A stretch of DNA of 64,000 nucleotides from a virus. The stretch is taken from positions 37,665-101,664 of the IMG/VR virus record IMGVR_UViG_3300032323_001417. One strand, written 5' to 3'. This document shows, piece after piece, positions 1-64,000 of the stretch (its first letter is position 1; the number at the start of each line of letters is the position of its first letter). Under the pieces are notes generated by a model. The model was not told the origin of the DNA. It saw only the letters and a list, made by a program, of their open reading frames with translations, and made no database searches. The position numbers and the translations under genes were made by a program.

Positions 1-1
1 T

Positions 2-3000
2 TATCAAGATTCTATTGATGAGGCTAAAGGAAGTATTTGTTTTAGCTTAAATGTCTTTGCTCCAGTTGGAAAAAATGTTGCAACCTACGATATAGGGTTT
101 ATTGTAGGAGGGCAAAGATACTATTTAAATCATACAGTTGAATCAGAAGGATCCTGGCAAAAAATTTCTTATACAAAACAAATTATTTCAACAGAAAATT
201 TGACACCATTCATAAAAATAAACTATAGTGACAATTTAGAAACGGGAGAAGTAAATTCTCCTGTGTATATAAATGGGCTGTCTGTAGGACAATGGTCAGA
301 ACCGTATAATCATAAAAATACTGGAGTTTTTTCAGAAGAGTTGCCAGAGAGCCTAACCTCATTGCTACCGTATGCTGGATTTTTAAAGGGATTAAGGTTA
401 GACGCTTATGGATTTAATGATTTAGACGATGCTTATATTATTCAAGAAAGAAAAAGACTTCTTGCAGAAAAAGCAAATGTTCCCATGGTGTATGGATCAA
501 GAAACAATGTGTCAATATTTTCAAAAAATCCACTAGAAGTATTTGAAGACTTTACAAGTGGCGGATCTTCTTTTGAATCTGTATTTATAGATTTAATAGA
601 TGGAGGATCCTCTAGTGCTACTTTTACAAGTTCTGTTGACGGAGGAACTTCTTCTTATGTAAATGAAGATATTTTGCTTCCATCAATTATTTTTCCAGGA
701 AAAGGATTTTTAAACAATTCTGGAAAGTACACAAACCTAACTGCAGAATTCTGGTTAAGAATAAACAATGAAAGTGTTTCTCCAGTTAGAATATTTGGAC
801 CACTTACTTCAGATGATGGAATTTATGTAGAGTCAAGTTTTATTACAATAAAAGTTGGAAAGCACGTTAAGTCATACTTTATTGGAAGTTGGTATAGACC
901 AATGCTTGTTCATTTTAACCAAAGCTCAAATGAAATATCTTTAATGATTAATGGAGAAAAAGTTATTTCTATGCCAGTTGATTTAGAGTTTATAGAAAGC
1001 CTAACACCAGAGTCTGAAGATTTCTTAGGATTTTTTGGAGATGATAAGATTTCCATTTTTGAAATAGACTGTTTTTCAATATTCCCATACATAGTATCAG
1101 AACAAGTTGCAAAAAGAAGATATGTCTATGGTCAAGGAGTAGAAGAGCAGGACAGTTTATTAGAAAATATTAATGGAGATCTTCATCAAATTGATTTTGC
1201 TTTTTCTGGTTATGGTTCAACAATTAGCTATCCAGATAGAACCCAATGGGACAGCGGCTACTTTAATAATTTAAAGGTGGACTCATCAGGACTATCTTTA
1301 ATAGACTACAATCTCCCAGAAGTTTTATTTAATTATGTTTCTGCATCATCAACAGTAACACAAATACAAAGTGAAAACTTTTTATCATCATTTGAATCAG
1401 ATAACTTTTTAATTCAAGATGAGACCTATCCATTTTTATCAATGTCTCCAAGTGCAAGCTATTCAAACTACTACGGAACCCTGTATTTTTCTAAATTAAA
1501 TCAATTAAACCATCCAACCTCTTCCGTGTATGGAATTTTTAAAGCACCACAAGGAGTTAGTCAAGAACAGACTATTTTATATTTTGAAAATTCTAGAAAC
1601 AACGATTACTTTAAAGTAGCACTAAGCTCTGGTAGTTTACAGTATATCTATAATGGATCAGTTTTAACTAAGACCCCTGTAGCTAGTGGAGAGTTCTTTG
1701 CAGCTGGATTTGATATAGATAAAATTTCAACAACCTATGCTTCGCAAATAAAAAACTTCTTTTCAAATACTGAGACCATATCTTTCAATGTGGCTGGATA
1801 CGGTGAAAGCAAGTTCTATGGAAAAATGTTTTCTTTAACAATTAATAATAAATTCTATACAGAAAAAGATTCTTTATTTAATGAATTTGGAATTGCAGAA
1901 AAAACTTTTACTGGAGATAAGTTTTCCTATGTTGGATCGTACACGCTGGTTCCAAAAATGTCTAACTCTACAGTTTATTTAGATATAGCATCTTCAGGGT
2001 ATTGGGAAAGCTCTATTCCACTTTCTTATTTTGGAAAATATATAATTGATTCAAAAGGAAATAGGGTATACGATTTAGATTTAATTCAATTTAATATTGA
2101 TGCTCCAACCAGTCCATTTTTTACAGGGGATCAAATTTCTACAGATTTTCAAAATTCTAGTCCAGTAAAGCCTTACATAACCTTGCAAGAAAAAACGAAT
2201 GTTGGAATGATTCCCTATACAGATTATGTTTTAACTAGACCAATATCTCAAGAAAATAAAATTTTAAATTTTGATGAAGAAAGCGATTTAGAAACAACAA
2301 AGTTTCTTGTTTCAGATGGAACAATAGTATTCCCCCCAGACTTTGTGGGAAATTTTGCAGACCACTATATAGGAGTTCATGTTGAACTAAAGTCAAATGG
2401 AATAAAGACTAATAATCTAAAGGTTAAAAGAATGTCTTTCGCATCCCTATCATTTGATGAATCAGAATTCTTTGGAATAAATACTACTGGAGGAAGAAAG
2501 GTGTATCCAATTGTTAAGACGCAAGATCAGTATGTCTATGATCAAAAAAACCCAGTAATTATAGACATCGAATCTAGCCCTTATTTGTACTTAACTAAAA
2601 ATTCTGGAATACACGTTGCACCATACTTAGTTGAAAGCGGTCTTGAAAGAGGGCTATCTTTTCCAATTAATCCAGAGTTAAGATCTAGTTTTACAGCAGC
2701 TGGAATTCAAATGTTTATGATGTTTGACAAAGAAAGACTTTTTTCTTCAAGACAGCTGTTAGGAAGAATTATTTCGTCAGACAGATCTGTAGACATTGTT
2801 TTAATTCCAGAAGAGGATCAAAAAAGAGCCTCTTTAAAGTTTTTTGACACATTTACACAGAACGAAGAATCTGGATTTAAAGCGTTTTTAAATGGAAGAT
2901 TTAGTGACAATATCTTAATTAGACCACTTGAATGGAATGTTCTAACCGTTTCTTTTGAGTCTGATGCTTTTGAATTAAATTCAAGAATTGGGCAGTTAGA

Positions 3001-3385
3001 AATTTATTCAGGAATAGTTGTTAACAACGTTGCTATCTTTAAAAAGTCTACTGAAATTTCTAGCATATCAGAATCTTCAAATGAGTGGATAAATATTCTT
3101 AGAGATCTAGATGTTTATGGAGCAGCTCAGCCAGAATTTGATTGGGAATATTGGCAGGACGATACTGAGCAGGGTGGGATTGGTTTTGCTACATGGACCA
3201 ACGTTTTAAACTTCCAAAGAAATACTGCAGTAAAAATTACTATTAATGGAGAAGGAATCTTTAACTCATATACTGGTCTTTCTTCTGTAGTATCTGACGA
3301 TAATAGCATTCTAAATGTCAATTTTGACAGCATAAGGCTGTTTAATGACGTAACTTGGGACACTTTTGTGACAAAACCTGTATAG
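2..3385 (+). CDS. Minor tail/virion protein with LamG (concanavalin-like) domain, 5'-truncated by the window
   Basis: Frame is open from position 2, with no stop before the TTG at 200. LamG-like pattern TAEFWLR...WYRPMLVHF...LMINGE; beta-rich; lies upstream of the portal. Confidence 0.65.
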   Translation, partial: YQDSIDEAKGSICFSLNVFAPVGKNVATYDIGFIVGGQRYYLNHTVESEGSWQKISYTKQIISTENLTPFIKINYSDNLETGEVNSPVYINGLSVGQWSEPYNHKNTGVFSEELPESLTSLLPYAGFLKGLRLDAYGFNDLDDAYIIQERKRLLAEKANVPMVYGSRNNVSIFSKNPLEVFEDFTSGGSSFESVFIDLIDGGSSSATFTSSVDGGTSSYVNEDILLPSIIFPGKGFLNNSGKYTNLTAEFWLRINNESVSPVRIFGPLTSDDGIYVESSFITIKVGKHVKSYFIGSWYRPMLVHFNQSSNEISLMINGEKVISMPVDLEFIESLTPESEDFLGFFGDDKISIFEIDCFSIFPYIVSEQVAKRRYVYGQGVEEQDSLLENINGDLHQIDFAFSGYGSTISYPDRTQWDSGYFNNLKVDSSGLSLIDYNLPEVLFNYVSASSTVTQIQSENFLSSFESDNFLIQDETYPFLSMSPSASYSNYYGTLYFSKLNQLNHPTSSVYGIFKAPQGVSQEQTILYFENSRNNDYFKVALSSGSLQYIYNGSVLTKTPVASGEFFAAGFDIDKISTTYASQIKNFFSNTETISFNVAGYGESKFYGKMFSLTINNKFYTEKDSLFNEFGIAEKTFTGDKFSYVGSYTLVPKMSNSTVYLDIASSGYWESSIPLSYFGKYIIDSKGNRVYDLDLIQFNIDAPTSPFFTGDQISTDFQNSSPVKPYITLQEKTNVGMIPYTDYVLTRPISQENKILNFDEESDLETTKFLVSDGTIVFPPDFVGNFADHYIGVHVELKSNGIKTNNLKVKRMSFASLSFDESEFFGINTTGGRKVYPIVKTQDQYVYDQKNPVIIDIESSPYLYLTKNSGIHVAPYLVESGLERGLSFPINPELRSSFTAAGIQMFMMFDKERLFSSRQLLGRIISSDRSVDIVLIPEEDQKRASLKFFDTFTQNEESGFKAFLNGRFSDNILIRPLEWNVLTVSFESDAFELNSRIGQLEIYSGIVVNNVAIFKKSTEISSISESSNEWINILRDLDVYGAAQPEFDWEYWQDDTEQGGIGFATWTNVLNFQRNTAVKITINGEGIFNSYTGLSSVVSDDNSILNVNFDSIRLFNDVTWDTFVTKPV

Positions 3386-3388
3386 TCA

Positions 3389-3397
3389 TGGTACAAT
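3389..3397 (+). promoter_or_regulatory. Extended -10 promoter TGGTACAAT, leaderless start
   Basis: TGnTAnnnT lies 6 nt before ATG 3404; no Shine-Dalgarno. Confidence 0.6.
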
Positions 3398-3403
3398 ATT
3401 GTC

Positions 3404-3775
3404 ATGGATTATCTAGAAGGATTACAAAAACTGCCAAACAAGCCAAAAGTAAGCTACGTTGAAAACGATGCTGAATATGGTCTATACGTTTGGAAAACAG
3501 AAACAGGCAGAATATTTGGAGATGGAGATGGAAGTTTTATGAATATTCCAGCCAGAAAATATGATTTGACTGCTATTAATAGAATTACACAAGCTGCAGC
3601 ACATTACGGAGCTGGTCCAGGCAAGGCAGTATTTATGCCAGGAGTTACAAGAATTACAGAAGAAGAGCACTCTGTTCAAATTGATAGAATGAAGCAAGGA
3701 TACATTCCAAGTGAATTTGACACTGGTGCTTTTGCTGATGCTGCAAGGGGGCTAAAAGAGCATGGAAATGACTAA
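3404..3775 (+). CDS. Hypothetical protein preceding portal
   Basis: 123-aa ORF with its own promoter, overlapping the portal start. Confidence 0.6.
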   Translation: MDYLEGLQKLPNKPKVSYVENDAEYGLYVWKTETGRIFGDGDGSFMNIPARKYDLTAINRITQAAAHYGAGPGKAVFMPGVTRITEEEHSVQIDRMKQGYIPSEFDTGAFADAARGLKEHGND

Positions 3776-5321
3776 TGAAGTAATTGCTAGAATTGATAAT
3801 CTAGACAGGAATAAGCCATCTGCAAATAAAACAGATGACTTTATGACAGAATCAGATCTTGTAAAAAGTTTTGATGGAATTGACGCAAACTTTAAGAGAA
3901 GAATTTCAAGAATGAGCAAAGCCTACACTGGTCAAGATGGTGCAAAGTCTAAGCAGCTATTTCCAGAACAAGATGTAACTACAGCTTACGGTCTTTTCGA
4001 TGTTGTCTTGCCACCATACAATCTTGATGAACTGGCATTCTTTTTTGATAACTCTTTTGCAAACCATGCTGCAATTAATGCAAAGGTTGCAAATACCGTT
4101 GGTCTTGGATACGGCTTCATAATGTCTGACATTGTTAAAGCAAGAATAGAAGAGATTGAAGATACGAATCAAAGAGTTAGAGCCCAAAGAAAAGTTGAAA
4201 GGGCAAAGTCTGAACTTGCAAATTGGCTTGAAGAACTAAATGATGAAGACACCTTTACCCACGTCCTTGAAAAAGCAATGACGGATTATGAGGCAACTGG
4301 TAACGGATATATTGAAATTGGAAGAAAGAATACTGGAGAAATTGGATACATTGGTCATATTCCTGCTACAACAGTTCGTGTAAGACGTATGCGTGATGGC
4401 TATGTACAGATTGTAAATCAAAGAGTAGTTTACTTTAAAAACTTTCAAGACAAAAAGACAGTAAATCCTGTAACAGCAGATCAGAGACCAAATGAACTTA
4501 TTCATATTAAAAAGTACAGCCCTAAGAACACATACTACGGAGTTCCAGATGTTGTTTCTGCTGCAACATCAGTAGTTGGAGATCAACTTGCTGCAAGATA
4601 CAACATTGATTATTTTGAGAATAAAGCAGTGCCAAGATATATTGTTACATTAAAGGGTGCAAAGCTAAGTTCAGAAGCAGAAGACAAGTTGTTTAGATTC
4701 CTACAGTCTGGTCTTCGTGGACAAAACCATAGAACACTTTATATCCCACTTCCTGGAGATGGTCCAGACAACAAGGTTGAATTTAAAATGGAGCCAGTTG
4801 AAAATGGAATTCAAGAAGGCTCGTTTGATAAATACAGAACTTCAAATGTTCACGACATTCTTATGGCACATCAGGTTCCAATTTCAAAAGTTGGATCAGA
4901 CCCTGGCAGTTCAATTGCATCTGCACTTGTTTCAGATAGAACTTTCAAAGAGCAGGTTGCAAGACCGTCTCAAAAGAATTTAGAAAAAACAATCAATAAA
5001 CTTATTAAAGAAAAAACAGACATTCTTTTGCTAAAGTTTAACGAACTAACTTTGACTGATGAAAATACTCAAAGTCAAATTGATGAAAGATATCTAAGAG
5101 CACAGGTTGTTGTTCCAAATGATATCAGACCTAGACTTGGACTCCCAGTAGTTCCACAAGGAGATACTCCAGTAGTTATGACCCCTCAACAACGTGCAGA
5201 ACAGAATGCTCAAATGTCTGGAACAAGACAAAGAGATCAGCAAAGAACTGATCAGACATCCGATTCTACCTCAACCACTACAGGAAGAAATCCTGGTGGC
5301 GAAGGAAGATCTGTAGTATAA
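3762..5321 (+). CDS. Portal protein (HK97/PBSX-like)
   Basis: TGNGYIEI, ELIHIKKYSP..YYGVP, YFEN.AVP and ILMAHQVP motifs; sits before protease and capsid. Confidence 0.9.
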   Translation: MEMTNEVIARIDNLDRNKPSANKTDDFMTESDLVKSFDGIDANFKRRISRMSKAYTGQDGAKSKQLFPEQDVTTAYGLFDVVLPPYNLDELAFFFDNSFANHAAINAKVANTVGLGYGFIMSDIVKARIEEIEDTNQRVRAQRKVERAKSELANWLEELNDEDTFTHVLEKAMTDYEATGNGYIEIGRKNTGEIGYIGHIPATTVRVRRMRDGYVQIVNQRVVYFKNFQDKKTVNPVTADQRPNELIHIKKYSPKNTYYGVPDVVSAATSVVGDQLAARYNIDYFENKAVPRYIVTLKGAKLSSEAEDKLFRFLQSGLRGQNHRTLYIPLPGDGPDNKVEFKMEPVENGIQEGSFDKYRTSNVHDILMAHQVPISKVGSDPGSSIASALVSDRTFKEQVARPSQKNLEKTINKLIKEKTDILLLKFNELTLTDENTQSQIDERYLRAQVVVPNDIRPRLGLPVVPQGDTPVVMTPQQRAEQNAQMSGTRQRDQQRTDQTSDSTSTTTGRNPGGEGRSVV

Positions 5322-5370
5322 TATAACAATATTATAAAATATAAAAAAATACATATATAATAGGAATAAC

Positions 5371-6768
5371 ATGACTAATTTAAGCAAGGCTTATTGGACA
5401 TCAGATAACGATGATATCAAGTTATCAATGCCAATCGCTAAAGTAGATGTAGAGCGTAGAATCGTTTCTGGATTTGCTACGCTTGATAACATTGACAAGC
5501 AAGCAGACATTGTTCCTACTGATGTTAGCATAAAAGCCTTTGAGATGTTCCGTGGTAATTTAAGAGAAATGCATCAGTCTATTGCAGTTGGCAAAGTTGT
5601 TAATTTTAGACAAGAAAAGTTTTTTGACAAGTCTACAGACAAACTTTACAACGGTGTTTATGTAGACGCATATATTTCTAAAGGTGCTCAGGATACCTGG
5701 GAAAAAGTTCTTGATGGCACTCTTTCAGGTTTTTCAATTGGCGGAGTAATCAAAGATTCAGAAAATAGCTGGGATGAGAATATTGATAAGACAATTAGAA
5801 TTGTCAAAGACTATGAACTTCATGAACTATCTTTGGTAGACAATCCAGCAAATCAATTTGCAAATGTCGTGTCAATCCAGAAAGTTAACAAGGATGAACA
5901 AATTGATGGTATAATTGCAAAAGCAGATCTTGAAAATGTCTACTGGTGTGAGAATGACGGTATAGTCAGACTTTCAGAAGTTGATGATTCAAGTTGCCCA
6001 TCATGTGAAGTCAGTATGAAAAATATTGGTTTTGTAGAGACAAAGGATACAGAAAAAGCTATGACAGTTAAATCAATTTTAAATAAGTTTATTGGTTCTA
6101 CAGACCTTGCTAAATCTGAAGATGTTTCCGAAACCCCAGAAACTTCAGGCGAAACGCTTGAAACAGCGATTGACAATAATGCGTCAATTGTAAAAAACAA
6201 TATAGAGGAGGAGAACAACGTGTCAGAAGATAATACAGTAGTAGAAGAGACCGTTGAAGAAGTTGCAGCTGAAGAAGCTGTTGCTGAAGCTCCTGCCGAA
6301 GAAACCGTAGAAAAGTCAGTTGACGCAGTTGACGCTGTTGAGGAAACAGTAGCTAAGTCTGCTGATCCAGAAGAAGCACCTGCAGAAGAAGTTGCAGAAG
6401 AAGTTGCTTCTGATGACGTTGAAGTTGAGAAGTCTGTTATTGCAGAAGATACAACCGATTCTGAGCTTGCAAAAGCTGTTGACGAAATTAAGGTTTCAGT
6501 AACAGAGGCAGTGAGTGAACTTATTTCAACAATGAAGTCACTAAATGAAGAGATTGCAGACCTTAAAAAAGGTCACGCCACAGTAGCAGAAGAAGTTGCT
6601 GGAGTAAGAGGCAGTCTTGAAGAGTTTGGAAAGCGTGTAGATGGTCTAGAAGACGAAACCGCTGTCCGCAAGTCTGGCGATCTTGGCGGGATCGTTCAGG
6701 GCAATACAATAAGAAAAGGGTCTATGTGGGGTGGACGTTTCCTAAATTCCGCTGACCTATATCATTAA
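5371..6768 (+). CDS. Prohead protease (HK97/XkdF-like) fused to a Zn-ribbon and an acidic scaffold region
   Basis: RIVSGFAT..DKQADIV, REMH, GFSIGG and ELSLVDNPAN motifs; C..CPSC; Glu/Ala-rich coiled-coil C-terminus. Confidence 0.88.
   Translation: MTNLSKAYWTSDNDDIKLSMPIAKVDVERRIVSGFATLDNIDKQADIVPTDVSIKAFEMFRGNLREMHQSIAVGKVVNFRQEKFFDKSTDKLYNGVYVDAYISKGAQDTWEKVLDGTLSGFSIGGVIKDSENSWDENIDKTIRIVKDYELHELSLVDNPANQFANVVSIQKVNKDEQIDGIIAKADLENVYWCENDGIVRLSEVDDSSCPSCEVSMKNIGFVETKDTEKAMTVKSILNKFIGSTDLAKSEDVSETPETSGETLETAIDNNASIVKNNIEEENNVSEDNTVVEETVEEVAAEEAVAEAPAEETVEKSVDAVDAVEETVAKSADPEEAPAEEVAEEVASDDVEVEKSVIAEDTTDSELAKAVDEIKVSVTEAVSELISTMKSLNEEIADLKKGHATVAEEVAGVRGSLEEFGKRVDGLEDETAVRKSGDLGGIVQGNTIRKGSMWGGRFLNSADLYH
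6220..6768 (+). CDS. Probable nested in-frame scaffold protein (internal GTG start)
   Basis: GGAGGAG at 6207-6213 lies 6 nt before an in-frame GTG at 6220, at the start of the acidic region. Confidence 0.6.
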   Translation: MSEDNTVVEETVEEVAAEEAVAEAPAEETVEKSVDAVDAVEETVAKSADPEEAPAEEVAEEVASDDVEVEKSVIAEDTTDSELAKAVDEIKVSVTEAVSELISTMKSLNEEIADLKKGHATVAEEVAGVRGSLEEFGKRVDGLEDETAVRKSGDLGGIVQGNTIRKGSMWGGRFLNSADLYH

Positions 6769-6792
6769 GAGAAACTGGAGGTGAAATAAAAA

Positions 6793-7788
6793 ATGACAGA
6801 AAATAATGAAATTTTAGAAAAAGCGGCTGCAGCTGGTACTATCGCATCTGGTGGTATTGGTGGAGTAAGTACTCCAGCAGCTGGAATTCTTGACAATACT
6901 AACCCAGTTGGTGATCTAGTGTCTGATGGCGGTATTTTGCAGCCTGAACAGTCACGTCAGTTTATTGAGTATATCTTTGAACAGCAGGTTCTAGCCCAAG
7001 ATGGTCGTAGAGTCACAATGAGAGCTAACACAACTGAACTTGAGAAGATGAATGTTGGAGAGCGTGTAATCCGTGCAGCAGCACAGGCAGACGCAACCTA
7101 CACTAACGCTGATGTACAGTTTACAAAGGTTACTCTTACAACCAAGAAGATTCGTCTTGATTGGGAAGTTTCGACTGAAGCTCTTGAAGATAATATCGAA
7201 GGTGCTGGTCTGGAGGATCACTTGGTCCGTACAATGACCCGTGCGTTTGCTAACGATCTTGAAGATCTAGCCATCAATGGTACAGGAGCTGGTACAAACA
7301 ACTTCCTGAACATCCTTGAAGGTTTCGTATCAATCGAAGCCGATGGTAATTCAGCAACTTATGGTACAACTATCGAAAGTTTGCAGGGACTTGTTCTTGC
7401 AATGCCTCGTAAGTACCGTGGTTCCCGTTCAAACATGAAGTTCTATGCAGACACTGAAACCGTTGCTGCAATAATCAACGGTCTTGGTTCTTCTGGTAAC
7501 TTGAATTCAGAGCGTATCATTGAACGTGTAGTTGATGGAGTTGCTCCGTCAACTCTTGGTGCACCAATTCAATATCGTGTTCTAGGTCTTCCATTGGTTG
7601 AAGTTCCTTTGATGCCAGCTGGTTATGTATCACTTACATTCCCAGAAAACCGCATCTGGGGCTTCCAGAGAGACGTAACAGTACACCGTGAGTTCAAGCC
7701 AAAGAAGGATACAGTAGAATATACCGTATTCCTACGCTTTGGTGTAGCAGTTGAAGAAACTGATGCAGTAGCATTCATGCAAGACTAA
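6793..7788 (+). CDS. Major capsid protein (HK97 fold)
   Basis: GGILQPEQSRQFI, EALEDNIEG and DLEDLAINGTG motifs; strong RBS GGAGGTG; terminator follows. Confidence 0.9.
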   Translation: MTENNEILEKAAAAGTIASGGIGGVSTPAAGILDNTNPVGDLVSDGGILQPEQSRQFIEYIFEQQVLAQDGRRVTMRANTTELEKMNVGERVIRAAAQADATYTNADVQFTKVTLTTKKIRLDWEVSTEALEDNIEGAGLEDHLVRTMTRAFANDLEDLAINGTGAGTNNFLNILEGFVSIEADGNSATYGTTIESLQGLVLAMPRKYRGSRSNMKFYADTETVAAIINGLGSSGNLNSERIIERVVDGVAPSTLGAPIQYRVLGLPLVEVPLMPAGYVSLTFPENRIWGFQRDVTVHREFKPKKDTVEYTVFLRFGVAVEETDAVAFMQD

Positions 7789-7802
7789 TTATAGTCACAC
7801 TT

Positions 7803-7832
7803 GGAGGGGAGGCATTAATTTGTCTCCCCTTC
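7803..7832 (+). terminator. Hairpin terminator after capsid gene
   Basis: GGAGGGGAGGCA-ttaatt-TGTCTCCCCTTC inverted repeat. Confidence 0.7.
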
Positions 7833-7845
7833 ATCTATTTATAAA

Positions 7846-7854
7846 TGATATAAT
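7846..7854 (+). promoter_or_regulatory. Extended -10 promoter TGATATAAT
   Basis: Consensus extended -10 upstream of the head-tail genes. Confidence 0.55.
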
Positions 7855-7868
7855 AATATAGATGTATT

Positions 7869-8060
7869 ATGACAAAAGTTAAAGATAATCTTGTTTGTTT
7901 ATTTGTAGAAAATGCAAGTATCTATGAAAAAACTCTTGGTAAACTTAACAGAGGATATAATGTTGTAAGTAAAGAAGATGCTGATATATGGGTTAGTAAA
8001 TTCCCCAAAATTAGAGTCACATCTCCAGAGGAGGTAGCCGAAGCTTTCGGTGTTAAATAA
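7869..8060 (+). CDS. Small hypothetical protein
   Basis: 63 aa; TAATG coupling to the next gene. Confidence 0.6.
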   Translation: MTKVKDNLVCLFVENASIYEKTLGKLNRGYNVVSKEDADIWVSKFPKIRVTSPEEVAEAFGVK

Positions 8061-8932
8061 TGGAAGTTTTAAGAATTAATGGGAGTGTCCCAACAGCTTC
8101 GTTTTCAAGTCTTGTTCCAAATAGCTTGTATACCCTTGAGTATTCAGACATTTTAACAGATGTAGTAGTTTCAGCAAGTGCTACCGCAAATGCAAATGGA
8201 GAAGTATCCTTCCTGCTTGATGAAAAGTACGCATCATATGATGCAGTTTTAGATGCAAATGTTTATGACTATTTAGATGAAGTAGTTGTTGCTACAAATA
8301 TTGACGTTGTTAGACCATATACAAACATCTCTACCCTTGCCACAGATTTAAATAAAACGGTTGCACAAGTAAAAGAAATGGAAAGAATTGCAAGATACAT
8401 TATTGATTCAGAAGTTTCTCAAGGATTTGGATATGTTAGAAAAGAAAAAGAAATTGTTGGCAATGGATCTGACTATCTAGTAGTTAATGAAAAGATTAAT
8501 AAACTTTACAAGGTGTATGAAAATGGAACTCTTTTATATGATTCAACATCAGATACTAATGAATTAAATTTTACAATTAGCAAGGACAGGACTTCTATAG
8601 TTCCACTACACGAAGAAAGCAATAAAACAGAATACCCACAAGTATGGAGAGATAGATATTTGTCTAGAGCCTTTTCTGATGGGTATGATTATGTAATTGA
8701 TGCAGACTTTGGATACAAAGTAGTCCCCCAGGATATTCAAGAAGCTACAAGACTTTTGTGCTCAGACATCTCAAGCGATAATATGAAGTATCTTAATAAG
8801 TATATTGAGTCATTTGATAATGATGACTTTAAAATTAAATTTGCAAAAAACTTCAATGCTTCTACTGGAAACCTTGTAGTTGACAGAATCTTAACAAAGT
8901 ATAAGAATAATATTCGTATCGGGGTGTTATAA
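8060..8932 (+). CDS. Head-to-tail adaptor
   Basis: ARYIIDS...FGYKVVPQDIQEAT..L, TGNLVVDRIL.KY; position after capsid. Confidence 0.7.
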   Translation: MEVLRINGSVPTASFSSLVPNSLYTLEYSDILTDVVVSASATANANGEVSFLLDEKYASYDAVLDANVYDYLDEVVVATNIDVVRPYTNISTLATDLNKTVAQVKEMERIARYIIDSEVSQGFGYVRKEKEIVGNGSDYLVVNEKINKLYKVYENGTLLYDSTSDTNELNFTISKDRTSIVPLHEESNKTEYPQVWRDRYLSRAFSDGYDYVIDADFGYKVVPQDIQEATRLLCSDISSDNMKYLNKYIESFDNDDFKIKFAKNFNASTGNLVVDRILTKYKNNIRIGVL

Positions 8933-9406
8933 ATGCTTTTTAACTCAGCCTTTGATGATATTTTTTATCCAATGACTGCAGATATCTATCATGCAGTAGA
9001 AACTCAATCAGAGTATGGAAATATGACAAGAACTTGGCAGTTTGATAGAACTGTTAATTGCTCAGCAATAACTGCAACTTCTGGAGAACTAAATGCTGAA
9101 CTAAAGGTAAAAGATAAGTTCTTTGACTACAACTCTTCTTTGTTTTTTAGAACAAATGAGGACATTAGAAAAAGCTCTTCTGGAAAGTATTATCCAATAA
9201 CTGCAACTGCAGTAACAAATATGAGAGATCCAAATGGGGATCCAGTTTGGATTAATACTGAAAATCTTAAAACAAAAGCTGAGACAGTAAAAACAAAGTA
9301 TGAAATTAAAACAATTATTCCAAGCTTTGACATGTTTCACAACATTGGAATGTATAGAGTATTCTTAACCCGTTCAGCAAATCAAAAGTGGGATATACCA
9401 GAATGA
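8933..9406 (+). CDS. Head-to-tail stopper/closure protein
   Basis: ETQSEYGNMTRTW pattern; synteny. Confidence 0.55.
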   Translation: MLFNSAFDDIFYPMTADIYHAVETQSEYGNMTRTWQFDRTVNCSAITATSGELNAELKVKDKFFDYNSSLFFRTNEDIRKSSSGKYYPITATAVTNMRDPNGDPVWINTENLKTKAETVKTKYEIKTIIPSFDMFHNIGMYRVFLTRSANQKWDIPE

Positions 9407-10092
9407 TAACAGCTAGAATTAAGGGTGATAATGTTATAAGAATGCTTAGAAATTCTGTAGAGTACTCAAGTTCTTTTATGACAGAGTTAAAAGGAAATCA
9501 AGATATTCTAAATGCAAAAGTTGGTGAAGAATCAGTTGATGCTTTTTACGATTACCTTGATGGTCTTGCAAGGCTTCATCCAGGAATGCTACACCATGTG
9601 TATGAATGGGGGCAAGTTGGAGATCCAATGGGAAGACTTTTTGATTTAACAATGTCTCCTAATAAAACGTCTGCAGTAATTACTGCTGAATTCTTAGAAT
9701 CTGACGTACCATCTCCAACATCTTCAGAACCTTTTTATGACAAGGCACAAATTATGGAAGATGGAAGAACTGTAACAATTAATCAAGTTGAGGCAAAAGC
9801 ACTATTCTTTGAAATAGATGGTGAAGAATTTTTTAGAAGCGGTCCAATTGTAATTGCAAATCCTGGAGGAGAGGCAACCAGAGGATCTTTCTTACAAGCC
9901 TTTGATGAATTCTATGGATCTTACTTTACAGAAGTACATTTAAAGGCAATAAGATTTTATAAATATTTTTCAAATCCAAAAGTATTTGAAGCTTACTTTG
10001 GTTCTGCTGCTAGGGGTGGGGCTAAATCAAAAGGTAAAAAAGCTGCACTATCATGGATTATGAACGCACCAGGAGGAAAAAATGGTTTATAG
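9403..10092 (+). CDS. Virion morphogenesis (neck) protein
   Basis: LHHVYEWGQVG motif; ATGA overlap with the upstream gene suggests start at 9403; synteny. Confidence 0.5.
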   Translation: MITARIKGDNVIRMLRNSVEYSSSFMTELKGNQDILNAKVGEESVDAFYDYLDGLARLHPGMLHHVYEWGQVGDPMGRLFDLTMSPNKTSAVITAEFLESDVPSPTSSEPFYDKAQIMEDGRTVTINQVEAKALFFEIDGEEFFRSGPIVIANPGGEATRGSFLQAFDEFYGSYFTEVHLKAIRFYKYFSNPKVFEAYFGSAARGGAKSKGKKAALSWIMNAPGGKNGL

Positions 10093-10660
10093 ACCAGAAA
10101 ACATTATTAATCTTTATGTTTGGGAACAGTTTAAAACTCACGCCCCTGCATTCTATAACTTGTATGGTCCAACTTCTGGAGGGGCAGACATTATCCCCTT
10201 TTTCCCTGCACCAGCAAACAACCTGCCAACTGCTGTAATTGACAATGACCTACCTTACGTTATGTTTGATAAGTTTAGTAGAATCCGTGGGGGCTATAAA
10301 TATTTCTACCCTATCAAGACTGACCAAATGAGATATACAATCGTTGGTGGCTCTCTGTACGACATTAACAGGAACCAGCAGGACAGGTATGCAACAACTA
10401 TAAACCTTACAAGTCTTATTCAAAATATCCTGGATAGAGAAGATGATGCAGCTCAGGATATTAATGAATTTACCAAGACTTTGCCAGATTATAACAATCC
10501 TAATTATCCAGAATTAAACAAATATTACTTCCATTGTGTTAATGTTTACCAGTCAGGGTTTACAGATACACAACAAGATGTCTCTGATTTTATGGAATAT
10601 AATCCAACTAGAGACCTTATTATCAAATATGACTATCATTCCAAACAGTTTAATGAATGA
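10082..10660 (+). CDS. Tail terminator-like protein
   Basis: Immediately before the tail tube gene; suitable size. Confidence 0.45.
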   Translation: MVYRPENIINLYVWEQFKTHAPAFYNLYGPTSGGADIIPFFPAPANNLPTAVIDNDLPYVMFDKFSRIRGGYKYFYPIKTDQMRYTIVGGSLYDINRNQQDRYATTINLTSLIQNILDREDDAAQDINEFTKTLPDYNNPNYPELNKYYFHCVNVYQSGFTDTQQDVSDFMEYNPTRDLIIKYDYHSKQFNE

Positions 10661-10738
10661 TAAAAACTAGATGTATACTTAACTTAGGAAACGCCAATCT
10701 CCCCATAAATTTTAAGACTAAAAAAGAGGTGAAAAAAT

Positions 10739-11446
10739 ATGGCAACTCGTGGAAATTCCAATCAAATTATCGTTGGTGCAGCCCAACTCTTCGTTTCGCA
10801 GCCAAGTCAGGGTTCACTAGAATACAATTCTACTGCAGATGTTTATGCATTTAACAGTGGTAGTGTTTCTGGATACCCTTCAATCAGTGCCTCTGGAGCT
10901 TATGCAGATAAGCTTGAAGCAGATAGCGCAAGATGGAGAAATGTAGGCTACACAATGAACGGTTTAGAAGTACAGTTCCAACCAGACTTCGGTGAAGTCC
11001 AGGTAGATCAGCTTCTTGACGTTGCAAAGCTTTACAAGCAAGGTATGCAGGTAAGCATGGTAACAGCATTTGCTGAAGGTACACTTGAAAATCTTCTTCT
11101 TTCTATTGCAGGAGCAGAAGGTGACTACGATGATAGCAATGCAACTTTCAACAGTGCAGGTAGACAACTTACTGGAGAAACAGAGCTTAACTTGTCAGCT
11201 GGCGAATTAGGTGCAGTTCCTGTGGAACGTGCTCTTATCGCCGTTGGTCCAGGTTCTGGTGATCCAGCAGCAACTGGTAATGCAAAGGTAGAGCGTGTTT
11301 ATGTAGGCAATCGTGTTCTCTCAATTGAGAACGTAACTGTTTCTGCAAAGCGTGATACACCTTCTATGTATGAAGTTACATTCCGTTTGCTTCCAGCATC
11401 CAATGGTTCCTATGGCAAGATCGTTGATCGTGTCGTTGGCAACTAA
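10739..11446 (+). CDS. Major tail (tube) protein
   Basis: IIVGAAQLF, VGYTMNGLE..FQPDFGEVQVDQ and YEVTFRLLP motifs; RBS GAGGTG; terminator follows. Confidence 0.85.
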   Translation: MATRGNSNQIIVGAAQLFVSQPSQGSLEYNSTADVYAFNSGSVSGYPSISASGAYADKLEADSARWRNVGYTMNGLEVQFQPDFGEVQVDQLLDVAKLYKQGMQVSMVTAFAEGTLENLLLSIAGAEGDYDDSNATFNSAGRQLTGETELNLSAGELGAVPVERALIAVGPGSGDPAATGNAKVERVYVGNRVLSIENVTVSAKRDTPSMYEVTFRLLPASNGSYGKIVDRVVGN

Positions 11447-11465
11447 AAATTAAATATAGAAACTT

Positions 11466-11491
11466 TGCCCACCCCCTAAAAAGGGTGGGCA
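11466..11491 (+). terminator. Hairpin terminator after tail tube gene
   Basis: TGCCCACCC...GGGTGGGCA followed by TTGTTT. Confidence 0.75.
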
Positions 11492-11514
11492 TTGTTTGCT
11501 TAATAAGCCCTTTA

Positions 11515-11523
11515 TGATATAAT
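11515..11523 (+). promoter_or_regulatory. Extended -10 promoter TGATATAAT
   Basis: Upstream of the AGGAGG RBS of the tail chaperone. Confidence 0.55.
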
Positions 11524-11547
11524 TGAATATAATCTATAGGAGGATTA

Positions 11548-11883
11548 ATGGCAACCAGTATTTACGAAGTTGTAGAAGTAGAACTATTAGATGGTTCACA
11601 AATTTCTATGAAACCGCTTAAGATTTCTTTATTGAGAGATTTTATGAAAGAGTTTCAGAAGATATCAGATCCAAAGATTTCAGAAGACAATATTAAGTCA
11701 ATGGATCTTTTGCTAAACTGTGCTGTTATTGCAATGAAGCAATACAATGCAGAGTTGGCAACTAAGGAGCAGCTAGAAGACATCATGGATCTTCCAACTG
11801 TGTACAAGGTAATTGAAGTAGCTGCAGGGATTCAGTTAAATGACCCAAACGCACTGGCAGCGGCTCTAGTTGGGACGAACTAG
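11548..11883 (+). CDS. Tail assembly chaperone (gpG-like)
   Basis: Between tail tube and tape measure; contains a slippery heptamer. Confidence 0.8.
   Translation: MATSIYEVVEVELLDGSQISMKPLKISLLRDFMKEFQKISDPKISEDNIKSMDLLLNCAVIAMKQYNAELATKEQLEDIMDLPTVYKVIEVAAGIQLNDPNALAAALVGTN
11844..11850 (+). other. Programmed -1 frameshift site C CCA AAC
   Basis: X XXY YYZ heptamer in the correct phase; the -1 frame opens at 11844 and runs to 12218. Confidence 0.8.
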
Positions 11884-12218
11884 ATCTAGCTGAGATAGAG
11901 TCTAGAGTATTTCTTCTGGGATTCTGGAAGAATTATTCTGAAATGGAAGAAAGCATATCTATGCCTGAACTAGTAGCAATACTAGAAGCTAAAAATAAAG
12001 AAGATTACGAAAGTAAGAAATTTATGGCAGCACTTCAGGGAGTGAATCTTGATTCCGATTCGTCTGAAAACAAATGGGAAGAAATGAAGGCTAGAGTGTA
12101 TAGCGGTGGCGCAACCTCTAACCCAAATGATATCCTGGCTCTACAAGGAAGTGCCGCACAACGTGCTGGTTTTGGAATTGGAAATGGGCTAGATTATGAG
12201 GTGATCTATAGTGGCTGA
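11844..12218 (+). CDS. Frameshift extension of tail chaperone (gpT-like part of gpGT)
   Basis: The -1 frame reads ...WDELDLAEIESRVFLLGFWKNYSEMEE..., continuous with the ORF 11943-12218. Confidence 0.75.
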   Translation, partial: PKRTGSGSSWDELDLAEIESRVFLLGFWKNYSEMEESISMPELVAILEAKNKEDYESKKFMAALQGVNLDSDSSENKWEEMKARVYSGGATSNPNDILALQGSAAQRAGFGIGNGLDYEVIYSG

Positions 12219-15200
12219 AGTAGCCAAGGGTATTATTGATATTGAGATCAATACGGGCTCTGCTGCCTCTACACTGCAAGCATTACAATCACAAATTAAT
12301 GCTTTTAATCTAGCCCTAAACAAAGCTAATGCTACACAGGGAAAATTTTCTGCAGAGTATACAAAAAAACTTCAAGATGCAATAAATAAAACTGGTCTTT
12401 TTACAGCAGAAACAATAAGACTTCAGACTGCTGCTGCAACTTTAGATAAAACTTTGTCCAAAGGAAAAACTTCTTTAGGGCAATATTTTAGTGCAAGATT
12501 TAATAAAGATGGTGCGATTGCAGCAGAGACAATGGCTCTTGCATCAGAACGTGCAAGAAGACTTCAAACACAATTTATAGCCACCTCTAGTGCTGCAAAT
12601 GGATTTCAAGATGCACTAGCAGTTAGACCACTTGCAGCATTTTCTTCACAAGTGGCGGTTGCAGGACAAAAAGCAGAAATTATGTCTGCAATGTTCAAGC
12701 AAGGAACTACTCAATTAATTAACTTTGGTAAGAATGTCCAATGGGCAGGTCGCCAGCTTATGGTTGGCTTTACAGTTCCACTTACAATTTTTGGTGCAGT
12801 AGCTGGAAAAACTTTTATGGAATTGGAAAAGCAAGCGGTTGCATTTAAAAAAGTATATGGAGATATTTTTACAACTCCAGCAGAATTAAATCAAAATTTA
12901 GAGGCAGTAAAAGGTCTTGCTTCTGAATATACTAAATATGGTATTGCAGTAAAAGACACAATTGGTCTTGCTGCTCAAGCTGCTGCTGCTGGTAGAAAAA
13001 ATGCAGATTTAACTGATGCAGTTTCTCAAGCAACAAGACTTGCAACACTTGGTCAAATGGATCAAAATGCAGCACTTGAAACAACAATATCTTTGCAATC
13101 TGCATTTAGATTATCAGGACAAGATCTTGCAGATACTATTAACTTTTTAAATATGGTTGAAAACCAAACAGTTGTTTCCTTGCAAGATATTGCTGCTGCT
13201 ATTCCTCGTGTAGCACCAGTTATCCAAGGTCTTGGTGGAGACGTAAAGGATCTTACAGTTTTCCTTGCAGCAATGCAAGAAGGTGGAGTTGATGCAGCAG
13301 AAGGTGCTAACGCATTAAAGTCTGGTCTTGCATCTTTGATTAATCCAACAAGACAAGCAACTGAAATGTTGAGTGGAATGGGGATAAATCTTCAGTCAAT
13401 TATTGAAGCAAATAAGGGAGACCTTATGGCTACTGTTAGGTCTTTTGCAGAAGCTTTACAGGGTCTTGATCAATTTTCAAGACAACAAGCTCTTGAACAA
13501 GTATTTGGAAAATTCCAGTATGCAAAACTTGGAGCATTGTTTGACAATATTTCTAGAAAAGGATCTCAGGCTCAACAGGTTATTGCAACAATGGGGTATA
13601 CTACAGAACAACTTGGTGCAACCGCAGATAAAGAATTAAAAACAATTGAAGAATCTTTTGGTGTTCAATTAACAGGTGCAATAGAAAGATTTAAACTAGC
13701 AATTGCCCCTATTGGAGAAATTTTTGTTAAAATAGCTATTCCACTTGTTAATTTTGCCACATCAATTGCAGAAGCTTTTAATGGATTGTCAGATGGTCAA
13801 AAGAAGTTTGCTGCTATTGGTGCAGTTATAATTGGTGTCGTTGTTCCAGCAGTCACAATGCTTACTGGTTTATTCTTAAACCTTGTTGGAACCCTTGCAA
13901 AAATGACACAAGGTATAACTTTATTTGGAATGGGATTTATAAAGGGTGGTCCTCTAGGTGCAGTTAAAGCACTTACACAAAGTTCAAAATATTTAAGTCT
14001 TGCAGAGATGGATGCAGCGATGGCTGCTCAACAACTTGCTGGTGCTAACCAAGCATTAAATGCAACTTTGGTTGAGCAGGTTGGAAGCTCTAATGCTGCT
14101 GCTGCTGCAATTGGAAATTTAACAAAAGCATATTCTGCAATGATTGCTACTCAAGGTGCTGCAGCAGCAAGATTCCCAGAACACTTTGGTATAGCTGGAG
14201 CAGCTGGAACAAGAGCAAAAGTTAGCCAGGTAGCAATGAGAGGAGTTCAAAGAAGAAATTCTGGTGGACCAATCTTTATGTCAAATGGCACAACTGTCCC
14301 AGGAACTGGAAATACTGATACAGTTCCAGCCATGCTTACTCCAGGGGAATTTGTAGTAAATAAAGAAGCTACTAAAAATAATCTTGGACTACTTCATAGT
14401 ATTAATAATAGTAAAAATCCTCAAGGATTAAATGCTGGTGGAAAAGCAAGAGGTATGCAATACCTTATGGCTGGTCAACTTGTAAGAGGAATGTTTGATA
14501 ATATACCAGGAGGATTTGCAAGTTTAGGGTCAAAAATTTCTAGAAGACTTTCTCCACATGCAAATTTTAAAATAAGATCTTCAAAATCGGGAAGAGTTTC
14601 ACAAGTAAAAACTTTAGCAGATTCTGTAAATAAAATAGCACCAATGTCAAAAGCTCCAGAATTAGCTAGAGCTTTTAAAGGATCTAGATTTTTTGAAGAG
14701 CTTGGAATAGTAACTACTATTTTTCCAAGACAATTAAACAAAAATGCAAGCAGTGGTGGCGGTGGAGCAAAAGTAGAAGATATTGAAGCTTTTATTCGTA
14801 TTGCAGGTCGTGACTTTCTTGAACCTTTTAGAAAAGCTTATGTAGATAGTGGTGGTCCAAGGGGTCTTGGTACTTCTGCAATTATAAAAAGAATGAAGTC
14901 ACAGTTAGCAAAAGAACCAAGAGGAACACTATATAGCGATGATGATTTAAAAAATTTACTTAATAATTCTATAAAAGATAAAAAAGTATTAGAACATATT
15001 GAAAAAATGAGAACAGACCCATCTAATACTGGTCAAGCAAGAATTTTAGGAATTAAACAAAATGCAGAAGAAAAGGCTAGTAGATTTGGAATTAAGGTTC
15101 CACGAACAGAAAATGGAACTTCTTCTACAGATGCTCAAAATGCTTTGATTAAAGCCATGGAAGATGATTTATATAAGAGTCTAAAAGAAAAAGTTACAGT

Positions 15201-18200
15201 AGTTGATACGCTAGAAAGGTATCGTACAAAAGCTGTTTTTGAAGCTAGGAATTCTAAAGGAGAAACTCTTTTAAGATTCACACCTGGAGATACTTTTTCT
15301 ACGGGAGCTGGTGCAAGAAGTTATAACAATCCAAAATACAGAGGTAATGAACAAAGAAAATCTATATTAAAAAGATTAGAAGCAGCTTTTAATAATAATA
15401 GCATTTCTAAAGAACAGTATGATATGTTTAAAACATTTGACATGGCTCACTTTAACAAGGGTGGACAAGTTCCAGGTATGCAATATTTTGCTGCTAACAA
15501 TAAACAAAGAGTAGTTCAAGAAGCATACAAGGCAGCTTCAGGTATTAGAAGAAGAGTAAGACCTGGAAGAGATCAAAGATTTAGCCAACAGGCTGTATTA
15601 AAAGATTATGTTCATGATGCAAATTTTGTAAGACATAGCAGAGACCCTGAAGATATGAATACTCTTTTGAGTATGATGAAGCCTCTTACTCAACAAACTA
15701 GGGCAACTAGAGGAACTGTTTTAGGATCAACAAATAATCCAGAACTACCATATGCACAACAAAAAAGAATTGTTGCTGCAATTAAAGAAGGAAGATATGA
15801 AGACCTGTTTGGAATGAGATTAAACTTTAGAGGTCCAGGATCATATACCACTAGAAGAGAAACAGATTTTTCACCATTTATTGGAGATCTTAGCAATCCA
15901 ACTTTAAGAGCGTTTTCAGATGGCTTTATGACATTAAAAGATCAAAAAGAAGAAATTGCTAAACTAAGAAAAATAATGAGATCAGGAAAGTTTAAAAAAC
16001 TTACTCCTGGAACTGCAGAATATGCAAGAGCACTTGGAATGACTGGTTTATGGAGTCCTGCTCGTTCTTGGAGACCTGGACCCAATCCTACTATTGGTAG
16101 TGACTGGACTGTTGAACAAGTTCTTGCAAATAAATTAAGAGACTATAATAATCGTAAAAAAGGTTTAAATAAAGCTTTTCCAGATAAAAAAATTCAACAA
16201 TTATTAATTGATGAAATGGTTGGATCTGGAGCACTAGCTATTGATGTACCAAAAGCTTTTTACAAGCATCCTAGATTACCTTATAGAGGAGATCATATAG
16301 AGAACCTTGTTAAAAAGGAAAATGAAATACTTCTTGGAGATAGAACATCTCAAATAACTGGGGTAGCAAGTGATTTAAGAACTAGGCTACCATCTTTAAT
16401 TACTCAATCTTTTAATAGAGGAAATATTGTTCCTGGAGTAGGAAACACAGATACCGTTCCAGCCATGCTTACCCCTGGAGAATTTGTTGTAAATAAAGAA
16501 GCAACAAAAAAGAACTATGACTTGTTAACTGCTATTAATAATTCTCAAAGATTAAATAAGGGTGGAATGGCTTACAAAGGTTCCAACGAGGCTCCTCCAA
16601 GACTGTTGATGAACTCTGGAGGTTTTATTCAATATTTAAATAAGGGAGAAGAAGTTCAAGGGAGGGACAGGTTTAAAAAACCTTCTGATAGAGGAGCAAC
16701 GGGTGGCAATTCTATAAATATTGGCAATGGTGGTGGCGTTGGAAAGGCTAGAGTTGCAGGACAGGCTGGAAGTATTGTTGGCGGTTTTGCAGGATTTGCA
16801 TTAGCAGAAAAACTTGGTATTGAAGGAATGGCTGGTCAATTTATCACATCTTTGGCTGCTGGAACTATTGCACAAAAAGCACTTACAGGGTCAATACTTG
16901 CAATAACAAAGTCTACAAAATCTGCTAATGCAAAAGAAGCACTATTTCCAATGCTATCAAAACTTGGTCCAAAAGTATTAGCTCTGTCAGGTCCAGTAAT
17001 GCTAGCAACTGGAGCTTTTGCAGCAGTTGGATTTACTTTATATAGCTTGAACAAAAGTTTGACAAATGCAGAAAAATCTGGTGCAGCACTTTCTGATGCA
17101 ATGTATGGATCTGCAAAAACAACAAAAGCAATGGCTGATGCGTTTGGAAGAGAAACTAATGCAGCTGCAGCAAGAAGAAAAGCAGCAGAAAAAGCTGGAG
17201 GTCAAGAAATAAGTCAAGAAGCAGTAGCTACTTCTGGAGAATTTATGAAGAGCGATGCAGCAAAGAAAATTTTAGAAGATATAAAACTTGTTGAAAAGTC
17301 TGGAGAAAGTGCGGTTTTAGCATTAAGAAATCAGCTAGCTTCTTCAATTATTGCAGGAGCCATTACTCCAGAAGAAGCAAAGGCGATTGCTTTAGATATT
17401 GGAAAAGAACTTGGAAGCGCAACTCTTGGTATTCAAGTTTCAGGAGAACTTACTTCTTTAATAGGTCCAAATGGGGAAAAGATATCAAACAACCTTATAG
17501 AAATTACAGCAGAAATTACTCCAAAAATTGATTCTGAAAAAATTAAAAAGGGTGCACAAAGCGCATTTGATTCTTTAAATCCTGGAGAAAAATTTGTTCA
17601 ATTTTTTAAAGGTGGACAAGAATCTTTTGTTAAAGAATTTTCAATAGACCAGATAAGTTCAGCAAATGCTTCAGCACTTGCAAAAGAAGCTGAGGCAAGA
17701 GCTTTACTAAATCTTGCATATCAAGAAGGAACTATAACACTTAAAGAGTATATTGATCAAGAAGGTAAAATAACTTCTGGTGCAAGCAAAAGATCTTCAT
17801 TTGTTGATAATGCAAATGCCAAAGCTTTAGGGTTTACATCTACTGAAGCAATGCAATCTAAGCTACAAGAGCAATTAGCTAATTTAAATGTTGATACTAC
17901 TGGAATGACAATAGGTGAAGCAAGTAGGGAAGTGGCACTTGGAGCATCTAGGGCAAGAGAAGACGATCAAGGAAAGGCAGCCTACGAAGCAATTATAACA
18001 AGGTCTAAAGACACTCTTAAGCAAACATTTGTTGATTCTGGAATGGACGCAGACATTGCTAAAACAATGACAGATAGCATGGAACAGGGTGTTGCTCAAA
18101 TTGATCCAGGTATTTTTGACAAGTTTTTATCAGGACAGATTCCTTTAGAAGGATATGACGTTGTAATGAATCTAGAATCTTCTGGAGATTTAACTTTAGA

Positions 18201-19824
18201 AGACATAGATAGGCTTGGAAAAGAATTGACAGCTCTAACTACTATTCCAAAAATTGATAAAGTTATTAATTTTGAAACTGCCAATGAAGAAATGATAACA
18301 GAGCTTTATGATGATTACATGGCGTTAGAAAAAGAACCTGACATTTTTAAGGGAATAAGTATTAAAGATAATTTAGCTGAAAATGCCATGGAACGATTTG
18401 GAATAAATTATCAGTGGATAATGAGTTTGCCAAATCAGGAAAAGTTTATTGTATTAACTACTATAGAAAGACATATAGAGCTTAAAAAAGCTGCAAATTC
18501 AGGGGACAGGAGTGACAGAGAAGCTCTTGCAGCATCAAATGCTGAACTTTCTAAATTAGTAGAAAATACTGTTGCGCCACCAACTGGTCCAACTGGTCCA
18601 ACTAAAGGACCTGGTGGCAATAGTGAAAAGAGTAAGCTTGATGACCTTAAAAAGATGCTTATGGAAAGATTTAGACTTCAAGAAATGCTTATTGATAAAG
18701 AAGCAGAAGGATTTAATAAAAGAATTAAACAAATTTCTAGAGAAATTCAATTGCAACAAAGACAGGTAGCTTTAGAAGAAAAGCAAATTGAAGTAAGACA
18801 AAAAGCTTTAGAAGAACTTTCTAAAAAAGAAAATGAAGTAAATACTGTATATGACAATAGAATATCTGCACTAGATAGAGTATCTGCATCAAATTCAAGA
18901 TTGGCAAGTCAAGAACAATCTAGAATAAGCCTTGCATCCGCACTTGCTTCTGGTGATATTGCTGCTGCTGCTTCTGCAATGTCTGACATAACTCAGCAAT
19001 CTGCAGAAAGTCAGATAGAAGACACCAAGACTGCACTAGAAACTCAAAGAGAAACTGCATTAAAGAATTTAACAGTTGATGTAAATGGCACTTTAATGAC
19101 AAGAAAAGATATTGAAGCAAGCATAGAAACAATTCAGATAAATATAGATAAAATTCAAACTAGCATCTATGATAAAAATATTTTAATACAAACAGAAGAA
19201 GACAAGCTATTAAAAATTGAAGAAAAGAGACTAAAGGTTGCTGAGGATCGTGAAAAAATAGAAACAAGGCTATATCTTTTAGAACAAAACAGGGCTATTA
19301 AAGAATTAACAAAAAAGTCCAAAGAAAAAGGTGGTCTAACTAACTCAGAAAAAACAGAACTTGCAGACTACAAGAAAGCTTACAACGCTATGGCAGAATC
19401 TTTTAATAAACAATATCCTACCTCCACACCCATACAGCTATTGAATAGTGGTGGTCAGGTTTCTGGATTTGGAATGACAGACAGAGTTCCAGCCATGCTT
19501 ACCCCTGGTGAATTTGTTATTAATAAAAATGCTACAAAAACTTTCTTGCCTATGCTAGAGTCTATTAATTCTGGAGTATTCCCATCAATTGGTGGAATGA
19601 ATCTAGGATCTCCAAGATATGATGTTCCTGTTAGCAATGTTACCAATGTTCCAGTTTCTCAGTCAATTACCAATTCATCAAATGCTTCTACCATGTATAA
19701 TAATAGTTACAGTATAAATGTAAATGTATCTGGAAGTAGCTCTTCTGCAGATGAAATTGCAAACGTTGTTATGGGTAAGATTGCAAGATCTAACTCAGGA
19801 AGTATTAGAGGGAGTAGGTATTAA
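12211..19824 (+). CDS. Tape measure protein (TP901-type core) with inserted cargo cassette
   Basis: 2537 aa, Ala-rich helical; GRQLMVGFTVP and GANALKSGLASL core motifs; follows the chaperones. Confidence 0.92.
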   Translation: MAEVAKGIIDIEINTGSAASTLQALQSQINAFNLALNKANATQGKFSAEYTKKLQDAINKTGLFTAETIRLQTAAATLDKTLSKGKTSLGQYFSARFNKDGAIAAETMALASERARRLQTQFIATSSAANGFQDALAVRPLAAFSSQVAVAGQKAEIMSAMFKQGTTQLINFGKNVQWAGRQLMVGFTVPLTIFGAVAGKTFMELEKQAVAFKKVYGDIFTTPAELNQNLEAVKGLASEYTKYGIAVKDTIGLAAQAAAAGRKNADLTDAVSQATRLATLGQMDQNAALETTISLQSAFRLSGQDLADTINFLNMVENQTVVSLQDIAAAIPRVAPVIQGLGGDVKDLTVFLAAMQEGGVDAAEGANALKSGLASLINPTRQATEMLSGMGINLQSIIEANKGDLMATVRSFAEALQGLDQFSRQQALEQVFGKFQYAKLGALFDNISRKGSQAQQVIATMGYTTEQLGATADKELKTIEESFGVQLTGAIERFKLAIAPIGEIFVKIAIPLVNFATSIAEAFNGLSDGQKKFAAIGAVIIGVVVPAVTMLTGLFLNLVGTLAKMTQGITLFGMGFIKGGPLGAVKALTQSSKYLSLAEMDAAMAAQQLAGANQALNATLVEQVGSSNAAAAAIGNLTKAYSAMIATQGAAAARFPEHFGIAGAAGTRAKVSQVAMRGVQRRNSGGPIFMSNGTTVPGTGNTDTVPAMLTPGEFVVNKEATKNNLGLLHSINNSKNPQGLNAGGKARGMQYLMAGQLVRGMFDNIPGGFASLGSKISRRLSPHANFKIRSSKSGRVSQVKTLADSVNKIAPMSKAPELARAFKGSRFFEELGIVTTIFPRQLNKNASSGGGGAKVEDIEAFIRIAGRDFLEPFRKAYVDSGGPRGLGTSAIIKRMKSQLAKEPRGTLYSDDDLKNLLNNSIKDKKVLEHIEKMRTDPSNTGQARILGIKQNAEEKASRFGIKVPRTENGTSSTDAQNALIKAMEDDLYKSLKEKVTVVDTLERYRTKAVFEARNSKGETLLRFTPGDTFSTGAGARSYNNPKYRGNEQRKSILKRLEAAFNNNSISKEQYDMFKTFDMAHFNKGGQVPGMQYFAANNKQRVVQEAYKAASGIRRRVRPGRDQRFSQQAVLKDYVHDANFVRHSRDPEDMNTLLSMMKPLTQQTRATRGTVLGSTNNPELPYAQQKRIVAAIKEGRYEDLFGMRLNFRGPGSYTTRRETDFSPFIGDLSNPTLRAFSDGFMTLKDQKEEIAKLRKIMRSGKFKKLTPGTAEYARALGMTGLWSPARSWRPGPNPTIGSDWTVEQVLANKLRDYNNRKKGLNKAFPDKKIQQLLIDEMVGSGALAIDVPKAFYKHPRLPYRGDHIENLVKKENEILLGDRTSQITGVASDLRTRLPSLITQSFNRGNIVPGVGNTDTVPAMLTPGEFVVNKEATKKNYDLLTAINNSQRLNKGGMAYKGSNEAPPRLLMNSGGFIQYLNKGEEVQGRDRFKKPSDRGATGGNSINIGNGGGVGKARVAGQAGSIVGGFAGFALAEKLGIEGMAGQFITSLAAGTIAQKALTGSILAITKSTKSANAKEALFPMLSKLGPKVLALSGPVMLATGAFAAVGFTLYSLNKSLTNAEKSGAALSDAMYGSAKTTKAMADAFGRETNAAAARRKAAEKAGGQEISQEAVATSGEFMKSDAAKKILEDIKLVEKSGESAVLALRNQLASSIIAGAITPEEAKAIALDIGKELGSATLGIQVSGELTSLIGPNGEKISNNLIEITAEITPKIDSEKIKKGAQSAFDSLNPGEKFVQFFKGGQESFVKEFSIDQISSANASALAKEAEARALLNLAYQEGTITLKEYIDQEGKITSGASKRSSFVDNANAKALGFTSTEAMQSKLQEQLANLNVDTTGMTIGEASREVALGASRAREDDQGKAAYEAIITRSKDTLKQTFVDSGMDADIAKTMTDSMEQGVAQIDPGIFDKFLSGQIPLEGYDVVMNLESSGDLTLEDIDRLGKELTALTTIPKIDKVINFETANEEMITELYDDYMALEKEPDIFKGISIKDNLAENAMERFGINYQWIMSLPNQEKFIVLTTIERHIELKKAANSGDRSDREALAASNAELSKLVENTVAPPTGPTGPTKGPGGNSEKSKLDDLKKMLMERFRLQEMLIDKEAEGFNKRIKQISREIQLQQRQVALEEKQIEVRQKALEELSKKENEVNTVYDNRISALDRVSASNSRLASQEQSRISLASALASGDIAAAASAMSDITQQSAESQIEDTKTALETQRETALKNLTVDVNGTLMTRKDIEASIETIQINIDKIQTSIYDKNILIQTEEDKLLKIEEKRLKVAEDREKIETRLYLLEQNRAIKELTKKSKEKGGLTNSEKTELADYKKAYNAMAESFNKQYPTSTPIQLLNSGGQVSGFGMTDRVPAMLTPGEFVINKNATKTFLPMLESINSGVFPSIGGMNLGSPRYDVPVSNVTNVPVSQSITNSSNASTMYNNSYSINVNVSGSSSSADEIANVVMGKIARSNSGSIRGSRY
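14296..14376 (+). repeat. Tape measure repeat copy 1 (VPGTGNTDTVPAMLTPGEFVVNKEATK)
   Basis: Near-identical peptide at 16429 and a similar one at 19459; shared nucleotide core GTTCCAGCCATGCTTAC. Confidence 0.9.
15580..16380 (+). other. Putative ADP-ribosyltransferase domain embedded in the tape measure
   Basis: Ordered motifs: LKDY, TRG (R1167), SYTT (S1211), LLIDEMVGSGALAIDV, ENEILL (E1370/E1372). Confidence 0.6.
16429..16509 (+). repeat. Tape measure repeat copy 2 (VPGVGNTDTVPAMLTPGEFVVNKEATK)
   Basis: One amino-acid difference from copy 1. Confidence 0.9.
19459..19539 (+). repeat. Tape measure repeat copy 3 (VSGFGMTDRVPAMLTPGEFVINKNATK)
   Basis: Shares GTTCCAGCCATGCTTACCCCTGG with copy 2. 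Confidence 0.85.
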
Positions 19825-20426
19825 TGGTAAGTCCTGCATATTTAAATTCTAGAAAAAAATGGGATAGACCACAGGCAATAATTTGGTCAAATAACTCAGC
19901 TGGAATTATTAATGGAGTGCCTCAAATTACTGGGTCTGAAGGAGAAGATTTCTTAATTCTTTCTGATCACAATAGATCTCCTGTTGACTTTTCTGTAGAT
20001 AGAATTGAAAATAGAAAAAGAATGGTAAATGGTCACATGCGTTCTTATCATATTGCAGATAAATTAAAAGTTTCAACTAACTGGAATCTTTTGCCATCTA
20101 GAGCATTTAATAAAGACCCAGATTTTTCAGAAAATGGAAATCCGACTGCTATAAATACTATAAACAATCCACTAACAGAATATACTGCTGATGGTGGTGC
20201 AGGTGGATCAGACTTGTTGAACTGGTACAACAACAATCCTGGATCATTCTATATGTTTATATCATATGACAAGAATTCAAAATTGAACGATGTGCCTTAT
20301 CAAAATTTAGCAACATATTCAGAAGTTATTGAAGTTTATTTTTCATCATTTACTTACAATGTTGTAAAAAGAGGCGCAACCAATCACGACCTTTGGGATA
20401 TTTCTATCTCACTTGAGGAAGTATAA
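19824..20426 (+). CDS. Distal tail (Dit-like) minor tail protein
   Basis: Directly after the tape measure; RIENRKRMVNG.MRSY and WDISISLEEV. Confidence 0.65.
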   Translation: MVSPAYLNSRKKWDRPQAIIWSNNSAGIINGVPQITGSEGEDFLILSDHNRSPVDFSVDRIENRKRMVNGHMRSYHIADKLKVSTNWNLLPSRAFNKDPDFSENGNPTAINTINNPLTEYTADGGAGGSDLLNWYNNNPGSFYMFISYDKNSKLNDVPYQNLATYSEVIEVYFSSFTYNVVKRGATNHDLWDISISLEEV

Positions 20427-23400
20427 TGTTTTTTGATAATGATTTAATTACTCATCTTAAGACCAATAACTCTCTTCAAGTTGATTCCCTGATTATTGCT
20501 GAATGGAATCAGAATGACTTGTCAAATATTGAAAATTATGGAAACTATAGATGGAGACCGTCAAGTGCAAGTGTGGACGTTTTTAGAAACTTAGCACCAT
20601 CATATGATCCAAATGATGATGGAAATTTTTATACTGGAGCCTTGGAGTCTAAGTATATTTCTGAATATAGAGTAGATAGTGGAAGTCCACTAACTTTTTT
20701 AACAGATCAAGAAGAGATGCAGCTATTCTATTCGCTTAAAGATTGTTTTAAGCCGTTTAGACCAAGGTCTGGAATTAATAAGATGTTGTTTTTTGGAGAC
20801 CTAGATGAAGGAAAAATTAAATTTGTTGATAGTGTTAGGTCTGGAAGAAGACCAAGATATTACTTTTGTTCAAAAAATGATCAATTTAAATATTGGACAT
20901 CATTTAGAAAAGATAATGGTGTTGAAGTTGGAATTTCTTCTCTAACTGCAAGAGGTCTTGATTCAAATTTTGGATATGAGATAACCGACTCAGCACCATT
21001 TGTTGTTTATAAAGAAGAGGTTGCTGCAAATAGAATTGTTGTAAAGATGCAGACCAACTTAGCAGACGATTTAGTTTTTGGAGTTGATGGAGAGCCAGTT
21101 GTTTCTTCAACAATTAGAAGAGAAAATTCTGTAATTGCAGACCCACTTTCCGATAGGTCAAAGTCTAGTATTCCTAAAAAATGGAAGATTCAATATCTTG
21201 ATTCAGGAAATAATTGGTTAGACGCTGTATCTTTTGATGAAAATTCTTTTAGATCAGATGGTTCTGATATTGTTCCTTGGGATGGATATGTTGAAATATC
21301 TTATGGAGTAAAGATTCCACAAGTATATAGAGAAAACTTTCACTTTATAGACTACATAAGCTCTTCTGTACAATTACCAGCAGACACAATTAATGGAGAG
21401 GCATACATCCTATTAGAAAATGATTTAGATCCTGGAGTTTTATGGGTTTGGAATACAAGATTAAATGATTGGGAAACTTCAAATGTGGAGTATGGTTTTT
21501 CATTGTTAGAAAATGACGATACAAAAAGAACTGGAATAGTAACAAGTCTGGTTGATCCTAAATATTTTCTTAGAAATGAAATTCCAACTTATCGAGATAT
21601 TGTATTTCTAAAGGGTCTAAGGGTTGTCGTTGAAACAATGGCATCTCCAAATAGAACATTTGATTTAATAGAAATGTCACCAAGGTTAAAAGCTGATGTA
21701 TCTAAATATGTAATAGATTTTGAAATAAACAAAGATATTGCTGCAACAGACTACGGGCTTCCAGTAGGAGCACTGGTAGCATCAACTGGTCAAATAAACT
21801 TATCAAATCATGATGGTGCTTTTACTAGATTAAACGTTTTTAACCAAGATGAAAAAACTGGAAGTATTATTTCTGGAAATTTAAGACCACAAACAAAGTT
21901 TGACTTTTATGAAACAGTTTTAAATGTACAAGGATATGACAAGTTTATTCCTTTGAAAACTTTTTATTCAGAAAATTCTGCAGAAAGTTATGGTGGTTTT
22001 TCAGATGTATCTTTAACACTAAGAGATGCCTTTTTTAGATTTGAGTCAGAAATGGCAACGCCAATATTTTTACAAAACTGCACACTTACAATGGCTGTTG
22101 CGGTACTTCTAGACAACATTGGTTTTGGAAACTATGTATTTAAAAATATAACTACTGCAAACGATCCAGTAATTCCATTTTTCTTTGTAGAGCCAGACAT
22201 ATCAGTTGCAGAAGTTTTGCAAAGACTTGCCCAGTCTACACAAACAGCAATGTTTTTTGATGAATATAACAACTTCTGCATGATGCCAAAAGAATATCTA
22301 ATACCTGACTATTCTATTAGTGATAGTAATTCTTCAATATCAGAAAGACTAGTCAATCTTTATGGGCAGAAAGAGATTGGATCAGTTCCAAATATTGAAT
22401 TTATTTCAGGGGTAGATTCAAAAATTATTAACGATGGTCAGATTAACTATACAACAAGATATATTCAAAGAGATGTTCCAAACCTAGAACAGGCACAAAT
22501 AAACCCTAATGATAGAACCTACTCATACAAGTCTTCGATACTCTGGGAGCTAGGAGATCAAGATGAGGCAAGAACTATCAATCAGCCTATGGGAAAAAAT
22601 GGTTATAGCCTAGGAGCCGTTACCTTAAATACAGAACTTTCTTCTACAGTTCCATATGTAGAAAACAATCAAATACAAGCAAACATAATTGACGTTGGAG
22701 AAAGTGGATATCTTCTTCCAAGATTCCAAGGTTATTTATATGCTAACGGTGAAATTATAAGATATGATGCTCAAGAATATGAAGTTACTGGTGTTGGAAC
22801 TGTTTGGATAACAAATAATAATGAATACCAAAAATATTTTTCAAAACTTGCTTTTAACGGAAAAATGATTGTTACTGGAAATCTAAGAATTTATACTGAG
22901 CCATTTTATCAAGAATCTCCAGGAGCCAACCAAGATGGATTAGAGTCTGGAGTTGTTTACAAAAATGGACCAGTTAGTTCTCACGGTAGAGGTCAGTTTG
23001 GAACTTCTGTAACTAGCCATTCTTCAGAATTAAACCCCTATTGGGAAAGTTCTAAGCAAGCCTTTAGAATGAATTCAAGTTTATTGTTTAGCACAACTCC
23101 TACAGAATCAATCAAGTATCCCCCACTTTTAACGACAACTGCAGGACTTAGAAGTGATGACAATGCAAGAGATAACGCTGTGGTTTCTGGAAAAATTGCA
23201 AGCTTGCTTAGAAGAACTGTTAGAGCCGAAAATAACTATTCTACAGCAAATCAACTAGAAGCAGGAACAGTACAGTCTTCAGCACTTATTCTTTCGGGTT
23301 CAAGAACTTCTTCTCAGGCATCTAGCCCACGAGACTTGATAACCTATGTGTACAAAAATTTTCCAAATAGTGACTTTAAGCATGTTGGAACTAGAATGAG

Positions 23401-24916
23401 AATAATTGGAAAAAAGGTTGATGAAACAAATCAAATTCCAGATAACTCTACAACATATTTTACAACTGACATAAATGGAGAAGCTTCTTCAATCTCTGGT
23501 GGATCTGGAGGTCTTGGTTTTATGGTTGACAATGTAACAAAATCTGGGTACTATTTTGAAATTATGTCATTGTCTAAAGATGTAATTTCTTCTTTTTCTA
23601 CAGAAAAAAATAAGGACAGTGTTCTAGAAAATATTATATTTTACAAGATTCCGCCACAAAATGTAAGATATCCACATGCTGGAATTGATGCAAATGGAAA
23701 TGAAAGTCAGTCTATTGTTGTAAATGCAGATGGAAAAGAAAATTTTGCACAGCCCATAAAACTATGGGGAACTTTGGCAAAAGTTTTAGTTGACGAAGGC
23801 ATGTTCTTTGGTATGGATAGAATGGCTTCTCAAGACAATCCAACAGTCCACGATCTTGGAATTGAGTTTGAAAGACTTGGATCATCTGTTAAATTTTATT
23901 TATATCTAAACAACGTTTTAATTGCTACTGTTATTGATAACAATCCACTGCCATCAGTAACTACTGACACAGTGTTTAGCACATGCTTATTTGTTAGAGG
24001 TGGATCAAAGTGCATGTTTGAAAATATTTATGCATTAAGAAATAGAGCAATTCAGTCAGAAAATGTAACGGCAATATCCTTAGATAATTTAGGAACTTCT
24101 TCAAGAAATAGCCTGGCAGCCTTTGGAGATAACAATATATCAATTTCAGAGTCATTAAGAAAGTATGCCCTTTCTGGAATTGTTCAGTCAACATATCTTT
24201 CTTCAATTGGAACAGAAAGACCTAGAGGATTTGACATGTATTTTGAAGAATTCGGAACAATTTTAAGAGAATGTGCCTATTTTAATATTAAGTATGATCA
24301 GGCATACCCAGCAATAATTGCAAGAATGCTTCCACCACTAAATAATGAAAAAGTCTATACAGTTTCAGGATTTTTACCAGGATCCTACGGTGCAGAGTTT
24401 TTGTTGTTCAACAGCTCTGATAGAATAATATCACTTGCTGATAGTTCTGCAAATAAGATAGTTATAACTGGAATTACATTTACACAAAATATATCAAATG
24501 TTCTTACAGTTGATGACTATCTTGGAGATAGGGCAAACTTGTCAGATCCAATAATTATTGATAACGTTATAAGGTCTCCACAGTTAGCACAGAAATTTTA
24601 TGATAATATTAGAAATAGTAGATCTATTTATGGAAAAAAATCATTTTCTCTTAACTCTTTATATGTTCAAAATGAAGATTCTGCAAAAGATTTAATGGGG
24701 TGGATGATTGATAAAACAATGAAAAGTAGAAAAGTAATTACTGTAAATACATTTGGAACTCCTCATATTCAGCTTGGAGATATTGTTAAAATAGATTATG
24801 ATTTGCCAGAGGGTGTAAAATTTGTAGAAACAGATAAAAGATTTATTGTTACTTCTATGAAGTATTCAAGATCCTCATCTGACATAAAAACTTCATTAAA
24901 CTTGGTAGAGGTGTAA
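20426..24916 (+). CDS. Large minor tail protein (tail tip/hub, Tal-like)
   Basis: 1496 aa; AMFFDEYNNF and C-terminal GTPHIQLGDIVKI hub motifs. Confidence 0.7.
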   Translation: MFFDNDLITHLKTNNSLQVDSLIIAEWNQNDLSNIENYGNYRWRPSSASVDVFRNLAPSYDPNDDGNFYTGALESKYISEYRVDSGSPLTFLTDQEEMQLFYSLKDCFKPFRPRSGINKMLFFGDLDEGKIKFVDSVRSGRRPRYYFCSKNDQFKYWTSFRKDNGVEVGISSLTARGLDSNFGYEITDSAPFVVYKEEVAANRIVVKMQTNLADDLVFGVDGEPVVSSTIRRENSVIADPLSDRSKSSIPKKWKIQYLDSGNNWLDAVSFDENSFRSDGSDIVPWDGYVEISYGVKIPQVYRENFHFIDYISSSVQLPADTINGEAYILLENDLDPGVLWVWNTRLNDWETSNVEYGFSLLENDDTKRTGIVTSLVDPKYFLRNEIPTYRDIVFLKGLRVVVETMASPNRTFDLIEMSPRLKADVSKYVIDFEINKDIAATDYGLPVGALVASTGQINLSNHDGAFTRLNVFNQDEKTGSIISGNLRPQTKFDFYETVLNVQGYDKFIPLKTFYSENSAESYGGFSDVSLTLRDAFFRFESEMATPIFLQNCTLTMAVAVLLDNIGFGNYVFKNITTANDPVIPFFFVEPDISVAEVLQRLAQSTQTAMFFDEYNNFCMMPKEYLIPDYSISDSNSSISERLVNLYGQKEIGSVPNIEFISGVDSKIINDGQINYTTRYIQRDVPNLEQAQINPNDRTYSYKSSILWELGDQDEARTINQPMGKNGYSLGAVTLNTELSSTVPYVENNQIQANIIDVGESGYLLPRFQGYLYANGEIIRYDAQEYEVTGVGTVWITNNNEYQKYFSKLAFNGKMIVTGNLRIYTEPFYQESPGANQDGLESGVVYKNGPVSSHGRGQFGTSVTSHSSELNPYWESSKQAFRMNSSLLFSTTPTESIKYPPLLTTTAGLRSDDNARDNAVVSGKIASLLRRTVRAENNYSTANQLEAGTVQSSALILSGSRTSSQASSPRDLITYVYKNFPNSDFKHVGTRMRIIGKKVDETNQIPDNSTTYFTTDINGEASSISGGSGGLGFMVDNVTKSGYYFEIMSLSKDVISSFSTEKNKDSVLENIIFYKIPPQNVRYPHAGIDANGNESQSIVVNADGKENFAQPIKLWGTLAKVLVDEGMFFGMDRMASQDNPTVHDLGIEFERLGSSVKFYLYLNNVLIATVIDNNPLPSVTTDTVFSTCLFVRGGSKCMFENIYALRNRAIQSENVTAISLDNLGTSSRNSLAAFGDNNISISESLRKYALSGIVQSTYLSSIGTERPRGFDMYFEEFGTILRECAYFNIKYDQAYPAIIARMLPPLNNEKVYTVSGFLPGSYGAEFLLFNSSDRIISLADSSANKIVITGITFTQNISNVLTVDDYLGDRANLSDPIIIDNVIRSPQLAQKFYDNIRNSRSIYGKKSFSLNSLYVQNEDSAKDLMGWMIDKTMKSRKVITVNTFGTPHIQLGDIVKIDYDLPEGVKFVETDKRFIVTSMKYSRSSSDIKTSLNLVEV

Positions 24917-24917
24917 G

Positions 24918-25850
24918 ATGAGTGAAAATTCAGGTCCAGCAGGTGCAGGACATTCTCCAAACAAACCAAAGGTTAATACTTCAGATGCAGCAGATGTAGC
25001 AAGGGCTAAAGCAGCAGCAGCAGCTAAAGCAAAAGCTGACAAGATAGCTGCAGATGCAGCAGCGGCAGCAGAAAGAAAGCGTCAAGCAGATGCAGCAGCA
25101 GCAGCGGCAGCAGCAAGGGCTTCAGCAGCAGCGGCAGCAGCAGCAGCAGAAGCAGAAAGAAAAAGAAGAGAAGCAGAGGAAAAGAGGAGAAGAGAAGAAG
25201 AAGAAAGAAAAAGAAAAGAAGAAGAAGAAAGAAGAAGAAGGGAAGAAGAAGAAAGAAGAAGAAGGGAAGAAGAAGAGGCAGAAAGACAAAGACAGATAGC
25301 AGAAAAAGCAAGACTTGCAGAAATTGCAGCAAGAGCATTAAGGGGTTCTTCAGAATTTGGTGTTGTTAAAAATCCAACTAGGGATGTTTTAGACATTGGT
25401 TCTTTAAACCCATCTGCAAATGCAGCAAGACTTCAAAGAATTCTTTGGGAAAATATGTCTGCAATCGAACTTTCTACTGTTTTAAGACATGACACAGTAG
25501 ATGGAATTAGACAAAGGTATGAAATAATTAGCAACCTATCTGAATTAAGAAAAAGATATGATGCTACAAAAGAACTTTCTGTATTGGATAAATCATCTTT
25601 GCCATATTCAGAATTTACCATTGACCTATCTTCAAAAATACCAGATTCTGCATATATTTCTAACAATGGGTTAGATTCAACTTATCAGTATGTTGATACA
25701 GATGGGGTATCGATTGTTGAAGTAGAAAAAGGATATATATACGTTGCAAGTAATGGTGATATTGTCATAGAATTAGATAATTTATTATCATCAGAAATAG
25801 CCCAGGTCCAAATAGACTCTGGTGGTACAATGTATGAGGTGAATAATTAA
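24918..25850 (+). CDS. Tail-module protein with Ala-rich and E/R/K low-complexity helix
   Basis: In-operon ORF containing poly-Ala and EEEERRRR runs. Confidence 0.7.
   Translation: MSENSGPAGAGHSPNKPKVNTSDAADVARAKAAAAAKAKADKIAADAAAAAERKRQADAAAAAAAARASAAAAAAAAEAERKRREAEEKRRREEEERKRKEEEERRRREEEERRRREEEEAERQRQIAEKARLAEIAARALRGSSEFGVVKNPTRDVLDIGSLNPSANAARLQRILWENMSAIELSTVLRHDTVDGIRQRYEIISNLSELRKRYDATKELSVLDKSSLPYSEFTIDLSSKIPDSAYISNNGLDSTYQYVDTDGVSIVEVEKGYIYVASNGDIVIELDNLLSSEIAQVQIDSGGTMYEVNN
25010..25335 (+). repeat. Low-complexity GCA and GAA/AGA coding repeats
   Basis: GCAGCA runs and tandem GAAGAAGAAGAAAGAAGAAG-type units. Confidence 0.85.
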
Positions 25851-27022
25851 TGATAACTAATGACGGAAAAAACATTATTGCAAAATATTTGCTAAACCAA
25901 GCCCCAGAGTTTGCTAGCCATATTGCAATTGGTGTTGGTGGACATGCCTTACCTGTTGCCTCAGCAAGTTATTCTGCATCTGTTTCTCCAGTATTTTCTA
26001 GCACATCCAAATCTCTTGACTTTGAAGCACTTAGAGTTCCAATTTTATCTAAAGGTCTTATTAAAGAATTAAATGAAGAAACAGATGAGTATGTTGAAAA
26101 AATTGTCTTTAAGGCAGAACTTCCAACTGATCAAAGATTGCAAATTACAGAAATTGGACTATTTCCCTCAGACTCAAATAGTCTAGCAGAAAGGTTTGGA
26201 AGCAAAACTCTTTCATCTTTTACTAATTCTGAGCCGTGGACATATTCAAGGTTTGGATCTGGATCTGTTGTCCCATACATTAATGAAGCACTAGACTCTT
26301 ATGACGGAGAAATTTCTCCAGGAGATATAATTAGACCAGAAGTTGCTATGTTTATTAATTCAAATTCTTCAATATTTGACTACACTGATAGAAAAAATAG
26401 AAGAGAAGAGCCTAGGTACTTAGACAAATGCTTGATGGTATCTGGAGATTTTTCAAAACTTGACTCAACGTTTAATCCTTTAGCAAACTCTGCAAGTGCA
26501 GGGTATTATATTGAAAATAGTTCTGCAAGATTAAATCTAGGAAGAAATCTTCCAACAGATAAAATAAAATTAGCCATGTCTATAGTTAATACAATATCTA
26601 CAGATAATGTGGCTCCAAATGGTAATGTTAGAATAATCCTTGAATTCATTAACAATACTGTTAATAGTCCAAAAGCTTATTTAAACATAGATCTTCCAGT
26701 AAATTATTTCTATGATGCTTTAAGTGGAGATCAGTTTAGATATAAGGTTATAACTAGAAGTATTTCAGACTTTGTAATAAGCCCATCCTTTTCTTGGAGT
26801 GAAATTGACTTGGTTAGAATTTATGCATCTATAGACGTAGCAAATCCTAGTCTTTATAGAATAATTTTAGACGGTATTAGACTAGAAAATATTTCTACAA
26901 TAAATCCACTATATTCTTTAATAGGTGCAGAATATATTAAAACAGATAACGGATACCCAGTTCTTAAAGAAGAAAACTCAACTAATTATATAGAGTATAG
27001 ATTTGGCTTAGGAGTTTCCTAG
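25850..27022 (+). CDS. Minor tail/baseplate-related protein
   Basis: MITNDGK.IIAKYL..HIAIGVG and ITEIGLF motifs, typical of tail-fibre attachment proteins. Confidence 0.6.
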   Translation: MITNDGKNIIAKYLLNQAPEFASHIAIGVGGHALPVASASYSASVSPVFSSTSKSLDFEALRVPILSKGLIKELNEETDEYVEKIVFKAELPTDQRLQITEIGLFPSDSNSLAERFGSKTLSSFTNSEPWTYSRFGSGSVVPYINEALDSYDGEISPGDIIRPEVAMFINSNSSIFDYTDRKNRREEPRYLDKCLMVSGDFSKLDSTFNPLANSASAGYYIENSSARLNLGRNLPTDKIKLAMSIVNTISTDNVAPNGNVRIILEFINNTVNSPKAYLNIDLPVNYFYDALSGDQFRYKVITRSISDFVISPSFSWSEIDLVRIYASIDVANPSLYRIILDGIRLENISTINPLYSLIGAEYIKTDNGYPVLKEENSTNYIEYRFGLGVS

Positions 27023-27879
27023 TGGCAAGAATTACAATCCCAGTAGAACAGCTTCCAGCACCAGATAAAAATGGAAATCATAATATCCAGTTTAGAGTTA
27101 TATCTGAAGATAGAAATAAAGCCTCTGCTTGGTCAACACTATATACTATAAAAAGTATTGGGCAATATAGACCATTGCAGTCTGATGTTGACTTTATCCT
27201 TTCAGATTCAGATGTTTCTGTAATTTGGGACACTCCAACAATTTATAATGCTAGTCAAGATTTTATTCTTTACGATGTTACTAATGTTGGATCAGGATCT
27301 GCTAGTTTTACTTCAGTGTCTGGATACGCCTTTGGAAAATTAATTTTTGTTGATGAGCCAAATAGAACACTTATTCCTGGAGATCAATTTTATATAAATA
27401 CTGTAGCCTTTATTCAGGGAATACTCTTTACAGTTAAGTCTACCTCTTATACACTAGTTGATAGCGTTCCAAGATTTACAGTTTCAGTTACTTCAGATAT
27501 TTCTAACTTGTCAACTTTACAAACTTGGGCAGATTATGCTGACGTTGAAACCTTTGGAACAGGTTGGTTTAATGTAGCAAGAGATATATACTTTGTTAAT
27601 CAAGCTAAGAGTGCTTCAATAGCACATAACCATTCAATAAGATTCAAAAAACATCCAACTGATATTTTTGTAAAATGGGATTCTTCAAATTTTGAATACC
27701 ACGAAAGAACTGATCAGGATGCTATATCAATAAGCATTCCTGAAACAGCATCTGCTTCTGTTAGAGTTATTGGAACAGTAGCCACACATGGATTTGATAG
27801 AAACACCATTTCTGATCAAATAGTAGAAGATTTGTCAAACTTATTTTTAATTTTTGACACTGGAACACAATTAATCTAA
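27022..27879 (+). CDS. Minor tail protein
   Basis: FRVISEDRNKASAWS (Fn3-like strand); beta-rich; synteny. Confidence 0.5.
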   Translation: MARITIPVEQLPAPDKNGNHNIQFRVISEDRNKASAWSTLYTIKSIGQYRPLQSDVDFILSDSDVSVIWDTPTIYNASQDFILYDVTNVGSGSASFTSVSGYAFGKLIFVDEPNRTLIPGDQFYINTVAFIQGILFTVKSTSYTLVDSVPRFTVSVTSDISNLSTLQTWADYADVETFGTGWFNVARDIYFVNQAKSASIAHNHSIRFKKHPTDIFVKWDSSNFEYHERTDQDAISISIPETASASVRVIGTVATHGFDRNTISDQIVEDLSNLFLIFDTGTQLI

Positions 27880-27881
27880 AA

Positions 27882-27890
27882 TGGTATAAT
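27882..27890 (+). promoter_or_regulatory. Extended -10 promoter TGGTATAAT
   Basis: Upstream of the AGGAG RBS of 27906. Confidence 0.55.
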
Positions 27891-27905
27891 GTATTAGGAG
27901 AAAAA

Positions 27906-28325
27906 ATGGAATTACCAGATAGAGGTCAACCACTAGATATTTCTTATCTACTGAGAATGGCTACCGAAATTAACAACTTGAATTCAACTATTAATTCAGG
28001 AAGGACTCAATCTTCAATAAAGTATTTTGGAGAAACTGGGGTAACAGAAGTTGCAACATCTGAATTGGTAATGTATGCATCTAGCCAGCCTGTAACTGGA
28101 AACTCCACCACTGATTCTGGATTAACGACAAGGTTTGATTTTCCTTCAGGTTTTAGAAGAGCTCCAATAGTTACTGTATCTGCTCAATCAAGTTCTGACA
28201 ATGTTTATTGTGTAATTAAGTCAGTGTCAGATAGGTCTTGCGAAGTTAAGCTAGTTCTTCCAGCTGGAACCACATCTTCTACTACAGCAAATATTTCCAT
28301 AATTGCAATTGGCGAAAGAGCTTAG
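27906..28325 (+). CDS. Small tail-fibre-like protein
   Basis: FPSGFRRAPIVTVS...ISIIAIG C-terminal pattern (H-type lectin/gp53-like). Confidence 0.45.
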   Translation: MELPDRGQPLDISYLLRMATEINNLNSTINSGRTQSSIKYFGETGVTEVATSELVMYASSQPVTGNSTTDSGLTTRFDFPSGFRRAPIVTVSAQSSSDNVYCVIKSVSDRSCEVKLVLPAGTTSSTTANISIIAIGERA

Positions 28326-28340
28326 AAGAATTGGAATTAG

Positions 28341-28859
28341 ATGTCTAAAGACATTGACATTGGGGTCGTAAAGCCTTCAGAGAAAGTATTTTTCATTAAC
28401 GGTGATCTTATAAGAGTTTTGCATATAAATCGTGCTAGCAATATAGTAAAACTATTAAACATTACTAAAGGAAAAGATCAGAGTATGTTGTATTCCGATT
28501 TTAAAAAACATAGAAAAAGAGCATACTCAGTAATAAGTTCAGCAAAGATATTAAATAGGTCAAGAATAGCATTGCAAAAATATTATTTAAGCGGTTTGAT
28601 TCCTGAGCCAGTTGGTGCTAAACTAAATGGAGAAAGAGATTTTAGAGTTATGTCATATTATTCAGAAGATACTCTTTTTGAAATAAGAGAGATTATGACA
28701 ACCATACACCATGGTAGACCGAGAAAAGATGGTAACATAACGCCATCAAACGTTCCAACTGAACAAGACTTGCGTTCTAGAATGGGAGATGCTATAATGC
28801 TTTATACGAAGACATCGGATGGGCGTTTCATTCCGACTTGGCAAGAAGAGACATGGTAG
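28341..28859 (+). CDS. Putative HTH (MerR-like) DNA-binding protein
   Basis: YSVISSAKILNRSRIALQKY..SGLIPEP...YYSEDTL, GRPRKDG. Confidence 0.55.
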   Translation: MSKDIDIGVVKPSEKVFFINGDLIRVLHINRASNIVKLLNITKGKDQSMLYSDFKKHRKRAYSVISSAKILNRSRIALQKYYLSGLIPEPVGAKLNGERDFRVMSYYSEDTLFEIREIMTTIHHGRPRKDGNITPSNVPTEQDLRSRMGDAIMLYTKTSDGRFIPTWQEETW

Positions 28860-28868
28860 GAGACCAAA

Positions 28869-29072
28869 ATGTCAGAAACAACAAATGTTTCAGTAACACT
28901 AGGATATACACTTAATCTTGGAAATTTTCAAAGTCTAAGAATTGATATTGGAATTACAGATTTTGTTCGTAGTGGAGAAAATACAGATCAGGCTCTTGAT
29001 AGAGTGTATGAGTTTGTAGAAAATAAAGTAATTCAAAAGGTTGAAGAAGCTAAGAAAGAACTAGAGGACTAG
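28869..29072 (+). CDS. Conserved small phage protein
   Basis: TLNLGNFQSLRIDIG; RBS AGGAG. Confidence 0.6.
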   Translation: MSETTNVSVTLGYTLNLGNFQSLRIDIGITDFVRSGENTDQALDRVYEFVENKVIQKVEEAKKELED

Positions 29073-29380
29073 TGGCGGATAAGAAAGATCGCTTTGCACT
29101 AATATCTAGATATAAAAAGTTAATAAAAGAAAAAAACCTAAAAGAAGAAAATATAAATATTCATATTCAGCAATGGGCTGCAGACTCGTTGATTGAATCA
29201 TACGGTATAGAGCAAAGTTATGATCTAGTTGAATACTATGTTAGCGTGTCTGCATCTCCAACTTGGAAATGGTTGGTGAACAATGCTGATAAAATTTATG
29301 ATGCAAAAAGAATTAAAGAAGAAGATGATGTGGCTAGAAAGCTACTAAGAGAACAAGCAAAGGAATGGCTAAGTAGATAA
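29072..29380 (+). CDS. Hypothetical protein (possible helicase loader)
   Basis: Coupled to dnaB; the function is inferred from position only. Confidence 0.4.
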   Translation: MADKKDRFALISRYKKLIKEKNLKEENINIHIQQWAADSLIESYGIEQSYDLVEYYVSVSASPTWKWLVNNADKIYDAKRIKEEDDVARKLLREQAKEWLSR

Positions 29381-30594
29381 TGTCTGATTTAGAAGCAAAA
29401 GTACTATCTGCAGTTTTAAATGATAAACAGATTCATGTGCTTTTTCAAGCAAATCCAGACACCCTATTTAGAACACATAAAGATGTTTGGGATTTTGTAA
29501 AAAATTATTATGAGCAAAATTCTACCGTTCCAACACAGTCCTTATTGGTAGAAAAGTTTAGAGACTTTAAACCAGTAGGAGAAATTGGTACAACAAAGCA
29601 TCATCTAGAAGAGTTAAGAACTCAATTTCTTGAAGACCATTTAAAAAATGCACTAATGACTAGTGCAAAGCAATTAAACGATCATCAACCAATTGAAGCT
29701 CTTAATTCAATAATTTCAAAAACATCAGATCTTAAAAGAATTAGTTCTGATGTAAGAGATATTGATGCAACAGATGTAGAGGATGCTTCTGCACATTTTA
29801 TACACATTAAGGAGTTAAGTGAAAAAGGTATACACGGCGTTAGAACGAACTTGGCAGGTTTTGATAACTATCTACCTGGTGGCATTGCTCCTGGTCAATT
29901 TGGTATTCTTCTTGCTTACCCTGCCATTGGTAAGTCTTGGCTCGCTATTTTTATGGCTGTACAAGCGTGGAAAGCTGGCAAGAAACCGCTAATAGTTTCT
30001 CTTGAAATGACAGAGAAAGAAGTTAGAAATCGTGTCTACACAATCATGGCTGAAGGATATTTCTCACATAGAAAATTAAGTGCAGGTATGATTGATATTG
30101 AAGGCTTTGAAAATTGGGCTAAGCAAAATTTAAAAGATAGACCACCATTCTATATCATTTCTAATGATGGTCTTGCAGATGTATCTCCTTCTGTTATTAG
30201 AGGAAAGATAGATCAGTATTCCCCAGATGTTGTATTTGTTGACTACATTCAGTTAATGAACTCAAATCAAGGAAATGATAATGAAGTTGTAAAGATTAAA
30301 AATATTTCTAGAGAATTAAAAGTCCTTGCAATTTCTTCTCAAGTTCCGATTGTTGCAATTGCTTCTGCTACCCCTGATGATGCTACAGACATGAACAGCG
30401 TACCCTCACTTGGTCAGGTAGCTTGGTCAAAGCAACTAGCATATGATGCTGACTGGGTTTTGGCTTTAGGTCGTGCTACTGGAAGTACAATTCTTGAATG
30501 TATATTTAGAAAAAATCGTCACGGATTTTGTGGAGAATTTATGGTAGATATTGACTTTGACTCAGGTCGCTTTATTTATAAGGATTTTGAATAA
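29380..30594 (+). CDS. dnaB: DnaB-like replicative helicase
   Basis: AYPAIGKS Walker A, SLEM, VFVDYIQLM, ISRELK, KNRHG. Confidence 0.92.
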   Translation: MSDLEAKVLSAVLNDKQIHVLFQANPDTLFRTHKDVWDFVKNYYEQNSTVPTQSLLVEKFRDFKPVGEIGTTKHHLEELRTQFLEDHLKNALMTSAKQLNDHQPIEALNSIISKTSDLKRISSDVRDIDATDVEDASAHFIHIKELSEKGIHGVRTNLAGFDNYLPGGIAPGQFGILLAYPAIGKSWLAIFMAVQAWKAGKKPLIVSLEMTEKEVRNRVYTIMAEGYFSHRKLSAGMIDIEGFENWAKQNLKDRPPFYIISNDGLADVSPSVIRGKIDQYSPDVVFVDYIQLMNSNQGNDNEVVKIKNISRELKVLAISSQVPIVAIASATPDDATDMNSVPSLGQVAWSKQLAYDADWVLALGRATGSTILECIFRKNRHGFCGEFMVDIDFDSGRFIYKDFE

Positions 30595-30626
30595 AACTGG
30601 TTAATTCCATTGATATAATTGATGGT

Positions 30627-30938
30627 ATGTACGCTCACAAGTCAATAAAAAGATTTAGCCTAGATGGTGAAATTTATGATGATTCCCACATCATAAGACT
30701 TAAAGAACAGTACTACAGCATGATTGTCGCTGGAATGAGATCTGATGGGTATGTTCCAAGATATGATATTGACACAGACTTTACAATTAGTTATAATGGT
30801 AAGACATTTAATTTTGAAATATCAATATACGGCGTATATGTAGGAAAGAGAACAGCAGAGTGTATATCAGGGATAGACAAAAACAAGCCAGTAATGGCTA
30901 CTTCTACTCAGAAGATCAAGTCAGAAGAAGTCTGCTAA
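30627..30938 (+). CDS. Hypothetical protein (leaderless)
   Basis: TGATATAAT at 30611-30619, 7 nt before the ATG. Confidence 0.6.
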   Translation: MYAHKSIKRFSLDGEIYDDSHIIRLKEQYYSMIVAGMRSDGYVPRYDIDTDFTISYNGKTFNFEISIYGVYVGKRTAECISGIDKNKPVMATSTQKIKSEEVC

Positions 30939-31813
30939 CTGCAGGTATTGATGTAGTATATGAAGTAGAATCTGACTTTATAATCTTTTGTCCATATCAT
31001 AATAATTATAGATCACCTGCTGCAGAAATTTCAAAAGAAAGCGGATTATTCTATTGCTTTGGATGTCAAGAATCTCATTCTCTTATTGAAGTAATAATGC
31101 ATGTAACTAAAAGATCATATTTTGAATCTGCAAGGATGATTGATTCTAAGTCAGAGAATGTTAATTTTGTTGAAAGTATTGAGGCAAAGCTTAATAAGAA
31201 ACCAGACTTTGTTGAATTTGATAATGAATTAATTAAAAGATTAAACGCTTCTGCACTCAATTCGCAAAGAGCTGCAGCCTACTACCTTGGAAGAGGAATT
31301 ACAAAAGATAGTGTTGAGAGGTATCTGCTTGGATACTCTGAGTCTCAAGACATGGTTACAATACCAGTACATTCGCCAGATGGAATGTGTTTAGGATTTG
31401 TTGGCAGGTCTGTAGAGGGCAAAGAGTTTAAGAATACTCCAGGACTTCCAAAAGCAAAGACAATGTTTAATTTATTTAGAGCAAAAAGATTTGATAAGGT
31501 ATTTGTTGTAGAGTCATCATTTGATGCAATACGTTTAGAGCAGGTAGGAGCACATGCTGTAGCAACTCTAGGTGCTTCTGTTTCAGGAAAACAAAGAGAA
31601 CTATTAAAACAATATTTTAATAATGTAATTATTTTAGGAGATAACGATGATGCTGGAAGAGAGATGGCTAAAAAGTTATCAAACATTCTTGGGTCAAGTG
31701 CAATAAACGCAAGTCTACCAGAATCAGTAAAAGATGTATCAGAATTATCAGATGAAGAGTTAAAAAAGTTTGTGTCACAATTTGACGATCTTGTGGCTAA
31801 TGTGTTACAATAG
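30860..31813 (+). CDS. dnaG: DNA primase (CHC2 Zn finger plus TOPRIM); start uncertain
   Basis: CPYH...CFGC, GFVGR, VESSFD, GDNDDAG. Confidence 0.9.
   Translation: MYIRDRQKQASNGYFYSEDQVRRSLLTAGIDVVYEVESDFIIFCPYHNNYRSPAAEISKESGLFYCFGCQESHSLIEVIMHVTKRSYFESARMIDSKSENVNFVESIEAKLNKKPDFVEFDNELIKRLNASALNSQRAAAYYLGRGITKDSVERYLLGYSESQDMVTIPVHSPDGMCLGFVGRSVEGKEFKNTPGLPKAKTMFNLFRAKRFDKVFVVESSFDAIRLEQVGAHAVATLGASVSGKQRELLKQYFNNVIILGDNDDAGREMAKKLSNILGSSAINASLPESVKDVSELSDEELKKFVSQFDDLVANVLQ
31782..31811 (+). promoter_or_regulatory. Sigma70-type promoter TTGACG-N18-TACAAT
   Basis: Upstream of the ssb-like gene. Confidence 0.55.
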
Positions 31814-31853
31814 AACAACTGTCCATGTATAGGGCAAAATATTAGGAGAAAAA

Positions 31854-32504
31854 ATGGCAATTGTAAAAGGGCTAAAAAATATCGAAGCAATGCTAGATAA
31901 GCCAAAATTTGAAAATAATGGTCCACGAGTAACGTGGCTTAAACTAGAAGATAATCAGAGTGTATCCGTTCGTTTTGTAAATGAACTTGATGGAGATTCA
32001 CCAAGCTATGACGAAAAGAATGGTCTTGCCATTGTCGTTTCTGAGCACACAAATCCAAAAGATTATAAGCGTAAGGCAGCTTGTTCTGCTGAAAGCGAAG
32101 GTCGTTGCTTTGGTTGTGAAATGCACAGAAAAGATATGAAGGCTGGCTGGAGATCTCGTCTACGTTTCTACATCAATGTTTTAGTTGATGATGGTGTAAA
32201 TGATCCATATATTGCTGTATGGAGCATGGGTGTTGCAAAGTCTGCAACCTTTGATACAATTCGTGAGTATGTTCAAGATTCGCAAAGTCTTTCAGGTATG
32301 ACATGGAAGCTAAAGCGAAATGGTAAGGGAACTGAGACAACCTATATTCTAATTCCAATTAAGCAAGATGAGGAAAAGTTTGATTGGTCTAAGTACGAGA
32401 TCCCAGACCTTGAAGTAGTCGTAAAGGAAGTTCCTTACGCTGAGCAAGAGTCTTTCTATCTTGGCTTTGACAATCCATCTGTATCTACTTCTGTAGATTG
32501 GTAA
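31854..32504 (+). CDS. Phage ssDNA-binding protein (gp32-like, Zn-binding)
   Basis: H...C...CFGC, WKLKRNGKGTETTY, acidic/aromatic tail; lies between primase and polymerase. Confidence 0.7.
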   Translation: MAIVKGLKNIEAMLDKPKFENNGPRVTWLKLEDNQSVSVRFVNELDGDSPSYDEKNGLAIVVSEHTNPKDYKRKAACSAESEGRCFGCEMHRKDMKAGWRSRLRFYINVLVDDGVNDPYIAVWSMGVAKSATFDTIREYVQDSQSLSGMTWKLKRNGKGTETTYILIPIKQDEEKFDWSKYEIPDLEVVVKEVPYAEQESFYLGFDNPSVSTSVDW

Positions 32505-32508
32505 TTGT

Positions 32509-32533
32509 GGTGGGGGAGAAGTACTCCCCCACC
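32509..32533 (+). terminator. Hairpin after ssb-like gene
   Basis: GGTGGGGGAG-aagta-CTCCCCCACC. Confidence 0.7.
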
Positions 32534-32554
32534 CTATACAACTGAAAGGTTAAA

Positions 32555-35500
32555 ATGACTTACGTTCCACTACACGTTCATACCCACTACTCCTTAATGG
32601 ATGGGGTTGCAACTCCAGAAGAGTATGCAAAACGTGCTTCTGAAATTGGGCTATCAGCAATTGCGATAACTGACCATGGCGTTCTGTCTGGTCACAGACC
32701 TATGTACAGGGCTGCAAAAGCAAATGGCATTAAACCAATTTTGGGTATTGAAGGATATATAACTGCAGATAGATTTGATAATAGAGACAAGTCTGAAAGA
32801 ACAGAACCCCTTGATATGGTTTATAATCATATTGTTCTTCTTGCAAAAAATGACAAGGGCTTAGAAAATTTAAATAAACTTAATGAACTTGCTTGGACTG
32901 AAGGATATTACAGAAAGCCAAGAATTGACTTTGAAATATTATCAAAGTATAGAGACGGTGTAATAGTTTTATCAGCATGTATGAGTGGACTTCTTGCAAA
33001 AGCAATTGAGCATAAAGAATATGCTGCTGCAAAAAAACATATGACTTGGTTTAAAGAAAATTTTGGAGATGATTTTTATGTAGAAGTCATGCCACACAAT
33101 CCTGCTGAATTAAATAAAGAACTTTTGGAAATGGCAGATACATATAATGTTAAGCCAGTAGTAACTCCTGACTGTCACCACTCTGACAAGAGTCAAAAGG
33201 TAATTCAGGAAATGATGCTGCTTTTAAATACTCATGCAAAGCTTAATAAGGAATCTACTTTTGACAAGGCTTCAAAGATTGAAGACCCTATGAAAAGACT
33301 TGATTATTTGTATGGCGAAGATAGAATGATGTCTTTTAGAAGTTTTGACATTCACTTGCTTTCCTATGAAGAAATTAAATCAGCAATGCAACAGCAAGGT
33401 ATTAAGCGTGAAGACATTTATGAAAATACTGTTGAAATTTCAAACAAGGTAGAAGAGTATACTATTAAAAGTAATCTAGACCTTCTTCCAATAAAGGTAG
33501 AAAATCCTAATGAAGAACTTCTTGCACTTGCTTCTAGGGGTCTAGTTCTAAAAGGTCTTTCTGAAAATAAAGAATACCTAGATAGATTAAATCTAGAACT
33601 TGAAGTTATTAAAAGCAAAAACTTCTCACCCTATTTTTTGGTTGTTCATAATATGCTTAATTGGGCAAAAGATCAGGGCATCATGGTTGGTCCAGGTCGT
33701 GGTTCAGCAGCAGGTTCTTTAGTTTGTTATGCATTAGGAATTACAGAAATTGATCCAATTGAATATGGTCTTTTGTTTTTCCGTTTTATTAATCCAGACA
33801 GAGATGATTTCCCTGATATTGATTCTGATATTGCAGATGATAGAAGAGATGAAGTTAAGGCATACCTTGAACGTGAGTACAAGAATGTTGCATCTATTGC
33901 TACATTCCTTGCATTTAAAGATAAGGGCGTTGTAAGAGATGTTGCCAGAGCATTTAATATTCCTCTTAATGATGTTAACAAAGTTCTTAAAGGCGTAGAT
34001 AGCTGGGATGATTTTACAAGATCAGCTAATGCTCAATGGTTTAGAATGAAGTATCCTGAAATTGTTAAATATGGAGAGCAACTTCGTGGAAGAATCCGTG
34101 GAACTGGTATTCATGCTGCAGGTGTGGTTACTGCAAAAGATTCAATCTTTAAATATGCACCACTTGAAACACGAATTGCACCAGGAAGCAAGGAAAGAAT
34201 TCCAGTAGTTGCAGTAGACATGGAAGAGGCTGCAGAGATTGGTCTAATCAAACTTGACGTACTTGGTCTAAAGACTCTTACTGTAATTGATCAGACTATT
34301 AAAACAATTAAAGAACGCCACGGAACAGAAATCAACCTTAAGCAGATACCTCTAAACGACAAGAAAGTCTTTGAGATGCTTTCTGAGGGGCGTACAAAGG
34401 GTGTTTTTCAGTGTGAAGCAACTCCGTACACAAACCTTTTAGTTAAAATGAGAGTAAGCAACTTTGATGAGCTTGTTGCATCTAACGCTCTTGTTCGTCC
34501 AGGTGCTATGAATACAATTGGAAAGTCATATATTGCTCGTAAACACGGTAGAGAAATGGTTGAATATATTCACCCATCTATGAACGACTATCTAAAAGAT
34601 ACCTATGGTTGTGTATTGTATCAGGAGCAAGTTATGCAAGCTTGTGTAGTTCTTGGTGGAATGACTATGGTTGAGGCTGATAAGGTTCGTAAGATTATTG
34701 GTAAGAAAAAAGATGCTAAAGAATTTGACATCTTTAAAGATAAGTTTGTTAACAATGCAGAAAAACATATTGGCATTAGAGCAAAAGATCTTTGGCATGA
34801 CTTTGAAGCACACGCAGGTTATTCGTTTAACAAGTCTCACGCTGTTGCATACTCAACACTTTCATATTGGACTGCTTGGTTAAAGTATCATTATCCAATT
34901 GAGTTTATGTTTTCTCTTTTAAAGAGTGAAAAAGATAGCGATACTCGTACAGAGTATTTAATTGAATCAAAGCGTATGGGGCTGTCTTTAAAACTTCCAC
35001 ACATCAATGAGTCTGATGCAGACTTTAAAATTGAGGGTAAAGGGATTAGATTTGGTCTTGCTGCAATTAAGTGGCTATCAGAAGGAGTTGCTAATAAGAT
35101 TATTGCTGGTAGACCTTTTGATTCTAAAGAGCAGTTTAAAAACTTTGCAATTAAAAAGGGCAGTGGAATTAATTCAAGAGCAGTAGAAGCGTTAGATCTT
35201 ATTGGTGCTTTGACATTTGAAGATAATCCCAGAGATGAAGTAAAGGTTAGAGAAAATCTTTATGAATATCTAAATCTTCCAGAATTAAATACAAGTGTTC
35301 CTCAACATTACTATGCATACATAGATCTTGTAGAAGACTTTGATGAACAGGGAGTGTTTGTCCTACTTGGCATTGCAAAAAATATTAAGCGTGGAAAAGG
35401 CTGGTCAAGAGTAGAAATTATGGACTCAACTGGCGTTATTGGAATCTTTGATGATGAAGAGACTAAGATTGAACCAGGAAGAACTTATTTAATTCTTGCA

Positions 35501-35824
35501 GGTGCAAATAGAATTTCTGAGGCTATTCCAATTGATGAATTAAAAGAGCATAAAGAAAATCCACTTATAAAGTTTTTAAATTATAAGCAGATACCATTTG
35601 CAAATGATGAACACTTTGTGCTATCATTTACTCCTAGAGTTACTAAAGCTGGAAAGAGAATGGCTAATATGATTGTTGCCAATAGTTCAAGAGAAATGAC
35701 TGCTGCAATGGTGTTCCCAACAATGTTCTCTACTGGATACATGAAGTGCCAGCCTGGAAAAGTAGCAAAGATTAATTTTGGTGAAACAAAAGAAGGAACT
35801 ATTACATTGAAGGAAGTATTATAA
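32555..35824 (+). CDS. dnaE: DNA polymerase III alpha subunit
   Basis: PHP domain HVHTHYS/TDHG; GPGRGSAAGS; PDIDSD; KLDVLGL; FNKSHA. Confidence 0.97.
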   Translation: MTYVPLHVHTHYSLMDGVATPEEYAKRASEIGLSAIAITDHGVLSGHRPMYRAAKANGIKPILGIEGYITADRFDNRDKSERTEPLDMVYNHIVLLAKNDKGLENLNKLNELAWTEGYYRKPRIDFEILSKYRDGVIVLSACMSGLLAKAIEHKEYAAAKKHMTWFKENFGDDFYVEVMPHNPAELNKELLEMADTYNVKPVVTPDCHHSDKSQKVIQEMMLLLNTHAKLNKESTFDKASKIEDPMKRLDYLYGEDRMMSFRSFDIHLLSYEEIKSAMQQQGIKREDIYENTVEISNKVEEYTIKSNLDLLPIKVENPNEELLALASRGLVLKGLSENKEYLDRLNLELEVIKSKNFSPYFLVVHNMLNWAKDQGIMVGPGRGSAAGSLVCYALGITEIDPIEYGLLFFRFINPDRDDFPDIDSDIADDRRDEVKAYLEREYKNVASIATFLAFKDKGVVRDVARAFNIPLNDVNKVLKGVDSWDDFTRSANAQWFRMKYPEIVKYGEQLRGRIRGTGIHAAGVVTAKDSIFKYAPLETRIAPGSKERIPVVAVDMEEAAEIGLIKLDVLGLKTLTVIDQTIKTIKERHGTEINLKQIPLNDKKVFEMLSEGRTKGVFQCEATPYTNLLVKMRVSNFDELVASNALVRPGAMNTIGKSYIARKHGREMVEYIHPSMNDYLKDTYGCVLYQEQVMQACVVLGGMTMVEADKVRKIIGKKKDAKEFDIFKDKFVNNAEKHIGIRAKDLWHDFEAHAGYSFNKSHAVAYSTLSYWTAWLKYHYPIEFMFSLLKSEKDSDTRTEYLIESKRMGLSLKLPHINESDADFKIEGKGIRFGLAAIKWLSEGVANKIIAGRPFDSKEQFKNFAIKKGSGINSRAVEALDLIGALTFEDNPRDEVKVRENLYEYLNLPELNTSVPQHYYAYIDLVEDFDEQGVFVLLGIAKNIKRGKGWSRVEIMDSTGVIGIFDDEETKIEPGRTYLILAGANRISEAIPIDELKEHKENPLIKFLNYKQIPFANDEHFVLSFTPRVTKAGKRMANMIVANSSREMTAAMVFPTMFSTGYMKCQPGKVAKINFGETKEGTITLKEVL

Positions 35825-36151
35825 ATGGCTATTATTATTGATGAATTTGCAGCAGTATTACATGCAAATGCAAGAGACAAAGGATTCTGGGATGACAATA
35901 ACGGAACGATCTTTTATCTAAAGCAACTTGCAATGGTGCACTCAGAGGTCTCTGAGGTGCTTGAAGCAATACGCAAGGAGAAGGGCGATGATCAAGTAGT
36001 AGAAGAACTAGCTGACGTTATTATTAGAGTCTTAGATTTGTATGCTGGTTTAGTTAGAGATGGATATACATCACTATCTCTTGAAGAGTCTTTAAAAAAT
36101 AAGGCTAAGATAAATACAGAACGTCCAAAAATGCACGGGGTACTAGCATGA
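35825..36151 (+). CDS. MazG-like nucleotide pyrophosphohydrolase
   Basis: SEVSEVLEA.RK...EELADVIIRVLD. Confidence 0.85.
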   Translation: MAIIIDEFAAVLHANARDKGFWDDNNGTIFYLKQLAMVHSEVSEVLEAIRKEKGDDQVVEELADVIIRVLDLYAGLVRDGYTSLSLEESLKNKAKINTERPKMHGVLA

Positions 36152-37161
36152 GTAAAATAGATCTTGATGATTTCTTATCCCAGCTAGACCCTAAGTTGCG
36201 TAAAAAGATAACAAGTGGAAACACCATTGAAATAACTAAGCAGAAGACACCAAGCATTAGCCTAAACAATGCATTAAAGGGTGGCTTTGGATATGGTCGT
36301 CAAGTTCTTATTTGGGGAAACAAGTCTGCAGGAAAGTCTTCATTCTGTTTACAGATGATTGCTGATGCACAAAAGGATGGCAAGATTTGTGCCTGGATTG
36401 ATGCAGAAGCATCCTTTGATCCAGAGTGGGCAAGAAAACTTGGGGTAGATGTTGATCAGCTAATTTATTCAAATGCTAGAAGTATGAATGAGATGGTAGA
36501 TGTTGGAGTCCAGCTTATGAAAGCTGGAGTAGACGTTCTAATTGTTGATTCTATCTCTGCACTTCTTCCTGCTATTTATTTTGAAAAGGATTCAGAAGAG
36601 TTAAAGCAGTTAGAGAATACTAAACAGATTGGTGCAGAGGCAAGAGATATGACCAACGCAGTAAAGATGCTTAACTATGCAAACAATAATGACAAGCCAA
36701 CCTTGCTTGTTTTAATTTCTCAACAAAGAAATAATATTGGTGCAATGTTTGCCTCGCATCAACCAACTGGTGGACACGCTGTTAAGTTCTTTAGTAGCAC
36801 GATTGTAAAACTGTGGTCAAGTGAGTCTGACAATCAGGCAATCAAGGGAAAGATAGTTTCAGGAGATAAAGTTATTGAGTCTAAAATTGGTCGTGTAGTT
36901 AACTGGCACGTTGATTTTAATAAGACTGGTCCAGCATTTGTCGCAGGTTCTTACGACTTCTATTTTGATGGAGATGGCTCTATGGGTGTAGACAAGATTG
37001 CAGATCTAGTTGATACCGCAGAGCTTGTTGGTGCTATTCAAAAGGGTGGAGCCTGGTACACTATCGGAGAAGAACGATTGCAGGGTAGAGCAAAAGTCAT
37101 TGAGTGGCTAAAAGAAGACCCTAAAAGAGTTTTAGATTTAGAAGCAAAACTAGATGTATAA
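36148..37161 (+). CDS. recA: RecA-like recombinase
   Basis: GNKSAGKS, WIDAE, IVDSI, TGGHAVKFFSS, GAWY. Confidence 0.92.
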   Translation: MSKIDLDDFLSQLDPKLRKKITSGNTIEITKQKTPSISLNNALKGGFGYGRQVLIWGNKSAGKSSFCLQMIADAQKDGKICAWIDAEASFDPEWARKLGVDVDQLIYSNARSMNEMVDVGVQLMKAGVDVLIVDSISALLPAIYFEKDSEELKQLENTKQIGAEARDMTNAVKMLNYANNNDKPTLLVLISQQRNNIGAMFASHQPTGGHAVKFFSSTIVKLWSSESDNQAIKGKIVSGDKVIESKIGRVVNWHVDFNKTGPAFVAGSYDFYFDGDGSMGVDKIADLVDTAELVGAIQKGGAWYTIGEERLQGRAKVIEWLKEDPKRVLDLEAKLDV

Positions 37162-37309
37162 AAATTTTTCTGAGTATAGAGGAAAGTTCTCTTGTCACTC
37201 ATGCAAACAATTAGTGTTAATTGCAAGATTTTATAGAGAAGATATGAAGCTAACTTGGCTTTGTTCAAATAGACATATGTCTGAAGTTATTTTAACAAGG
37301 GGGGCATAG
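37154..37309 (+). CDS. Small Zn-finger-like protein (51 aa, not in ORF track)
   Basis: MYKNFSEYRGKFSCHSCKQ...LCSNRHMSEV; fills the gap between recA and the resolvase. Confidence 0.6.
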   Translation: MYKNFSEYRGKFSCHSCKQLVLIARFYREDMKLTWLCSNRHMSEVILTRGA

Positions 37310-37608
37310 TGAGCGAACGTGCAGAACTTAAAAGAGCAGGTCTAAAGGCTCATAAAAATTCTGGCAGAGGTGCAGTAAAAGCTGATGGTAGTGATGATGA
37401 ATTTGTTGTTGATGTAAAAGAATACAGTAAATCATTTTCTATTAGCCAAGATAACTGGGCAAAAATTGTTACAGATACCTTAAAGGTTGATAGATCTAAG
37501 AACCCAGCACTAATGCTTGTTATTGGCGAAGGAAATAGAAAAGTTAGGCTTGCTGTTATTGAATGGGAAGTCTTTGAAGAATTGAGGAATAATGGAAACA
37601 ACGATTGA
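37309..37608 (+). CDS. Holliday junction resolvase (Hjc-like PD-(D/E)xK)
   Basis: SE...NSGRG..KADG...VDVKE. Confidence 0.7.
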   Translation: MSERAELKRAGLKAHKNSGRGAVKADGSDDEFVVDVKEYSKSFSISQDNWAKIVTDTLKVDRSKNPALMLVIGEGNRKVRLAVIEWEVFEELRNNGNND

Positions 37609-37909
37609 ACTACTAAATCAAGTAAATGGCTTTAATGAAATATCTGAGCATATGCAGGATGATGAACTGACTCAGACCTTAGTCCTAGTTGCTAAGCTAA
37701 TTTCTAAACCAGATGTTCCTGCAGCAGTTGGGGTTGAACTAATTGTAAAGCTACAAGCATATTCTGCTAAATTTGCAATGCTTGCTTCCTGGTATACTAA
37801 TGTTAAGAAAGATGAAAGAGCAAAGAAGAATATATACTATTCAGCTAAAGAAGCAACGGATAGACTAGTAGATGCATTAAAATATGCAGTTAGGATTAAC
37901 AATGGCTAA
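37592..37909 (+). CDS. Hypothetical helical protein
   Basis: 105-aa ORF within the operon. Confidence 0.6.
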   Translation: METTIELLNQVNGFNEISEHMQDDELTQTLVLVAKLISKPDVPAAVGVELIVKLQAYSAKFAMLASWYTNVKKDERAKKNIYYSAKEATDRLVDALKYAVRINNG

Positions 37910-38681
37910 AAGCCTTATTAATAAGTTGGTTGAAAAACCAAAAAAGAGTGAAGAGAATTTAATTGATAGTCAGGCAATTGTTGACAAGATTAAAGAGGGA
38001 TATGCGTTACAAAGAAAAGCATCCTTTAAGAAAAGAGATAGTTTTACTCCATCAACGCTAACCTATGGTGCAGGTAAGTGTCCTAGATTTTGGTACTTAT
38101 GGTTTGAAGGAAATGATTCAGACGTAAAGACAGACTGGTACTCAGTTGCAAATATGGATAGTGGTACTGATCGTCATGGTCGTATTGAAAAGGCTATGGA
38201 GTCTGCTGGCATTCTTGTAACCAATGAAGAGCGTTTATCTTATGTAGACCCACCAATTTCTGGTAGAACAGATGCAATTATTAAATGGAATGACATGGAT
38301 ATTCTTACTGAAATTAAGACACTTAATGAAGATTCTTTTCATTATCTAAACGTTAAGGGCGAAGCAAGAAAGTACCATGTTGAACAGCTTTTAATTTACA
38401 TGAAGATTCTTAAAAAGAGTTTTGCATTCCTTGTTTATGAGTCAAAGAATAGTCATGAACTTTCTTTGTTCCCTGTTAAACTAACTGATCACTATAAGAA
38501 TTTTATTAATTACTTTTTTGATTGGATGAGAGAAGTAAAGAAAGCGTCCGATGACGGTCTTCTTCCTGAAAATCCTTACCGTTCAAACTCCAAAGTTTGC
38601 AAGGGTTGTGATTTCGAAACAGTATGTCGCACAAAACCAAAGGGTGATATTAAAATAGCACCAAGGAAAGATCTTGAGTAA
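37902..38681 (+). CDS. Cas4-like exonuclease (standalone)
   Basis: CPR, GTDRH, GRTD, EIKT, QLLIY and C..C.....C four-cysteine cluster. Confidence 0.85.
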   Translation: MAKSLINKLVEKPKKSEENLIDSQAIVDKIKEGYALQRKASFKKRDSFTPSTLTYGAGKCPRFWYLWFEGNDSDVKTDWYSVANMDSGTDRHGRIEKAMESAGILVTNEERLSYVDPPISGRTDAIIKWNDMDILTEIKTLNEDSFHYLNVKGEARKYHVEQLLIYMKILKKSFAFLVYESKNSHELSLFPVKLTDHYKNFINYFFDWMREVKKASDDGLLPENPYRSNSKVCKGCDFETVCRTKPKGDIKIAPRKDLE

Positions 38682-38967
38682 ATTTTGTAAACTATGCGAT
38701 AATCATTTTGAAAGCAATAATAAAAATCAAATATATTGCTCACCTGAGTGCAGGGCAACTGCAACAAAGGAAAAGATTATGCAAAGATACAAGGTTTCAA
38801 AAGTTAAATCTCGTGCTACAAAGTCAAGAAAATGTGCTGGTGGATGCGGTATAGAAATTAGTATTTATAATGATATTGGTTTTTGTAATAGCTGCATGAT
38901 GAGCAAAAAAAAGCTTGATCAAACATTGAAAGATATAAAAGGATACTTTGATTATGAGCAAACCTAG
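38674..38967 (+). CDS. Cys-rich Zn-finger protein
   Basis: CKLC, YCSPEC, CAGGC, CNSC. Confidence 0.65.
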   Translation: MSKFCKLCDNHFESNNKNQIYCSPECRATATKEKIMQRYKVSKVKSRATKSRKCAGGCGIEISIYNDIGFCNSCMMSKKKLDQTLKDIKGYFDYEQT

Positions 38968-39541
38968 TTGGAAAGACATTGGTAAGCCAAAAAGGTTTAT
39001 GTCAATAGATGCTTCTTCTACATCTGCTGCATTTGCAATATTTGAAAATAATGAGTTGGTTAAATTTGGTAAAGTTAATTTTACTGGAAACGATTATTAT
39101 AAGAAAGCTGGAGATGCTTGTAAAAAACTTACTCCAATGTTTAAAGAGTTTAATGTTGAAGCAGTTGTAATTGAAAATACTATCTTTGCAAACTCTCCAA
39201 AAACATCAATGCAATTAGCTCTTGCACAAGGAGCTATCGTAAGTGCAGCCTACATTAATGGAGTAAAAGATATATACCCATGTGTACCAGTTGCCTGGCA
39301 AAACTGGATTGGAAACAAGGTTTTAACAAAAGATGAAAAGCTTGAACTAAGAAAAGAAACTCCTGGAAAGTCAGACTCTTGGTACAAGGGGAAAGAAAGA
39401 GAGTTTAGAAAAAATAGAACTATCAGACTTGTCAATATAGAGTTCATGACTGATGTAGATGACAATGATGTTGCAGATGCAATAGCTATTGGATGGTATG
39501 CAACAAATAACTGGAATAAGATTACTAAACTTGACTTATAA
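38954..39541 (+). CDS. RuvC-like resolvase
   Basis: SIDAS, VVIEN, DDNDVADAIAIG. Confidence 0.8.
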   Translation: MSKPSWKDIGKPKRFMSIDASSTSAAFAIFENNELVKFGKVNFTGNDYYKKAGDACKKLTPMFKEFNVEAVVIENTIFANSPKTSMQLALAQGAIVSAAYINGVKDIYPCVPVAWQNWIGNKVLTKDEKLELRKETPGKSDSWYKGKEREFRKNRTIRLVNIEFMTDVDDNDVADAIAIGWYATNNWNKITKLDL

Positions 39542-39557
39542 AGGATATAATGATATT

Positions 39558-39710
39558 ATGAAAATGTACACTAATGAAAATTGGCTAAGAAAAAGATTTT
39601 TAATGGACAAGAAAACACCAGAAGATATTGCAAAAGAGTGTGGAGTTTCTGTTGAAACTGTTTATGTCTATCTTGGCAAGTTTGGATTGAGAAAGAGTAG
39701 AAGGAAATAA
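39558..39710 (+). CDS. Small HTH DNA-binding protein
   Basis: TPEDIAKECGVSVETVYVYL; promoter immediately upstream. Confidence 0.7.
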   Translation: MKMYTNENWLRKRFLMDKKTPEDIAKECGVSVETVYVYLGKFGLRKSRRK

Positions 39711-40045
39711 TGGCTGAATATCCATCAGAAGCATTCTTTGCAAACAAGAATGAAGATAAGATTAAAAAGATTCTTGAACTTTCTAAAACTGCACCAGCTG
39801 GATACAGTATCCTTGCTGCCTGTTTAGAAATTACAGAGATGCTGCTAGAAAAAAATGTGGCATATGGAAATTCTGCCCTAAACCCTATTCGTATCTTTAG
39901 CAATGCAGACGATATGGAACAATTGAATGTTCGTATTGATGATAAGTTAAATAGAATTAAAAATAAAAAGTTGTATGCAGGAGACAATGACGAAGACGAT
40001 CTAATTGGATACTTGTTGCTAAAGAAGGCTAAAAAGCGTGGCTAA
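39710..40045 (+). CDS. DUF1599 / nucleotide-modification-associated-domain-like protein
   Basis: KNVAYGNS...VRIDDKLNR...DLIGY. Confidence 0.65.
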   Translation: MAEYPSEAFFANKNEDKIKKILELSKTAPAGYSILAACLEITEMLLEKNVAYGNSALNPIRIFSNADDMEQLNVRIDDKLNRIKNKKLYAGDNDEDDLIGYLLLKKAKKRG

Positions 40046-40325
40046 AAGAAAAATAACTTATTTAGATAGGTTTGAAAGAAAGTTCTCAATGATTACTGAG
40101 AGTGGTCATGAAGTAAGTAAGGGTGACTTAATTAAGATTACTGGAGAGTATGGAGCTATCTTTAAGTTTCAATGTCTAGTCAAAAATCCCGAAAATGGTG
40201 TAGAATGGATAGACTGCTTTCAAATGCTGAAGGATATGTCTGGACCAACTAGGTCTTTTTATCCTGACAGGGTTAAGGCAGTAAAGAAGAGAGGTAAGCG
40301 TGTCAAGCGAAGCAGCGTTAGTTAA
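40038..40325 (+). CDS. Hypothetical SH3-like protein
   Basis: KGDLIKITGE...RSFYPDRVK. Confidence 0.5.
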   Translation: MAKRKITYLDRFERKFSMITESGHEVSKGDLIKITGEYGAIFKFQCLVKNPENGVEWIDCFQMLKDMSGPTRSFYPDRVKAVKKRGKRVKRSSVS

Positions 40326-40824
40326 TCATTTAGATCTTGTTAACAAGGTTGCATCAGAGTACCTAAAAGGTTCAGATGCCTCAGAGATTGCAAAAATTTT
40401 AAGCCTTCCAAGAGCAAAAGTTACAGAGCTACTTACTGACTGGAGAGTTATGGCTGCAAACAACCAAGCTATCCATGCTCGTGCAAAAGAAGCCCTTGCT
40501 GGTGCAGACCAACATTACTCTTCACTAATTAAAAAAGCTTATGAAGTTATTGACTCTGCAGATCAAACTGCAAATCTAACTGCCAAGACAACATCTATTA
40601 AACTTATCGCTGATATTGAAAGCAAAAGACTTGAGATGTTGCAAAAGGCTGGACTCCTAGACAACCAAGAATTAGCAGACGAACTTTTAGAAACAGAAAG
40701 AAAGCAAGAAATACTTATAAGTATTCTTAAAGAAGTAACTTCATCCTGCGACTCTTGTAGACCAAAAGTTTTAACAAAACTTTCTCAAGTTAATGAGGGT
40801 GGGGTAGTTGTAATTGACAATTGA
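40300..40824 (+). CDS. Probable terminase small subunit (HTH plus helical)
   Basis: N-terminal HTH; overlaps the terminase large subunit start. Confidence 0.55.
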   Translation: MSSEAALVNHLDLVNKVASEYLKGSDASEIAKILSLPRAKVTELLTDWRVMAANNQAIHARAKEALAGADQHYSSLIKKAYEVIDSADQTANLTAKTTSIKLIADIESKRLEMLQKAGLLDNQELADELLETERKQEILISILKEVTSSCDSCRPKVLTKLSQVNEGGVVVIDN

Positions 40825-42598
40825 TATTAGCGATTTTATGGAGGCTCTTGATGAGTCACCATTTTCAGAAACTCCAGTTGACGTTGTAACATTTGTTACA
40901 GGTGAAAAGTATTTAAATCAACCAGATTTATCAGAGTATCAATATACTCTTGTTGAATGCATGAGCCAAATTTATCAAGAAAAAGATTTGATTAGATACA
41001 TGGGTGAAGAGGCTGGTAAAGAGCACTACAAAAAATACACCAAGAGTGAAATTATTATGCAGCTTGGAAAAGGTAGTGGAAAAGATTATACATCTACCGT
41101 TGGGTGTTCTTATTTAGTCTATAAGTTACTGTGCTTAAAAGATCCATCAAGATATTTTGGTAAGCCATCTAATGATGCTATTGATATTATGAATGTTGCT
41201 ATCAATGCTCAACAGGCTAAGAATGTTTTCTTTAAAGGATTTAGAAGTAAGATAGAGGGGTCTCCCTGGTTTGCAGGAAAGTTTTCTCCACCAAAGATTG
41301 ATAGCATTGAATTTGATAAAGCTATTACCGTATATTCTGGTCACTCAGAAAGAGAATCTGCTGAAGGTCTAAACTTAATGCTTGCAATTCTTGATGAGAT
41401 TTCTGGATTTGCAATGGAGTCTGCAAGTGGAAATGATCACGCCAAAACTGCTGACAATATTTATAAAGCATTCCGTGGATCTGTTGACTCTCGCTTTCCA
41501 GACTTTGGCAAGGTAGTTCTTCTTTCATTCCCTCGTTTTAAAGGTGACTTTATTTCAACAAGGTATGAAGATGTTATTGCAGAAAAAGAAACCATTGTAA
41601 GATCGCACGAGTTTATTTTAAACCCAGCACTATCAGAAGATGATCCACAAAATAAGTTTACTGTGGAGTGGGACGAAGATCATATCAATTCCTATAAACT
41701 TCCAGGAGTCTTTGCACTTAAAAGACCAACTTGGGAGATTAATCCTACAAGAAAGATTGAAGATTTTAAATTAGCTTTCTTTACAGATATGCCAGATGCA
41801 CTAATGCGTTTTGCCTGTATGCCAACTACATCCTCTGATGCTTTCTTTAAAAATAGAGAAAAGCTCGGAATGGCATTTAAAAAGCATAACCCTATTGATG
41901 TTGGTAAAAGAATAGAAGAATCATTCCAACCAGATCCTGAAGTAACATACTATGTCCACGCTGACCTGGCACAAAAGCACGATAAGTGTGCCGTGTCTAT
42001 TGCTCACATTGATAAATGGGTAAGTCTACAATCGTTTAATGATTACCAGCAAATTGTTCCCTTTGTTGTGGTCGATGCAATTGTTTACTGGGAACCTAAA
42101 AAAGAAGGTCCAGTAGATTTATCAGAAGTAAAGAATTGGATTATTAATTTAAGAAGGCTTGGTTTCAATTTAGGCTTAGTAACATTTGACCGTTGGAATT
42201 CTTTTGATATTCAAAGAGACCTAAGTAGTGTGGGCATAAAAACAGAAACACTGTCTGTGGCTAAGAAACACTATGAAGATCTTTCTATGCTTGTTTATGA
42301 AGAAAGAATAGTTTTACCTCAAATAGATTTATTACTTGAGGAAATGCAGGAACTTAGAATTATGAATAATAATAGGGTAGACCACCCTAGAAAAAAGTCT
42401 AAGGACCTTGCAGACGCTATGTGTGGATCTGTATATAATGCAATCAGCCATACAAGAAGAGAAAAAATTCAGGAAGTAGAAATTCATACCTATCAATCTC
42501 GTCCTAAAGTTGACAAGGATGATAGTAAAATGGTAAAATCTAAACCTGAGATGACAGAAGATATCAAAAAGTATCTTATGAATTTTAATTTAATTTAG
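40814..42598 (+). CDS. Terminase large subunit
   Basis: GKGSGKD Walker A; AILDE Walker B; nuclease HADLA..D, FDRW, KDLADA. Confidence 0.9.
   Translation: MTIDISDFMEALDESPFSETPVDVVTFVTGEKYLNQPDLSEYQYTLVECMSQIYQEKDLIRYMGEEAGKEHYKKYTKSEIIMQLGKGSGKDYTSTVGCSYLVYKLLCLKDPSRYFGKPSNDAIDIMNVAINAQQAKNVFFKGFRSKIEGSPWFAGKFSPPKIDSIEFDKAITVYSGHSERESAEGLNLMLAILDEISGFAMESASGNDHAKTADNIYKAFRGSVDSRFPDFGKVVLLSFPRFKGDFISTRYEDVIAEKETIVRSHEFILNPALSEDDPQNKFTVEWDEDHINSYKLPGVFALKRPTWEINPTRKIEDFKLAFFTDMPDALMRFACMPTTSSDAFFKNREKLGMAFKKHNPIDVGKRIEESFQPDPEVTYYVHADLAQKHDKCAVSIAHIDKWVSLQSFNDYQQIVPFVVVDAIVYWEPKKEGPVDLSEVKNWIINLRRLGFNLGLVTFDRWNSFDIQRDLSSVGIKTETLSVAKKHYEDLSMLVYEERIVLPQIDLLLEEMQELRIMNNNRVDHPRKKSKDLADAMCGSVYNAISHTRREKIQEVEIHTYQSRPKVDKDDSKMVKSKPEMTEDIKKYLMNFNLI
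42510..42539 (+). promoter_or_regulatory. Promoter TTGACA-N18-TAAAAT inside the 3' end of terL
   Basis: Consensus -35 and extended -10 upstream of the rmlB-like gene. Confidence 0.5.
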
Positions 42599-42614
42599 TA
42601 GAAATGGAAAAATA

Positions 42615-43628
42615 ATGAGTAAAAGAGTTCTTTTAACAGGTGCAAGTGGTTTTGTTGGAAGCCATGTGCTTAGACACTTGCTGGTAAATACAGATTGGTT
42701 TATAGTTTGTCCAACAACATTTACACACAAAGGTTTAACAGATAGAATTAATGTTGCATGTGACGACTTCCCCGATGCTTACAAGCGTATTAAAGTAATT
42801 AAGACAGACCTTACTGCTCCAATTTCTCCAGTAACATCCCATGCGTTTGGTGAAATTGATTATGTGATTAACGTAGCAAGTGAAAGTCATGTTGATAGAA
42901 GCATTGAAGAGCCAACTCCATTTATTCTAAATAACGTTTCTTTAATTTGTAATATACTTGACTGGGCAAGAGTTGCAAAGCCAGAAAAATTTTTGCATAT
43001 TTCAACTGATGAGGTTTACGGTCCAGCTCCAAAGGGACATGCCCATAAAGAGTGGGTAGATCAGTACTTCCCAAGTAACCCATACTCTGCTTCTAAGGCA
43101 GCACAAGAAAGTATTGCGTTTTCATATTGGAGAACTTATGGAGTTCCAATTGCAATTACAAATACCATGAATATTATTGGTGAGACTCAGGACACTGAAA
43201 AGTTTATGCCAATGGTAATTAAAAAAGTTCTTAATGGAGAAACCATGAAGATCCATGCATCATCAGAAGGTGAGATTGGAAGTCGTTTTTACTTACATGC
43301 TAGAAATCAGGCAGACGGTCTTTTGCATGTTCTTAAGCAACATTTCCCAGCTTATGGAGAATCTGATGTACCAGCAAAGTTTCACATTGTTGGCGAAAGA
43401 GAAGTAGACAACCTAGAAATGGCTCAAATGATTGCCTCAGCAGTTGGAAAGCCATTGCGTTATGAGTTAGAAGATTTCCATTCATCACGACCAGGGCATG
43501 ACTTACGTTATGCTTTAGACGGAAAAAAGATTGCTGACACTGGCTGGGTATCCCCAATGCCACTAGAAGAGTCAATTAGAAAAACTGTTGAATGGACTTT
43601 AAGCCATCCAGAATGGCTAAGTTTGTGA
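42615..43628 (+). CDS. rmlB: dTDP-glucose 4,6-dehydratase-like NAD-dependent epimerase/dehydratase
   Basis: TGASGFVG, ASESHVDRSI, STDEVYG, YSASK, RPGHDLRY. Confidence 0.88.
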   Translation: MSKRVLLTGASGFVGSHVLRHLLVNTDWFIVCPTTFTHKGLTDRINVACDDFPDAYKRIKVIKTDLTAPISPVTSHAFGEIDYVINVASESHVDRSIEEPTPFILNNVSLICNILDWARVAKPEKFLHISTDEVYGPAPKGHAHKEWVDQYFPSNPYSASKAAQESIAFSYWRTYGVPIAITNTMNIIGETQDTEKFMPMVIKKVLNGETMKIHASSEGEIGSRFYLHARNQADGLLHVLKQHFPAYGESDVPAKFHIVGEREVDNLEMAQMIASAVGKPLRYELEDFHSSRPGHDLRYALDGKKIADTGWVSPMPLEESIRKTVEWTLSHPEWLSL

Positions 43629-44656
43629 AAGAATATTTAGCAAATAATTATATTTGTTTTGACGATATCCTTATGGTTCCACAATACTCAGAAGTTGTGA
43701 GCAGATCTCTTGTAGATCTAAAGATGCATATTGGTGGAAGTTCTTGGCTAGACTTTCCAGTAATTGCATCACCTATGGATACTGTTTGTGAAAAAGATAT
43801 GGCAATTGCAATTGCTGAATCTGGTGGTATTGGAATTATTCATAGATTTATGTCAGCAAAAAAGCAAATAAAAATGGTTGAAGAAGTTCATAGCCATAAT
43901 GATCTTGGACTTCCTGTTGGTGCAGCATTGTCAACTACTTTTGTTGAAGAGCATGTTGATAAGTTAATTAAATCAGGAGCATCAATGCTTTTAATTGATA
44001 CTGCTAATGGTCATAGTAAAATGGCAATTGATGCAGTTGTAAGATTAAAAAATATTGTAGGAGATAGTGTTCATATTATGGCTGGCAATGTTGCAACAAT
44101 AGAGGGGTATATTGCTTTAGATGTTGCAGGTGCTGATTCTATCAGAGTTGGTATTGGTGGCGGTAGCATGTGTACCACGAGACTCGTATCTGGTCATGGT
44201 ATTCCAACACTATCTTCAATTATAAACGTGCGAGAAGCAAAAGATAAGTTTGGCTTAAAGGCTGGAATTGTTGCAGATGGTGGAATTAGAAATACTGGAG
44301 ACATAATTAAAGCATTCGCAGCAGGAGCAGATTCCGTAATGCTTGGATCAATGTTGGCTGGCACTGACGAATCTCCAGGGTCTTTACATTTTAAAGGTGA
44401 TAAAAAATTTAAAGCATTTAGAGGAATGGCTAGTAAAGAAGCTAATAAAGATAAAGATATTGCAGTTGCAGAAGGAGTCTCTACAATGATTCCATACAAG
44501 GGATCTGTGAAAGATATTTTTAAAGATATTAAAGGTGGTATTGGAAGTGGATGCTCTTATACTGGAGTAGACTTTCTTTGTAATTTATATCAAGAATCCA
44601 TGTACACAAGGGTGTCACCATTAACTGTAAAGGAGTCGTTGCCTCATGGAAGATAA
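43625..44656 (+). CDS. guaB: IMP dehydrogenase/GMP reductase family protein lacking CBS domains
   Basis: [40 protein letters not shown]; GTGA overlap suggests start at 43625. Confidence 0.85.
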
Positions 44657-45005
44657 TGAAGAAATGAGTAGCGAAGAATTATCAGAAATGATTGAGTATC
44701 TTATTGAAATAGGTGCTATGGAAATTATGGGGTATGATTCTGTATCAGATCAGTTTACATATAAGGTTACTTCAAAATGTAAAGAGCTTTATCCAGAACT
44801 ATACTATGCACATTATGAAGCCGTTGGAGAAATGGCTAGTCAATTGTGGATGAAAGATGTTATAGACATAGTATTTACTGAAGGACAAACAATTGTTGGA
44901 GTTACTCCAGAACAGGTAAAATCTATAAAAGAAAATATTAACACTTTTACTGATGATGAAAGATTTTTTCTTGAAACACTTCTTGCACATTATGACCAAA
45001 GATAA
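44646..45005 (+). CDS. Hypothetical acidic protein
   Basis: 119-aa ORF with RBS AAGGAG. Confidence 0.6.
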   Translation: MEDNEEMSSEELSEMIEYLIEIGAMEIMGYDSVSDQFTYKVTSKCKELYPELYYAHYEAVGEMASQLWMKDVIDIVFTEGQTIVGVTPEQVKSIKENINTFTDDERFFLETLLAHYDQR

Positions 45006-45020
45006 GATATAATAGTAGTT

Positions 45021-46337
45021 ATGGATGTCATTAAATCAGCAGAATGGGAAGGCGAACCCCTTTACAACATGCTTTCAGAAGATGAAAAAGCCTTTGCAGA
45101 TTCATTATTAAAATTAACAGAAGAGCTTGGACCACTAGATCAGTCAGAAGGTATCTGGATTGGTTATGAAGATGGTTCTACAAATCAAAATGCTTCCATT
45201 GGCGTTAAGTGTGGAAACTGTGCACTTCATAAATCTGCAGTTGCTTGTGCAATTATTTCACAACAGATTGAAGAAGAAGGTGCTTGCAGACTTGCAGTAA
45301 TTCCAGATGGGTATGTCAATTCCGATATGAAAAATTCGGGAGAAGAGTTTGAAGAAATGATTCCTGAAATGTCAAAAGCAGATTCAGTTAGAGTTGGTCA
45401 GATGGTTTCTTGGAATTCTAGTGGTGGAACTGCAAGAGGAAAAGTTGTAAGAGTTGTTAGAAGTGGTTCTATTAATGTTCCTAATTCTGATTTTACAATC
45501 ACAGGAACTCCAGATAACCCAGCAGCACTTATTAGAATTTATAGAGATGGAAAACCAACAGATACTTTGGTTGGTCACAGAGTAGACACTCTAAGGGTGT
45601 CAACTTCAAAATCAGAAGATGGCGTTATCGGAAATGATGATGTTCCAAATAGAAGAGCTCACTCAATGGAAGATTGCAATGATAAAAATTGTCCAGAACA
45701 TCGTATGGGTAAAAAAGATTATTCTGATAAAGAAAGACAGATGTTAGCTCGTAGAGATATGGCTTTGCCAGATGGATCTTTTCCAATTGTTACTGCAGCA
45801 GATTTAAGTAATGCAGTTCAAGCAGTTGGTCGTGCATCAAATTATGCAAGAGCTCGTAATCACATCATAAGAAGAGCAGAAGCACTTGGTAGAACAGACT
45901 TGCTTCCAGAAGAATGGAAGCCAAAGTCTGAAAGAAAAGGATACGATGTAGAGAAAAGAGACGTTTCTGATATTGATTTAAAGCCAACCGAGTCTATGTC
46001 TAACAATGCTAAAAGAGGTCTTGAACTTAGAGCAAAGTTTGGTAGAGGCGGAACTGCAGTTGGAGTTGCTCGTGCCCGTGACTTAAGTAATCGCACAAAC
46101 TTAAGTCCAGAAACTGTTGCAAGAATGTATTCATTCTTTTCTAGACATGAAGTAGACAAGAAAGGCAAGGATTTTAACAATCCAGACCGCCCTTCAAATG
46201 GAAAAATAGCCTGGTTACTTTGGGGTGGAGATTCTGGGTATGCTTGGTCAAAACAAAAGTGGGAAGCAATTCAAAATGCAAGAGCATCTAAATCAGATGA
46301 TACTTGGAAAGACTCACCATTTTCTTTTTATAAATAA
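45021..46337 (+). CDS. Multi-domain head-associated protein (HiPIP-like Cys domain, Tudor/HVA1-like domain, two capsid-maturation-associated domains)
   Basis: CGNC..C..GAC; VGQMVSWNSSGGTARGKV; LPDGSFPI...AVGRA; RGGTAVGVARA...RM.SFFSRH...AWLLWGG. Confidence 0.6.
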   Translation: MDVIKSAEWEGEPLYNMLSEDEKAFADSLLKLTEELGPLDQSEGIWIGYEDGSTNQNASIGVKCGNCALHKSAVACAIISQQIEEEGACRLAVIPDGYVNSDMKNSGEEFEEMIPEMSKADSVRVGQMVSWNSSGGTARGKVVRVVRSGSINVPNSDFTITGTPDNPAALIRIYRDGKPTDTLVGHRVDTLRVSTSKSEDGVIGNDDVPNRRAHSMEDCNDKNCPEHRMGKKDYSDKERQMLARRDMALPDGSFPIVTAADLSNAVQAVGRASNYARARNHIIRRAEALGRTDLLPEEWKPKSERKGYDVEKRDVSDIDLKPTESMSNNAKRGLELRAKFGRGGTAVGVARARDLSNRTNLSPETVARMYSFFSRHEVDKKGKDFNNPDRPSNGKIAWLLWGGDSGYAWSKQKWEAIQNARASKSDDTWKDSPFSFYK

Positions 46338-46348
46338 TAGGAGGCTAT

Positions 46349-46711
46349 ATGCAAAAGTTATCTCCCTTACAAAGAATATCAGCATGTCTGATTGGTATAA
46401 ACTTTTTTGCAATAAACCTATTTATCACAATATTCTCTCTGATTCAAAAGAATAAAGAAGAGGATTTGCTGGTTTCCTTTAGAGGATTTTTTAGAAAAAG
46501 TCAGCTATGTAAAATTTTAGATGAAGGAACTGTAAGAGTTGCTATTCAAGATAATAGTGCATACTGGGTTATAGACAACATTCTATATAAAGCAAATATT
46601 GGCAAGGATGGAAGAATTCTTAATGAGAATGCTGAAAGAGTAGATGTTTTTGACCTTTCCGAAAAAGAAGTAAACAATCTTCTTTCAATAATTGATACCA
46701 TAAGTAGCTAG
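46349..46711 (+). CDS. Membrane-anchored hypothetical protein
   Basis: N-terminal hydrophobic segment; RBS GGAGG. Confidence 0.6.
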   Translation: MQKLSPLQRISACLIGINFFAINLFITIFSLIQKNKEEDLLVSFRGFFRKSQLCKILDEGTVRVAIQDNSAYWVIDNILYKANIGKDGRILNENAERVDVFDLSEKEVNNLLSIIDTISS

Positions 46712-46718
46712 TTTAAAG

Positions 46719-46747
46719 TTGACATTTGTCAGATAAAAATGTATAAT
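46719..46747 (+). promoter_or_regulatory. Perfect sigma70/SigA promoter TTGACA-N17-TATAAT
   Basis: Exact consensus. Confidence 0.85.
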
Positions 46748-46772
46748 AGTATTTAATAGAAAAGGATTTACC

Positions 46773-47123
46773 ATGGTTATTGTAGTTGAGGGAACAAAAG
46801 AGTTCTCTGATTATGAGATATTTATGAGAGCAATGACAGTAGCTTTGTCAACTCCAAATGAAAATAATCAAATACAAGTGTGGAGTCTTGGACCACATAA
46901 GATTAACAATTTTACTGCAGCATTCTGTAATTCTGCAGAGAACTATTTAAGACAAAAAGGATTTAAAGTTTCTTTTTCTAAAATAAATGAACAATGGGTA
47001 AGGCAAAATGTAGAACATGTTACATACTATGCATACTTTAGTTTGCCAAAAGAACCATTGTCAAAGTTTGCTACATACATGGAGCATCAGGAAGATGTTG
47101 AGATGGGAATATTTAGGTATTAA
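46773..47123 (+). CDS. Hypothetical protein (SLOG/YspA-like N-terminus)
   Basis: IVVEGTKEFSDYEIF. Confidence 0.5.
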   Translation: MVIVVEGTKEFSDYEIFMRAMTVALSTPNENNQIQVWSLGPHKINNFTAAFCNSAENYLRQKGFKVSFSKINEQWVRQNVEHVTYYAYFSLPKEPLSKFATYMEHQEDVEMGIFRY

Positions 47124-47387
47124 ATGAGTTTAACAGCATGGTCTTTAATAATTTTTGCATCTTATAGTTTATTCTATTTGTCAATGCTTTTAGCAGTAAC
47201 TCTAAAAACAAGTGTAGCAAAGATAGCTGCTATGGTTGTATGTTGGATAGTTTATCAAGTAGTTACTTTGTGGTATGGTATTGCTACAGATCAAATAGGA
47301 TTTATTTTAATGTTTATATTCCAATTTATTGTTACAATTTTAACAGTAATTATTAGCACAGAAAGATCTATGAATGAAAGTATCTGA
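47124..47387 (+). CDS. Membrane protein (about 3 TM segments)
   Basis: Hydrophobic segments. Confidence 0.65.
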   Translation: MSLTAWSLIIFASYSLFYLSMLLAVTLKTSVAKIAAMVVCWIVYQVVTLWYGIATDQIGFILMFIFQFIVTILTVIISTERSMNESI

Positions 47388-47601
47388 TTTAGATAAGATG
47401 GAATCCATTGTAAGCAGCAACCCATACTTAACATGGGATGGCTGGAATGTTGTATTTCTTGAAAAAGATGAACAGGCTAGTCTAAAAAAGAATGCAGCCT
47501 TTGTTGATTCTACTTGGCACAAGAAAGTTGTGTTTGAAAATACTGGTGGAGTATGGGACATTCCAGACTCTATATTAAGGAAGGGCGATGTACAAGTTTG
47601 A
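47374..47601 (+). CDS. Hypothetical protein
   Basis: LTWDGWNVV; overlaps whiB. Confidence 0.6.
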   Translation: MKVSDLDKMESIVSSNPYLTWDGWNVVFLEKDEQASLKKNAAFVDSTWHKKVVFENTGGVWDIPDSILRKGDVQV

Positions 47602-47869
47602 TGAAAAAGCTTTATGCCTTAATATGGATACAAATCTTTTCTTTGATCAATATGAAGAAAATCCAGAAGTTTCAAAAAAAGTAGATCTCTTGTGTATAAA
47701 GTGTCCAGCACAAAGACAGTGCTTAGCATATGGCGTAAGTAATGCTGAGTGGGGTGTTTGGGGTGGCGTTTATTTAGAGGGCGGAAAAATATCTAAAGAA
47801 TTTAATAGTCATAAAGAAAAAACTGACTGGTTTAGTGTTTGGTCTGGAATCACTATGGAGACTAAGTAA
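47588..47869 (+). CDS. whiB: WhiB family transcription factor
   Basis: C...FF...CIKCP...CL...WGVWGG. Confidence 0.9.
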   Translation: MYKFDEKALCLNMDTNLFFDQYEENPEVSKKVDLLCIKCPAQRQCLAYGVSNAEWGVWGGVYLEGGKISKEFNSHKEKTDWFSVWSGITMETK

Positions 47870-48123
47870 TGTATACAGATAAGATGAGACATGCTGTTAG
47901 ATCTGTAAAGCCCCCAAAAGATTTTCAAATATCAATTGCAGACTATGATCATTTTCTTGCTATCCAATTTTATGAAAGTCATTGGAGGCATTTAAATGAT
48001 AATGAAAGGCTTCGTTGTATACAGTATATGACGAAAGTAAAAAATATCTTAGAGTCGTTAGGTGCGAATGTCTCACTTGACCCAATTCTAGATATCAAGT
48101 ATAATGATGAAAGACAGCTATAA
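47869..48123 (+). CDS. Hypothetical protein
   Basis: TAATG-coupled 84-aa ORF. Confidence 0.6.
   Translation: MYTDKMRHAVRSVKPPKDFQISIADYDHFLAIQFYESHWRHLNDNERLRCIQYMTKVKNILESLGANVSLDPILDIKYNDERQL
48077..48105 (+). promoter_or_regulatory. Promoter TTGACC-N17-TATAAT
   Basis: Upstream of ssb. Confidence 0.65.
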
Positions 48124-48132
48124 GGAGTAAAA

Positions 48133-48543
48133 ATGGCTACAACAATTACGGTAATAGGAAACCTGGTTAAAGATCCAGAAAAGAAGGATCTTGGCTCAGG
48201 TAAAGTTCTTGCAAAGCTTCGTCTTGCAAGTACAGAAAGATTCCAAGATTCTGATGGAACTTGGAAAGATGGAGACACGGCATTTTATGATGTTGTATGT
48301 TGGAGAACTCTGGCAGAAAATGTCTCATCAAATCTTTCAAAAGGAAATAAAGTAATCGTTCATGGTAAGTTAAAGTATCGTGAATTTGATAGAAAAGACG
48401 GAACTAAGGGCAATGCCTTTGAAATTGATGCAACTGATGTTGGTCCATCACTATCAATTAAGTCTGGAACATTTAATAAGACTAGCAATGTTTCAAACTC
48501 AACAGTTTCAGTTGGAGCAGAAGAGCCTGATCCCTGGGCTTAG
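48133..48543 (+). CDS. ssb: Single-stranded DNA-binding protein (actinobacterial type)
   Basis: ITVIGNLVKDPE, WRTLAENV..L.KG..VIV.G, DVGPSL, DPW tail. Confidence 0.92.
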   Translation: MATTITVIGNLVKDPEKKDLGSGKVLAKLRLASTERFQDSDGTWKDGDTAFYDVVCWRTLAENVSSNLSKGNKVIVHGKLKYREFDRKDGTKGNAFEIDATDVGPSLSIKSGTFNKTSNVSNSTVSVGAEEPDPWA

Positions 48544-48547
48544 TTGG

Positions 48548-48572
48548 ATGTCCCCCCGAAAGGGGGGCATTT
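48548..48572 (+). terminator. Hairpin terminator
   Basis: ATGTCCCCCC-GAAA-GGGGGGCAT-TT. Confidence 0.8.
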
Positions 48573-48576
48573 CATC

Positions 48577-48605
48577 TTGACAAAATACAAAAAGTTTGGT
48601 AAAGT
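48577..48605 (+). promoter_or_regulatory. Promoter TTGACA-N17-TAAAGT, leaderless
   Basis: ATG 48612 lies 6 nt after the -10. Confidence 0.65.
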
Positions 48606-48611
48606 ATATTA

Positions 48612-48785
48612 ATGCCAGTATATTTATACGCATGTGAAAAATGCGAAGATAGTAAAGAATTAGTTAAGGGAATGAATGACCCTGACCCAGAGATTTGCCC
48701 AGATTGTGGAAGCACGATTAAAAGAGTTTTTGGTGTAGGTGGAATTCAATTCAAAGGTAAAGGATTTTATAGCACAGGTGGCTAG
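48612..48785 (+). CDS. FmdB-family zinc ribbon protein (57 aa, not in ORF track)
   Basis: MPVYLYACEKC...CPDCG..IKRVF....IQFKGKGFYST. Confidence 0.85.
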   Translation: MPVYLYACEKCEDSKELVKGMNDPDPEICPDCGSTIKRVFGVGGIQFKGKGFYSTGG

Positions 48786-48796
48786 TAGGAGAAAAA

Positions 48797-49048
48797 ATGT
48801 CTAAAAATGAAATGTTAGTTAATGAAAAACAATATCGTGCAGTTATAACAAAGGTTAAAGGTGGCTGGAAAGCATCTGTTCAAGTTAGACTTGGAATTAA
48901 CGAATGGAAAAAAGTTACATGTGGTCTAAAGGGATTAGTATTTCCGTCAAATGTTGCTGCTGAAAATGTAGCAAGACTTAAAATGAAAGAGCAAATTAGT
49001 CTTGACAAGAATGATAGAGACGAATCATATGTTATCTACCCTAAATAA
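48797..49048 (+). CDS. Hypothetical protein
   Basis: RBS AGGAG; 83 aa. Confidence 0.6.
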   Translation: MSKNEMLVNEKQYRAVITKVKGGWKASVQVRLGINEWKKVTCGLKGLVFPSNVAAENVARLKMKEQISLDKNDRDESYVIYPK

Positions 49049-49199
49049 AAATAAAGGATTTCAGTATGACTTCTTTTCAGAAGAATGGTCTTTTGAATGC
49101 GGTGCATGTGGCACTGAGCTATATGCTCCTACCAAGAAACATATGGAAGGAAACTTCTGGATCCATACTCACTCCAAAGAATGCATTGGTGGATGGTAA
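49029..49199 (+). CDS. Small Zn-finger protein
   Basis: CGACG...HTHSKEC; start uncertain. Confidence 0.5.
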   Translation: MLSTLNKNKGFQYDFFSEEWSFECGACGTELYAPTKKHMEGNFWIHTHSKECIGGW

Positions 49200-49465
49200 T
49201 GAATAAAGAAGAACTTGAAGAAGCACTTTCCTATATAGATGAAGAAGTTATGGTAATGGATGGTTTTGAAGAAGCATTTATAGGACTGTCCTTAAGATGT
49301 GGTCAGCCAACTCTTGCAACATACTCTTGGCAAAAAATGGTAGATGTTTTAATGGACAGAGATGGTATGGAGTATGAAGAGGCAGTAGAATATATTTCTT
49401 ATAACTGTCTTGGTGCTTGGATGGGTGAACTTACTCCAGTCATAGTATTACCTCTGGAGTTCTAA
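49199..49465 (+). CDS. Conserved hypothetical phage protein
   Basis: DGFEEAFIG...DGMEYEEAVEYISYN..GAW.GE.TP. Confidence 0.6.
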   Translation: MNKEELEEALSYIDEEVMVMDGFEEAFIGLSLRCGQPTLATYSWQKMVDVLMDRDGMEYEEAVEYISYNCLGAWMGELTPVIVLPLEF

Positions 49466-49644
49466 TGTCGTTGGTTGCAAAGATTAAAGAAATGTTAAAA
49501 GAATATCAAGAAGAAAATGGAACTCTTGATGATAAAGAATATGAAAAACTATTTGTACACCTATACTTACAGCACGAAGATGAGTATTTAAAACAAAGCG
49601 TTAGTTCTATTAGATCAGACGGAAAAAGTAGGAATTATAGATGA
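49465..49644 (+). CDS. Hypothetical protein (59 aa, not in ORF track)
   Basis: TAATG and ATGA coupling at both ends. Confidence 0.55.
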   Translation: MSLVAKIKEMLKEYQEENGTLDDKEYEKLFVHLYLQHEDEYLKQSVSSIRSDGKSRNYR

Positions 49645-49922
49645 AAGTTAGAATAAGCAAAAGAGAGTATTCAAACTATATTGAAAAAGATACAGACCTT
49701 GCACTTGCAGCAGACATGGCTATTAAAGTTATAAAGTCAAATCCAATGGTTGTTGGTGAGCCAGTTGCTGAAGTCAGTCCTGGCTGCCCTATGGGATACG
49801 CTAGTCCAAAAGTAATTTTACACTATGATATTATTAGTCCTAGTATGTTTGATAAGTTTAAGATGTTTTTAACAAGAACTTCTTTAAATGATATTGTCAA
49901 AGAAATTAAGGGAGCAGTTTAA
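49641..49922 (+). CDS. Hypothetical protein
   Basis: Coupled ORF. Confidence 0.55.
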   Translation: MKVRISKREYSNYIEKDTDLALAADMAIKVIKSNPMVVGEPVAEVSPGCPMGYASPKVILHYDIISPSMFDKFKMFLTRTSLNDIVKEIKGAV

Positions 49923-50162
49923 ATGGAATTTGAATTACATCATGAAAAGGATGCTGGACCAATAGTTCGTTGGTTTGCAAACAAGATGCTAAGTTTGTTG
50001 CATAAGGTTGAAAAGCCTTTGTATGACTACGCAGATATGTATACAGCAGTGTGGGACGATTATGAAGAAGATGATTTGTCTACCCCTCATAATCAAATGG
50101 GTTTATTTGATAACCTTGAAACTCTTCCACAGTTTGAACGATTAACAGAAGATTTAATTTAA
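49923..50162 (+). CDS. Hypothetical protein
   Basis: RBS GGGAG; coupled. Confidence 0.55.
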   Translation: MEFELHHEKDAGPIVRWFANKMLSLLHKVEKPLYDYADMYTAVWDDYEEDDLSTPHNQMGLFDNLETLPQFERLTEDLI

Positions 50163-50359
50163 TGTGTGATGATATTTATTATTATAAAGATCAAGTAAGA
50201 GAACTTCAAGCTATTAATAGTTTTGTTAAAAACAATACTTTACTTTCTGTCCAAAATAGGATACAATATGTTAAAGATGAACGAGAAAAATTAGGTCTGC
50301 CATTAAGCGGTATAGAGATGGCTCTTGAAATAGTTAGGACAATGTTAAATGAAAAATAA
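50162..50359 (+). CDS. Hypothetical protein
   Basis: Coupled ORF. Confidence 0.5.
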   Translation: MCDDIYYYKDQVRELQAINSFVKNNTLLSVQNRIQYVKDEREKLGLPLSGIEMALEIVRTMLNEK

Positions 50360-50600
50360 AGAAATAAAAAAAGATAAAAATATTATTTATAAAGAAGTAA
50401 AAGATGATAGAACAATAGTTTATGAAAGTAAAATGTATACTGTAGATGAATTTGTATCCAAGTATTCCCACGCACTAGCCTCTTACTTACTTAGTAGGCA
50501 GCTTGGAGACAAGAGTAAAAAGTCTCACATTGTTGATCTTGCGGTAGAAAATGCTTCTTTTGCAGAATCCCTTTATATTGGAATGGATAGTTTTAGTTGA
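50349..50600 (+). CDS. Hypothetical protein
   Basis: Overlapping ORF. Confidence 0.5.
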   Translation: MKNKEIKKDKNIIYKEVKDDRTIVYESKMYTVDEFVSKYSHALASYLLSRQLGDKSKKSHIVDLAVENASFAESLYIGMDSFS

Positions 50601-50743
50601 TGTTTTTAACAAAAATGATTAAGTTTGCAGAAAAAATTGGCATGGATGTAGATGAACTTATGGAAATGACGGTTCTAGATGCCATAATGAAAATAGAAGA
50701 AACTAGAGACATGTGGGCAGATTTAAGAAAAGAAATCGGATAG
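50600..50743 (+). CDS. Hypothetical protein (47 aa, not in ORF track)
   Basis: TGATG coupling; MFLTKMIKFAEKIGMDVDELMEM. Confidence 0.5.
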   Translation: MFLTKMIKFAEKIGMDVDELMEMTVLDAIMKIEETRDMWADLRKEIG

Positions 50744-50764
50744 TCTTTAAGGTATAATTAAATA

Positions 50765-51700
50765 GTGAGTTCTCTAATAGATATAAAAGTAGTTGGTTGT
50801 GGTGGCGGTGGAATAAACGCTGTAGATAGCATGATCTTGTCTGGACTATCTGGAGTTGAATTTATTGCAGTCAATACTGACGTTCAAGCATTAATGCCAA
50901 GTTTGGCAGATGTTAAAATTGATATTGGAAGAGATAGAACTGGTGGTCTTGGTGCTGGAGCAGATCCAAATATTGGAAGACTTTCAGCAAAAGATAGCAT
51001 AAATGAAATTTCTGAAGTTGTTACAGGAGCAGATGTTGTTTTTGTTACTGCTGGAATGGGGGGCGGAACTGGAACTGGGTCTGCACCGATTGTTGCCAAC
51101 TGTGCTAAAAAGGCTGGAGCCCTCACTGTAGGCGTTGTAACTACCCCATTTGGGTTTGAGGGCAAGAAGCGTATGAATAATGCCTTAGAGGGAATTAATA
51201 ATTTTAGTAAGGAAGTTGACACACTAATTGTTATTCCAAATGAGAATCTTATTTCTATGCTTGATCCAGATATTTCTATGGAAGAAGCCTTTAAAGAAGC
51301 TGACGATGTTTTATTAAAAGCTGTAGCAGGAGTGTCAGATTTAATTACAACCCCTGGTCAAATCAACATTGACTTTGCAGATATAAAAAGAGTTATGAAA
51401 AATGCTGGAGCAGCCTTTATGGGGATTGGGTATGCAGATGGCGAGGATCGTGCAGATGTTGCAGGTAATAAAGCAATAACAAGTCCAATTTTAGACGTAA
51501 ATCTTAATGGTGCAACTGGAGTTTTAATTTCAATTGCGTCATCTGGACAAATTAAAATGCAAGAAGTTAATAAGATCGCATCACTTGTTTCTGAAAAAGC
51601 TCATGAAGACGCTGACATTATATTTGGAACAGTCTTGGATGAAGATCTTGAGGATGGTATTTTAGTAACTGTTATAGCGACAGGCTTTATAAATGAATGA
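50765..51700 (+). CDS. ftsZ: FtsZ, GTPase core only (no C-terminal linker or conserved peptide)
   Basis: IKVVGCGGGG, NTD.QAL, GLGAGADP, GMGGGTGTG, PFGFEG, INIDFAD, VTVIATGF then stop; TATAAT 6 nt before the GTG. Confidence 0.95.
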   Translation: MSSLIDIKVVGCGGGGINAVDSMILSGLSGVEFIAVNTDVQALMPSLADVKIDIGRDRTGGLGAGADPNIGRLSAKDSINEISEVVTGADVVFVTAGMGGGTGTGSAPIVANCAKKAGALTVGVVTTPFGFEGKKRMNNALEGINNFSKEVDTLIVIPNENLISMLDPDISMEEAFKEADDVLLKAVAGVSDLITTPGQINIDFADIKRVMKNAGAAFMGIGYADGEDRADVAGNKAITSPILDVNLNGATGVLISIASSGQIKMQEVNKIASLVSEKAHEDADIIFGTVLDEDLEDGILVTVIATGFINE

Positions 51701-52340
51701 CATTCAGTGGACCTTTGGAATCATAACTGTATATGAAGATAAGCAAAGGCTTCAAGAGATTATAGAGAGCATTCGTAATCTTAATATTCCAGAGTATGAA
51801 ATATTATTTGTTGGTGGTGGAGATAGCTCTGGCATTGATGGAGAAGATGTTAGAAAGATTGATTTTGATGAATCAGTTAAAGAAAGATGGATTACAAGAA
51901 AAAAGAATATACTTGTAAAAGAAGCTAAATATGACAATATAGTTTTAATGCATGACTATCATATCTTTGATAAAGACTGGTACAAAAACTTTGTTGAGTT
52001 TGGAACTGATTGGGAAATTTGTTCTTGCCCTCAATACTTAATTACTGGATCAAGAAATCCTATGGATTGGTCTCTTTGGGATAAGCCAGGTCATGGTAGA
52101 GCCTGGTCTTTAAACTATGATGACTGGTCTCAAACTCAGCACATGTATATCTCTGGTGGATTCTTTATGGTCAAGCGTCATGTCATGATTGAAGAACCAC
52201 TTGATGAAAGTCGTGGATGGAACGAAGAAGAAGATGTTGAATGGTCTTATAGGGTAAGAGATAAATATGTTATGAAGTGCAATGGTAAAAGTATTGTTAG
52301 ACATAACAAGTGGCATAGACATGCAGGTCCACAAATATGA
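51693..52340 (+). CDS. Glycosyltransferase family 2-like protein
   Basis: TFGIIT, KKNILVKEAKYDNIVLMHDY, ISGGFF, EEDVEWS.R. Confidence 0.75.
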   Translation: MNDIQWTFGIITVYEDKQRLQEIIESIRNLNIPEYEILFVGGGDSSGIDGEDVRKIDFDESVKERWITRKKNILVKEAKYDNIVLMHDYHIFDKDWYKNFVEFGTDWEICSCPQYLITGSRNPMDWSLWDKPGHGRAWSLNYDDWSQTQHMYISGGFFMVKRHVMIEEPLDESRGWNEEEDVEWSYRVRDKYVMKCNGKSIVRHNKWHRHAGPQI

Positions 52341-53710
52341 GTAATAAGTTAGTTATATTTGATTTAGATGGTGTGCTAATTGATTCAAAAGATTTACACT
52401 ACAAAGCTCTTAACAATGCATTAGAAAAAGTTGATCCTAAATATAAAATATCATATCAAGAGCATCTGTCAAAATATGATGGTTTAAATACTAAGAAAAA
52501 ACTTTCTATGCTTACTCAAGAAAAAGGGCTGCCACAAGACTCTCATAATAAAGTATGGAAAGATAAGCAAGAAGAAACTTTCTTAATGCTTGAAAATCTT
52601 CCAGTAAATACTAAAGCTATAAATATTATGATGTATCTAAAATCTGAAGGTTGGAAAATTGCCATAGCATCTAATAGTATTAGAGAGACTATTATAAAGT
52701 CTTTGCATGGAATCCAGGTGCTTCATTTAGTAGATTACATTGTTAGCAATGAGGATGTTTGGCATCCAAAGCCACACCCAGAAATGTACTGGAAGTGCAT
52801 GGTGGCATTAGATGCATTTCCAAAAGATACAATAATTATAGAAGACTCTCACATTGGGAGGCAAGGAGCTTTAAATTCTGGAGCAAACCTGTACCCAGTT
52901 AAAGATTCCTATGATCTTAATGATACAATATTCATAGAGTTTATAGAAAAATTTGAAAAGAAAGAGAGAACTGGACAAGTGCCTTGGAAAAATAAAGAGA
53001 TGAATGTCCTTATACCTATGGCTGGTGCAGGTTCAAGATTTTCACAGGCAGGTTATACATTTCCAAAGCCATTGATTGAAGTTCATGGTAAGCCAATGAT
53101 CCAGGTAATTGTTGAAAATCTTAACATTGATGCACACTATATCTTCTTAGTACAAAAAGATCATTATGAAAAATATAATCTTAAGCAACTTCTTAACCTT
53201 ATTGCTCCAGACTGCGACATAGTTATTGTTGATGGAATGACTGAGGGTGCTGCTTGTACAACCTTACTTGCTCAAGAGCTTATCAATAACGAAAAGCCAC
53301 TTCTAATGGCTAACTCTGATCAGTATGTGGAATGGGACTCCAACGAAGCACTGTATGAGTTTGGTGCTAGCAATATAGACGGTGGAATACTTTCGTTTAA
53401 AGCAACTCATCCAAAGTGGTCTTTTGCAAAAGTTGGGGAAGATGGTTTTGTTTCAGAGGTAGCAGAAAAGAGTCCAATTTCTGATAATGCAACAGTTGGT
53501 ATATACTACTGGAAACACGGGTCTGATTACGTTAAGTATGCAAATCAAATGATTGATAAAAACATTAGAACTAATAATGAATTTTATGTTTGCCCAGTGT
53601 TTAATGAAGCCATACAAGATGGGAAAAAAGTTAGGTTAAAAATGATTGATAAGATGTGGGGAATTGGAACCCCTGAAGATTTAAATTACTTTCTGGAGAA
53701 TAATAAATGA
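52337..53710 (+). CDS. HAD phosphatase fused to a BcbE-like nucleotidyltransferase/GT-A domain
   Basis: FDLDGVL, KPHP, IEDS..G; then IPMAGAGSRF..PKPLI, NSDQ, GTPEDL. Confidence 0.85.
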   Translation: MSNKLVIFDLDGVLIDSKDLHYKALNNALEKVDPKYKISYQEHLSKYDGLNTKKKLSMLTQEKGLPQDSHNKVWKDKQEETFLMLENLPVNTKAINIMMYLKSEGWKIAIASNSIRETIIKSLHGIQVLHLVDYIVSNEDVWHPKPHPEMYWKCMVALDAFPKDTIIIEDSHIGRQGALNSGANLYPVKDSYDLNDTIFIEFIEKFEKKERTGQVPWKNKEMNVLIPMAGAGSRFSQAGYTFPKPLIEVHGKPMIQVIVENLNIDAHYIFLVQKDHYEKYNLKQLLNLIAPDCDIVIVDGMTEGAACTTLLAQELINNEKPLLMANSDQYVEWDSNEALYEFGASNIDGGILSFKATHPKWSFAKVGEDGFVSEVAEKSPISDNATVGIYYWKHGSDYVKYANQMIDKNIRTNNEFYVCPVFNEAIQDGKKVRLKMIDKMWGIGTPEDLNYFLENNK

Positions 53711-54306
53711 AAACTATTGTTGAAGTAGGGGCAAACTATGGTCACGATACTGCAAGGTTTGTTCAAGATAAAAATAACAATGTATGGGCTTTTGAACCAA
53801 CTCCAGAATTAGTTGAACATTTAAATGATAAATTTAAAAATGATAGTAACTTTAATCTTATAGATAAAGCTGTTGATATTGAAGAGGGAGAAAAAATATT
53901 TAATATAGCAGGTGGTGGAGACTGGGGATGTTCTTCACTTTACGAATTTGCTCCAGATATACATGAGAAATGGGAAGGTAGACCAGATTTCAATACTACT
54001 CATAAGGTTACTGTGCAAACAATAAGACTTGATTCTTTTATTGATGAAAACAATATTGACTCAATTGATTACTTGTGGGTTGATGCTCAGGGAAATGACT
54101 TCAGAGTTTTAAAAAGTCTTGGGGAAAAAATTTCAATTGTAAAAGAAGGAAAGTGTGAAGGAGCTTACACAGTGGACCTATATGTTAATACTGAAAATAA
54201 TGTAAGTGACATATGTGAATGGTTGACAAGTAAAGGATTTGAGTGTAAAATAGTTCCAGACAATGTTGGCAAAGAAGCAGATGTTCATTTTAGGAGAGTA
54301 ACATGA
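53707..54306 (+). CDS. FkbM-family SAM methyltransferase
   Basis: VEVGANYG, AFEP, IRLD, IDYLWVDAQG.D..VL. Confidence 0.85.
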   Translation: MKTIVEVGANYGHDTARFVQDKNNNVWAFEPTPELVEHLNDKFKNDSNFNLIDKAVDIEEGEKIFNIAGGGDWGCSSLYEFAPDIHEKWEGRPDFNTTHKVTVQTIRLDSFIDENNIDSIDYLWVDAQGNDFRVLKSLGEKISIVKEGKCEGAYTVDLYVNTENNVSDICEWLTSKGFECKIVPDNVGKEADVHFRRVT

Positions 54307-54764
54307 TTTATATATCCCACCGTGGAAATTTAACTGGAAAGCATCATGAGCTTGAAAATAGTCCTGTTTATATTTATCAAGCTATAGATAGAGGTTTTGA
54401 TGTAGAAGTAGATCTTCGTCACAAAGATGGACAGATATTTTTAGGTCATGAAAAACCACAGTATTTAATAGATGATAATTTTATTGATGACTGTAGAGAA
54501 AGTTTGTGGGTTCACTGCAAAGATAAAGAGTCTTTAAAGTACGCTCTTGATGAAAACTTGAACTGTTTTTTTCACAAGGCAGACGACTATACTTTAACTA
54601 GCAAGGGATATGTTTGGGCATTTCCAGGAGTTGCTAAAGCAAACTCAAACACAATTGCAGTTCTCCCAGAACTATTTAGAACTGTAGAAGAAATGAAAGA
54701 TTTAGACTATCATGGCTACTGCTCTGATGTGATTGAATATATAAGAAGTAGTCACAATGTTTAA
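54303..54764 (+). CDS. Glycerophosphodiester phosphodiesterase-like (PLC-like) protein
   Basis: ISHRG..EN, DVEVD, LGH, WVHCK, CSD. Confidence 0.7.
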   Translation: MIYISHRGNLTGKHHELENSPVYIYQAIDRGFDVEVDLRHKDGQIFLGHEKPQYLIDDNFIDDCRESLWVHCKDKESLKYALDENLNCFFHKADDYTLTSKGYVWAFPGVAKANSNTIAVLPELFRTVEEMKDLDYHGYCSDVIEYIRSSHNV

Positions 54765-55554
54765 AGAGATAGATTATAACAAACACTTTGTTATTGGTAC
54801 ACCGCTTGTAGGATGGAAAGCAGACATGGGTGAAGAAATGTCTTGGCTGGAAAACTCAAAACAAATAATTGAAAAATTCCCGAATGCAAAATTCTTCACT
54901 GCTCTAGAACTTGACAGCAGAGGCTTAGAGCCTTTTCAAAGAGTTCTAGAAAGCTTAAAGCAAATTAATGGAGACTTCTGGACATATACAATAAACGATA
55001 TGGAAAGCAGGGTAACCTCAGGAAATAGATGGATAAGAATTGAAACTGGTAGAAATTTAATTAGAGAGTTCGCACAAAGAGTTCGTGTAACTTCTGGACA
55101 TCACTGGGGAGAGGATTGTACAGAAGAAAATTTTGGAGTCATAAATTATGATGCAATCTTGTATGTTGATTCAGACATAGTAGTAACTGCAGAACTTATT
55201 GAGAAATTGTTTGAAGTTGATCATCCAATTGTCAGTGCAGATGTTCCAGCGTATGGACTAACAGGAAAGGTTGTTTCGGATAATCCAAGAATTGAAGAGC
55301 ACTGGAATACTGCAGGGATGCTTTTAGTAAACTCTCCTGCATTTTATGACCTTCCCTGGTATCATAATTCATATCTTAATTTAAGTGATGATCCAACATT
55401 CCAGTCAATGGCTGAAAGATTGCACAGAAGAGTTGGTGCTGAAGTGTTTGAAGATACATATGGTATGACTTGGGTAAGAAAAGATATAAAGGCAGATCAT
55501 AAAGGTCAGCTTCTTGCCGTTGAAAATAGAAGAATTCCTCCTAGAGATCTATAG
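54757..55554 (+). CDS. Putative GT-A fold glycosyltransferase
   Basis: GRNLIRE, ILYVDSD (DxD), TAGMLLV, SDDP. Confidence 0.65.
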   Translation: MFKEIDYNKHFVIGTPLVGWKADMGEEMSWLENSKQIIEKFPNAKFFTALELDSRGLEPFQRVLESLKQINGDFWTYTINDMESRVTSGNRWIRIETGRNLIREFAQRVRVTSGHHWGEDCTEENFGVINYDAILYVDSDIVVTAELIEKLFEVDHPIVSADVPAYGLTGKVVSDNPRIEEHWNTAGMLLVNSPAFYDLPWYHNSYLNLSDDPTFQSMAERLHRRVGAEVFEDTYGMTWVRKDIKADHKGQLLAVENRRIPPRDL

Positions 55555-55572
55555 ATTTCCTTAGGATGGGAA

Positions 55573-55601
55573 ACGACCTAGACAAGTCGTAAAACTGTCT
55601 A
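55573..55601 (+). ncRNA. Predicted H-type pseudoknot, copy A
   Basis: P1 ACGAC/GTCGT, P2 TAGACA/TGTCTA, loops C, A, AAAAC; same architecture as 59382-59411. Confidence 0.6.
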
Positions 55602-55626
55602 ATCCTATTTATGATAAACTAAATAG

Positions 55627-56133
55627 ATGCACAAAAAGTTTTTAGCCTCAATATTTTCAGTATTACTAGTTTTTGCTCAAGCAACACCAGCAAGTGCGTC
55701 TGATTCTATCAGATATAAGTCTACAGAAATTCAAAAAATTCCAAAAGGAAAGTGGACAACTTTAAGATTTAATGGTGGAAAAACAGAAATTCAGGGTAAT
55801 GGTAAGAGATCATTATTTTGTTATCAAGCTGTTATTGACACAAAGGGAAAGAAAAGACCCTCTTATATTAAATTAAGAATAACTAGAATAGTTCCAGGTC
55901 CAAATGATTCAAGTGCTACTAATACATATTTTTTTACAGAAAAACCAGGAAGTAAGTTTGTAGCTTCTAACTGTTGGAACATTGTAACAAAGCATCCTGT
56001 AGTAGTTCAAATAAGAATTACTGGAGGAAGCAAAACATATAATTCTGACATAAGACAATTTAAAATGTGGACTCCAAATGGGGAATATCCACAAGACTTC
56101 TCTGACTTTATTCCAGAAACAACCATTAATTAG
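55627..56133 (+). CDS. Secreted hypothetical protein (leaderless)
   Basis: Signal peptide ending ASA-S; TGATAAACT 6 nt upstream. Confidence 0.65.
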   Translation: MHKKFLASIFSVLLVFAQATPASASDSIRYKSTEIQKIPKGKWTTLRFNGGKTEIQGNGKRSLFCYQAVIDTKGKKRPSYIKLRITRIVPGPNDSSATNTYFFTEKPGSKFVASNCWNIVTKHPVVVQIRITGGSKTYNSDIRQFKMWTPNGEYPQDFSDFIPETTIN

Positions 56134-56194
56134 TTTATTAGTAATGATATAATAGATTTGTTAGATACGTCTAACGAGGAGTCTATGCAATAAA

Positions 56195-57748
56195 TTGAAA
56201 AAATTCTTTTCCTACCTACTATTAATTCCAATGTTTTTATTTGGAACAATGTTTTTAATATCTCCAGCAACACAGGCAAATACTCCACTTGTTTGTAACA
56301 TGTCTACAGTTACTGGAGATGATGATGGGTCTTTTCCGATGACCCTTCCATTTAGTCTTCAGTTAGGTAACACTAACTACAATCAAATATATTACAGCAC
56401 AAATGGTCTTATGTCATTTGGGCAGCCAGATGGTAATTTTTGGAGCTATCCATCAACCCCATCTGTAACTCTTGCAGGTAGGGACTGGGTTTCATTTGGT
56501 CCAGGTGCTTATACTTCATATGGATATAACGAAAACTCATTTTGTATTGAGTGGTCAGTTCGTCCATTCCCACAATCAAGCGGTCCTCTAACACAAATTA
56601 GATTAGTTGTAAATGTATTTCCTAATGGTGGATGGCATGGTGAGATTACAACTCTTGGATGGATTCCCCCAGACATTAGGCGTGGAATTGTATGGGAACA
56701 GAACGGAACACCATTACCAATCGAGGCAGCCTTTGATGTAAATGGTGGAGTTCCAGTTGAAGTTGAACCTGCTCCAGCCCCTACAAGCTTTACAGAGCCT
56801 CCTGCAATTCCTACTCAATGTTGGGATGGCAGTACAGTTTATGCTCCTGCCACATGTCCTGTTGAGCCAAGTCCTACCCCTACCCCTGAGCCAATTCCTA
56901 CTGCCAGCCCTGAACCACAGCCGTCAGTATCACCAGAGCCAACAATAGAACCGTCACCCCAGCCATCAGAGCCAAGCCCACAGCCGTCAGAACCTGTTGT
57001 GCAACCTTCAGAAACTTCTTCACCTAGTCCAACTCCTTCTTTAATTCCCTCAGAATCTCCGTTGCCCCCAGTAGAACCTGAGCCAACTCAAGACCCAACT
57101 CCTGAGCCAGAGATTTCATTTCCAGAATCATTAACTCCAATTCCAGACGAGAGTCCATCTCCTGATCCAGATCTTTCATCCACTGATCTTCCATCTGATA
57201 ATAATATCACAGAAACAACAGATGAAGAAATAAATACACTTGTTGAAGACTTTACTGAGAGTGGCAGTATTTCAGATGCTGAGACAGAACAGTTAATTGA
57301 TAACTTTTTGAATGATGGATTTATCTCTGAAGATGAAGTATCTGGTCTTTCAGAATCTTTGACTGAAGATGGTATTTTGACGGAAGATGAAAAAGAATTG
57401 CTTGTAGATGTTATCTTAGAACAAGCAGATGGTAATGCTATTTCAACTGAATTAATTGACGAACTTGGACTTGATTATGAAGACTTGCCAGATGATCAAC
57501 CAGTTATGTTAGAAAATGGCGTAATACTTTTTGCAGAAGTGGCAGACGCTTTAGAAATATTTGAAAATCCATCAGAAATTTTAAGTGCAGTGTTTACAGA
57601 TCCTGGTAAGGCTCTTACTGCTGTAGCTAACATTGGTGCAGACATGACACCAGAACAACGTGAAGAATCACAAACAGTGGTTGTTGCGTCCATTATTGTT
57701 GGACAGGTAATAGCATCAACTAATTTAATAACAGGGAGGATAAGATAA
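56195..57748 (+). CDS. Secreted/membrane-anchored protein with Pro/Ser/Thr/Glu-rich linker
   Basis: Signal peptide, beta-rich (NIDO-like) N-domain, PSPTPTPEP repeats, acidic helical repeats, C-terminal hydrophobic segment. Confidence 0.7.
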   Translation: MKKFFSYLLLIPMFLFGTMFLISPATQANTPLVCNMSTVTGDDDGSFPMTLPFSLQLGNTNYNQIYYSTNGLMSFGQPDGNFWSYPSTPSVTLAGRDWVSFGPGAYTSYGYNENSFCIEWSVRPFPQSSGPLTQIRLVVNVFPNGGWHGEITTLGWIPPDIRRGIVWEQNGTPLPIEAAFDVNGGVPVEVEPAPAPTSFTEPPAIPTQCWDGSTVYAPATCPVEPSPTPTPEPIPTASPEPQPSVSPEPTIEPSPQPSEPSPQPSEPVVQPSETSSPSPTPSLIPSESPLPPVEPEPTQDPTPEPEISFPESLTPIPDESPSPDPDLSSTDLPSDNNITETTDEEINTLVEDFTESGSISDAETEQLIDNFLNDGFISEDEVSGLSESLTEDGILTEDEKELLVDVILEQADGNAISTELIDELGLDYEDLPDDQPVMLENGVILFAEVADALEIFENPSEILSAVFTDPGKALTAVANIGADMTPEQREESQTVVVASIIVGQVIASTNLITGRIR

Positions 57749-57948
57749 TGAAGAAATGGTTGAAAGATAAGTTTCGTGAAACATTAAACCAAACATTTAC
57801 CCTTCTTGGCATGTTCGTAGCATGGGCAGTCCTAGACGGGTCTGCTAAAACAGTAGTTGGTTGGGCAATTATGCTATGCGTAGTTGTATGGTTGTTTTCA
57901 ATGAAATTTAGAGAAGAAAAGGAGGAAGAAGAAAATGGCAAAAAGTAA
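57748..57948 (+). CDS. Small 2-TM membrane protein
   Basis: TFTLLGMFVAW..L, followed by a second TM segment. Confidence 0.65.
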   Translation: MKKWLKDKFRETLNQTFTLLGMFVAWAVLDGSAKTVVGWAIMLCVVVWLFSMKFREEKEEEENGKK

Positions 57949-58246
57949 CGTAGATATAACAGTAATTGATAAAGAGACTGGAGAAGAAGTAATTGGTTCC
58001 AAAGCAGTAACAAATGTATGGAATATATTCTTCAGAATTGTTGCAGTATTTGCAGCATCTGGTCTATCAATCATTGGTGCAGGTTCCCTAGTAGGAATTG
58101 ACACCCTTACTGCTGTTATTATGGCAGGTACGCTTGGTGTTGCTACCGTTGTTGAAAAGCTTGCAAGAGCATTCCTAGACGATGGTAAGCTAAGTGCTAG
58201 TGAAATTAACTCAGCATTTAGTTCAGTAGACAAAAAAGCAGAATAG
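57935..58246 (+). CDS. Holin-like 2-TM membrane protein
   Basis: Two TM segments plus DDGKLS..EIN; adjacent to the M23 peptidase. Confidence 0.55.
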   Translation: MAKSNVDITVIDKETGEEVIGSKAVTNVWNIFFRIVAVFAASGLSIIGAGSLVGIDTLTAVIMAGTLGVATVVEKLARAFLDDGKLSASEINSAFSSVDKKAE

Positions 58247-58266
58247 TAAGTAGGATATAATATAGT

Positions 58267-58297
58267 AGGGGAGTCCTCCAAAGGACTCCCTTATTTT
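58267..58297 (+). terminator. Hairpin
   Basis: AGGGGAGTCCT-ccaa-AGGACTCCCTT-ATTTT. Confidence 0.65.
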
Positions 58298-58318
58298 ATA
58301 AAAAAGGAAATGATTTAA

Positions 58319-58708
58319 ATGGGTTCACCAATTGTTGGAGGTAAGGTTACAACACCTTACAAGAAGCTTGGAAAAATGTGGTCAAAAGGCTACCATACAG
58401 GTGTAGATTATGCTTGCAAAGTAGGTACAGATATTGTTGCTGTTGCTGATGGCAAGATTGAAAATGCTACCTGGGGAGCCAGCTATGGCACACAGCTAGT
58501 CCAAAAAGTTGAAGGTGGCTGGGTAATCTATGCACACCTTTCAAAGGCTCTAGTAAAGCCAGGAGACAAGGTAAAGAAGGGACAACACATTGGAGAGTCT
58601 GGTAATACAGGCAACTCTTCAGGTCCTCATCTTCACTTTGAAATGAGAGATAATATTAGATGGAGTGCAGGTAAGGATATTGATCCTACTGCAATTCTTG
58701 CGTCCTAA
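58319..58708 (+). CDS. M23 family peptidase (endolysin candidate)
   Basis: HTGVD, YAHLS, GNTGNSSGPHLHFE. Confidence 0.92.
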   Translation: MGSPIVGGKVTTPYKKLGKMWSKGYHTGVDYACKVGTDIVAVADGKIENATWGASYGTQLVQKVEGGWVIYAHLSKALVKPGDKVKKGQHIGESGNTGNSSGPHLHFEMRDNIRWSAGKDIDPTAILAS

Positions 58709-58726
58709 TATATCAAAATAACAATT

Positions 58727-58748
58727 GCCCCTAGAAATAGGGGCTTTT
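58727..58748 (+). terminator. Intrinsic terminator
   Basis: GCCCCTA-GAAA-TAGGGGC-TTTT. Confidence 0.8.
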
Positions 58749-58824
58749 GTATTTAATAAAACTATTTATCATTTTGTTATAATAAAAACTTGATTTTGTC
58801 ACTATTTCATGCTATTCTAGAATA

Positions 58825-59364
58825 ATGCGTATCAGAACCTTGGTTCCGATTGCCCTTGTTGCGGTTCTTGCAATTGCATCCCTACCAACAAGCCACAGTC
58901 AGACCAGTGCTAATGCACCGCAAAATGTAGCAAGTAGAGTTAGTGAAAATAGAAGTATTGAAATTGCTAAACTTGCAACATATGAAAAAGAAATAAAGAA
59001 AGATAAAACTAGAGACAATAAAAAAGCCTCTAGATCAAAAAAGGGAAGTTCCCCTGCAGTAAAAGCAAATCAAGCTTTTGCTAAATCCTATATGGAGTCC
59101 AAATATAATTGGGGAGAAGACCAGCACTCTTGCCTTGTGAATCTATGGAATCGTGAAAGTGGGTGGAGGCATACTGCTGACAACCCAACTTCAAGTGCCT
59201 ATGGAATACCACAAGCACTGCCTGGAAGTAAGATGGCAAGTGCAGGGGCAGATTGGAGAACAAATCCAGAAACACAAATCAAATGGGGTCTAAAGTATAT
59301 TGACAAACGATATAAGACTCCCTGTGGAGCATGGAGTGCATTCAAGAAAAAGGGCTGGTATTAA
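58825..59364 (+). CDS. Secreted lytic transglycosylase (SLT-like, actinobacterial type)
   Basis: Signal peptide; CL..LW.RESGW, AYGIPQALPGSKM, NPETQI.WGL.YI..RY..PCGAW. Confidence 0.88.
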   Translation: MRIRTLVPIALVAVLAIASLPTSHSQTSANAPQNVASRVSENRSIEIAKLATYEKEIKKDKTRDNKKASRSKKGSSPAVKANQAFAKSYMESKYNWGEDQHSCLVNLWNRESGWRHTADNPTSSAYGIPQALPGSKMASAGADWRTNPETQIKWGLKYIDKRYKTPCGAWSAFKKKGWY

Positions 59365-59381
59365 TTTACTAGTTTAATTAG

Positions 59382-59411
59382 ATGTCCTGAGCAAAGACAT
59401 TAAACTGCTCA
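59382..59411 (+). ncRNA. Predicted H-type pseudoknot, copy B
   Basis: P1 ATGTC/GACAT, P2 TGAGCA/TGCTCA, loops C, AA, TAAAC. Confidence 0.6.
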
Positions 59412-59418
59412 TTTAAAC

Positions 59419-59447
59419 TTGACAACGTAAAGGATATAGTGTAAAAT
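59419..59447 (+). promoter_or_regulatory. Promoter TTGACA-N17-TAAAAT, leaderless
   Basis: ATG 59454 lies 6 nt after the -10. Confidence 0.7.
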
Positions 59448-59453
59448 CTAGAT

Positions 59454-59621
59454 ATGGATAAATTAAAAGTTATTATTGAAGAACCCAGTGGCTCAAGACG
59501 ATCATTCTTTTATAGTGTAAAGAGTGAAGAAGAAGCAAAAGAAATTGCAGAAGGTATTGAAAAAGAGCTTAAGCCTAACTTTAGTATGGCATCTTGGAAA
59601 TATACAAAGGAAAAGAAATGA
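59454..59621 (+). CDS. Hypothetical protein (55 aa, not in ORF track)
   Basis: MDKLKVIIEEPSGSRRSFFY...; ATGA-coupled to thioredoxin. Confidence 0.6.
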   Translation: MDKLKVIIEEPSGSRRSFFYSVKSEEEAKEIAEGIEKELKPNFSMASWKYTKEKK

Positions 59622-59884
59622 AAACAGAAGTAATTGATTTTTGGGCTACATGGTGTGGTCCATGCAAACTAATGAATCCAATTCTTGACGAGGTAGAAAA
59701 GGAAAATCCTGATCTAACTATTACAAGAATTGATATTGATTCTGATAAAAACATGGTTGAACAATATAAGATTCAATCAGTCCCTACTTATGTTATCTTA
59801 AAAGATGGCAAAGAGGTAGATCGTATTATTGGTGCAAAGCCTAAGTTTGCTTTCTTAAAGAGAGTGTTCCCAGAAAATGGCTGA
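59618..59884 (+). CDS. trxA: Thioredoxin
   Basis: DFWATWCGPCK, IQSVPT, DGKEV.RIIGA. Confidence 0.93.
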   Translation: MKTEVIDFWATWCGPCKLMNPILDEVEKENPDLTITRIDIDSDKNMVEQYKIQSVPTYVILKDGKEVDRIIGAKPKFAFLKRVFPENG

Positions 59885-60008
59885 AATTATTTTATTAGCA
59901 ATATTTGTAACAAATTTGTTTATTATTAATGAGATTAAAGAATATACATTAGATCAAAAGTCTAAAGAAAAAGAAAAAGAAACTATCCTAAGAAAGGGAT
60001 TTATGTAA
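59877..60008 (+). CDS. Small membrane protein (43 aa, not in ORF track)
   Basis: MAEIILLAIFVTNLFII; coupled to both neighbours. Confidence 0.45.
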   Translation: MAEIILLAIFVTNLFIINEIKEYTLDQKSKEKEKETILRKGFM

Positions 60009-60196
60009 TGTCAAACACACTAGAACTCGTAGTACAAGAACTACAAAACCGTATTGGTCAAATTACTACTCAGTATGAAACACAAATGGCTGTATTAAAG
60101 GTACAAGCAAATGAAGCACTTCAGGCAAAAGATGCAGAGATTAATCAATTAAAAGAAAGTAAACTACATACTGAGCCAGCAAAGAAAGAAAAGTAG
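60008..60196 (+). CDS. Small coiled-coil protein
   Basis: LELVVQELQNRIGQIT.QYE. Confidence 0.6.
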   Translation: MSNTLELVVQELQNRIGQITTQYETQMAVLKVQANEALQAKDAEINQLKESKLHTEPAKKEK

Positions 60197-60324
60197 TGGG
60201 AAAGCATCACGACAAAGTTGCAAAAGCTTTAGAAATTCGTATCAAGAATGTTCCTAATAGAGGTGGGTACAACACCCCTGGTTCTATGAATAAGAAAAAA
60301 ACTGGTTACGCTAAGAATCGTTAA
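60196..60324 (+). CDS. Small basic protein (42 aa, not in ORF track)
   Basis: TAGTG coupling; GKHHDKVAKALE.R...PGSMNKKK. Confidence 0.5.
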   Translation: MGKHHDKVAKALEIRIKNVPNRGGYNTPGSMNKKKTGYAKNR

Positions 60325-60334
60325 TCCAGTACAG

Positions 60335-60407
60335 TCCCCAATAGCTCAATCGGCAGAGCGTCAAACTGTTAATTTGAATGTTCCTAGTTCAAGTCTAGGT
60401 TGGGGAG
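60335..60407 (+). tRNA. tRNA-Asn (GTT)
   Basis: Cloverleaf: TCCCCAA/TTGGGGA acceptor, TCAAA-CTGTTAA-TTTGA anticodon arm, TTCAAGT T-loop; CCA not encoded. Confidence 0.9.
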
Positions 60408-60411
60408 CAAG

Positions 60412-60484
60412 CCCCGATTAGCTCAGTGGATAGAGCGATAGGTTTCTACCCTACAGGTCAGGAGTTCGAATCTCTTATCGGGGA
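60412..60484 (+). tRNA. tRNA-Arg (TCT)
   Basis: CCCCGAT/ATCGGGG acceptor, TAGG-TTTCTAC-CCTA anticodon arm, TTCGAAT T-loop. Confidence 0.88.
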
Positions 60485-60513
60485 CTCAAAAATAGATATA
60501 TAATAGAATAACT

Positions 60514-60915
60514 ATGTATGAATACCGTGTTAAAAAAGTATTAAAGATAGTTGATGGTGACACCATTGATGTTGACATTGATCTTGGTTTTAGTGTTTCT
60601 TTTACTCAAAGAGTAAGACTTGCAGGTATTGATACTCCTGAATCTAGAACAACTGATCTAAAGGAAAAAGCACTTGGTCTAGAGGTAAAAGAATACCTAA
60701 AGCATTTACTTGAGAATGCAGAAGACATTGTTATTCAAACAGAGAAGCCAGATAGCTCTGAAAAATATGGTCGCATTTTAGGCTGGCTATTTATTAATGA
60801 TGAAGATACTTCTCTTAATGAAAAGATGATCAACGAAGGCTATGCCTGGGAATATGACGGGGGAACAAAGAAAAAAGACTTTGACTCCCTACTTGCTAAA
60901 AGAGCCAATTCCTGA
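60514..60915 (+). CDS. Thermonuclease (SNase-like)
   Basis: VDGDTI, RVRLAGIDTPE, KYGRILG, EGYAW. Confidence 0.9.
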   Translation: MYEYRVKKVLKIVDGDTIDVDIDLGFSVSFTQRVRLAGIDTPESRTTDLKEKALGLEVKEYLKHLLENAEDIVIQTEKPDSSEKYGRILGWLFINDEDTSLNEKMINEGYAWEYDGGTKKKDFDSLLAKRANS

Positions 60916-60961
60916 TACAATATAAGTCGGAGGCAGACGCTCTTACTTAGAAAGATAGATA

Positions 60962-61105
60962 ATGAAATTCTCACACTCAATAGCTGAAATGCTAATCCTG
61001 GCATTCGTAGCCCTTAATTGCTATGTAAATGTAATAAGATATTCCTGGGATAAAAAGAAAAAGAAAGCATACATAGCATCTATTGGCAGCGATTACGAAA
61101 AATAA
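60962..61105 (+). CDS. Small membrane peptide (47 aa, not in ORF track)
   Basis: Hydrophobic N-terminal half followed by a poly-Lys stretch. Confidence 0.35.
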   Translation: MKFSHSIAEMLILAFVALNCYVNVIRYSWDKKKKKAYIASIGSDYEK

Positions 61106-61661
61106 AAAATCGCAAAAAATCGGCGGAAATTAGTATAAACATGCTCAACATGAGCAACTATATGATATATAAAGATATCCCCTATATTCAATATATGAGG
61201 CAAAGCCTCTATGAATAAATTCGGGGGATGAATAAATCTTCTGATTATTACCTATATAAACTATATAACAATAACTATATATACAAACATATATAAGAGT
61301 CTTTAATGATGCTTCGCATGTGATTATATAAACCAGAAGAAAGTCTCTTAGAAGGCTTCTATGGGCTTTTAAACACTATTCTATTGGATATTATTGGATA
61401 TTTTATATATATGATTGTGGATAAGATGTGTATATATTGTGGATGAAAGTGGAGTGGAGTAGAGAGCGATGGGGGATCTTAATCGTAATACATTTTTATA
61501 AGATATGCCTGGTTTTATTTTCCCATATTCTATACACTTTTTAAAAGATTTTAATATATTCCAGCCTATTTTTGACTCATTCGTAATACTTTTTTATATA
61601 TTATTATGTATTCTTATATAGGGGATATTCCAGAGTATTTTTAATCCCTTCGTAATCCTTT
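61106..61661. other. AT-rich non-coding strand-convergence region; candidate origin or genome-end region
   Basis: No ORF in the track; DnaA-box-like trio and TTCGTAAT repeats. Confidence 0.5.
61416..61446 (-). promoter_or_regulatory. Three DnaA-box-like 9-mers at 11-bp spacing
   Basis: TGTGGATAA (perfect TTATCCACA on the minus strand) at 61416, TGTGTATAT at 61427, TGTGGATGA at 61438. Confidence 0.5.
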
Positions 61662-62189
61662 TTAAGAATGTAAAATATCAATTGGGTATATGCATTGAGG
61701 AGAATTTTTTATGGCAGATTCTAATGCCTTCGTAATCTTCTTATTTGGATCTTTCCAGGTATAAGAAGTATCTAATGATCCTATTGCAAATTGACTACCA
61801 GATCCAATTGCTATATATTTATCATATTCATTTACTTGCCAGTCATTAGTAGATATTTGAAATAGTCTTCCATGAATTCCCACCAAAAAATCTGCAGCTG
61901 CCTTATCATCATCTGATATATCAATACCATATGGTTCAATAGCTTTCTTCAAAGTAAATATAAAATCTGTTCTCATATATTTATCTACATCTTTTTTTAA
62001 TACATTTGGAAAATCAATGTAATGAGCTACCTGTCCTGATCCCCTTGAAGATGCATATCCAATTAAGAATTGTCCATTCTTTTTTATTTTCGGGGTAATA
62101 GGAGAAGATATAGAATATTCATCAGACATACCTCTATCTGATCCCATATATATAATACCATTATCTATGAGTCCAATTACTATAGTCAT
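61662..62189 (-). CDS. HslV/proteasome-beta-like Ntn hydrolase
   Basis: M-T-IVIG...MGSD...PKI...AIGSGSQFAIG; ATG at 62189 is 7 nt after TATAAT and puts Thr at position 2. Confidence 0.8.
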   Translation of the reverse strand: MTIVIGLIDNGIIYMGSDRGMSDEYSISSPITPKIKKNGQFLIGYASSRGSGQVAHYIDFPNVLKKDVDKYMRTDFIFTLKKAIEPYGIDISDDDKAAADFLVGIHGRLFQISTNDWQVNEYDKYIAIGSGSQFAIGSLDTSYTWKDPNKKITKALESAIKNSPQCIYPIDILHS

Positions 62190-62307
62190 AATATCTATTA
62201 TACCTTCTTTCCTTGATTTTTTCAAATATATAAATGTGTCAAAATAATCCAGGGGAAATTTGACTTCTTCGTAATAGTATGCTAGATACTGTCGGATCCG
62301 CGCCCCC

Positions 62308-62384
62308 TGGTGGGGAGTGTGGGACTTGAACCCACGACTGGCAGATTATGAGTCTGCTGCTCTGACCAACTGAGCTAACCCCCC
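62308..62384 (-). tRNA. tRNA-CAT, probably Ile2 (otherwise elongator Met)
   Basis: GGGGGGT/ACTCCCC acceptor, GCAGA-CTCATAA-TCTGC anticodon arm, encoded CCA; lacks initiator features. Confidence 0.88.
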
Positions 62385-62391
62385 AATTTGA

Positions 62392-62640
62392 TTATGAGGT
62401 TAAATCATCAATTGATTCGTATTCACCATTTGGGTCTGCACCAAATAATTCACAAAGTTCTAACCAAGTTTCTTCTAGTAGTTGTTCACCACTATCTGTT
62501 AGAATAACCATTTCTTGTATGACAGCAATAGCCATTGGAATACCTAAATCATTGTAATCAAAAAAATCTTCATACAAATCATCATTGAAATTATCTTGTG
62601 TGAATTGCACTAAGATTTCTGCTTTAGTTCTATTGTCCAT
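62392..62640 (-). CDS. Acidic hypothetical protein
   Basis: AGGAG RBS before MDNRTKAEIL; FFDYNDLGIPMA. Confidence 0.6.
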   Translation of the reverse strand: MDNRTKAEILVQFTQDNFNDDLYEDFFDYNDLGIPMAIAVIQEMVILTDSGEQLLEETWLELCELFGADPNGEYESIDDLTS

Positions 62641-62872
62641 TGTATTCTCCTGTTTGGTAGTCGAAGATGAGTTCTTTACTAAGACCAATTTGTTCATTTT
62701 CTATTACCTCGTTGATTCCGTCTGCTAGATTTTTTGCATTTGCAATAATCATTTTGTTGTAGTCTGTTATTCGTCTTGGTATCCATAGTCGCCAGTCTGC
62801 CTGACTAATTCTACCGTCTGCTAATAATGCAACGATTTTATCCGCTACACTATCTATTTGTGATTTTCCCAT
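62630..62872 (-). CDS. Hypothetical protein
   Basis: MGKSQIDSVADKI begins 8 nt after TGATAGAAT. Confidence 0.55.
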   Translation of the reverse strand: MGKSQIDSVADKIVALLADGRISQADWRLWIPRRITDYNKMIIANAKNLADGINEVIENEQIGLSKELIFDYQTGEYNGQ

Positions 62873-62901
62873 AGTGTCCCATTCTATCATTGAGGTCTGA
62901 C

Positions 62902-62930
62902 AAAAAGGGGCAGAGACTATCCCTGCCCCC
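62902..62930 (-). terminator. Intrinsic terminator (minus strand)
   Basis: GGGGCAGGGA-tag-TCTCTGCCCC-TTTTT. Confidence 0.75.
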
Positions 62931-62939
62931 TAGCCAGCC

Positions 62940-63101
62940 TTAACGGGACTTTACTACCTTGTTACGGCGTAGTGAGGTTAGGTTTGTGTTATGCACAAAA
63001 TGTCCTAGACCGTCACGAATTACTACACGTTCTGTGTCTCCCCACTTTTCAAGTGATGTGAAACGTTGCTTCTTTAGAGTACGCATTTGCTCTCTTGTCA
63101 T
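62940..63101 (-). CDS. Small basic protein (53 aa, not in ORF track)
   Basis: Has its own promoter, AAGGAG RBS and terminator; MTREQMRTLKKQRF...IRDGLGHFV. Confidence 0.65.
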   Translation of the reverse strand: MTREQMRTLKKQRFTSLEKWGDTERVVIRDGLGHFVHNTNLTSLRRNKVVKSR

Positions 63102-63131
63102 TGTTCTCTCCTTAAGAGTTACCTTGTTATT

Positions 63132-63161
63132 ATCTTACCATTTTTGACAGGGGTTGTCAAA
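63132..63161 (-). promoter_or_regulatory. Promoter TTGACA-N17-TAAGAT overlapped by palindrome TTTGACA-N5-TGTCAAA
   Basis: -35 at 63155-63160, -10 at 63132-63137. Confidence 0.65.
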
Positions 63162-63162
63162 T

Positions 63163-63375
63163 CTATTGTTCTTCCATTAATGATAGTACTGTGTTATCTG
63201 GTATTAATAGTTCTACATCTTCTTCCATGTCGTCTAAGGCATATATAATAAAACCATCAGATAACAGGTCAAAAGACTTAACTGTGTAAATTTCTTCTTG
63301 CCATTGAATGATATCTCCAGGCTCTAAGCAGTTGGGGATAACAAAGTCAAAAGCACTATACGAGTTCAAGTTCAT
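63163..63375 (-). CDS. Hypothetical SH3-like protein
   Basis: LEPGDIIQW; GGAGG RBS before MNLNSY. Confidence 0.5.
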   Translation of the reverse strand: MNLNSYSAFDFVIPNCLEPGDIIQWQEEIYTVKSFDLLSDGFIIYALDDMEEDVELLIPDNTVLSLMEEQ

Positions 63376-63517
63376 GCTCAATCGCCTCCACATAGGATTC
63401 TATCACACTTGATAGATTCTTTAGAACAGCCCACGTTAGTTGCGGCTCGTCTTTTTCTAAAGCCCCCTCAAGGTTGGCTATGGTATGTTTAATAAATCTA
63501 TTAATTGCTGTATCCAT
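63356..63517 (-). CDS. Hypothetical protein (53 aa, not in ORF track)
   Basis: GGAGG RBS, TAATG coupling; MDTAINRFIKHTIANLEGAL. Confidence 0.55.
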   Translation of the reverse strand: MDTAINRFIKHTIANLEGALEKDEPQLTWAVLKNLSSVIESYVEAIEHELELV

Positions 63518-63954
63518 TAGTCCTCCCAATTGCTATCGTCTGTGATGTAATCAATGCCAGCATCTACGGCTTCATAGAATGTTTCATAGACTTCTCCCAT
63601 ATCACTATTGTGTGAGAATACTTCCCACCAAGGATTCATACGATAGATTTCAAATCCACTATTACTAATAGTTTTAATAAACTGCATCAACTGAATGTCA
63701 TCACTAAAACCTGCAGCCTCTAAGTCGTCAGAGTATCTAATGATATCTGCACCCTCATCTGATAGTTCACCATTAACTAAACTAGGTAATGTTAAGTGCA
63801 TCTCACCATTACGTTCAATGTCTACCACACGATCAAGGTATGTGATTTGAGCATAAGCCTCTGCACCCTCTTGCCATACATAAAACTCTGGCATCTGCTT
63901 ACTTGTAGGGATAGTCTGTGTGTATTCTACTGTAACGCCTTCTAATGTTTTCAT
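63517..63954 (-). CDS. Hypothetical acidic protein (leaderless)
   Basis: ATG at 63954 lies 7 nt after TTGACA-N17-TAGGAT (63962-63990). Confidence 0.6.
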   Translation of the reverse strand: MKTLEGVTVEYTQTIPTSKQMPEFYVWQEGAEAYAQITYLDRVVDIERNGEMHLTLPSLVNGELSDEGADIIRYSDDLEAAGFSDDIQLMQFIKTISNSGFEIYRMNPWWEVFSHNSDMGEVYETFYEAVDAGIDYITDDSNWED

Positions 63955-64000
63955 AGTTCGTATCCTACTACACTTTCTTTGGAATGTCAAGTCTTGTTAG

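What the first reader, a model, noticed from the sequence alone, without database searches (positions are those of the whole stretch)
45021..46337. Four-domain protein punctuated by prohead-protease-like K-S/A sites: candidate capsid-packaged polyprotein
Seen: the domains (Cys-rich HiPIP-like, Tudor/HVA1-like, LPDGSFPI domain, AWLLWGG domain) are separated by VIKSAE, MSKAD, TSKSED, MGKKD, VEKRD and ASKSDD. The same x-x-K-[SA] pattern recurs in the protease/scaffold (LSKA, IAKAD, LAKSED, VEKSVD, VAKSAD, VEKSV, LAKAVD, VRKSGD), the capsid N-terminus (LEKAAA) and the portal N-terminus (LVKSFD, MSKAY). The gene lies far from the head module but has a -10-only promoter like those of the structural genes. 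Known: the HK97 protease cleaves its capsid protein at a Lys-Ser bond. Inference: the protein is loaded into proheads and cut into small internal proteins, a second, head-based delivery route.
Basis: partly seen in the sequence, partly recalled or inferred. Interest (0 to 1): 0.72.

Follow-up and report, generated by a model that had tools for sequence, protein, structure and literature searches.

The report
Modular candidate head-cargo protein of an actinophage
A 438-residue phage protein is built from four small folded modules joined by lysine-centred linkers that look like cutting sites of the phage's own head protease, and in many other phages the same modules are fused to head-building proteins, so it is probably loaded into the young capsid and cut into small internal proteins, although no experiment shows this yet.

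Summary
ORF 45021-46337 (+) encodes 438 aa. It has four confidently folded modules: a 4-Cys HiPIP-like domain, Hva1_TUDOR, the LPDGSFPI module and the AWLLWGG module. All six quoted Lys motifs lie in low-confidence linkers or termini.

Within the 101.7-kb genome, the motif is enriched only in this protein and in the S78 protease/scaffold (p about 0.0005-0.003 each). The motif was defined post hoc, so this is weak evidence alone.

The stronger evidence is comparative:
- Close relatives swap, delete or add modules exactly between these Lys sites.
- In 150 non-redundant homologues, unrelated modules carry the same hydrophobic-x-K-[SA/KR]-x-[DE] flanks.
- 27 of the 50 longest homologues contain an HK97-type prohead protease domain, 10 a capsid domain and several a portal domain.
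- One S78 protease/scaffold carries two of the modules between the same junctions.
- A short C-terminal Trp peptide closes 18 of 115 stand-alone relatives and 0 of 35 head-fused ones. It resembles the conserved scaffold C-terminus.

Correction: the gene is 38 kb from portal/protease/capsid but only three genes downstream of the large terminase.

Best reading (about 0.5): a prohead-targeted protein cut by the protease. Delivery into the host is inferred only. This is a new variant of known head-internal protein systems. The scan made a similar note on another genome.

The parts
45021..46337 (+). Target ORF, 438 aa: modular candidate head-cargo polyprotein
   Evidence: Relatives of 88-97% identity and the same length occur on many viral contigs.
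45008..45013 (+). TATAAT hexamer 7 nt before the ATG, with no Shine-Dalgarno sequence (leaderless-type arrangement)
   Evidence: A similar ATATAATAG stands before the protease gene 5371, but also before 60514. Another TATAAT stands before 50765.
45027..45044 (+). Site 1, VIKSAE (K5), at the N-terminus
   Evidence: K is present in 14/15 aligned relatives. In longer relatives the same junction (AIKSD-EWEG) links an extra N-terminal module to D1.
45042..45335 (+). D1: acidic 4-Cys domain (C64, C67, C76, C89), HiPIP-like
   Evidence: pLDDT 93-97. No Pfam HiPIP hit. A BFVD hit is named as a HiPIP-profile protein. The nearest Atlas named cluster is a HiPIP-profile cluster, score 0.86, a lead only.
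45369..45383 (+). Site 2, MSKAD (K119), in the linker D1 to Tudor
   Evidence: pLDDT below 50 at 106-118. K in 20/20, P1' A/S in 19/20. K[SA] lies within 8 aa upstream of Tudor in 41/57 non-redundant homologues, against a background of 0.10.
45381..45590 (+). D2: Hva1_TUDOR / SH3-like barrel, basic (cleavage fragment 120-197: pI 10.8)
   Evidence: Pfam E 1.5e-7. Structural matches to Tudor, PWWP and KOW domains, Z 6-7. pI.
45603..45620 (+). Site 3, TSKSED (K197)
   Evidence: pLDDT below 50 at 198-202. K in 15/20. In relatives, the stretch between site 2 and site 3 (the Tudor module) is replaced by a Cys-containing mini-module.
45660..45704 (+). H214-x4-C219-x4-C224-x2-H227 mini-motif in the long linker
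   Evidence: Conserved in relatives and deleted as a cassette in P0064. Low pLDDT.
45705..45719 (+). Site 4, MGKKD (K231), N-boundary of D3
   Evidence: K in 15/15, followed by K/R-D/E-Y. About 20 of the 26 non-redundant instances of the LPDGS[FY]P module (by eye) are preceded by a Lys followed by [KR]-[DE]-[YFV].
45720..45920 (+). D3: LPDGSFPI helical module, basic (cleavage fragment 232-312: pI 9.5)
   Evidence: Helices 236-246, 259-269 and 275-288, pLDDT 54-85. It lies at the C-terminal end of S78 protease/scaffold proteins of Gordonia phage ChisanaKitsune, of actinophage DSL-LC01 and of P0272.
45948..45962 (+). Site 5, VEKRD (K312), N-boundary of D4
   Evidence: K in 20/20, P3 V/M/L/I in 20/20. 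The pattern K-x-hydrophobic-x-D-hydrophobic-D-L-K precedes D4 in many non-redundant homologues.
45966..46295 (+). D4: AWLLWGG five-helix module, basic (cleavage fragment 313-424: pI 10.1); near-invariant R-H-E-x-D and W-G-G-D
   Evidence: pLDDT 94 when folded alone. No solved relative: Foldseek best E 1.3, VIA best Z 5.3. No PDB sequence hit to this domain; the only weak matches, E at least 0.13, align to other parts of the profile. 8171 clusters at 50% identity match the protein. It forms the N-terminus of protease-capsid fusions.
46284..46301 (+). Site 6, ASKSDD (K424)
   Evidence: K in 20/20, D426 in 19/19.
46293..46334 (+). C-terminal tail with the Trp peptide (TWKDSPFSFYK)
   Evidence: W-x-[GDNE]-[STGK]-x-[FL] occurs in the last 28 aa of 18/150 non-redundant homologues (about 1.2 expected). 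All 18 are stand-alone proteins; none of the 35 head-fused proteins has it.
5371..6768 (+). S78 (HK97-type) prohead protease fused to an acidic coiled-coil scaffold; carries the same Lys motif
   Evidence: Pfam, NCBIfam and PHROG hits. H68 and S122 are invariant. K184, K315/S316, K368 and K434-S-G-D are conserved.
6712..6765 (+). Scaffold C-terminal tail ...KGSMWGGRFLNSADLYH
   Evidence: W453-Y464 are invariant in 15 homologues. Diverged scaffolds end KKSKWNGSFLGS and SKWGGHFLS in Streptomyces phage Stanimal.
6793..7788 (+). HK97-fold major capsid protein; N-terminal E-I-L-E-K-A-A-A
   Evidence: E-[IL]-L-E-K-A is kept down to 44% identity. Stanimal has E-M-I-E-K-V.
3762..5321 (+). Portal, with an N-terminal extension carrying LVKSFDG and MSKAYTG
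   Evidence: Both motifs are conserved in five relatives.
40814..42598 (+). Large terminase, three genes upstream of the target
   Evidence: 57% identity over 95% of its length to the TerL of Streptomyces BE-cluster phages. PHROG TerL families. Synteny with Stanimal gp99/gp100.

Best explanation
The gene encodes a string of four small, independently folding modules: an acidic 4-Cys HiPIP-like domain, a basic Tudor barrel, a basic LPDGSFPI helical module and a basic five-helix AWLLWGG module. The modules are joined by flexible linkers, each centred on a conserved Lys in the context hydrophobic-x-K-[S/A/K/R]-x-[D/E].

The most likely mechanism has four steps:
1. The protein is co-assembled into the procapsid. 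It is addressed there by its short C-terminal Trp peptide, which resembles the conserved C-terminus of the phage's own scaffold, and/or by the modules themselves.
2. The HK97-type (S78) prohead protease cuts after the linker lysines. This protease also has to dismantle its own fused scaffold, which carries the same motif.
3. Cutting releases fragments of about 12, 8, 4, 9 and 12.5 kDa and removes the addressing tail.
4. The folded, mostly basic fragments stay inside the head with the DNA.

What is shown: the anatomy, the motif and its conservation, module shuffling at the sites, the fusions of the modules to head proteins in other phages, and the distribution of the tail. What is inferred: loading, cleavage and retention. 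What the fragments do afterwards is open: DNA-associated internal proteins ejected into the host, as in T4, or helpers of assembly.
For: 1. Anatomy. The AlphaFold2 model has four confident domains, and all six Lys sites lie in low-pLDDT linkers or termini.

2. Conservation. The Lys is the conserved anchor (14/15, 20/20, 15/20, 15/15, 20/20, 20/20) while P2 varies freely. P3 is hydrophobic at four of the six sites.

3. Cassette behaviour. Relatives of 63-92% identity add, delete or swap modules exactly between the Lys sites. Examples: Tudor is replaced by a CW...VPNCVPV mini-module, the HCCH linker is deleted, and DUF5824, DUF3721, a second Tudor or an N-terminal module are added. New junctions carry the same motif.

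4. Generality. In 150 representatives of clusters at 50% identity, K[SA] lies within 8 aa upstream of Tudor in 41/57 cases (background 0.10). The LPDGS module is preceded by K-[KR]-[DE]-[YF], and D4 by a Lys 8-10 residues upstream.

5. Link to the head. Of the 50 homologues longer than 500 aa, 18 have Peptidase_S78, 9 have S78_2, 10 have Phage_capsid and at least 4 have portal domains.
- P0260 reads D4-Tudor-S78-capsid.
- CRP-811 gp45, S-CBS1 gp04, Vibrio 1.013.O gp07, DC31 gp128/129, ChisanaKitsune gp30 and the DSL-LC01 851-aa protein are further examples.
- The named BFVD hits are mostly prohead protease, XkdF, portal or capsid proteins.

6. Same junctions inside a scaffold. P0272 is an S78 protease whose protease domain is 32% identical to the window's (E 2e-8). 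It has D4 in front and the LPDGS module behind, separated by LAKSVD, VEKREV, VEKSLD, MEKSIE and VEKAVT.

7. The motif in known or expected substrates.
- The scaffold half of the window's protease has 6 matches against 0.89 expected.
- 5 of the 6 Lys residues in its acidic stretch are K-[SA].
- The sites persist in diverged scaffolds.
- The capsid N-terminus keeps L-E-K-A at 44% identity.
- HK97 cuts its capsid protein at K103/S104 in an unstructured stretch (PMC10275583).

8. The tail. A C-terminal Trp peptide is about 15-fold enriched at C-termini and occurs only in stand-alone proteins: 18/115 against 0/35 head-fused. The scaffold C-terminus (MWGGRFL, KWNGSFL, KWGGHFL) is similar and strongly conserved.

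9. Not a DNA-level joint. Codons at the sites differ (AAA TCA, AAG TCT, AAA GCA, AAG GCT), so selection acts on the peptide.

10. Position. The gene lies three genes downstream of TerS/TerL on the same strand, with no convincing terminator between them.

11. Precedent. T4 internal proteins are small, basic, addressed by a short peptide and cut by the prohead protease (PMC9026906). SPN3US head proteins are cut at a short motif (PMC10052503).
Against: - There is no experimental evidence for this protein or any homologue. No virion proteome or N-terminal sequence was found. The host is uncultured.
- The within-genome statistics are post hoc and borderline after multiple-testing correction. The narrow scaffold-derived motif matches no site in the target. 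P3 is not hydrophobic at sites 3 and 6.
- Conserved flanks could be inherited together with each module rather than selected as sites. Lys/Ser/Asp-rich linkers are common.
- Only one HK97 cleavage site (K/S) is documented, and the specificity of S78 proteases is poorly defined.
- In relatives the gene stays 34-37 kb from the protease gene.
- D4 also occurs as a 110-aa stand-alone gene among topoisomerase and primase genes in jumbo phage PaBG.
- The tail resemblance rests on about six residues. It does not co-vary visibly with the scaffold tail in relatives. Within this genome the pattern is not statistically informative.
- The leaderless promoter type is shared with non-structural genes.
Confidence: 0.5

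Rival explanations
1. Prohead-internal assembly accessory, not a delivered effector. The modules help procapsid assembly, for example by contacting the portal or capsid protein, adding scaffold volume or regulating the protease. The protein enters the prohead and is cut like the scaffold. The pieces have no role in the next host cell.
For: D4 is the conserved N-terminus of the protease-capsid fusion in all seven CRP-822-type roseophages and in S-CBS1/S-CBS3. These are small 30-kb genomes with little room for accessories. The LPDGS module sits at the C-terminal end of scaffolds, where coat-binding elements usually lie (ChisanaKitsune gp30). A Tudor domain is embedded in the DC31 scaffold-like protein. 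Several portals carry the modules.
Against: Rapid cassette shuffling among close relatives is more typical of conflict or accessory proteins than of core assembly parts. Folded 8-12 kDa domains would not easily leave through capsid pores. D4 has near-invariant polar residues (R-H-E-x-D, W-G-G-D), which suggests a specific ligand or catalytic site. Homologues are also fused to ART, ParB, HNH, HAD and Dps-like domains, as in polyvalent cargo proteins.
Confidence: 0.2
2. Ordinary cytoplasmic multi-domain protein that is neither packaged nor cut. The Lys-centred linkers are merely flexible hydrophilic joints inherited with each module.
For: The gene lies among replication, recombination and metabolic genes, and stays there in relatives. 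D4 stands alone next to topoisomerase genes in PaBG and is annotated there as DNA-binding. The narrow scaffold motif is absent from the target. There are no experimental data.
Against: This reading does not explain three things. First, 27 of the 50 long homologues carry a prohead protease domain, and others carry capsid or portal domains. Second, unrelated modules share the same Lys flanks, and those flanks are also the only Lys contexts in the acidic scaffold. Third, a C-terminal peptide resembling the scaffold end is confined to the stand-alone forms.
Confidence: 0.22
3. Packaged but uncut 'polyvalent' protein. It enters the head and perhaps the host as one chain, and the Lys motifs are module joints used by recombination rather than by a protease.
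For: Polyvalent proteins of phages are described as multi-domain, mosaic and head-packaged, and some (N4 vRNAP) are packaged unprocessed (PMC5512222). The mosaicism here is strong.
Against: Codons at the junctions are not conserved, so there is no DNA microhomology for recombination. The same motif marks the scaffold and the capsid N-terminus, which are expected protease substrates. The Lys is invariant while its neighbours vary.
Confidence: 0.08

Closest known systems
T4 internal proteins IPI, IPII, IPIII and Alt (capsid targeting sequence plus gp21 cleavage)
   Same: They are small, mostly basic proteins loaded into the prohead core through a short addressing peptide, which the prohead protease then removes. 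Their genes lie outside the main head cluster, and they are ejected with the DNA (PMC9026906). The fragment sizes predicted here (8-12.5 kDa, pI 9.5-10.8 for three of them) are similar.
   Different: T4 uses an N-terminal 10-residue signal and cuts after Glu (the L/I-x-E rule, from my own knowledge). Each T4 internal protein is a separate gene product. Here one chain would yield several products, the candidate signal is C-terminal, P1 is Lys, and the protease is of the HK97/S78 type fused to its scaffold. There is no sequence similarity.
Head and ejection proteins of giant phages (phiKZ, 201phi2-1, SPN3US) processed by the prohead protease
   Same: Many head-internal proteins are cut at a short recurrent motif, often several times within one chain. 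The motif can be used to predict substrates (PMC10052503).
   Different: Those are jumbo myoviruses with a T4-type protease that cuts after Glu, and their propeptides are long and N-terminal. Here the phage is a siphovirus-like relative of Streptomyces BE-cluster phages, and the folded modules themselves are the products.
Polyvalent proteins of phages and conjugative elements (Iyer, Burroughs, Aravind and co-workers 2017)
   Same: They combine several unrelated domains in one polypeptide, are extensively mosaic between relatives, belong to terminase-portal phages and are predicted to be packaged in the head (PMC5512222). Some homologues here carry ART, ParB, HNH or MuF domains.
   Different: Text searches of that paper for Tudor and Hva1 found nothing, and nothing I read there describes D4 or the LPDGS module. 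The window's protein has no recognised enzymatic effector domain. The regular Lys-centred junctions and the scaffold-like tail are not part of that concept.
HK97 capsid maturation: cleavage at K103/S104 and protease encapsidation through a terminal domain
   Same: The protease family is the same (Peptidase_S78). The documented site is Lys-Ser in an unstructured stretch (PMC10275583). A terminal segment of the HK97 protease directs encapsidation, according to Duda, Oh and Hendrix 2013. That paper is not held here and only its title was seen, so the content is from my own knowledge.
   Different: HK97 has no known accessory cargo. Its scaffold is the capsid delta domain, not a protease fusion.
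Encapsulin cargo-loading peptides
   Same: A short C-terminal peptide addresses otherwise unrelated cargo proteins to the interior of an HK97-fold shell (from my own knowledge). Ferritin-like and iron-binding cargo recalls the Dps-like and HiPIP-like modules seen here.
   Different: This is an analogy only. Encapsulin cargo is not proteolytically processed, the peptide motif is different, and no binding was tested here.

Membership tests
Pfam PF11160 Hva1_TUDOR | Score above the Pfam gathering threshold | tested here: met
   Residues 126-178, 31.8 bits against a cut-off of 24.1, E 1.5e-7. The fold matches Tudor, PWWP and KOW barrels at Z 6-7.
High-potential iron-sulfur proteins (HiPIP, PF01355) | Four Cys ligands in the spacing C-x2-C-x(8-16)-C-x(12-14)-C, and a match to the family profile | tested here: inconclusive
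   Four Cys are present as C64-x2-C67-x8-C76-x12-C89 and are conserved in relatives. There is no Pfam hit even at E 1. A BFVD structural hit and the nearest Atlas cluster are named HiPIP-profile proteins (leads only). D1 was not folded or searched alone.
Substrates of an HK97-type (S78) prohead protease | An S78 protease with intact catalytic residues is encoded by the same phage | tested here: met
   Peptidase_S78 and TIGR01543 hits to 5371-6768. H68 and S122 are invariant in 15 homologues.
Substrates of an HK97-type (S78) prohead protease | Lys-Ser/Ala type sites in unstructured stretches, shared with the expected substrates (scaffold, capsid N-terminus) | tested here: met
   HK97 K103/S104. 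Caveat: two sites have K/R at P1', and the narrow scaffold motif does not match the target.
Substrates of an HK97-type (S78) prohead protease | Actual cleavage and presence in proheads | not testable with these tools
   This needs proteomics or co-expression. No published data were found.
Polyvalent proteins (Iyer et al. 2017) | Two to fifteen unrelated domains in one chain, with mosaic architectures among homologues, in a terminase-portal phage | tested here: met
   Four domains. At least ten module types are recombined among relatives. TerL and portal are present.
Polyvalent proteins (Iyer et al. 2017) | Contains effector or anti-defence domains catalogued for that class | tested here: not met
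   Hva1_TUDOR is the only Pfam domain found. Text searches of the paper for Tudor and Hva1 gave nothing. Some distant homologues do carry ART, HNH or ParB domains.
T4-type internal proteins | N-terminal capsid targeting sequence removed at an L/I-x-E site by a gp21-type protease | tested here: not met
   There is no such N-terminal signal or Glu rule. The sites are Lys-centred and the candidate signal is C-terminal. The mechanism is similar, but this protein is not a member.

The most novel reading that the evidence does not exclude
HK97-type phage capsids have a widespread, so far undescribed cargo system with three parts:
- a pool of small portable modules (AWLLWGG domain, LPDGSFPI module, Tudor, HiPIP-like and others, seen in more than 8000 protein clusters);
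- junctions between the modules that are cutting sites of the S78 prohead protease;
- loading either by direct fusion to protease, scaffold, capsid or portal proteins, or, in stand-alone genes, by a C-terminal Trp peptide that mimics the scaffold's capsid-binding end.

This would be a phage counterpart of the encapsulin cargo-loading peptide. It would give siphoviruses T4-like internal proteins that travel with the DNA into the host.
Probability: 0.3. Interest if true: 0.8.

Novelty: new variant of a known kind. Interest (0 to 1): 0.62.

Why it matters
Proteins that travel inside phage heads are well documented mainly for T4, P1, P22-like and jumbo phages. For HK97-type siphoviruses, the commonest capsid design, almost nothing comparable is known.

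If this reading is right, it would have three consequences:
- A very large family of unannotated phage proteins would gain a location and a processing rule. More than 8000 clusters at 50% identity match this protein, and many are mis-labelled 'major capsid protein' or 'capsid maturation protease'.
- The cleavage specificity of a whole branch of S78 proteases could be read from sequence.
- The short C-terminal peptide would be a candidate tag for loading foreign proteins into phage heads.

It would also show that abundant phages of uncultured freshwater Actinobacteria carry internal proteins. One of these is a possible iron-sulfur protein, and another is a conserved helical domain with no solved relative.

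Tried and rejected
- Fold of D4. Foldseek against the PDB gave a best E of 1.3. VIA-align against 48,161 chains gave a best Z of 5.3, generic helical bundles only. A profile search against PDB sequences gave only weak matches (E at least 0.13) that align outside D4. A resemblance I recalled between the R-H-E-x-D motif and the R-H-D motif of small bacterial phospholipases A2 got no support from these searches, and I dropped it.
- Whole-protein fold searches returned only Tudor-like barrels.
- Pfam HiPIP for D1: no hit at E 1. The Atlas lead to DUF6321 for D4 (score 0.86) has no Pfam support.
- DNA microhomology at the junctions as a recombination device is rejected, because the codons differ.
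- Co-variation between cargo tail and scaffold tail in relatives: none was visible.
- Within this genome the tail pattern finds only the two proteins it was derived from, with about 1.4 matches expected by chance. That is uninformative.
- Literature: no paper was found on these modules, and no virion proteomics for any phage carrying them. The Duda 2013 paper is not held.
Gene neighbourhoods of distant metagenomic relatives were therefore examined only through IMG/VR contigs.
- Streptomyces BE-cluster phages share the head genes, the terminase and the synteny. The annotation around their terminase shows no gene with an obviously matching name. Two weak Streptomyces hits were not inspected.
Full report
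**What is there**

The window is the right-hand 64 kb of a 101.7-kb viral record. It has 32-41% G+C and almost all genes lie on the + strand. The head genes are:
- a portal (3762-5321);
- an HK97-type Peptidase_S78 protease fused to an acidic coiled-coil scaffold (5371-6768);
- an HK97-fold capsid protein (6793-7788).

Portal, protease and terminase are related to those of Streptomyces BE-cluster phages (Stanwilliamsviridae), and the gene order is similar. The phage also has WhiB, RecA, Pol III alpha, DnaB, a primase and a RuvC-like gene. It is therefore a low-G+C relative of large actinophages, known only from metagenomes.

**Domains**

An AlphaFold2 model built on 113 homologues has mean pLDDT 82.9. 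It shows four confident domains separated by low-confidence linkers:
- D1 (about 8-105) is acidic. It has four conserved Cys in the spacing C-x2-C-x8-C-x12-C.
- D2 (121-190) is Hva1_TUDOR (Pfam E 1.5e-7). It matches Tudor, PWWP and KOW barrels at Z 6-7.
- D3 (about 236-300) is the LPDGSFPI helical module.
- D4 (316-425) is the AWLLWGG module.

Folded alone, D4 is a five-helix domain with pLDDT 94. It has no solved relative by Foldseek, VIA-align or profile search.

'HiPIP-like' for D1 stays a lead. The Cys pattern fits, and two automatic names point that way. Pfam HiPIP does not match.

If the chain were cut at the six lysines, the pieces would be 12.4 kDa (pI 4.1), 8.3 kDa (pI 10.8), 3.8 kDa, 9.2 kDa (pI 9.5), 12.5 kDa (pI 10.1) and a 14-residue tail.

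**Is the motif more than chance?**

All six sites lie in low-pLDDT linkers or at the termini.

Composition-preserving shuffles over the 104 proteins of at least 80 aa in the genome rank the protease/scaffold and the target first and second for [LIVMAT].K[SA].?[DE]. The counts are 6 against 0.89 (p 0.0005) and 4 against 0.46 (p 0.0015). For a looser form that admits K/R at P1', the target has 6 against 1.08. In the window-only count the remaining proteins together are at expectation.

This is suggestive only. The motif was defined after seeing these proteins, and the p-values barely survive correction. A narrow motif derived from the scaffold alone hits nothing in the target.

**Comparative evidence**

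This is the stronger pillar.

1. The protein has hundreds of metagenomic relatives. Among those of 63-92% identity, the architecture changes by whole cassettes bounded by the lysine sites:
   - Tudor is replaced by a CW...VPNCVPV mini-module;
   - both are present in tandem;
   - the H-x4-C-x4-C-x2-H linker is deleted;
   - an N-terminal module, a second Tudor, DUF5824 or DUF3721 is added.

Each new junction again reads hydrophobic-x-K-[SA]-x-[DE].

2. In the alignment, the Lys is the conserved anchor (14/15, 20/20, 15/20, 15/15, 20/20, 20/20). P2 varies freely. P3 is hydrophobic at four sites.

3. An exhaustive search found 8171 clusters at 50% identity with E of at most 0.001. In the best 150:
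   - K[SA] lies within 8 residues upstream of Tudor in 41 of 57 cases, against a background of 0.10;
   - the LPDGS module is almost always preceded by a Lys followed by [KR]-[DE]-[YF];
   - D4 is typically preceded by a Lys 8-10 residues upstream.

   In protease-capsid fusions the Tudor flank reads R-A-A-P-D-A instead, and Tudor is followed by L-[TR]-K-[IV].

4. Codons at the sites differ, so selection acts on the peptide and not on a DNA joint.

**Link to the head**

Of the 50 homologues longer than 500 aa, 18 have Peptidase_S78, 9 have Peptidase_S78_2, 10 have Phage_capsid and at least 4 have portal domains. One has MuF and one has an ADP-ribosyltransferase.

Concrete cases:
- P0260 reads D4-Tudor-S78-capsid.
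- Roseobacter CRP-811 gp45 and Synechococcus S-CBS1 gp04 begin with D4 directly after the portal gene.
- Vibrio 1.013.O gp07 has D4 at the N-terminus of a 657-aa protein that lies between the MuF and capsid genes.
- Limnohabitans DC31 has D4 fused to an XkdF-type protease and a Tudor inside the next scaffold-like protein.
- Gordonia ChisanaKitsune gp30 is an S78 protease-scaffold ending in the LPDGS module.
- Actinophage DSL-LC01 has an 851-aa S78 protein with the LPDGS module and a C-terminal D1-like Cys domain.

The most telling case is P0272. It is an S78 protease/scaffold whose protease domain is 32% identical to the window's (E 2e-8). It carries D4 in front and the LPDGS module behind, separated by LAKSVD, VEKREV, VEKSLD, MEKSIE and VEKAVT. 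These are the same junctions as in the window's scaffold.

The named BFVD structural hits of the model are mostly prohead protease, XkdF, portal or capsid proteins.

**The motif in expected substrates**

In the acidic stretch 241-370 of the window's scaffold, five of six Lys residues are K-[SA] preceded by hydrophobic-x. K184, K315/S316, K368 and K434-S-G-D are conserved across 15 homologues down to 59% identity. The equivalents persist in a still more diverged scaffold (TLEKAADV, TFSKSVDA, AIKKSSDLG) and in Streptomyces phage Stanimal (AIKKSGD).

The capsid N-terminus keeps E-[IL]-L-E-K-A at 44% identity. The portal's N-terminal extension keeps both of its motifs.

HK97 itself cuts its capsid protein at K103/S104 in an unstructured stretch (PMC10275583).

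**A candidate address**

After the last site, the protein ends with T-W-K-D-S-P-F-S-F-Y-K. A pattern W-x-[GDNE]-[STGK]-x-[FL], usually preceded by K-[KS], closes many stand-alone relatives whatever module comes before it: D4, the LPDGS module, the CW module or the HCCH motif. It occurs in the last 28 residues of 18 of 150 representatives, against about 1.2 expected from its internal frequency. All 18 are among the 115 proteins without protease, capsid or portal similarity, and none is among the 35 with it. My rough estimate for this split is p about 0.01.

The scaffold C-terminus is similar. It is invariant in its lineage as K-G-S-M-W-G-G-R-F-L..., reads K-K-S-K-W-N-G-S-F-L in a diverged relative and S-K-W-G-G-H-F-L in Stanimal.

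Scaffold C-termini generally bind the coat protein. I therefore read the tail as a scaffold-mimicking loading peptide that the last K-S site would remove. This is an inference from about six residues. I saw no co-variation between cargo and scaffold tails.

The gene is 38 kb from the portal-protease-capsid block. It keeps that distance (34-37 kb) in relatives. But it lies only three genes downstream of the large terminase at 40814-42598. That ORF is 57% identical to BE-cluster TerL and matches PHROG TerL families. A probable TerS lies just before it, by synteny. In this phage family the terminase genes sit apart from the other head genes. No convincing + strand terminator separates TerL from the target.

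The TATAAT 7 nt before the ATG is real, and a similar element precedes the protease gene. The same arrangement also precedes non-structural genes, so it says nothing about timing.

**Mechanism and rivals**

Best reading (about 0.5): the protein is loaded into the prohead, cut after the linker lysines by the S78 protease, and its folded, mostly basic pieces are retained. Delivery into the host and an anti-host function are further inferences. I put them at about 0.3.

Rivals:
- An assembly accessory that is cut but not delivered (about 0.2). The conserved D4 at the start of protease-capsid fusions in small phages and the LPDGS module at scaffold ends speak for it.
- A cytoplasmic protein with ordinary linkers (about 0.22). 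Its position among replication genes and the stand-alone D4 next to topoisomerase genes in PaBG speak for it.
- A packaged but uncut polyvalent protein (about 0.08).

**Comparison with the known**

The logic is that of the T4 internal proteins (an addressing peptide plus prohead-protease cleavage; PMC9026906). It also matches the processed head proteins of SPN3US and phiKZ (PMC10052503). The mosaicism is that of polyvalent proteins (PMC5512222).

It differs in the protease family and P1 residue, in giving several products from one chain, in the C-terminal scaffold-like tail, and in the modules themselves, which I found described nowhere. I therefore class it as a new variant of a known kind.

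An earlier first-stage note of this scan (e1-5893703) reports the same pattern of K-A junctions in a four-domain protein of another genome. I did not test it.

**Limits**

- No experiment exists for any member.
- D1 and D3 were not folded or searched alone.
- The Duda 2013 paper on HK97 protease encapsidation is not held. What I say about it rests on my own knowledge.

Noticed in passing
window 40300-42598: The large terminase (40814-42598, 57% identical to the TerL of Streptomyces BE-cluster phages) and a probable small terminase (40300-40824) lie about 37 kb from the portal, after RecA, a Cas4-like nuclease and RuvC. Stanwilliamsviridae have the same unusual arrangement.
   Followed up: partly
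window 200-3385: A 1061-aa ORF (open to the window start, up to 1127 aa) directly upstream of the portal block has no Pfam, PHROG or NCBIfam match. It is not the terminase.
   Followed up: partly
window 5944-6006 (protease/scaffold aa 192-212): An invariant Cys cluster, W-C-x15-C-P-S-C, lies between the protease domain and the acidic scaffold. It may be a small metal-binding insertion. Streptomyces phage Stanimal has the equivalent W-C...C-P-V-C.
   Followed up: no
window 45660-45704: The long linker of the target holds H-x4-C-x4-C-x2-H, conserved in relatives and lost as a cassette in one of them. It may be a tiny zinc knuckle. Relatives carry further Cys-bearing mini-modules (CW..GY...VPNCVPV and an N-terminal GGC.GYAVV...GCH module).
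   Followed up: partly
window 45966-46295 (D4): D4 keeps near-invariant polar residues (R375-H376-E-x-D379, S392, W401-G-G-D404) across thousands of clusters. This hints at a specific ligand or catalytic site in a fold with no solved relative.
   Followed up: partly
L001, L003 (CRP-811 gp45, S-CBS1 gp04) and L006 (DSL-LC01): Public annotations-851-aa multi-part proteins simply 'major capsid protein' or 'capsid maturation protease'. CRP-811 gp45 and S-CBS1 gp04 are accessory modules + protease + scaffold + capsid. The DSL-LC01 851-aa protein has an S78 protease with the LPDGS module and a D1-like Cys domain, and no capsid domain was detected in it. In DSL-LC01 three neighbouring genes carry the protease label, probably through these shared modules.
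   Followed up: partly
window 47588-47869; 36148-37161; 32555-35824; 43592-44656; 42615-43628: WhiB-family regulator, RecA, Pol III alpha, an IMPDH/GMP-reductase-family enzyme and an NAD-dependent sugar epimerase/dehydratase. This gene set fits a phage of low-G+C (freshwater-type) Actinobacteria.
   Followed up: no
window 3404, 5371, 30627, 45021, 50765, 60514 (gene starts): Several genes have a TATAAT-like hexamer (TACAAT at 3404) whose last base lies about 6-9 nt before the start codon, with no Shine-Dalgarno sequence. This suggests leaderless transcripts, as is common in Actinobacteria.
   Followed up: partly

What the first reader, a model, noticed from the sequence alone, without database searches (positions are those of the whole stretch)
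50765..51700. Phage-encoded FtsZ lacking the C-terminal linker and conserved peptide
Seen: a complete GTPase core with an intact GGGTGTG signature and T7 loop (INIDFAD), ending 3 residues after VIATGF. It has its own leaderless promoter and heads the glycan-gene operon. Known: the C-terminal peptide anchors FtsZ to the membrane via SepF/FtsA, and tail-less FtsZ is dominant-negative for division. Phage tubulins (PhuZ/TubZ) are far more divergent than this bacterial-type FtsZ. Inference: it co-polymerises with host FtsZ to block division, or forms an untethered filament for phage use.
Basis: partly seen in the sequence, partly recalled or inferred. Interest (0 to 1): 0.78.

Follow-up and report, generated by a model that had tools for sequence, protein, structure and literature searches.

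The report
Tail-less FtsZ gene in an actinophage
A complete 102-kb phage of actinobacteria carries a well-preserved copy of the bacterial cell-division protein FtsZ that lacks the tail used to anchor it to the membrane, most likely to jam the host's division filaments, and I found no paper describing such a phage gene.

Summary
Window 50765-51700 (+) encodes a 311-aa FtsZ core. It aligns without gaps to M. tuberculosis FtsZ residues 9-312, keeps every GTP-binding and T7 motif, and stops 3 residues after the last strand. It lies in a complete 101,664-bp phage genome with terminal repeats and has phage-like base composition, so it is not a host fragment.

About 75 related viral contigs, down to 65% identity, all carry the same 2-5-residue stub. 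All 110 cellular FtsZ I extracted have 42-189-residue tails ending in the D-[VI]-P-x-F-[LM]-[KR] peptide. The tail-less phage proteins form one clade on a long stem (about 0.9 substitutions per site), beside but not inside Actinomycetota, and evolve under strong purifying selection (dN/dS about 0.10).

A conserved GGTATAAT-N6-start element with no Shine-Dalgarno supports the leaderless promoter. The gene overlaps the first gene of a glycan-gene operon.

Fixed phage-specific changes concentrate in the C-terminal subdomain (19/62 sites against 9/107, p = 4e-4).

Best reading (about 0.45): an untethered FtsZ that joins or caps host filaments and blocks division. The function is untested. Natural tail-less FtsZ paralogues in Alphaproteobacteria are harmless, so toxicity is not assured. 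The scan noted a similar family on other DNA (e1-5354895). I found no published description.

The parts
50600..50743 (+). Upstream 47-aa ORF of unknown function. Its stop lies 21 nt before the ftsZ start.
   Evidence: Read from the sequence. Conserved upstream of ftsZ in most relatives. No PHROG hit.
50751..50758 (+). GGTATAAT: a -10 promoter element of host sigma-70/SigA type, 6 nt before the start codon (candidate leaderless promoter)
   Evidence: Invariant in position and sequence in all relatives of 77% identity or more, including five with a different upstream gene. No -35 match and no Shine-Dalgarno. TATAAT-N6/7-start recurs at other long ORFs of the genome.
50765..51700 (+). ftsZ coding sequence: 311 aa, GTG start, TGA stop
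50783..51262 (+). N-terminal GTPase (Tubulin/FtsZ) domain, aa 7-166; the nucleotide-binding 'top' face
   Evidence: Pfam PF00091, E 6e-46. 65% identical to the Actinomycetota consensus. Only 9 of 107 conserved sites are changed in both phage clades.
51059..51079 (+). T4 signature GGGTGTG, aa 99-105
51365..51382 (+). T7 synergy loop N-I-D-F-A-D, aa 201-206. It aligns with E. coli N207, D209 and D212.
   Evidence: Alignment with E. coli K-12 FtsZ and the motif table
51407..51688 (+). FtsZ C-terminal subdomain, aa 215-308; the 'bottom' face. It holds most of the phage-specific fixed changes, including the S9 loop S-S-G-Q-I-K-M (aa 259-265), where Actinomycetota have G-G-S-D-L-G-L.
   Evidence: Pfam PF12327, E 1e-29. 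19 of 62 conserved sites are changed in both phage clades, Fisher p = 4e-4 against the N domain.
51689..51700 (+). Three-residue stub I-N-E plus the stop codon, where cellular FtsZ has the linker and the conserved C-terminal peptide
51693..55554 (+). Five overlapping downstream genes: GT2 glycosyltransferase, HAD phosphatase fused to a nucleotidyltransferase, FkbM methyltransferase, PHROG 34507, and one unknown. The first ATG overlaps the end of ftsZ by 8 nt.
   Evidence: The ftsZ-GT2 overlap is kept even in the 65% clade. An extra stretch of about 600 nt separates them in L099, L100, L112, L113 and L116, and GT2 and the HAD/nucleotidyltransferase gene were not found in L108, L114 and L117.

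Best explanation
The gene encodes a phage-adapted FtsZ reduced to its polymerising GTPase core. It is probably transcribed by the host RNA polymerase from a -10-only promoter as a leaderless mRNA, together with cell-envelope glycan genes, from the replication and host-takeover part of the genome. The protein keeps everything needed to bind and hydrolyse GTP and to make head-to-tail contacts. It lacks the linker and the C-terminal peptide through which actinobacterial FtsZ is tied to the membrane and divisome (SepF and others). Made in an infected cell alongside host FtsZ, it most likely enters or caps host protofilaments. That would dilute or remove their membrane attachment and disturb treadmilling, so the Z ring fails and the cell stops dividing while the phage replicates. 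Shown here: gene integrity, missing tail, intact motifs and fold, single origin, purifying selection, promoter conservation and operon context. Inferred: expression timing, polymerisation, contact with host FtsZ and the division block.
For: The core is intact and the tail is absent. The stub is kept in all of about 75 viral copies across clades only 65% identical to each other. dN/dS has a median of 0.10 and a range of 0.03-0.23 over 371 pairs. All tail-less copies form one clade with support 100. The host phylum is supported by a WhiB gene in the same genome and by the position of the clade next to Actinomycetota. The nucleotide-binding domain stays host-like while the C-terminal subdomain is remodelled. 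In E. coli, FtsZ with a defective bottom face blocks division at substoichiometric dose, whereas top-face mutants do not (Redick et al. and Du et al., as summarised in 10.1101/2020.02.25.965095). Tail-less natural FtsZ paralogues do co-polymerise with full-length FtsZ and reach the ring through it. From my own knowledge: phages commonly block division through FtsZ, for example lambda Kil. T7 Gp0.4 is described as a phage-encoded FtsZ inhibitor in PMC13423816.
Against: There is no experiment and no transcript or protein data. The true host FtsZ is unknown, so interface compatibility cannot be judged. The phage protein is only 53-61% identical to sampled Actinomycetota FtsZ, and peripheral positions on both longitudinal faces have changed (H2-S3 loop, T7 flank, S9 loop), which could equally favour self-assembly. 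Natural tail-less paralogues are not toxic at native levels. The long stem suggests a changed function, not simple mimicry.
Confidence: 0.45

Rival explanations
1. The protein builds its own untethered filament for a phage purpose, such as organising or positioning replicating DNA or capsids, in the manner of PhuZ/TubZ but made from a true FtsZ. It would have little or no mixing with host FtsZ.
For: The long stem (0.9-1.25 substitutions per site) is followed by tight conservation, which fits a new function. Changes fixed in both phage clades occur on both longitudinal faces. They affect the H2-S3 loop and the residue aligned to E. coli L205 next to the T7 loop, regions shown to touch each other across subunits (K51-P203 crosslink, PMC12137876), and also the S9 loop. 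Residues of the lateral contacts defined in M. tuberculosis FtsZ (PMC6050046) are recharged or made hydrophobic: R229 to D/E, K77 to L, E80 to K, K83 to I/V, E87 to S/K.
Against: No adaptor, centromere or partner gene was recognised next to it; the neighbours have no family hits. PhuZ and TubZ need their C-terminal tails for filament contacts or adaptor binding (my own knowledge), and this protein has none. The enrichment of change at lateral sites is weak (p = 0.04 in one clade, not significant in both).
Confidence: 0.2
2. The protein is a benign or modulatory co-polymer partner, like A. tumefaciens FtsZ1 or M. gryphiswaldense FtsZm. It rides on host FtsZ filaments and tunes them, for example cell size or septal wall synthesis alongside the glycan genes, without arresting division.
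For: Natural core-only FtsZ paralogues co-polymerise, localise to midcell through the canonical FtsZ and are dispensable and harmless. The gene is translationally coupled to envelope-glycan genes.
Against: A lytic-type 102-kb phage gains little from keeping division going. The remodelled C-terminal subdomain suggests altered assembly behaviour, not neutral behaviour.
Confidence: 0.12
3. The protein is a decoy or sponge. A soluble FtsZ look-alike would soak up host proteins that bind the FtsZ globular core, such as regulators, proteases or toxins that target FtsZ. Or it would mask FtsZ-dependent sensing by defence systems.
For: At least one defence protein senses a complex of FtsZ with a phage protein (PMC13423816). 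The core surfaces are partly kept and the tail is dispensable for such binding.
Against: A decoy would not need all catalytic and polymerisation motifs conserved. No defence or anti-defence context was seen beside the gene.
Confidence: 0.08
4. The gene is an artefact or a relic: a misassembled host fragment, or a decaying truncated pseudogene.
For: None beyond the truncation itself.
Against: The genome is complete with direct terminal repeats. The same gene lies in the same place in about 40 viral contigs. Its GC is 38% against 68% in the nearest cellular genes. dN/dS is 0.10. Length is constant across clades 65% identical to each other. More than 120 protein clusters of 307-314 aa occur on contigs up to 114 kb.
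Confidence: 0.01

Closest known systems
Cellular FtsZ of Actinomycetota (for example M. tuberculosis FtsZ; PDB 1RLU, 5ZUE, 6YM9)
   Same: The two-domain fold and all GTP-binding and T7 motifs are the same. The alignment over 304 residues has no gaps, at 59-61% identity and TM 0.95-0.97. This phylum holds most of the nearest cellular FtsZ found.
   Different: There is no linker and no C-terminal peptide, and the N-terminal extension is shorter: 6 residues before the first strand against 10-11 (x-x-x-QNYLAV) in Actinomycetota. Of the sites at least 90% conserved in Actinomycetota, 29 are changed in both phage clades, mostly in the C-terminal subdomain. The gene is phage-borne, outside any division and cell-wall (dcw) gene cluster, and AT-rich.
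Natural core-only FtsZ paralogues of Alphaproteobacteria (A. tumefaciens FtsZ1/Atu4673, S. meliloti, M. gryphiswaldense FtsZm)
   Same: They have a complete GTPase core with no linker or peptide, and they coexist in one cell with a full-length FtsZ. FtsZ1 co-polymerises with that FtsZ and depends on it for localisation.
   Different: Those are chromosomal, non-essential and harmless. This one is viral and belongs to a separate clade near Actinomycetota. It would be made from a replicating phage genome. Kinship with those paralogues was not tested.
Engineered or mutant FtsZ lacking the C-terminal peptide, and bottom-face 'capper' mutants (E. coli L272E and others)
   Same: The core is retained and the tether lost. 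The asymmetry, with a host-like top face and an altered bottom face, recalls bottom-face mutants that block division at substoichiometric dose.
   Different: Here the S9-loop changes are conservative at the key hydrophobic positions (L to I and L to M at the residues aligned to E. coli L270 and L272). A true capping defect is therefore not shown.
Phage tubulins PhuZ and TubZ
   Same: Tubulin/FtsZ-superfamily GTPases encoded by phages.
   Different: They are only distantly related: the PHROG PhuZ hit is E 1.5e-5 over aa 6-212. From my own knowledge, those proteins carry functional C-terminal tails and, for TubZ, adaptor partners. This protein is a true FtsZ with no tail.
Small phage inhibitors of FtsZ (lambda Kil, T7 Gp0.4) and the sporulation peptide MciZ
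   Same: The proposed outcome is the same, host division blocked through FtsZ. MciZ-bound subunits cap the growing end.
   Different: Those are short unrelated peptides that bind FtsZ. Here the inhibitor would itself be an FtsZ.

Membership tests
FtsZ (bacterial cell-division tubulin homologue) | Tubulin/FtsZ GTPase domain plus the FtsZ C-terminal subdomain | tested here: met
   PF00091 E 6e-46 and PF12327 E 1e-29, both far above the curated cut-offs
FtsZ (bacterial cell-division tubulin homologue) | Nucleotide-binding loops T1-T6, including GGGTGTG, and the catalytic T7 loop NxDxxD | tested here: met
   GGGGIN, NTD, GLGAGA, GGGTGTG, PFGFEG, PNE and NIDFAD are all present and conserved in both phage clades
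FtsZ (bacterial cell-division tubulin homologue) | FtsZ fold | tested here: met
   AlphaFold model with pLDDT 88.7; TM 0.95-0.97 and rmsd 1.3-1.5 A to M. tuberculosis and B. subtilis FtsZ
FtsZ (bacterial cell-division tubulin homologue) | Disordered C-terminal linker and conserved C-terminal peptide that bind membrane anchors (FtsA, SepF, ZipA) | tested here: not met
   The protein stops 3 residues after strand S10. All 110 cellular FtsZ compared have 42-189-aa tails ending in D[VI]PxF[LM][KR].
FtsZ (bacterial cell-division tubulin homologue) | Location in a division and cell-wall (dcw) cluster of a cellular genome | tested here: not met
   The gene lies in a complete phage genome between replication genes and glycan genes
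FtsZ (bacterial cell-division tubulin homologue) | GTP-dependent polymerisation and GTPase activity | not testable with these tools
   Only motif conservation can be shown
Phage tubulins PhuZ/TubZ | Sequence membership in the PhuZ/TubZ families | tested here: not met
   The only PHROG hit is PhuZ at E 1.5e-5 and 25 bits over the N domain. Cellular FtsZ matches at E 1e-108.
Phage tubulins PhuZ/TubZ | C-terminal tail used for filament contacts or adaptor (TubR) binding | tested here: not met
   No tail. A TubR-like partner was not searched for.
Core-only FtsZ paralogues (FtsZ1/FtsZm type) | Complete GTPase core, no linker and no peptide, acting beside a full-length FtsZ | tested here: met
   The architecture is met. 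Coexistence with host FtsZ during infection is inferred. Phylogenetic kinship to the alphaproteobacterial paralogues was not tested.

The most novel reading that the evidence does not exclude
The phage has turned a true FtsZ into a directional poison. Its nucleotide-binding (top) face stays host-compatible, so it docks on the growing end of host protofilaments. Its remodelled C-terminal subdomain (S9 loop and neighbouring surfaces), trimmed N-terminus and missing tail then stop or corrupt further growth. On this reading it arrests host division at substoichiometric dose as a protein-encoded 'bottom capper' derived from the target itself.
Probability: 0.2. Interest if true: 0.8.

Novelty: new variant of a known kind. 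Interest (0 to 1): 0.66.

Why it matters
Phages are known to encode distant tubulin relatives (PhuZ, TubZ) and small peptides that inhibit FtsZ. I found no description of a true FtsZ in a phage. Seven of my ten full-text searches looked for such a report and found none. PHROGs v4 has no FtsZ family, and no similar gene turned up in 50,697 deposited phage records beyond doubtful, host-like hits. This family is widespread: more than 120 protein clusters and about 75 IMG/VR contigs. It is old, with clades only 65% identical to each other, and it is strongly conserved. If it poisons or caps host filaments, it is a natural experiment in what the FtsZ tail and bottom face do. It would also be a ready-made tool for stopping division in actinobacteria, and a clue to how large phages manage very small host cells. 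If it builds its own filament, it would be a third, independent recruitment of the tubulin superfamily by phages.

Tried and rejected
1. Host-fragment or misassembly reading: rejected.
2. Pseudogene reading: rejected.
3. Recent capture from a sampled host: rejected. The best identity in 401 Actinomycetota genomes is 61%, and genomes of 1.2-1.5 Mb score no better.
4. The search of 50%-identity representatives did not separate short forms, probably because the phage family falls into clusters represented by long cellular FtsZ.
5. The consensus promoter and terminator scan was uninformative (27 sites against 33 expected) and gave no terminator before ftsZ.
6. Lateral-interface remodelling as a statistical signal is weak: p = 0.04 in clade A and not significant for both clades. 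I keep it as a lead only.
7. A marker-gene survey to ask whether ftsZ is a core gene gave only three contigs that span both loci. All three have ftsZ, which is too few to generalise.
I did not test the habitat ('lake phage' in earlier notes).
9. A subunit-subunit model with a host FtsZ could not be built with the single-chain fold tool.
10. The phage G 'FtsZ/tubulin-like GTPase' (10.1101/2024.12.16.628780) is described there as CetZ-like and divergent, so it is not the same thing.

Full report
WHAT IS THERE

Window 50765-51700 (+) is an uninterrupted 311-codon ORF with a GTG start. A stop codon lies two codons upstream in the same frame, so no longer form is possible.

- Pfam finds the Tubulin/FtsZ GTPase domain (aa 7-166, E 6e-46) and the FtsZ C-terminal domain (aa 215-308, E 1e-29).
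- Against solved structures, the best matches are M. tuberculosis FtsZ (E about 1e-108). Residues 5-308 align to 9-312 without a single gap.
- An AlphaFold model (pLDDT 88.7, pTM 0.88) superposes on 1RLU, 5ZUE and 2VXY at TM 0.95-0.97. Its last strand is residues 299-306.
- The T1 (GGGGIN), T2 (NTD), T3 (GLGAGA), T4 (GGGTGTG), T5 (PFGFEG), T6 (PNE) and T7 (NIDFAD) motifs are all present. The T7 residues align with E. coli N207, D209 and D212.
- The protein ends ...VIATGF-I-N-E. This is about the boundary of truncated FtsZ crystal constructs; for example 6YM1 is 313 residues long.

IT IS A PHAGE GENE

- The window is the last 64 kb of a 101,664-bp IMG/VR virus record with direct terminal repeats, estimated 100% complete.
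- The gene has 38.4% GC (GC3 20%) against 35.5% for the genome. The nearest cellular ftsZ cores have a median of 68%.
- Upstream lie a Pol III alpha subunit, RecA, a PD-(D/E)XK nuclease, RuvC, an NDP-sugar dehydratase, a GMP reductase/IMPDH-family gene and SSB.
- A WhiB gene lies at window 47603-47770. The WhiB family rang only in Corynebacterium among 14 control genomes, which supports an actinobacterial host.
- Downstream, the ftsZ stop overlaps the ATG (51693) of a GT2 glycosyltransferase. A HAD phosphatase fused to a nucleotidyltransferase, an FkbM methyltransferase and two unknown genes follow, each overlapping the next.

THE FAMILY

A search of 5.8 billion proteins returned more than 120 clusters at 85-100% identity. 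All are 307-314 aa long and sit on contigs up to 114 kb.

IMG/VR gave 42 loci of the same family, excluding one tailed outlier (L124). A profile search added about 35 more loci, including further clades at 77% and about 65% identity. Every one of these ends 2-5 residues after ATGF.

In contrast, all 110 cellular FtsZ that I extracted carry 42-189 residues after the core and end in D-[VI]-P-x-F-[LM]-[KR] or a close variant. They are mostly Actinomycetota, with some Bacillota, Myxococcota and others. In a sample of 401 Actinomycetota genomes, 397 had a match, the best identity was 61%, and the listed best matches all lay in open frames of 351 aa or more.

Seven viral contigs with FtsZ at 44-53% identity do have tails and fall outside the clade.

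EVOLUTION

- In maximum-likelihood trees, all tail-less phage proteins form one clade (SH-aLRT 100). The stem measures 1.25 substitutions per site with clade A alone and 0.89 with the 65% clades added. Most internal branches among Actinomycetota are below 0.2.
- The clade sits beside the sampled Actinomycetota with modest support (82), not inside any family. The donor is therefore unresolved.
- Within the close family, dN/dS has a median of 0.10 and a range of 0.03-0.23 over 371 pairs, with a median dS of 0.59.
- The picture is one old acquisition or truncation, a burst of change, then strong constraint.

WHERE THE CHANGES ARE

Of 197 positions at least 90% conserved in Actinomycetota, 29 are changed in the consensus of both phage clades.

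They are unevenly spread: 9 of 107 in the N-terminal GTPase domain, 1 of 28 in H7/T7 and 19 of 62 in the C-terminal subdomain (Fisher p = 4e-4).

The densest patch is the S9 loop, where M. tuberculosis 263-269 G-G-S-D-L-G-L becomes S-S-G-Q-I-K-M. It aligns with E. coli 266-272, which includes F268 and L272. From my own knowledge, that loop lies on the bottom face. The two key leucines become I and M, so hydrophobicity is kept.

On the top face, the H2-S3 loop (M. tuberculosis 48-51) is changed. So is the residue before the T7 loop (E. coli L205 becomes Q or F). These two regions contact each other between subunits in E. coli (K51-P203 crosslink; residues 42-54 against 198-211; PMC12137876).

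Residues of the two lateral contacts seen in M. tuberculosis FtsZ crystals (PMC6050046) are also altered. This excess over background is weak (p = 0.04).
- R229 becomes D/E while its partner D301 is kept.
- K77 becomes L.
- E80 becomes K.
- K83 becomes I/V.
- E87 becomes S or K.
- E153 becomes K.

The N-terminal extension is 6 residues in this clade and 3-5 in the 65% clades, against 10-11 with a conserved QNYLAV motif in Actinomycetota. The E. coli N-terminal 10 residues act as a built-in disassembly element, and their removal gives longer, bundled, slower filaments. Whether the shorter phage end matters is unknown.

PROMOTER AND LEADERLESS START

GGTATAAT lies at 50751-50758, and the start codon follows after exactly 6 nt.

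- Across relatives of 77% identity or more, this octamer and its spacing are invariant while the six bases between vary. This holds in L099, L113, L114, L116 and L122, whose upstream genes are different.
- AAGG is the only purine run, and it lies 12 nt from the start, too far for a Shine-Dalgarno. By contrast, 49 of 108 crude gene calls in this genome have GGAG/GAGG/AGGA at 4-11 nt.
- TATAAT lies 6 or 7 nt before the start of six ORFs of 100 aa or more and 0-5 nt before none.
- The 65% clades lack this element and start right after the preceding gene.

The leaderless promoter is therefore well supported for this clade, but it is not a feature of the whole family.

FUNCTION

Best reading (about 0.45): the protein is made beside host FtsZ and joins or caps its filaments. 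Because it cannot be tethered, it disables the Z ring.

In support:
- The assembly machinery is intact.
- The tail loss is universally kept.
- The top domain stays host-like.
- Tail-less paralogues are known to co-polymerise with full-length FtsZ.
- Bottom-face mutants of E. coli FtsZ block division at substoichiometric dose.

Against:
- Natural core-only paralogues are harmless.
- The host FtsZ is unknown.
- Changes on both longitudinal faces could instead favour a separate phage filament (rival, about 0.2).

A modulatory partner (about 0.12) and a decoy (about 0.08) remain possible. The artefact and pseudogene readings are excluded.

WHAT IS KNOWN

Seven of my ten full-text searches, including the exact phrases 'phage FtsZ', 'viral FtsZ' and 'virus-encoded FtsZ', found no description of a true FtsZ in a phage. 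Papers on freshwater actinophages (PMC6802176, PMC10202952) do not mention FtsZ. PHROGs v4 has no FtsZ family. The 27 hits in deposited phage records are all below 60% identity and lie mostly in unannotated metagenomic or evidently host-contaminated records. The library lacks most subscription journals, so a prior report cannot be excluded.

The scan itself noted a similar tail-less FtsZ family on another genome (e1-5354895). My tests on this genome agree with that note. They add the single-clade tree, the domain asymmetry, the promoter evidence and the comparison with alphaproteobacterial paralogues.

CAVEATS ON SOURCES

- The tool flagged G001, G002 (loci L003, L002), G004 (L154) and G339 (L147) as unpublished, along with eleven other genomes.
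- They contribute rows to the identity survey, the tail table and the trees. No conclusion rests on them alone.

Noticed in passing
window 47603-47770 (G000:85267-85434): WhiB-family gene (PF02467, E 1.4e-12) in the phage. The family rang only in Corynebacterium among 14 control genomes, which supports an actinobacterial host.
   Followed up: partly
window 30614, 39546, 45008 (+) and 62202 (-); genome 12262, 22119, 34590, 41056: TATAAT or TACAAT lies 6-8 nt before the start codons of several real ORFs, with no Shine-Dalgarno. This looks like a class of leaderless promoters, separate from the TGTCAG-N10-TAnnnT early promoters noted by another report.
   Followed up: partly
window 43592-44656 and 42615-43628: An IMPDH/GMP-reductase-family gene (PF00478, E 8e-98) and an NDP-sugar 4,6-dehydratase-type gene lie in the replication block. 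A guanine-nucleotide enzyme in a phage that also makes a GTPase polymer may be worth a look.
   Followed up: no
L203-L223 (IMG/VR contigs): Further tail-less FtsZ clades at about 65% identity keep the ftsZ-GT2 overlap but lack the GGTATAAT element. Their ftsZ starts a few bases after the preceding gene's stop, so expression control differs between clades.
   Followed up: partly
L099, L100, L112, L113, L116; L108, L114, L117: Five relatives have an extra stretch of about 600 nt between ftsZ and GT2. In three others GT2 and the HAD/nucleotidyltransferase gene were not found, and other DNA follows ftsZ. The link between ftsZ and the glycan genes is therefore frequent but not obligatory.
   Followed up: no
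L224-L230 (IMG/VR contigs): Seven viral-labelled contigs carry FtsZ at 44-53% identity with tails of 24-334 residues. They fall outside the tail-less clade and may be host contamination or separate acquisitions. L230 (34.5 kb) has only a 24-residue tail ending DFRDLFKK.
   Followed up: no
window 50801 (codon 12): Both phage clades have Cys in the G-C-G-G-G-G strand, where cellular FtsZ mostly have Val or Ile. Clade A also replaces the H1 arginine (M. tuberculosis R26, which I take to be S. aureus R29; an R29A mutant structure, 5H5H, appeared) with Ser.
   Followed up: no
window 60335-60485 and 62308-62384: Three tRNA genes: Asn-GTT, Arg-TCT and Met-CAT.
   Followed up: no
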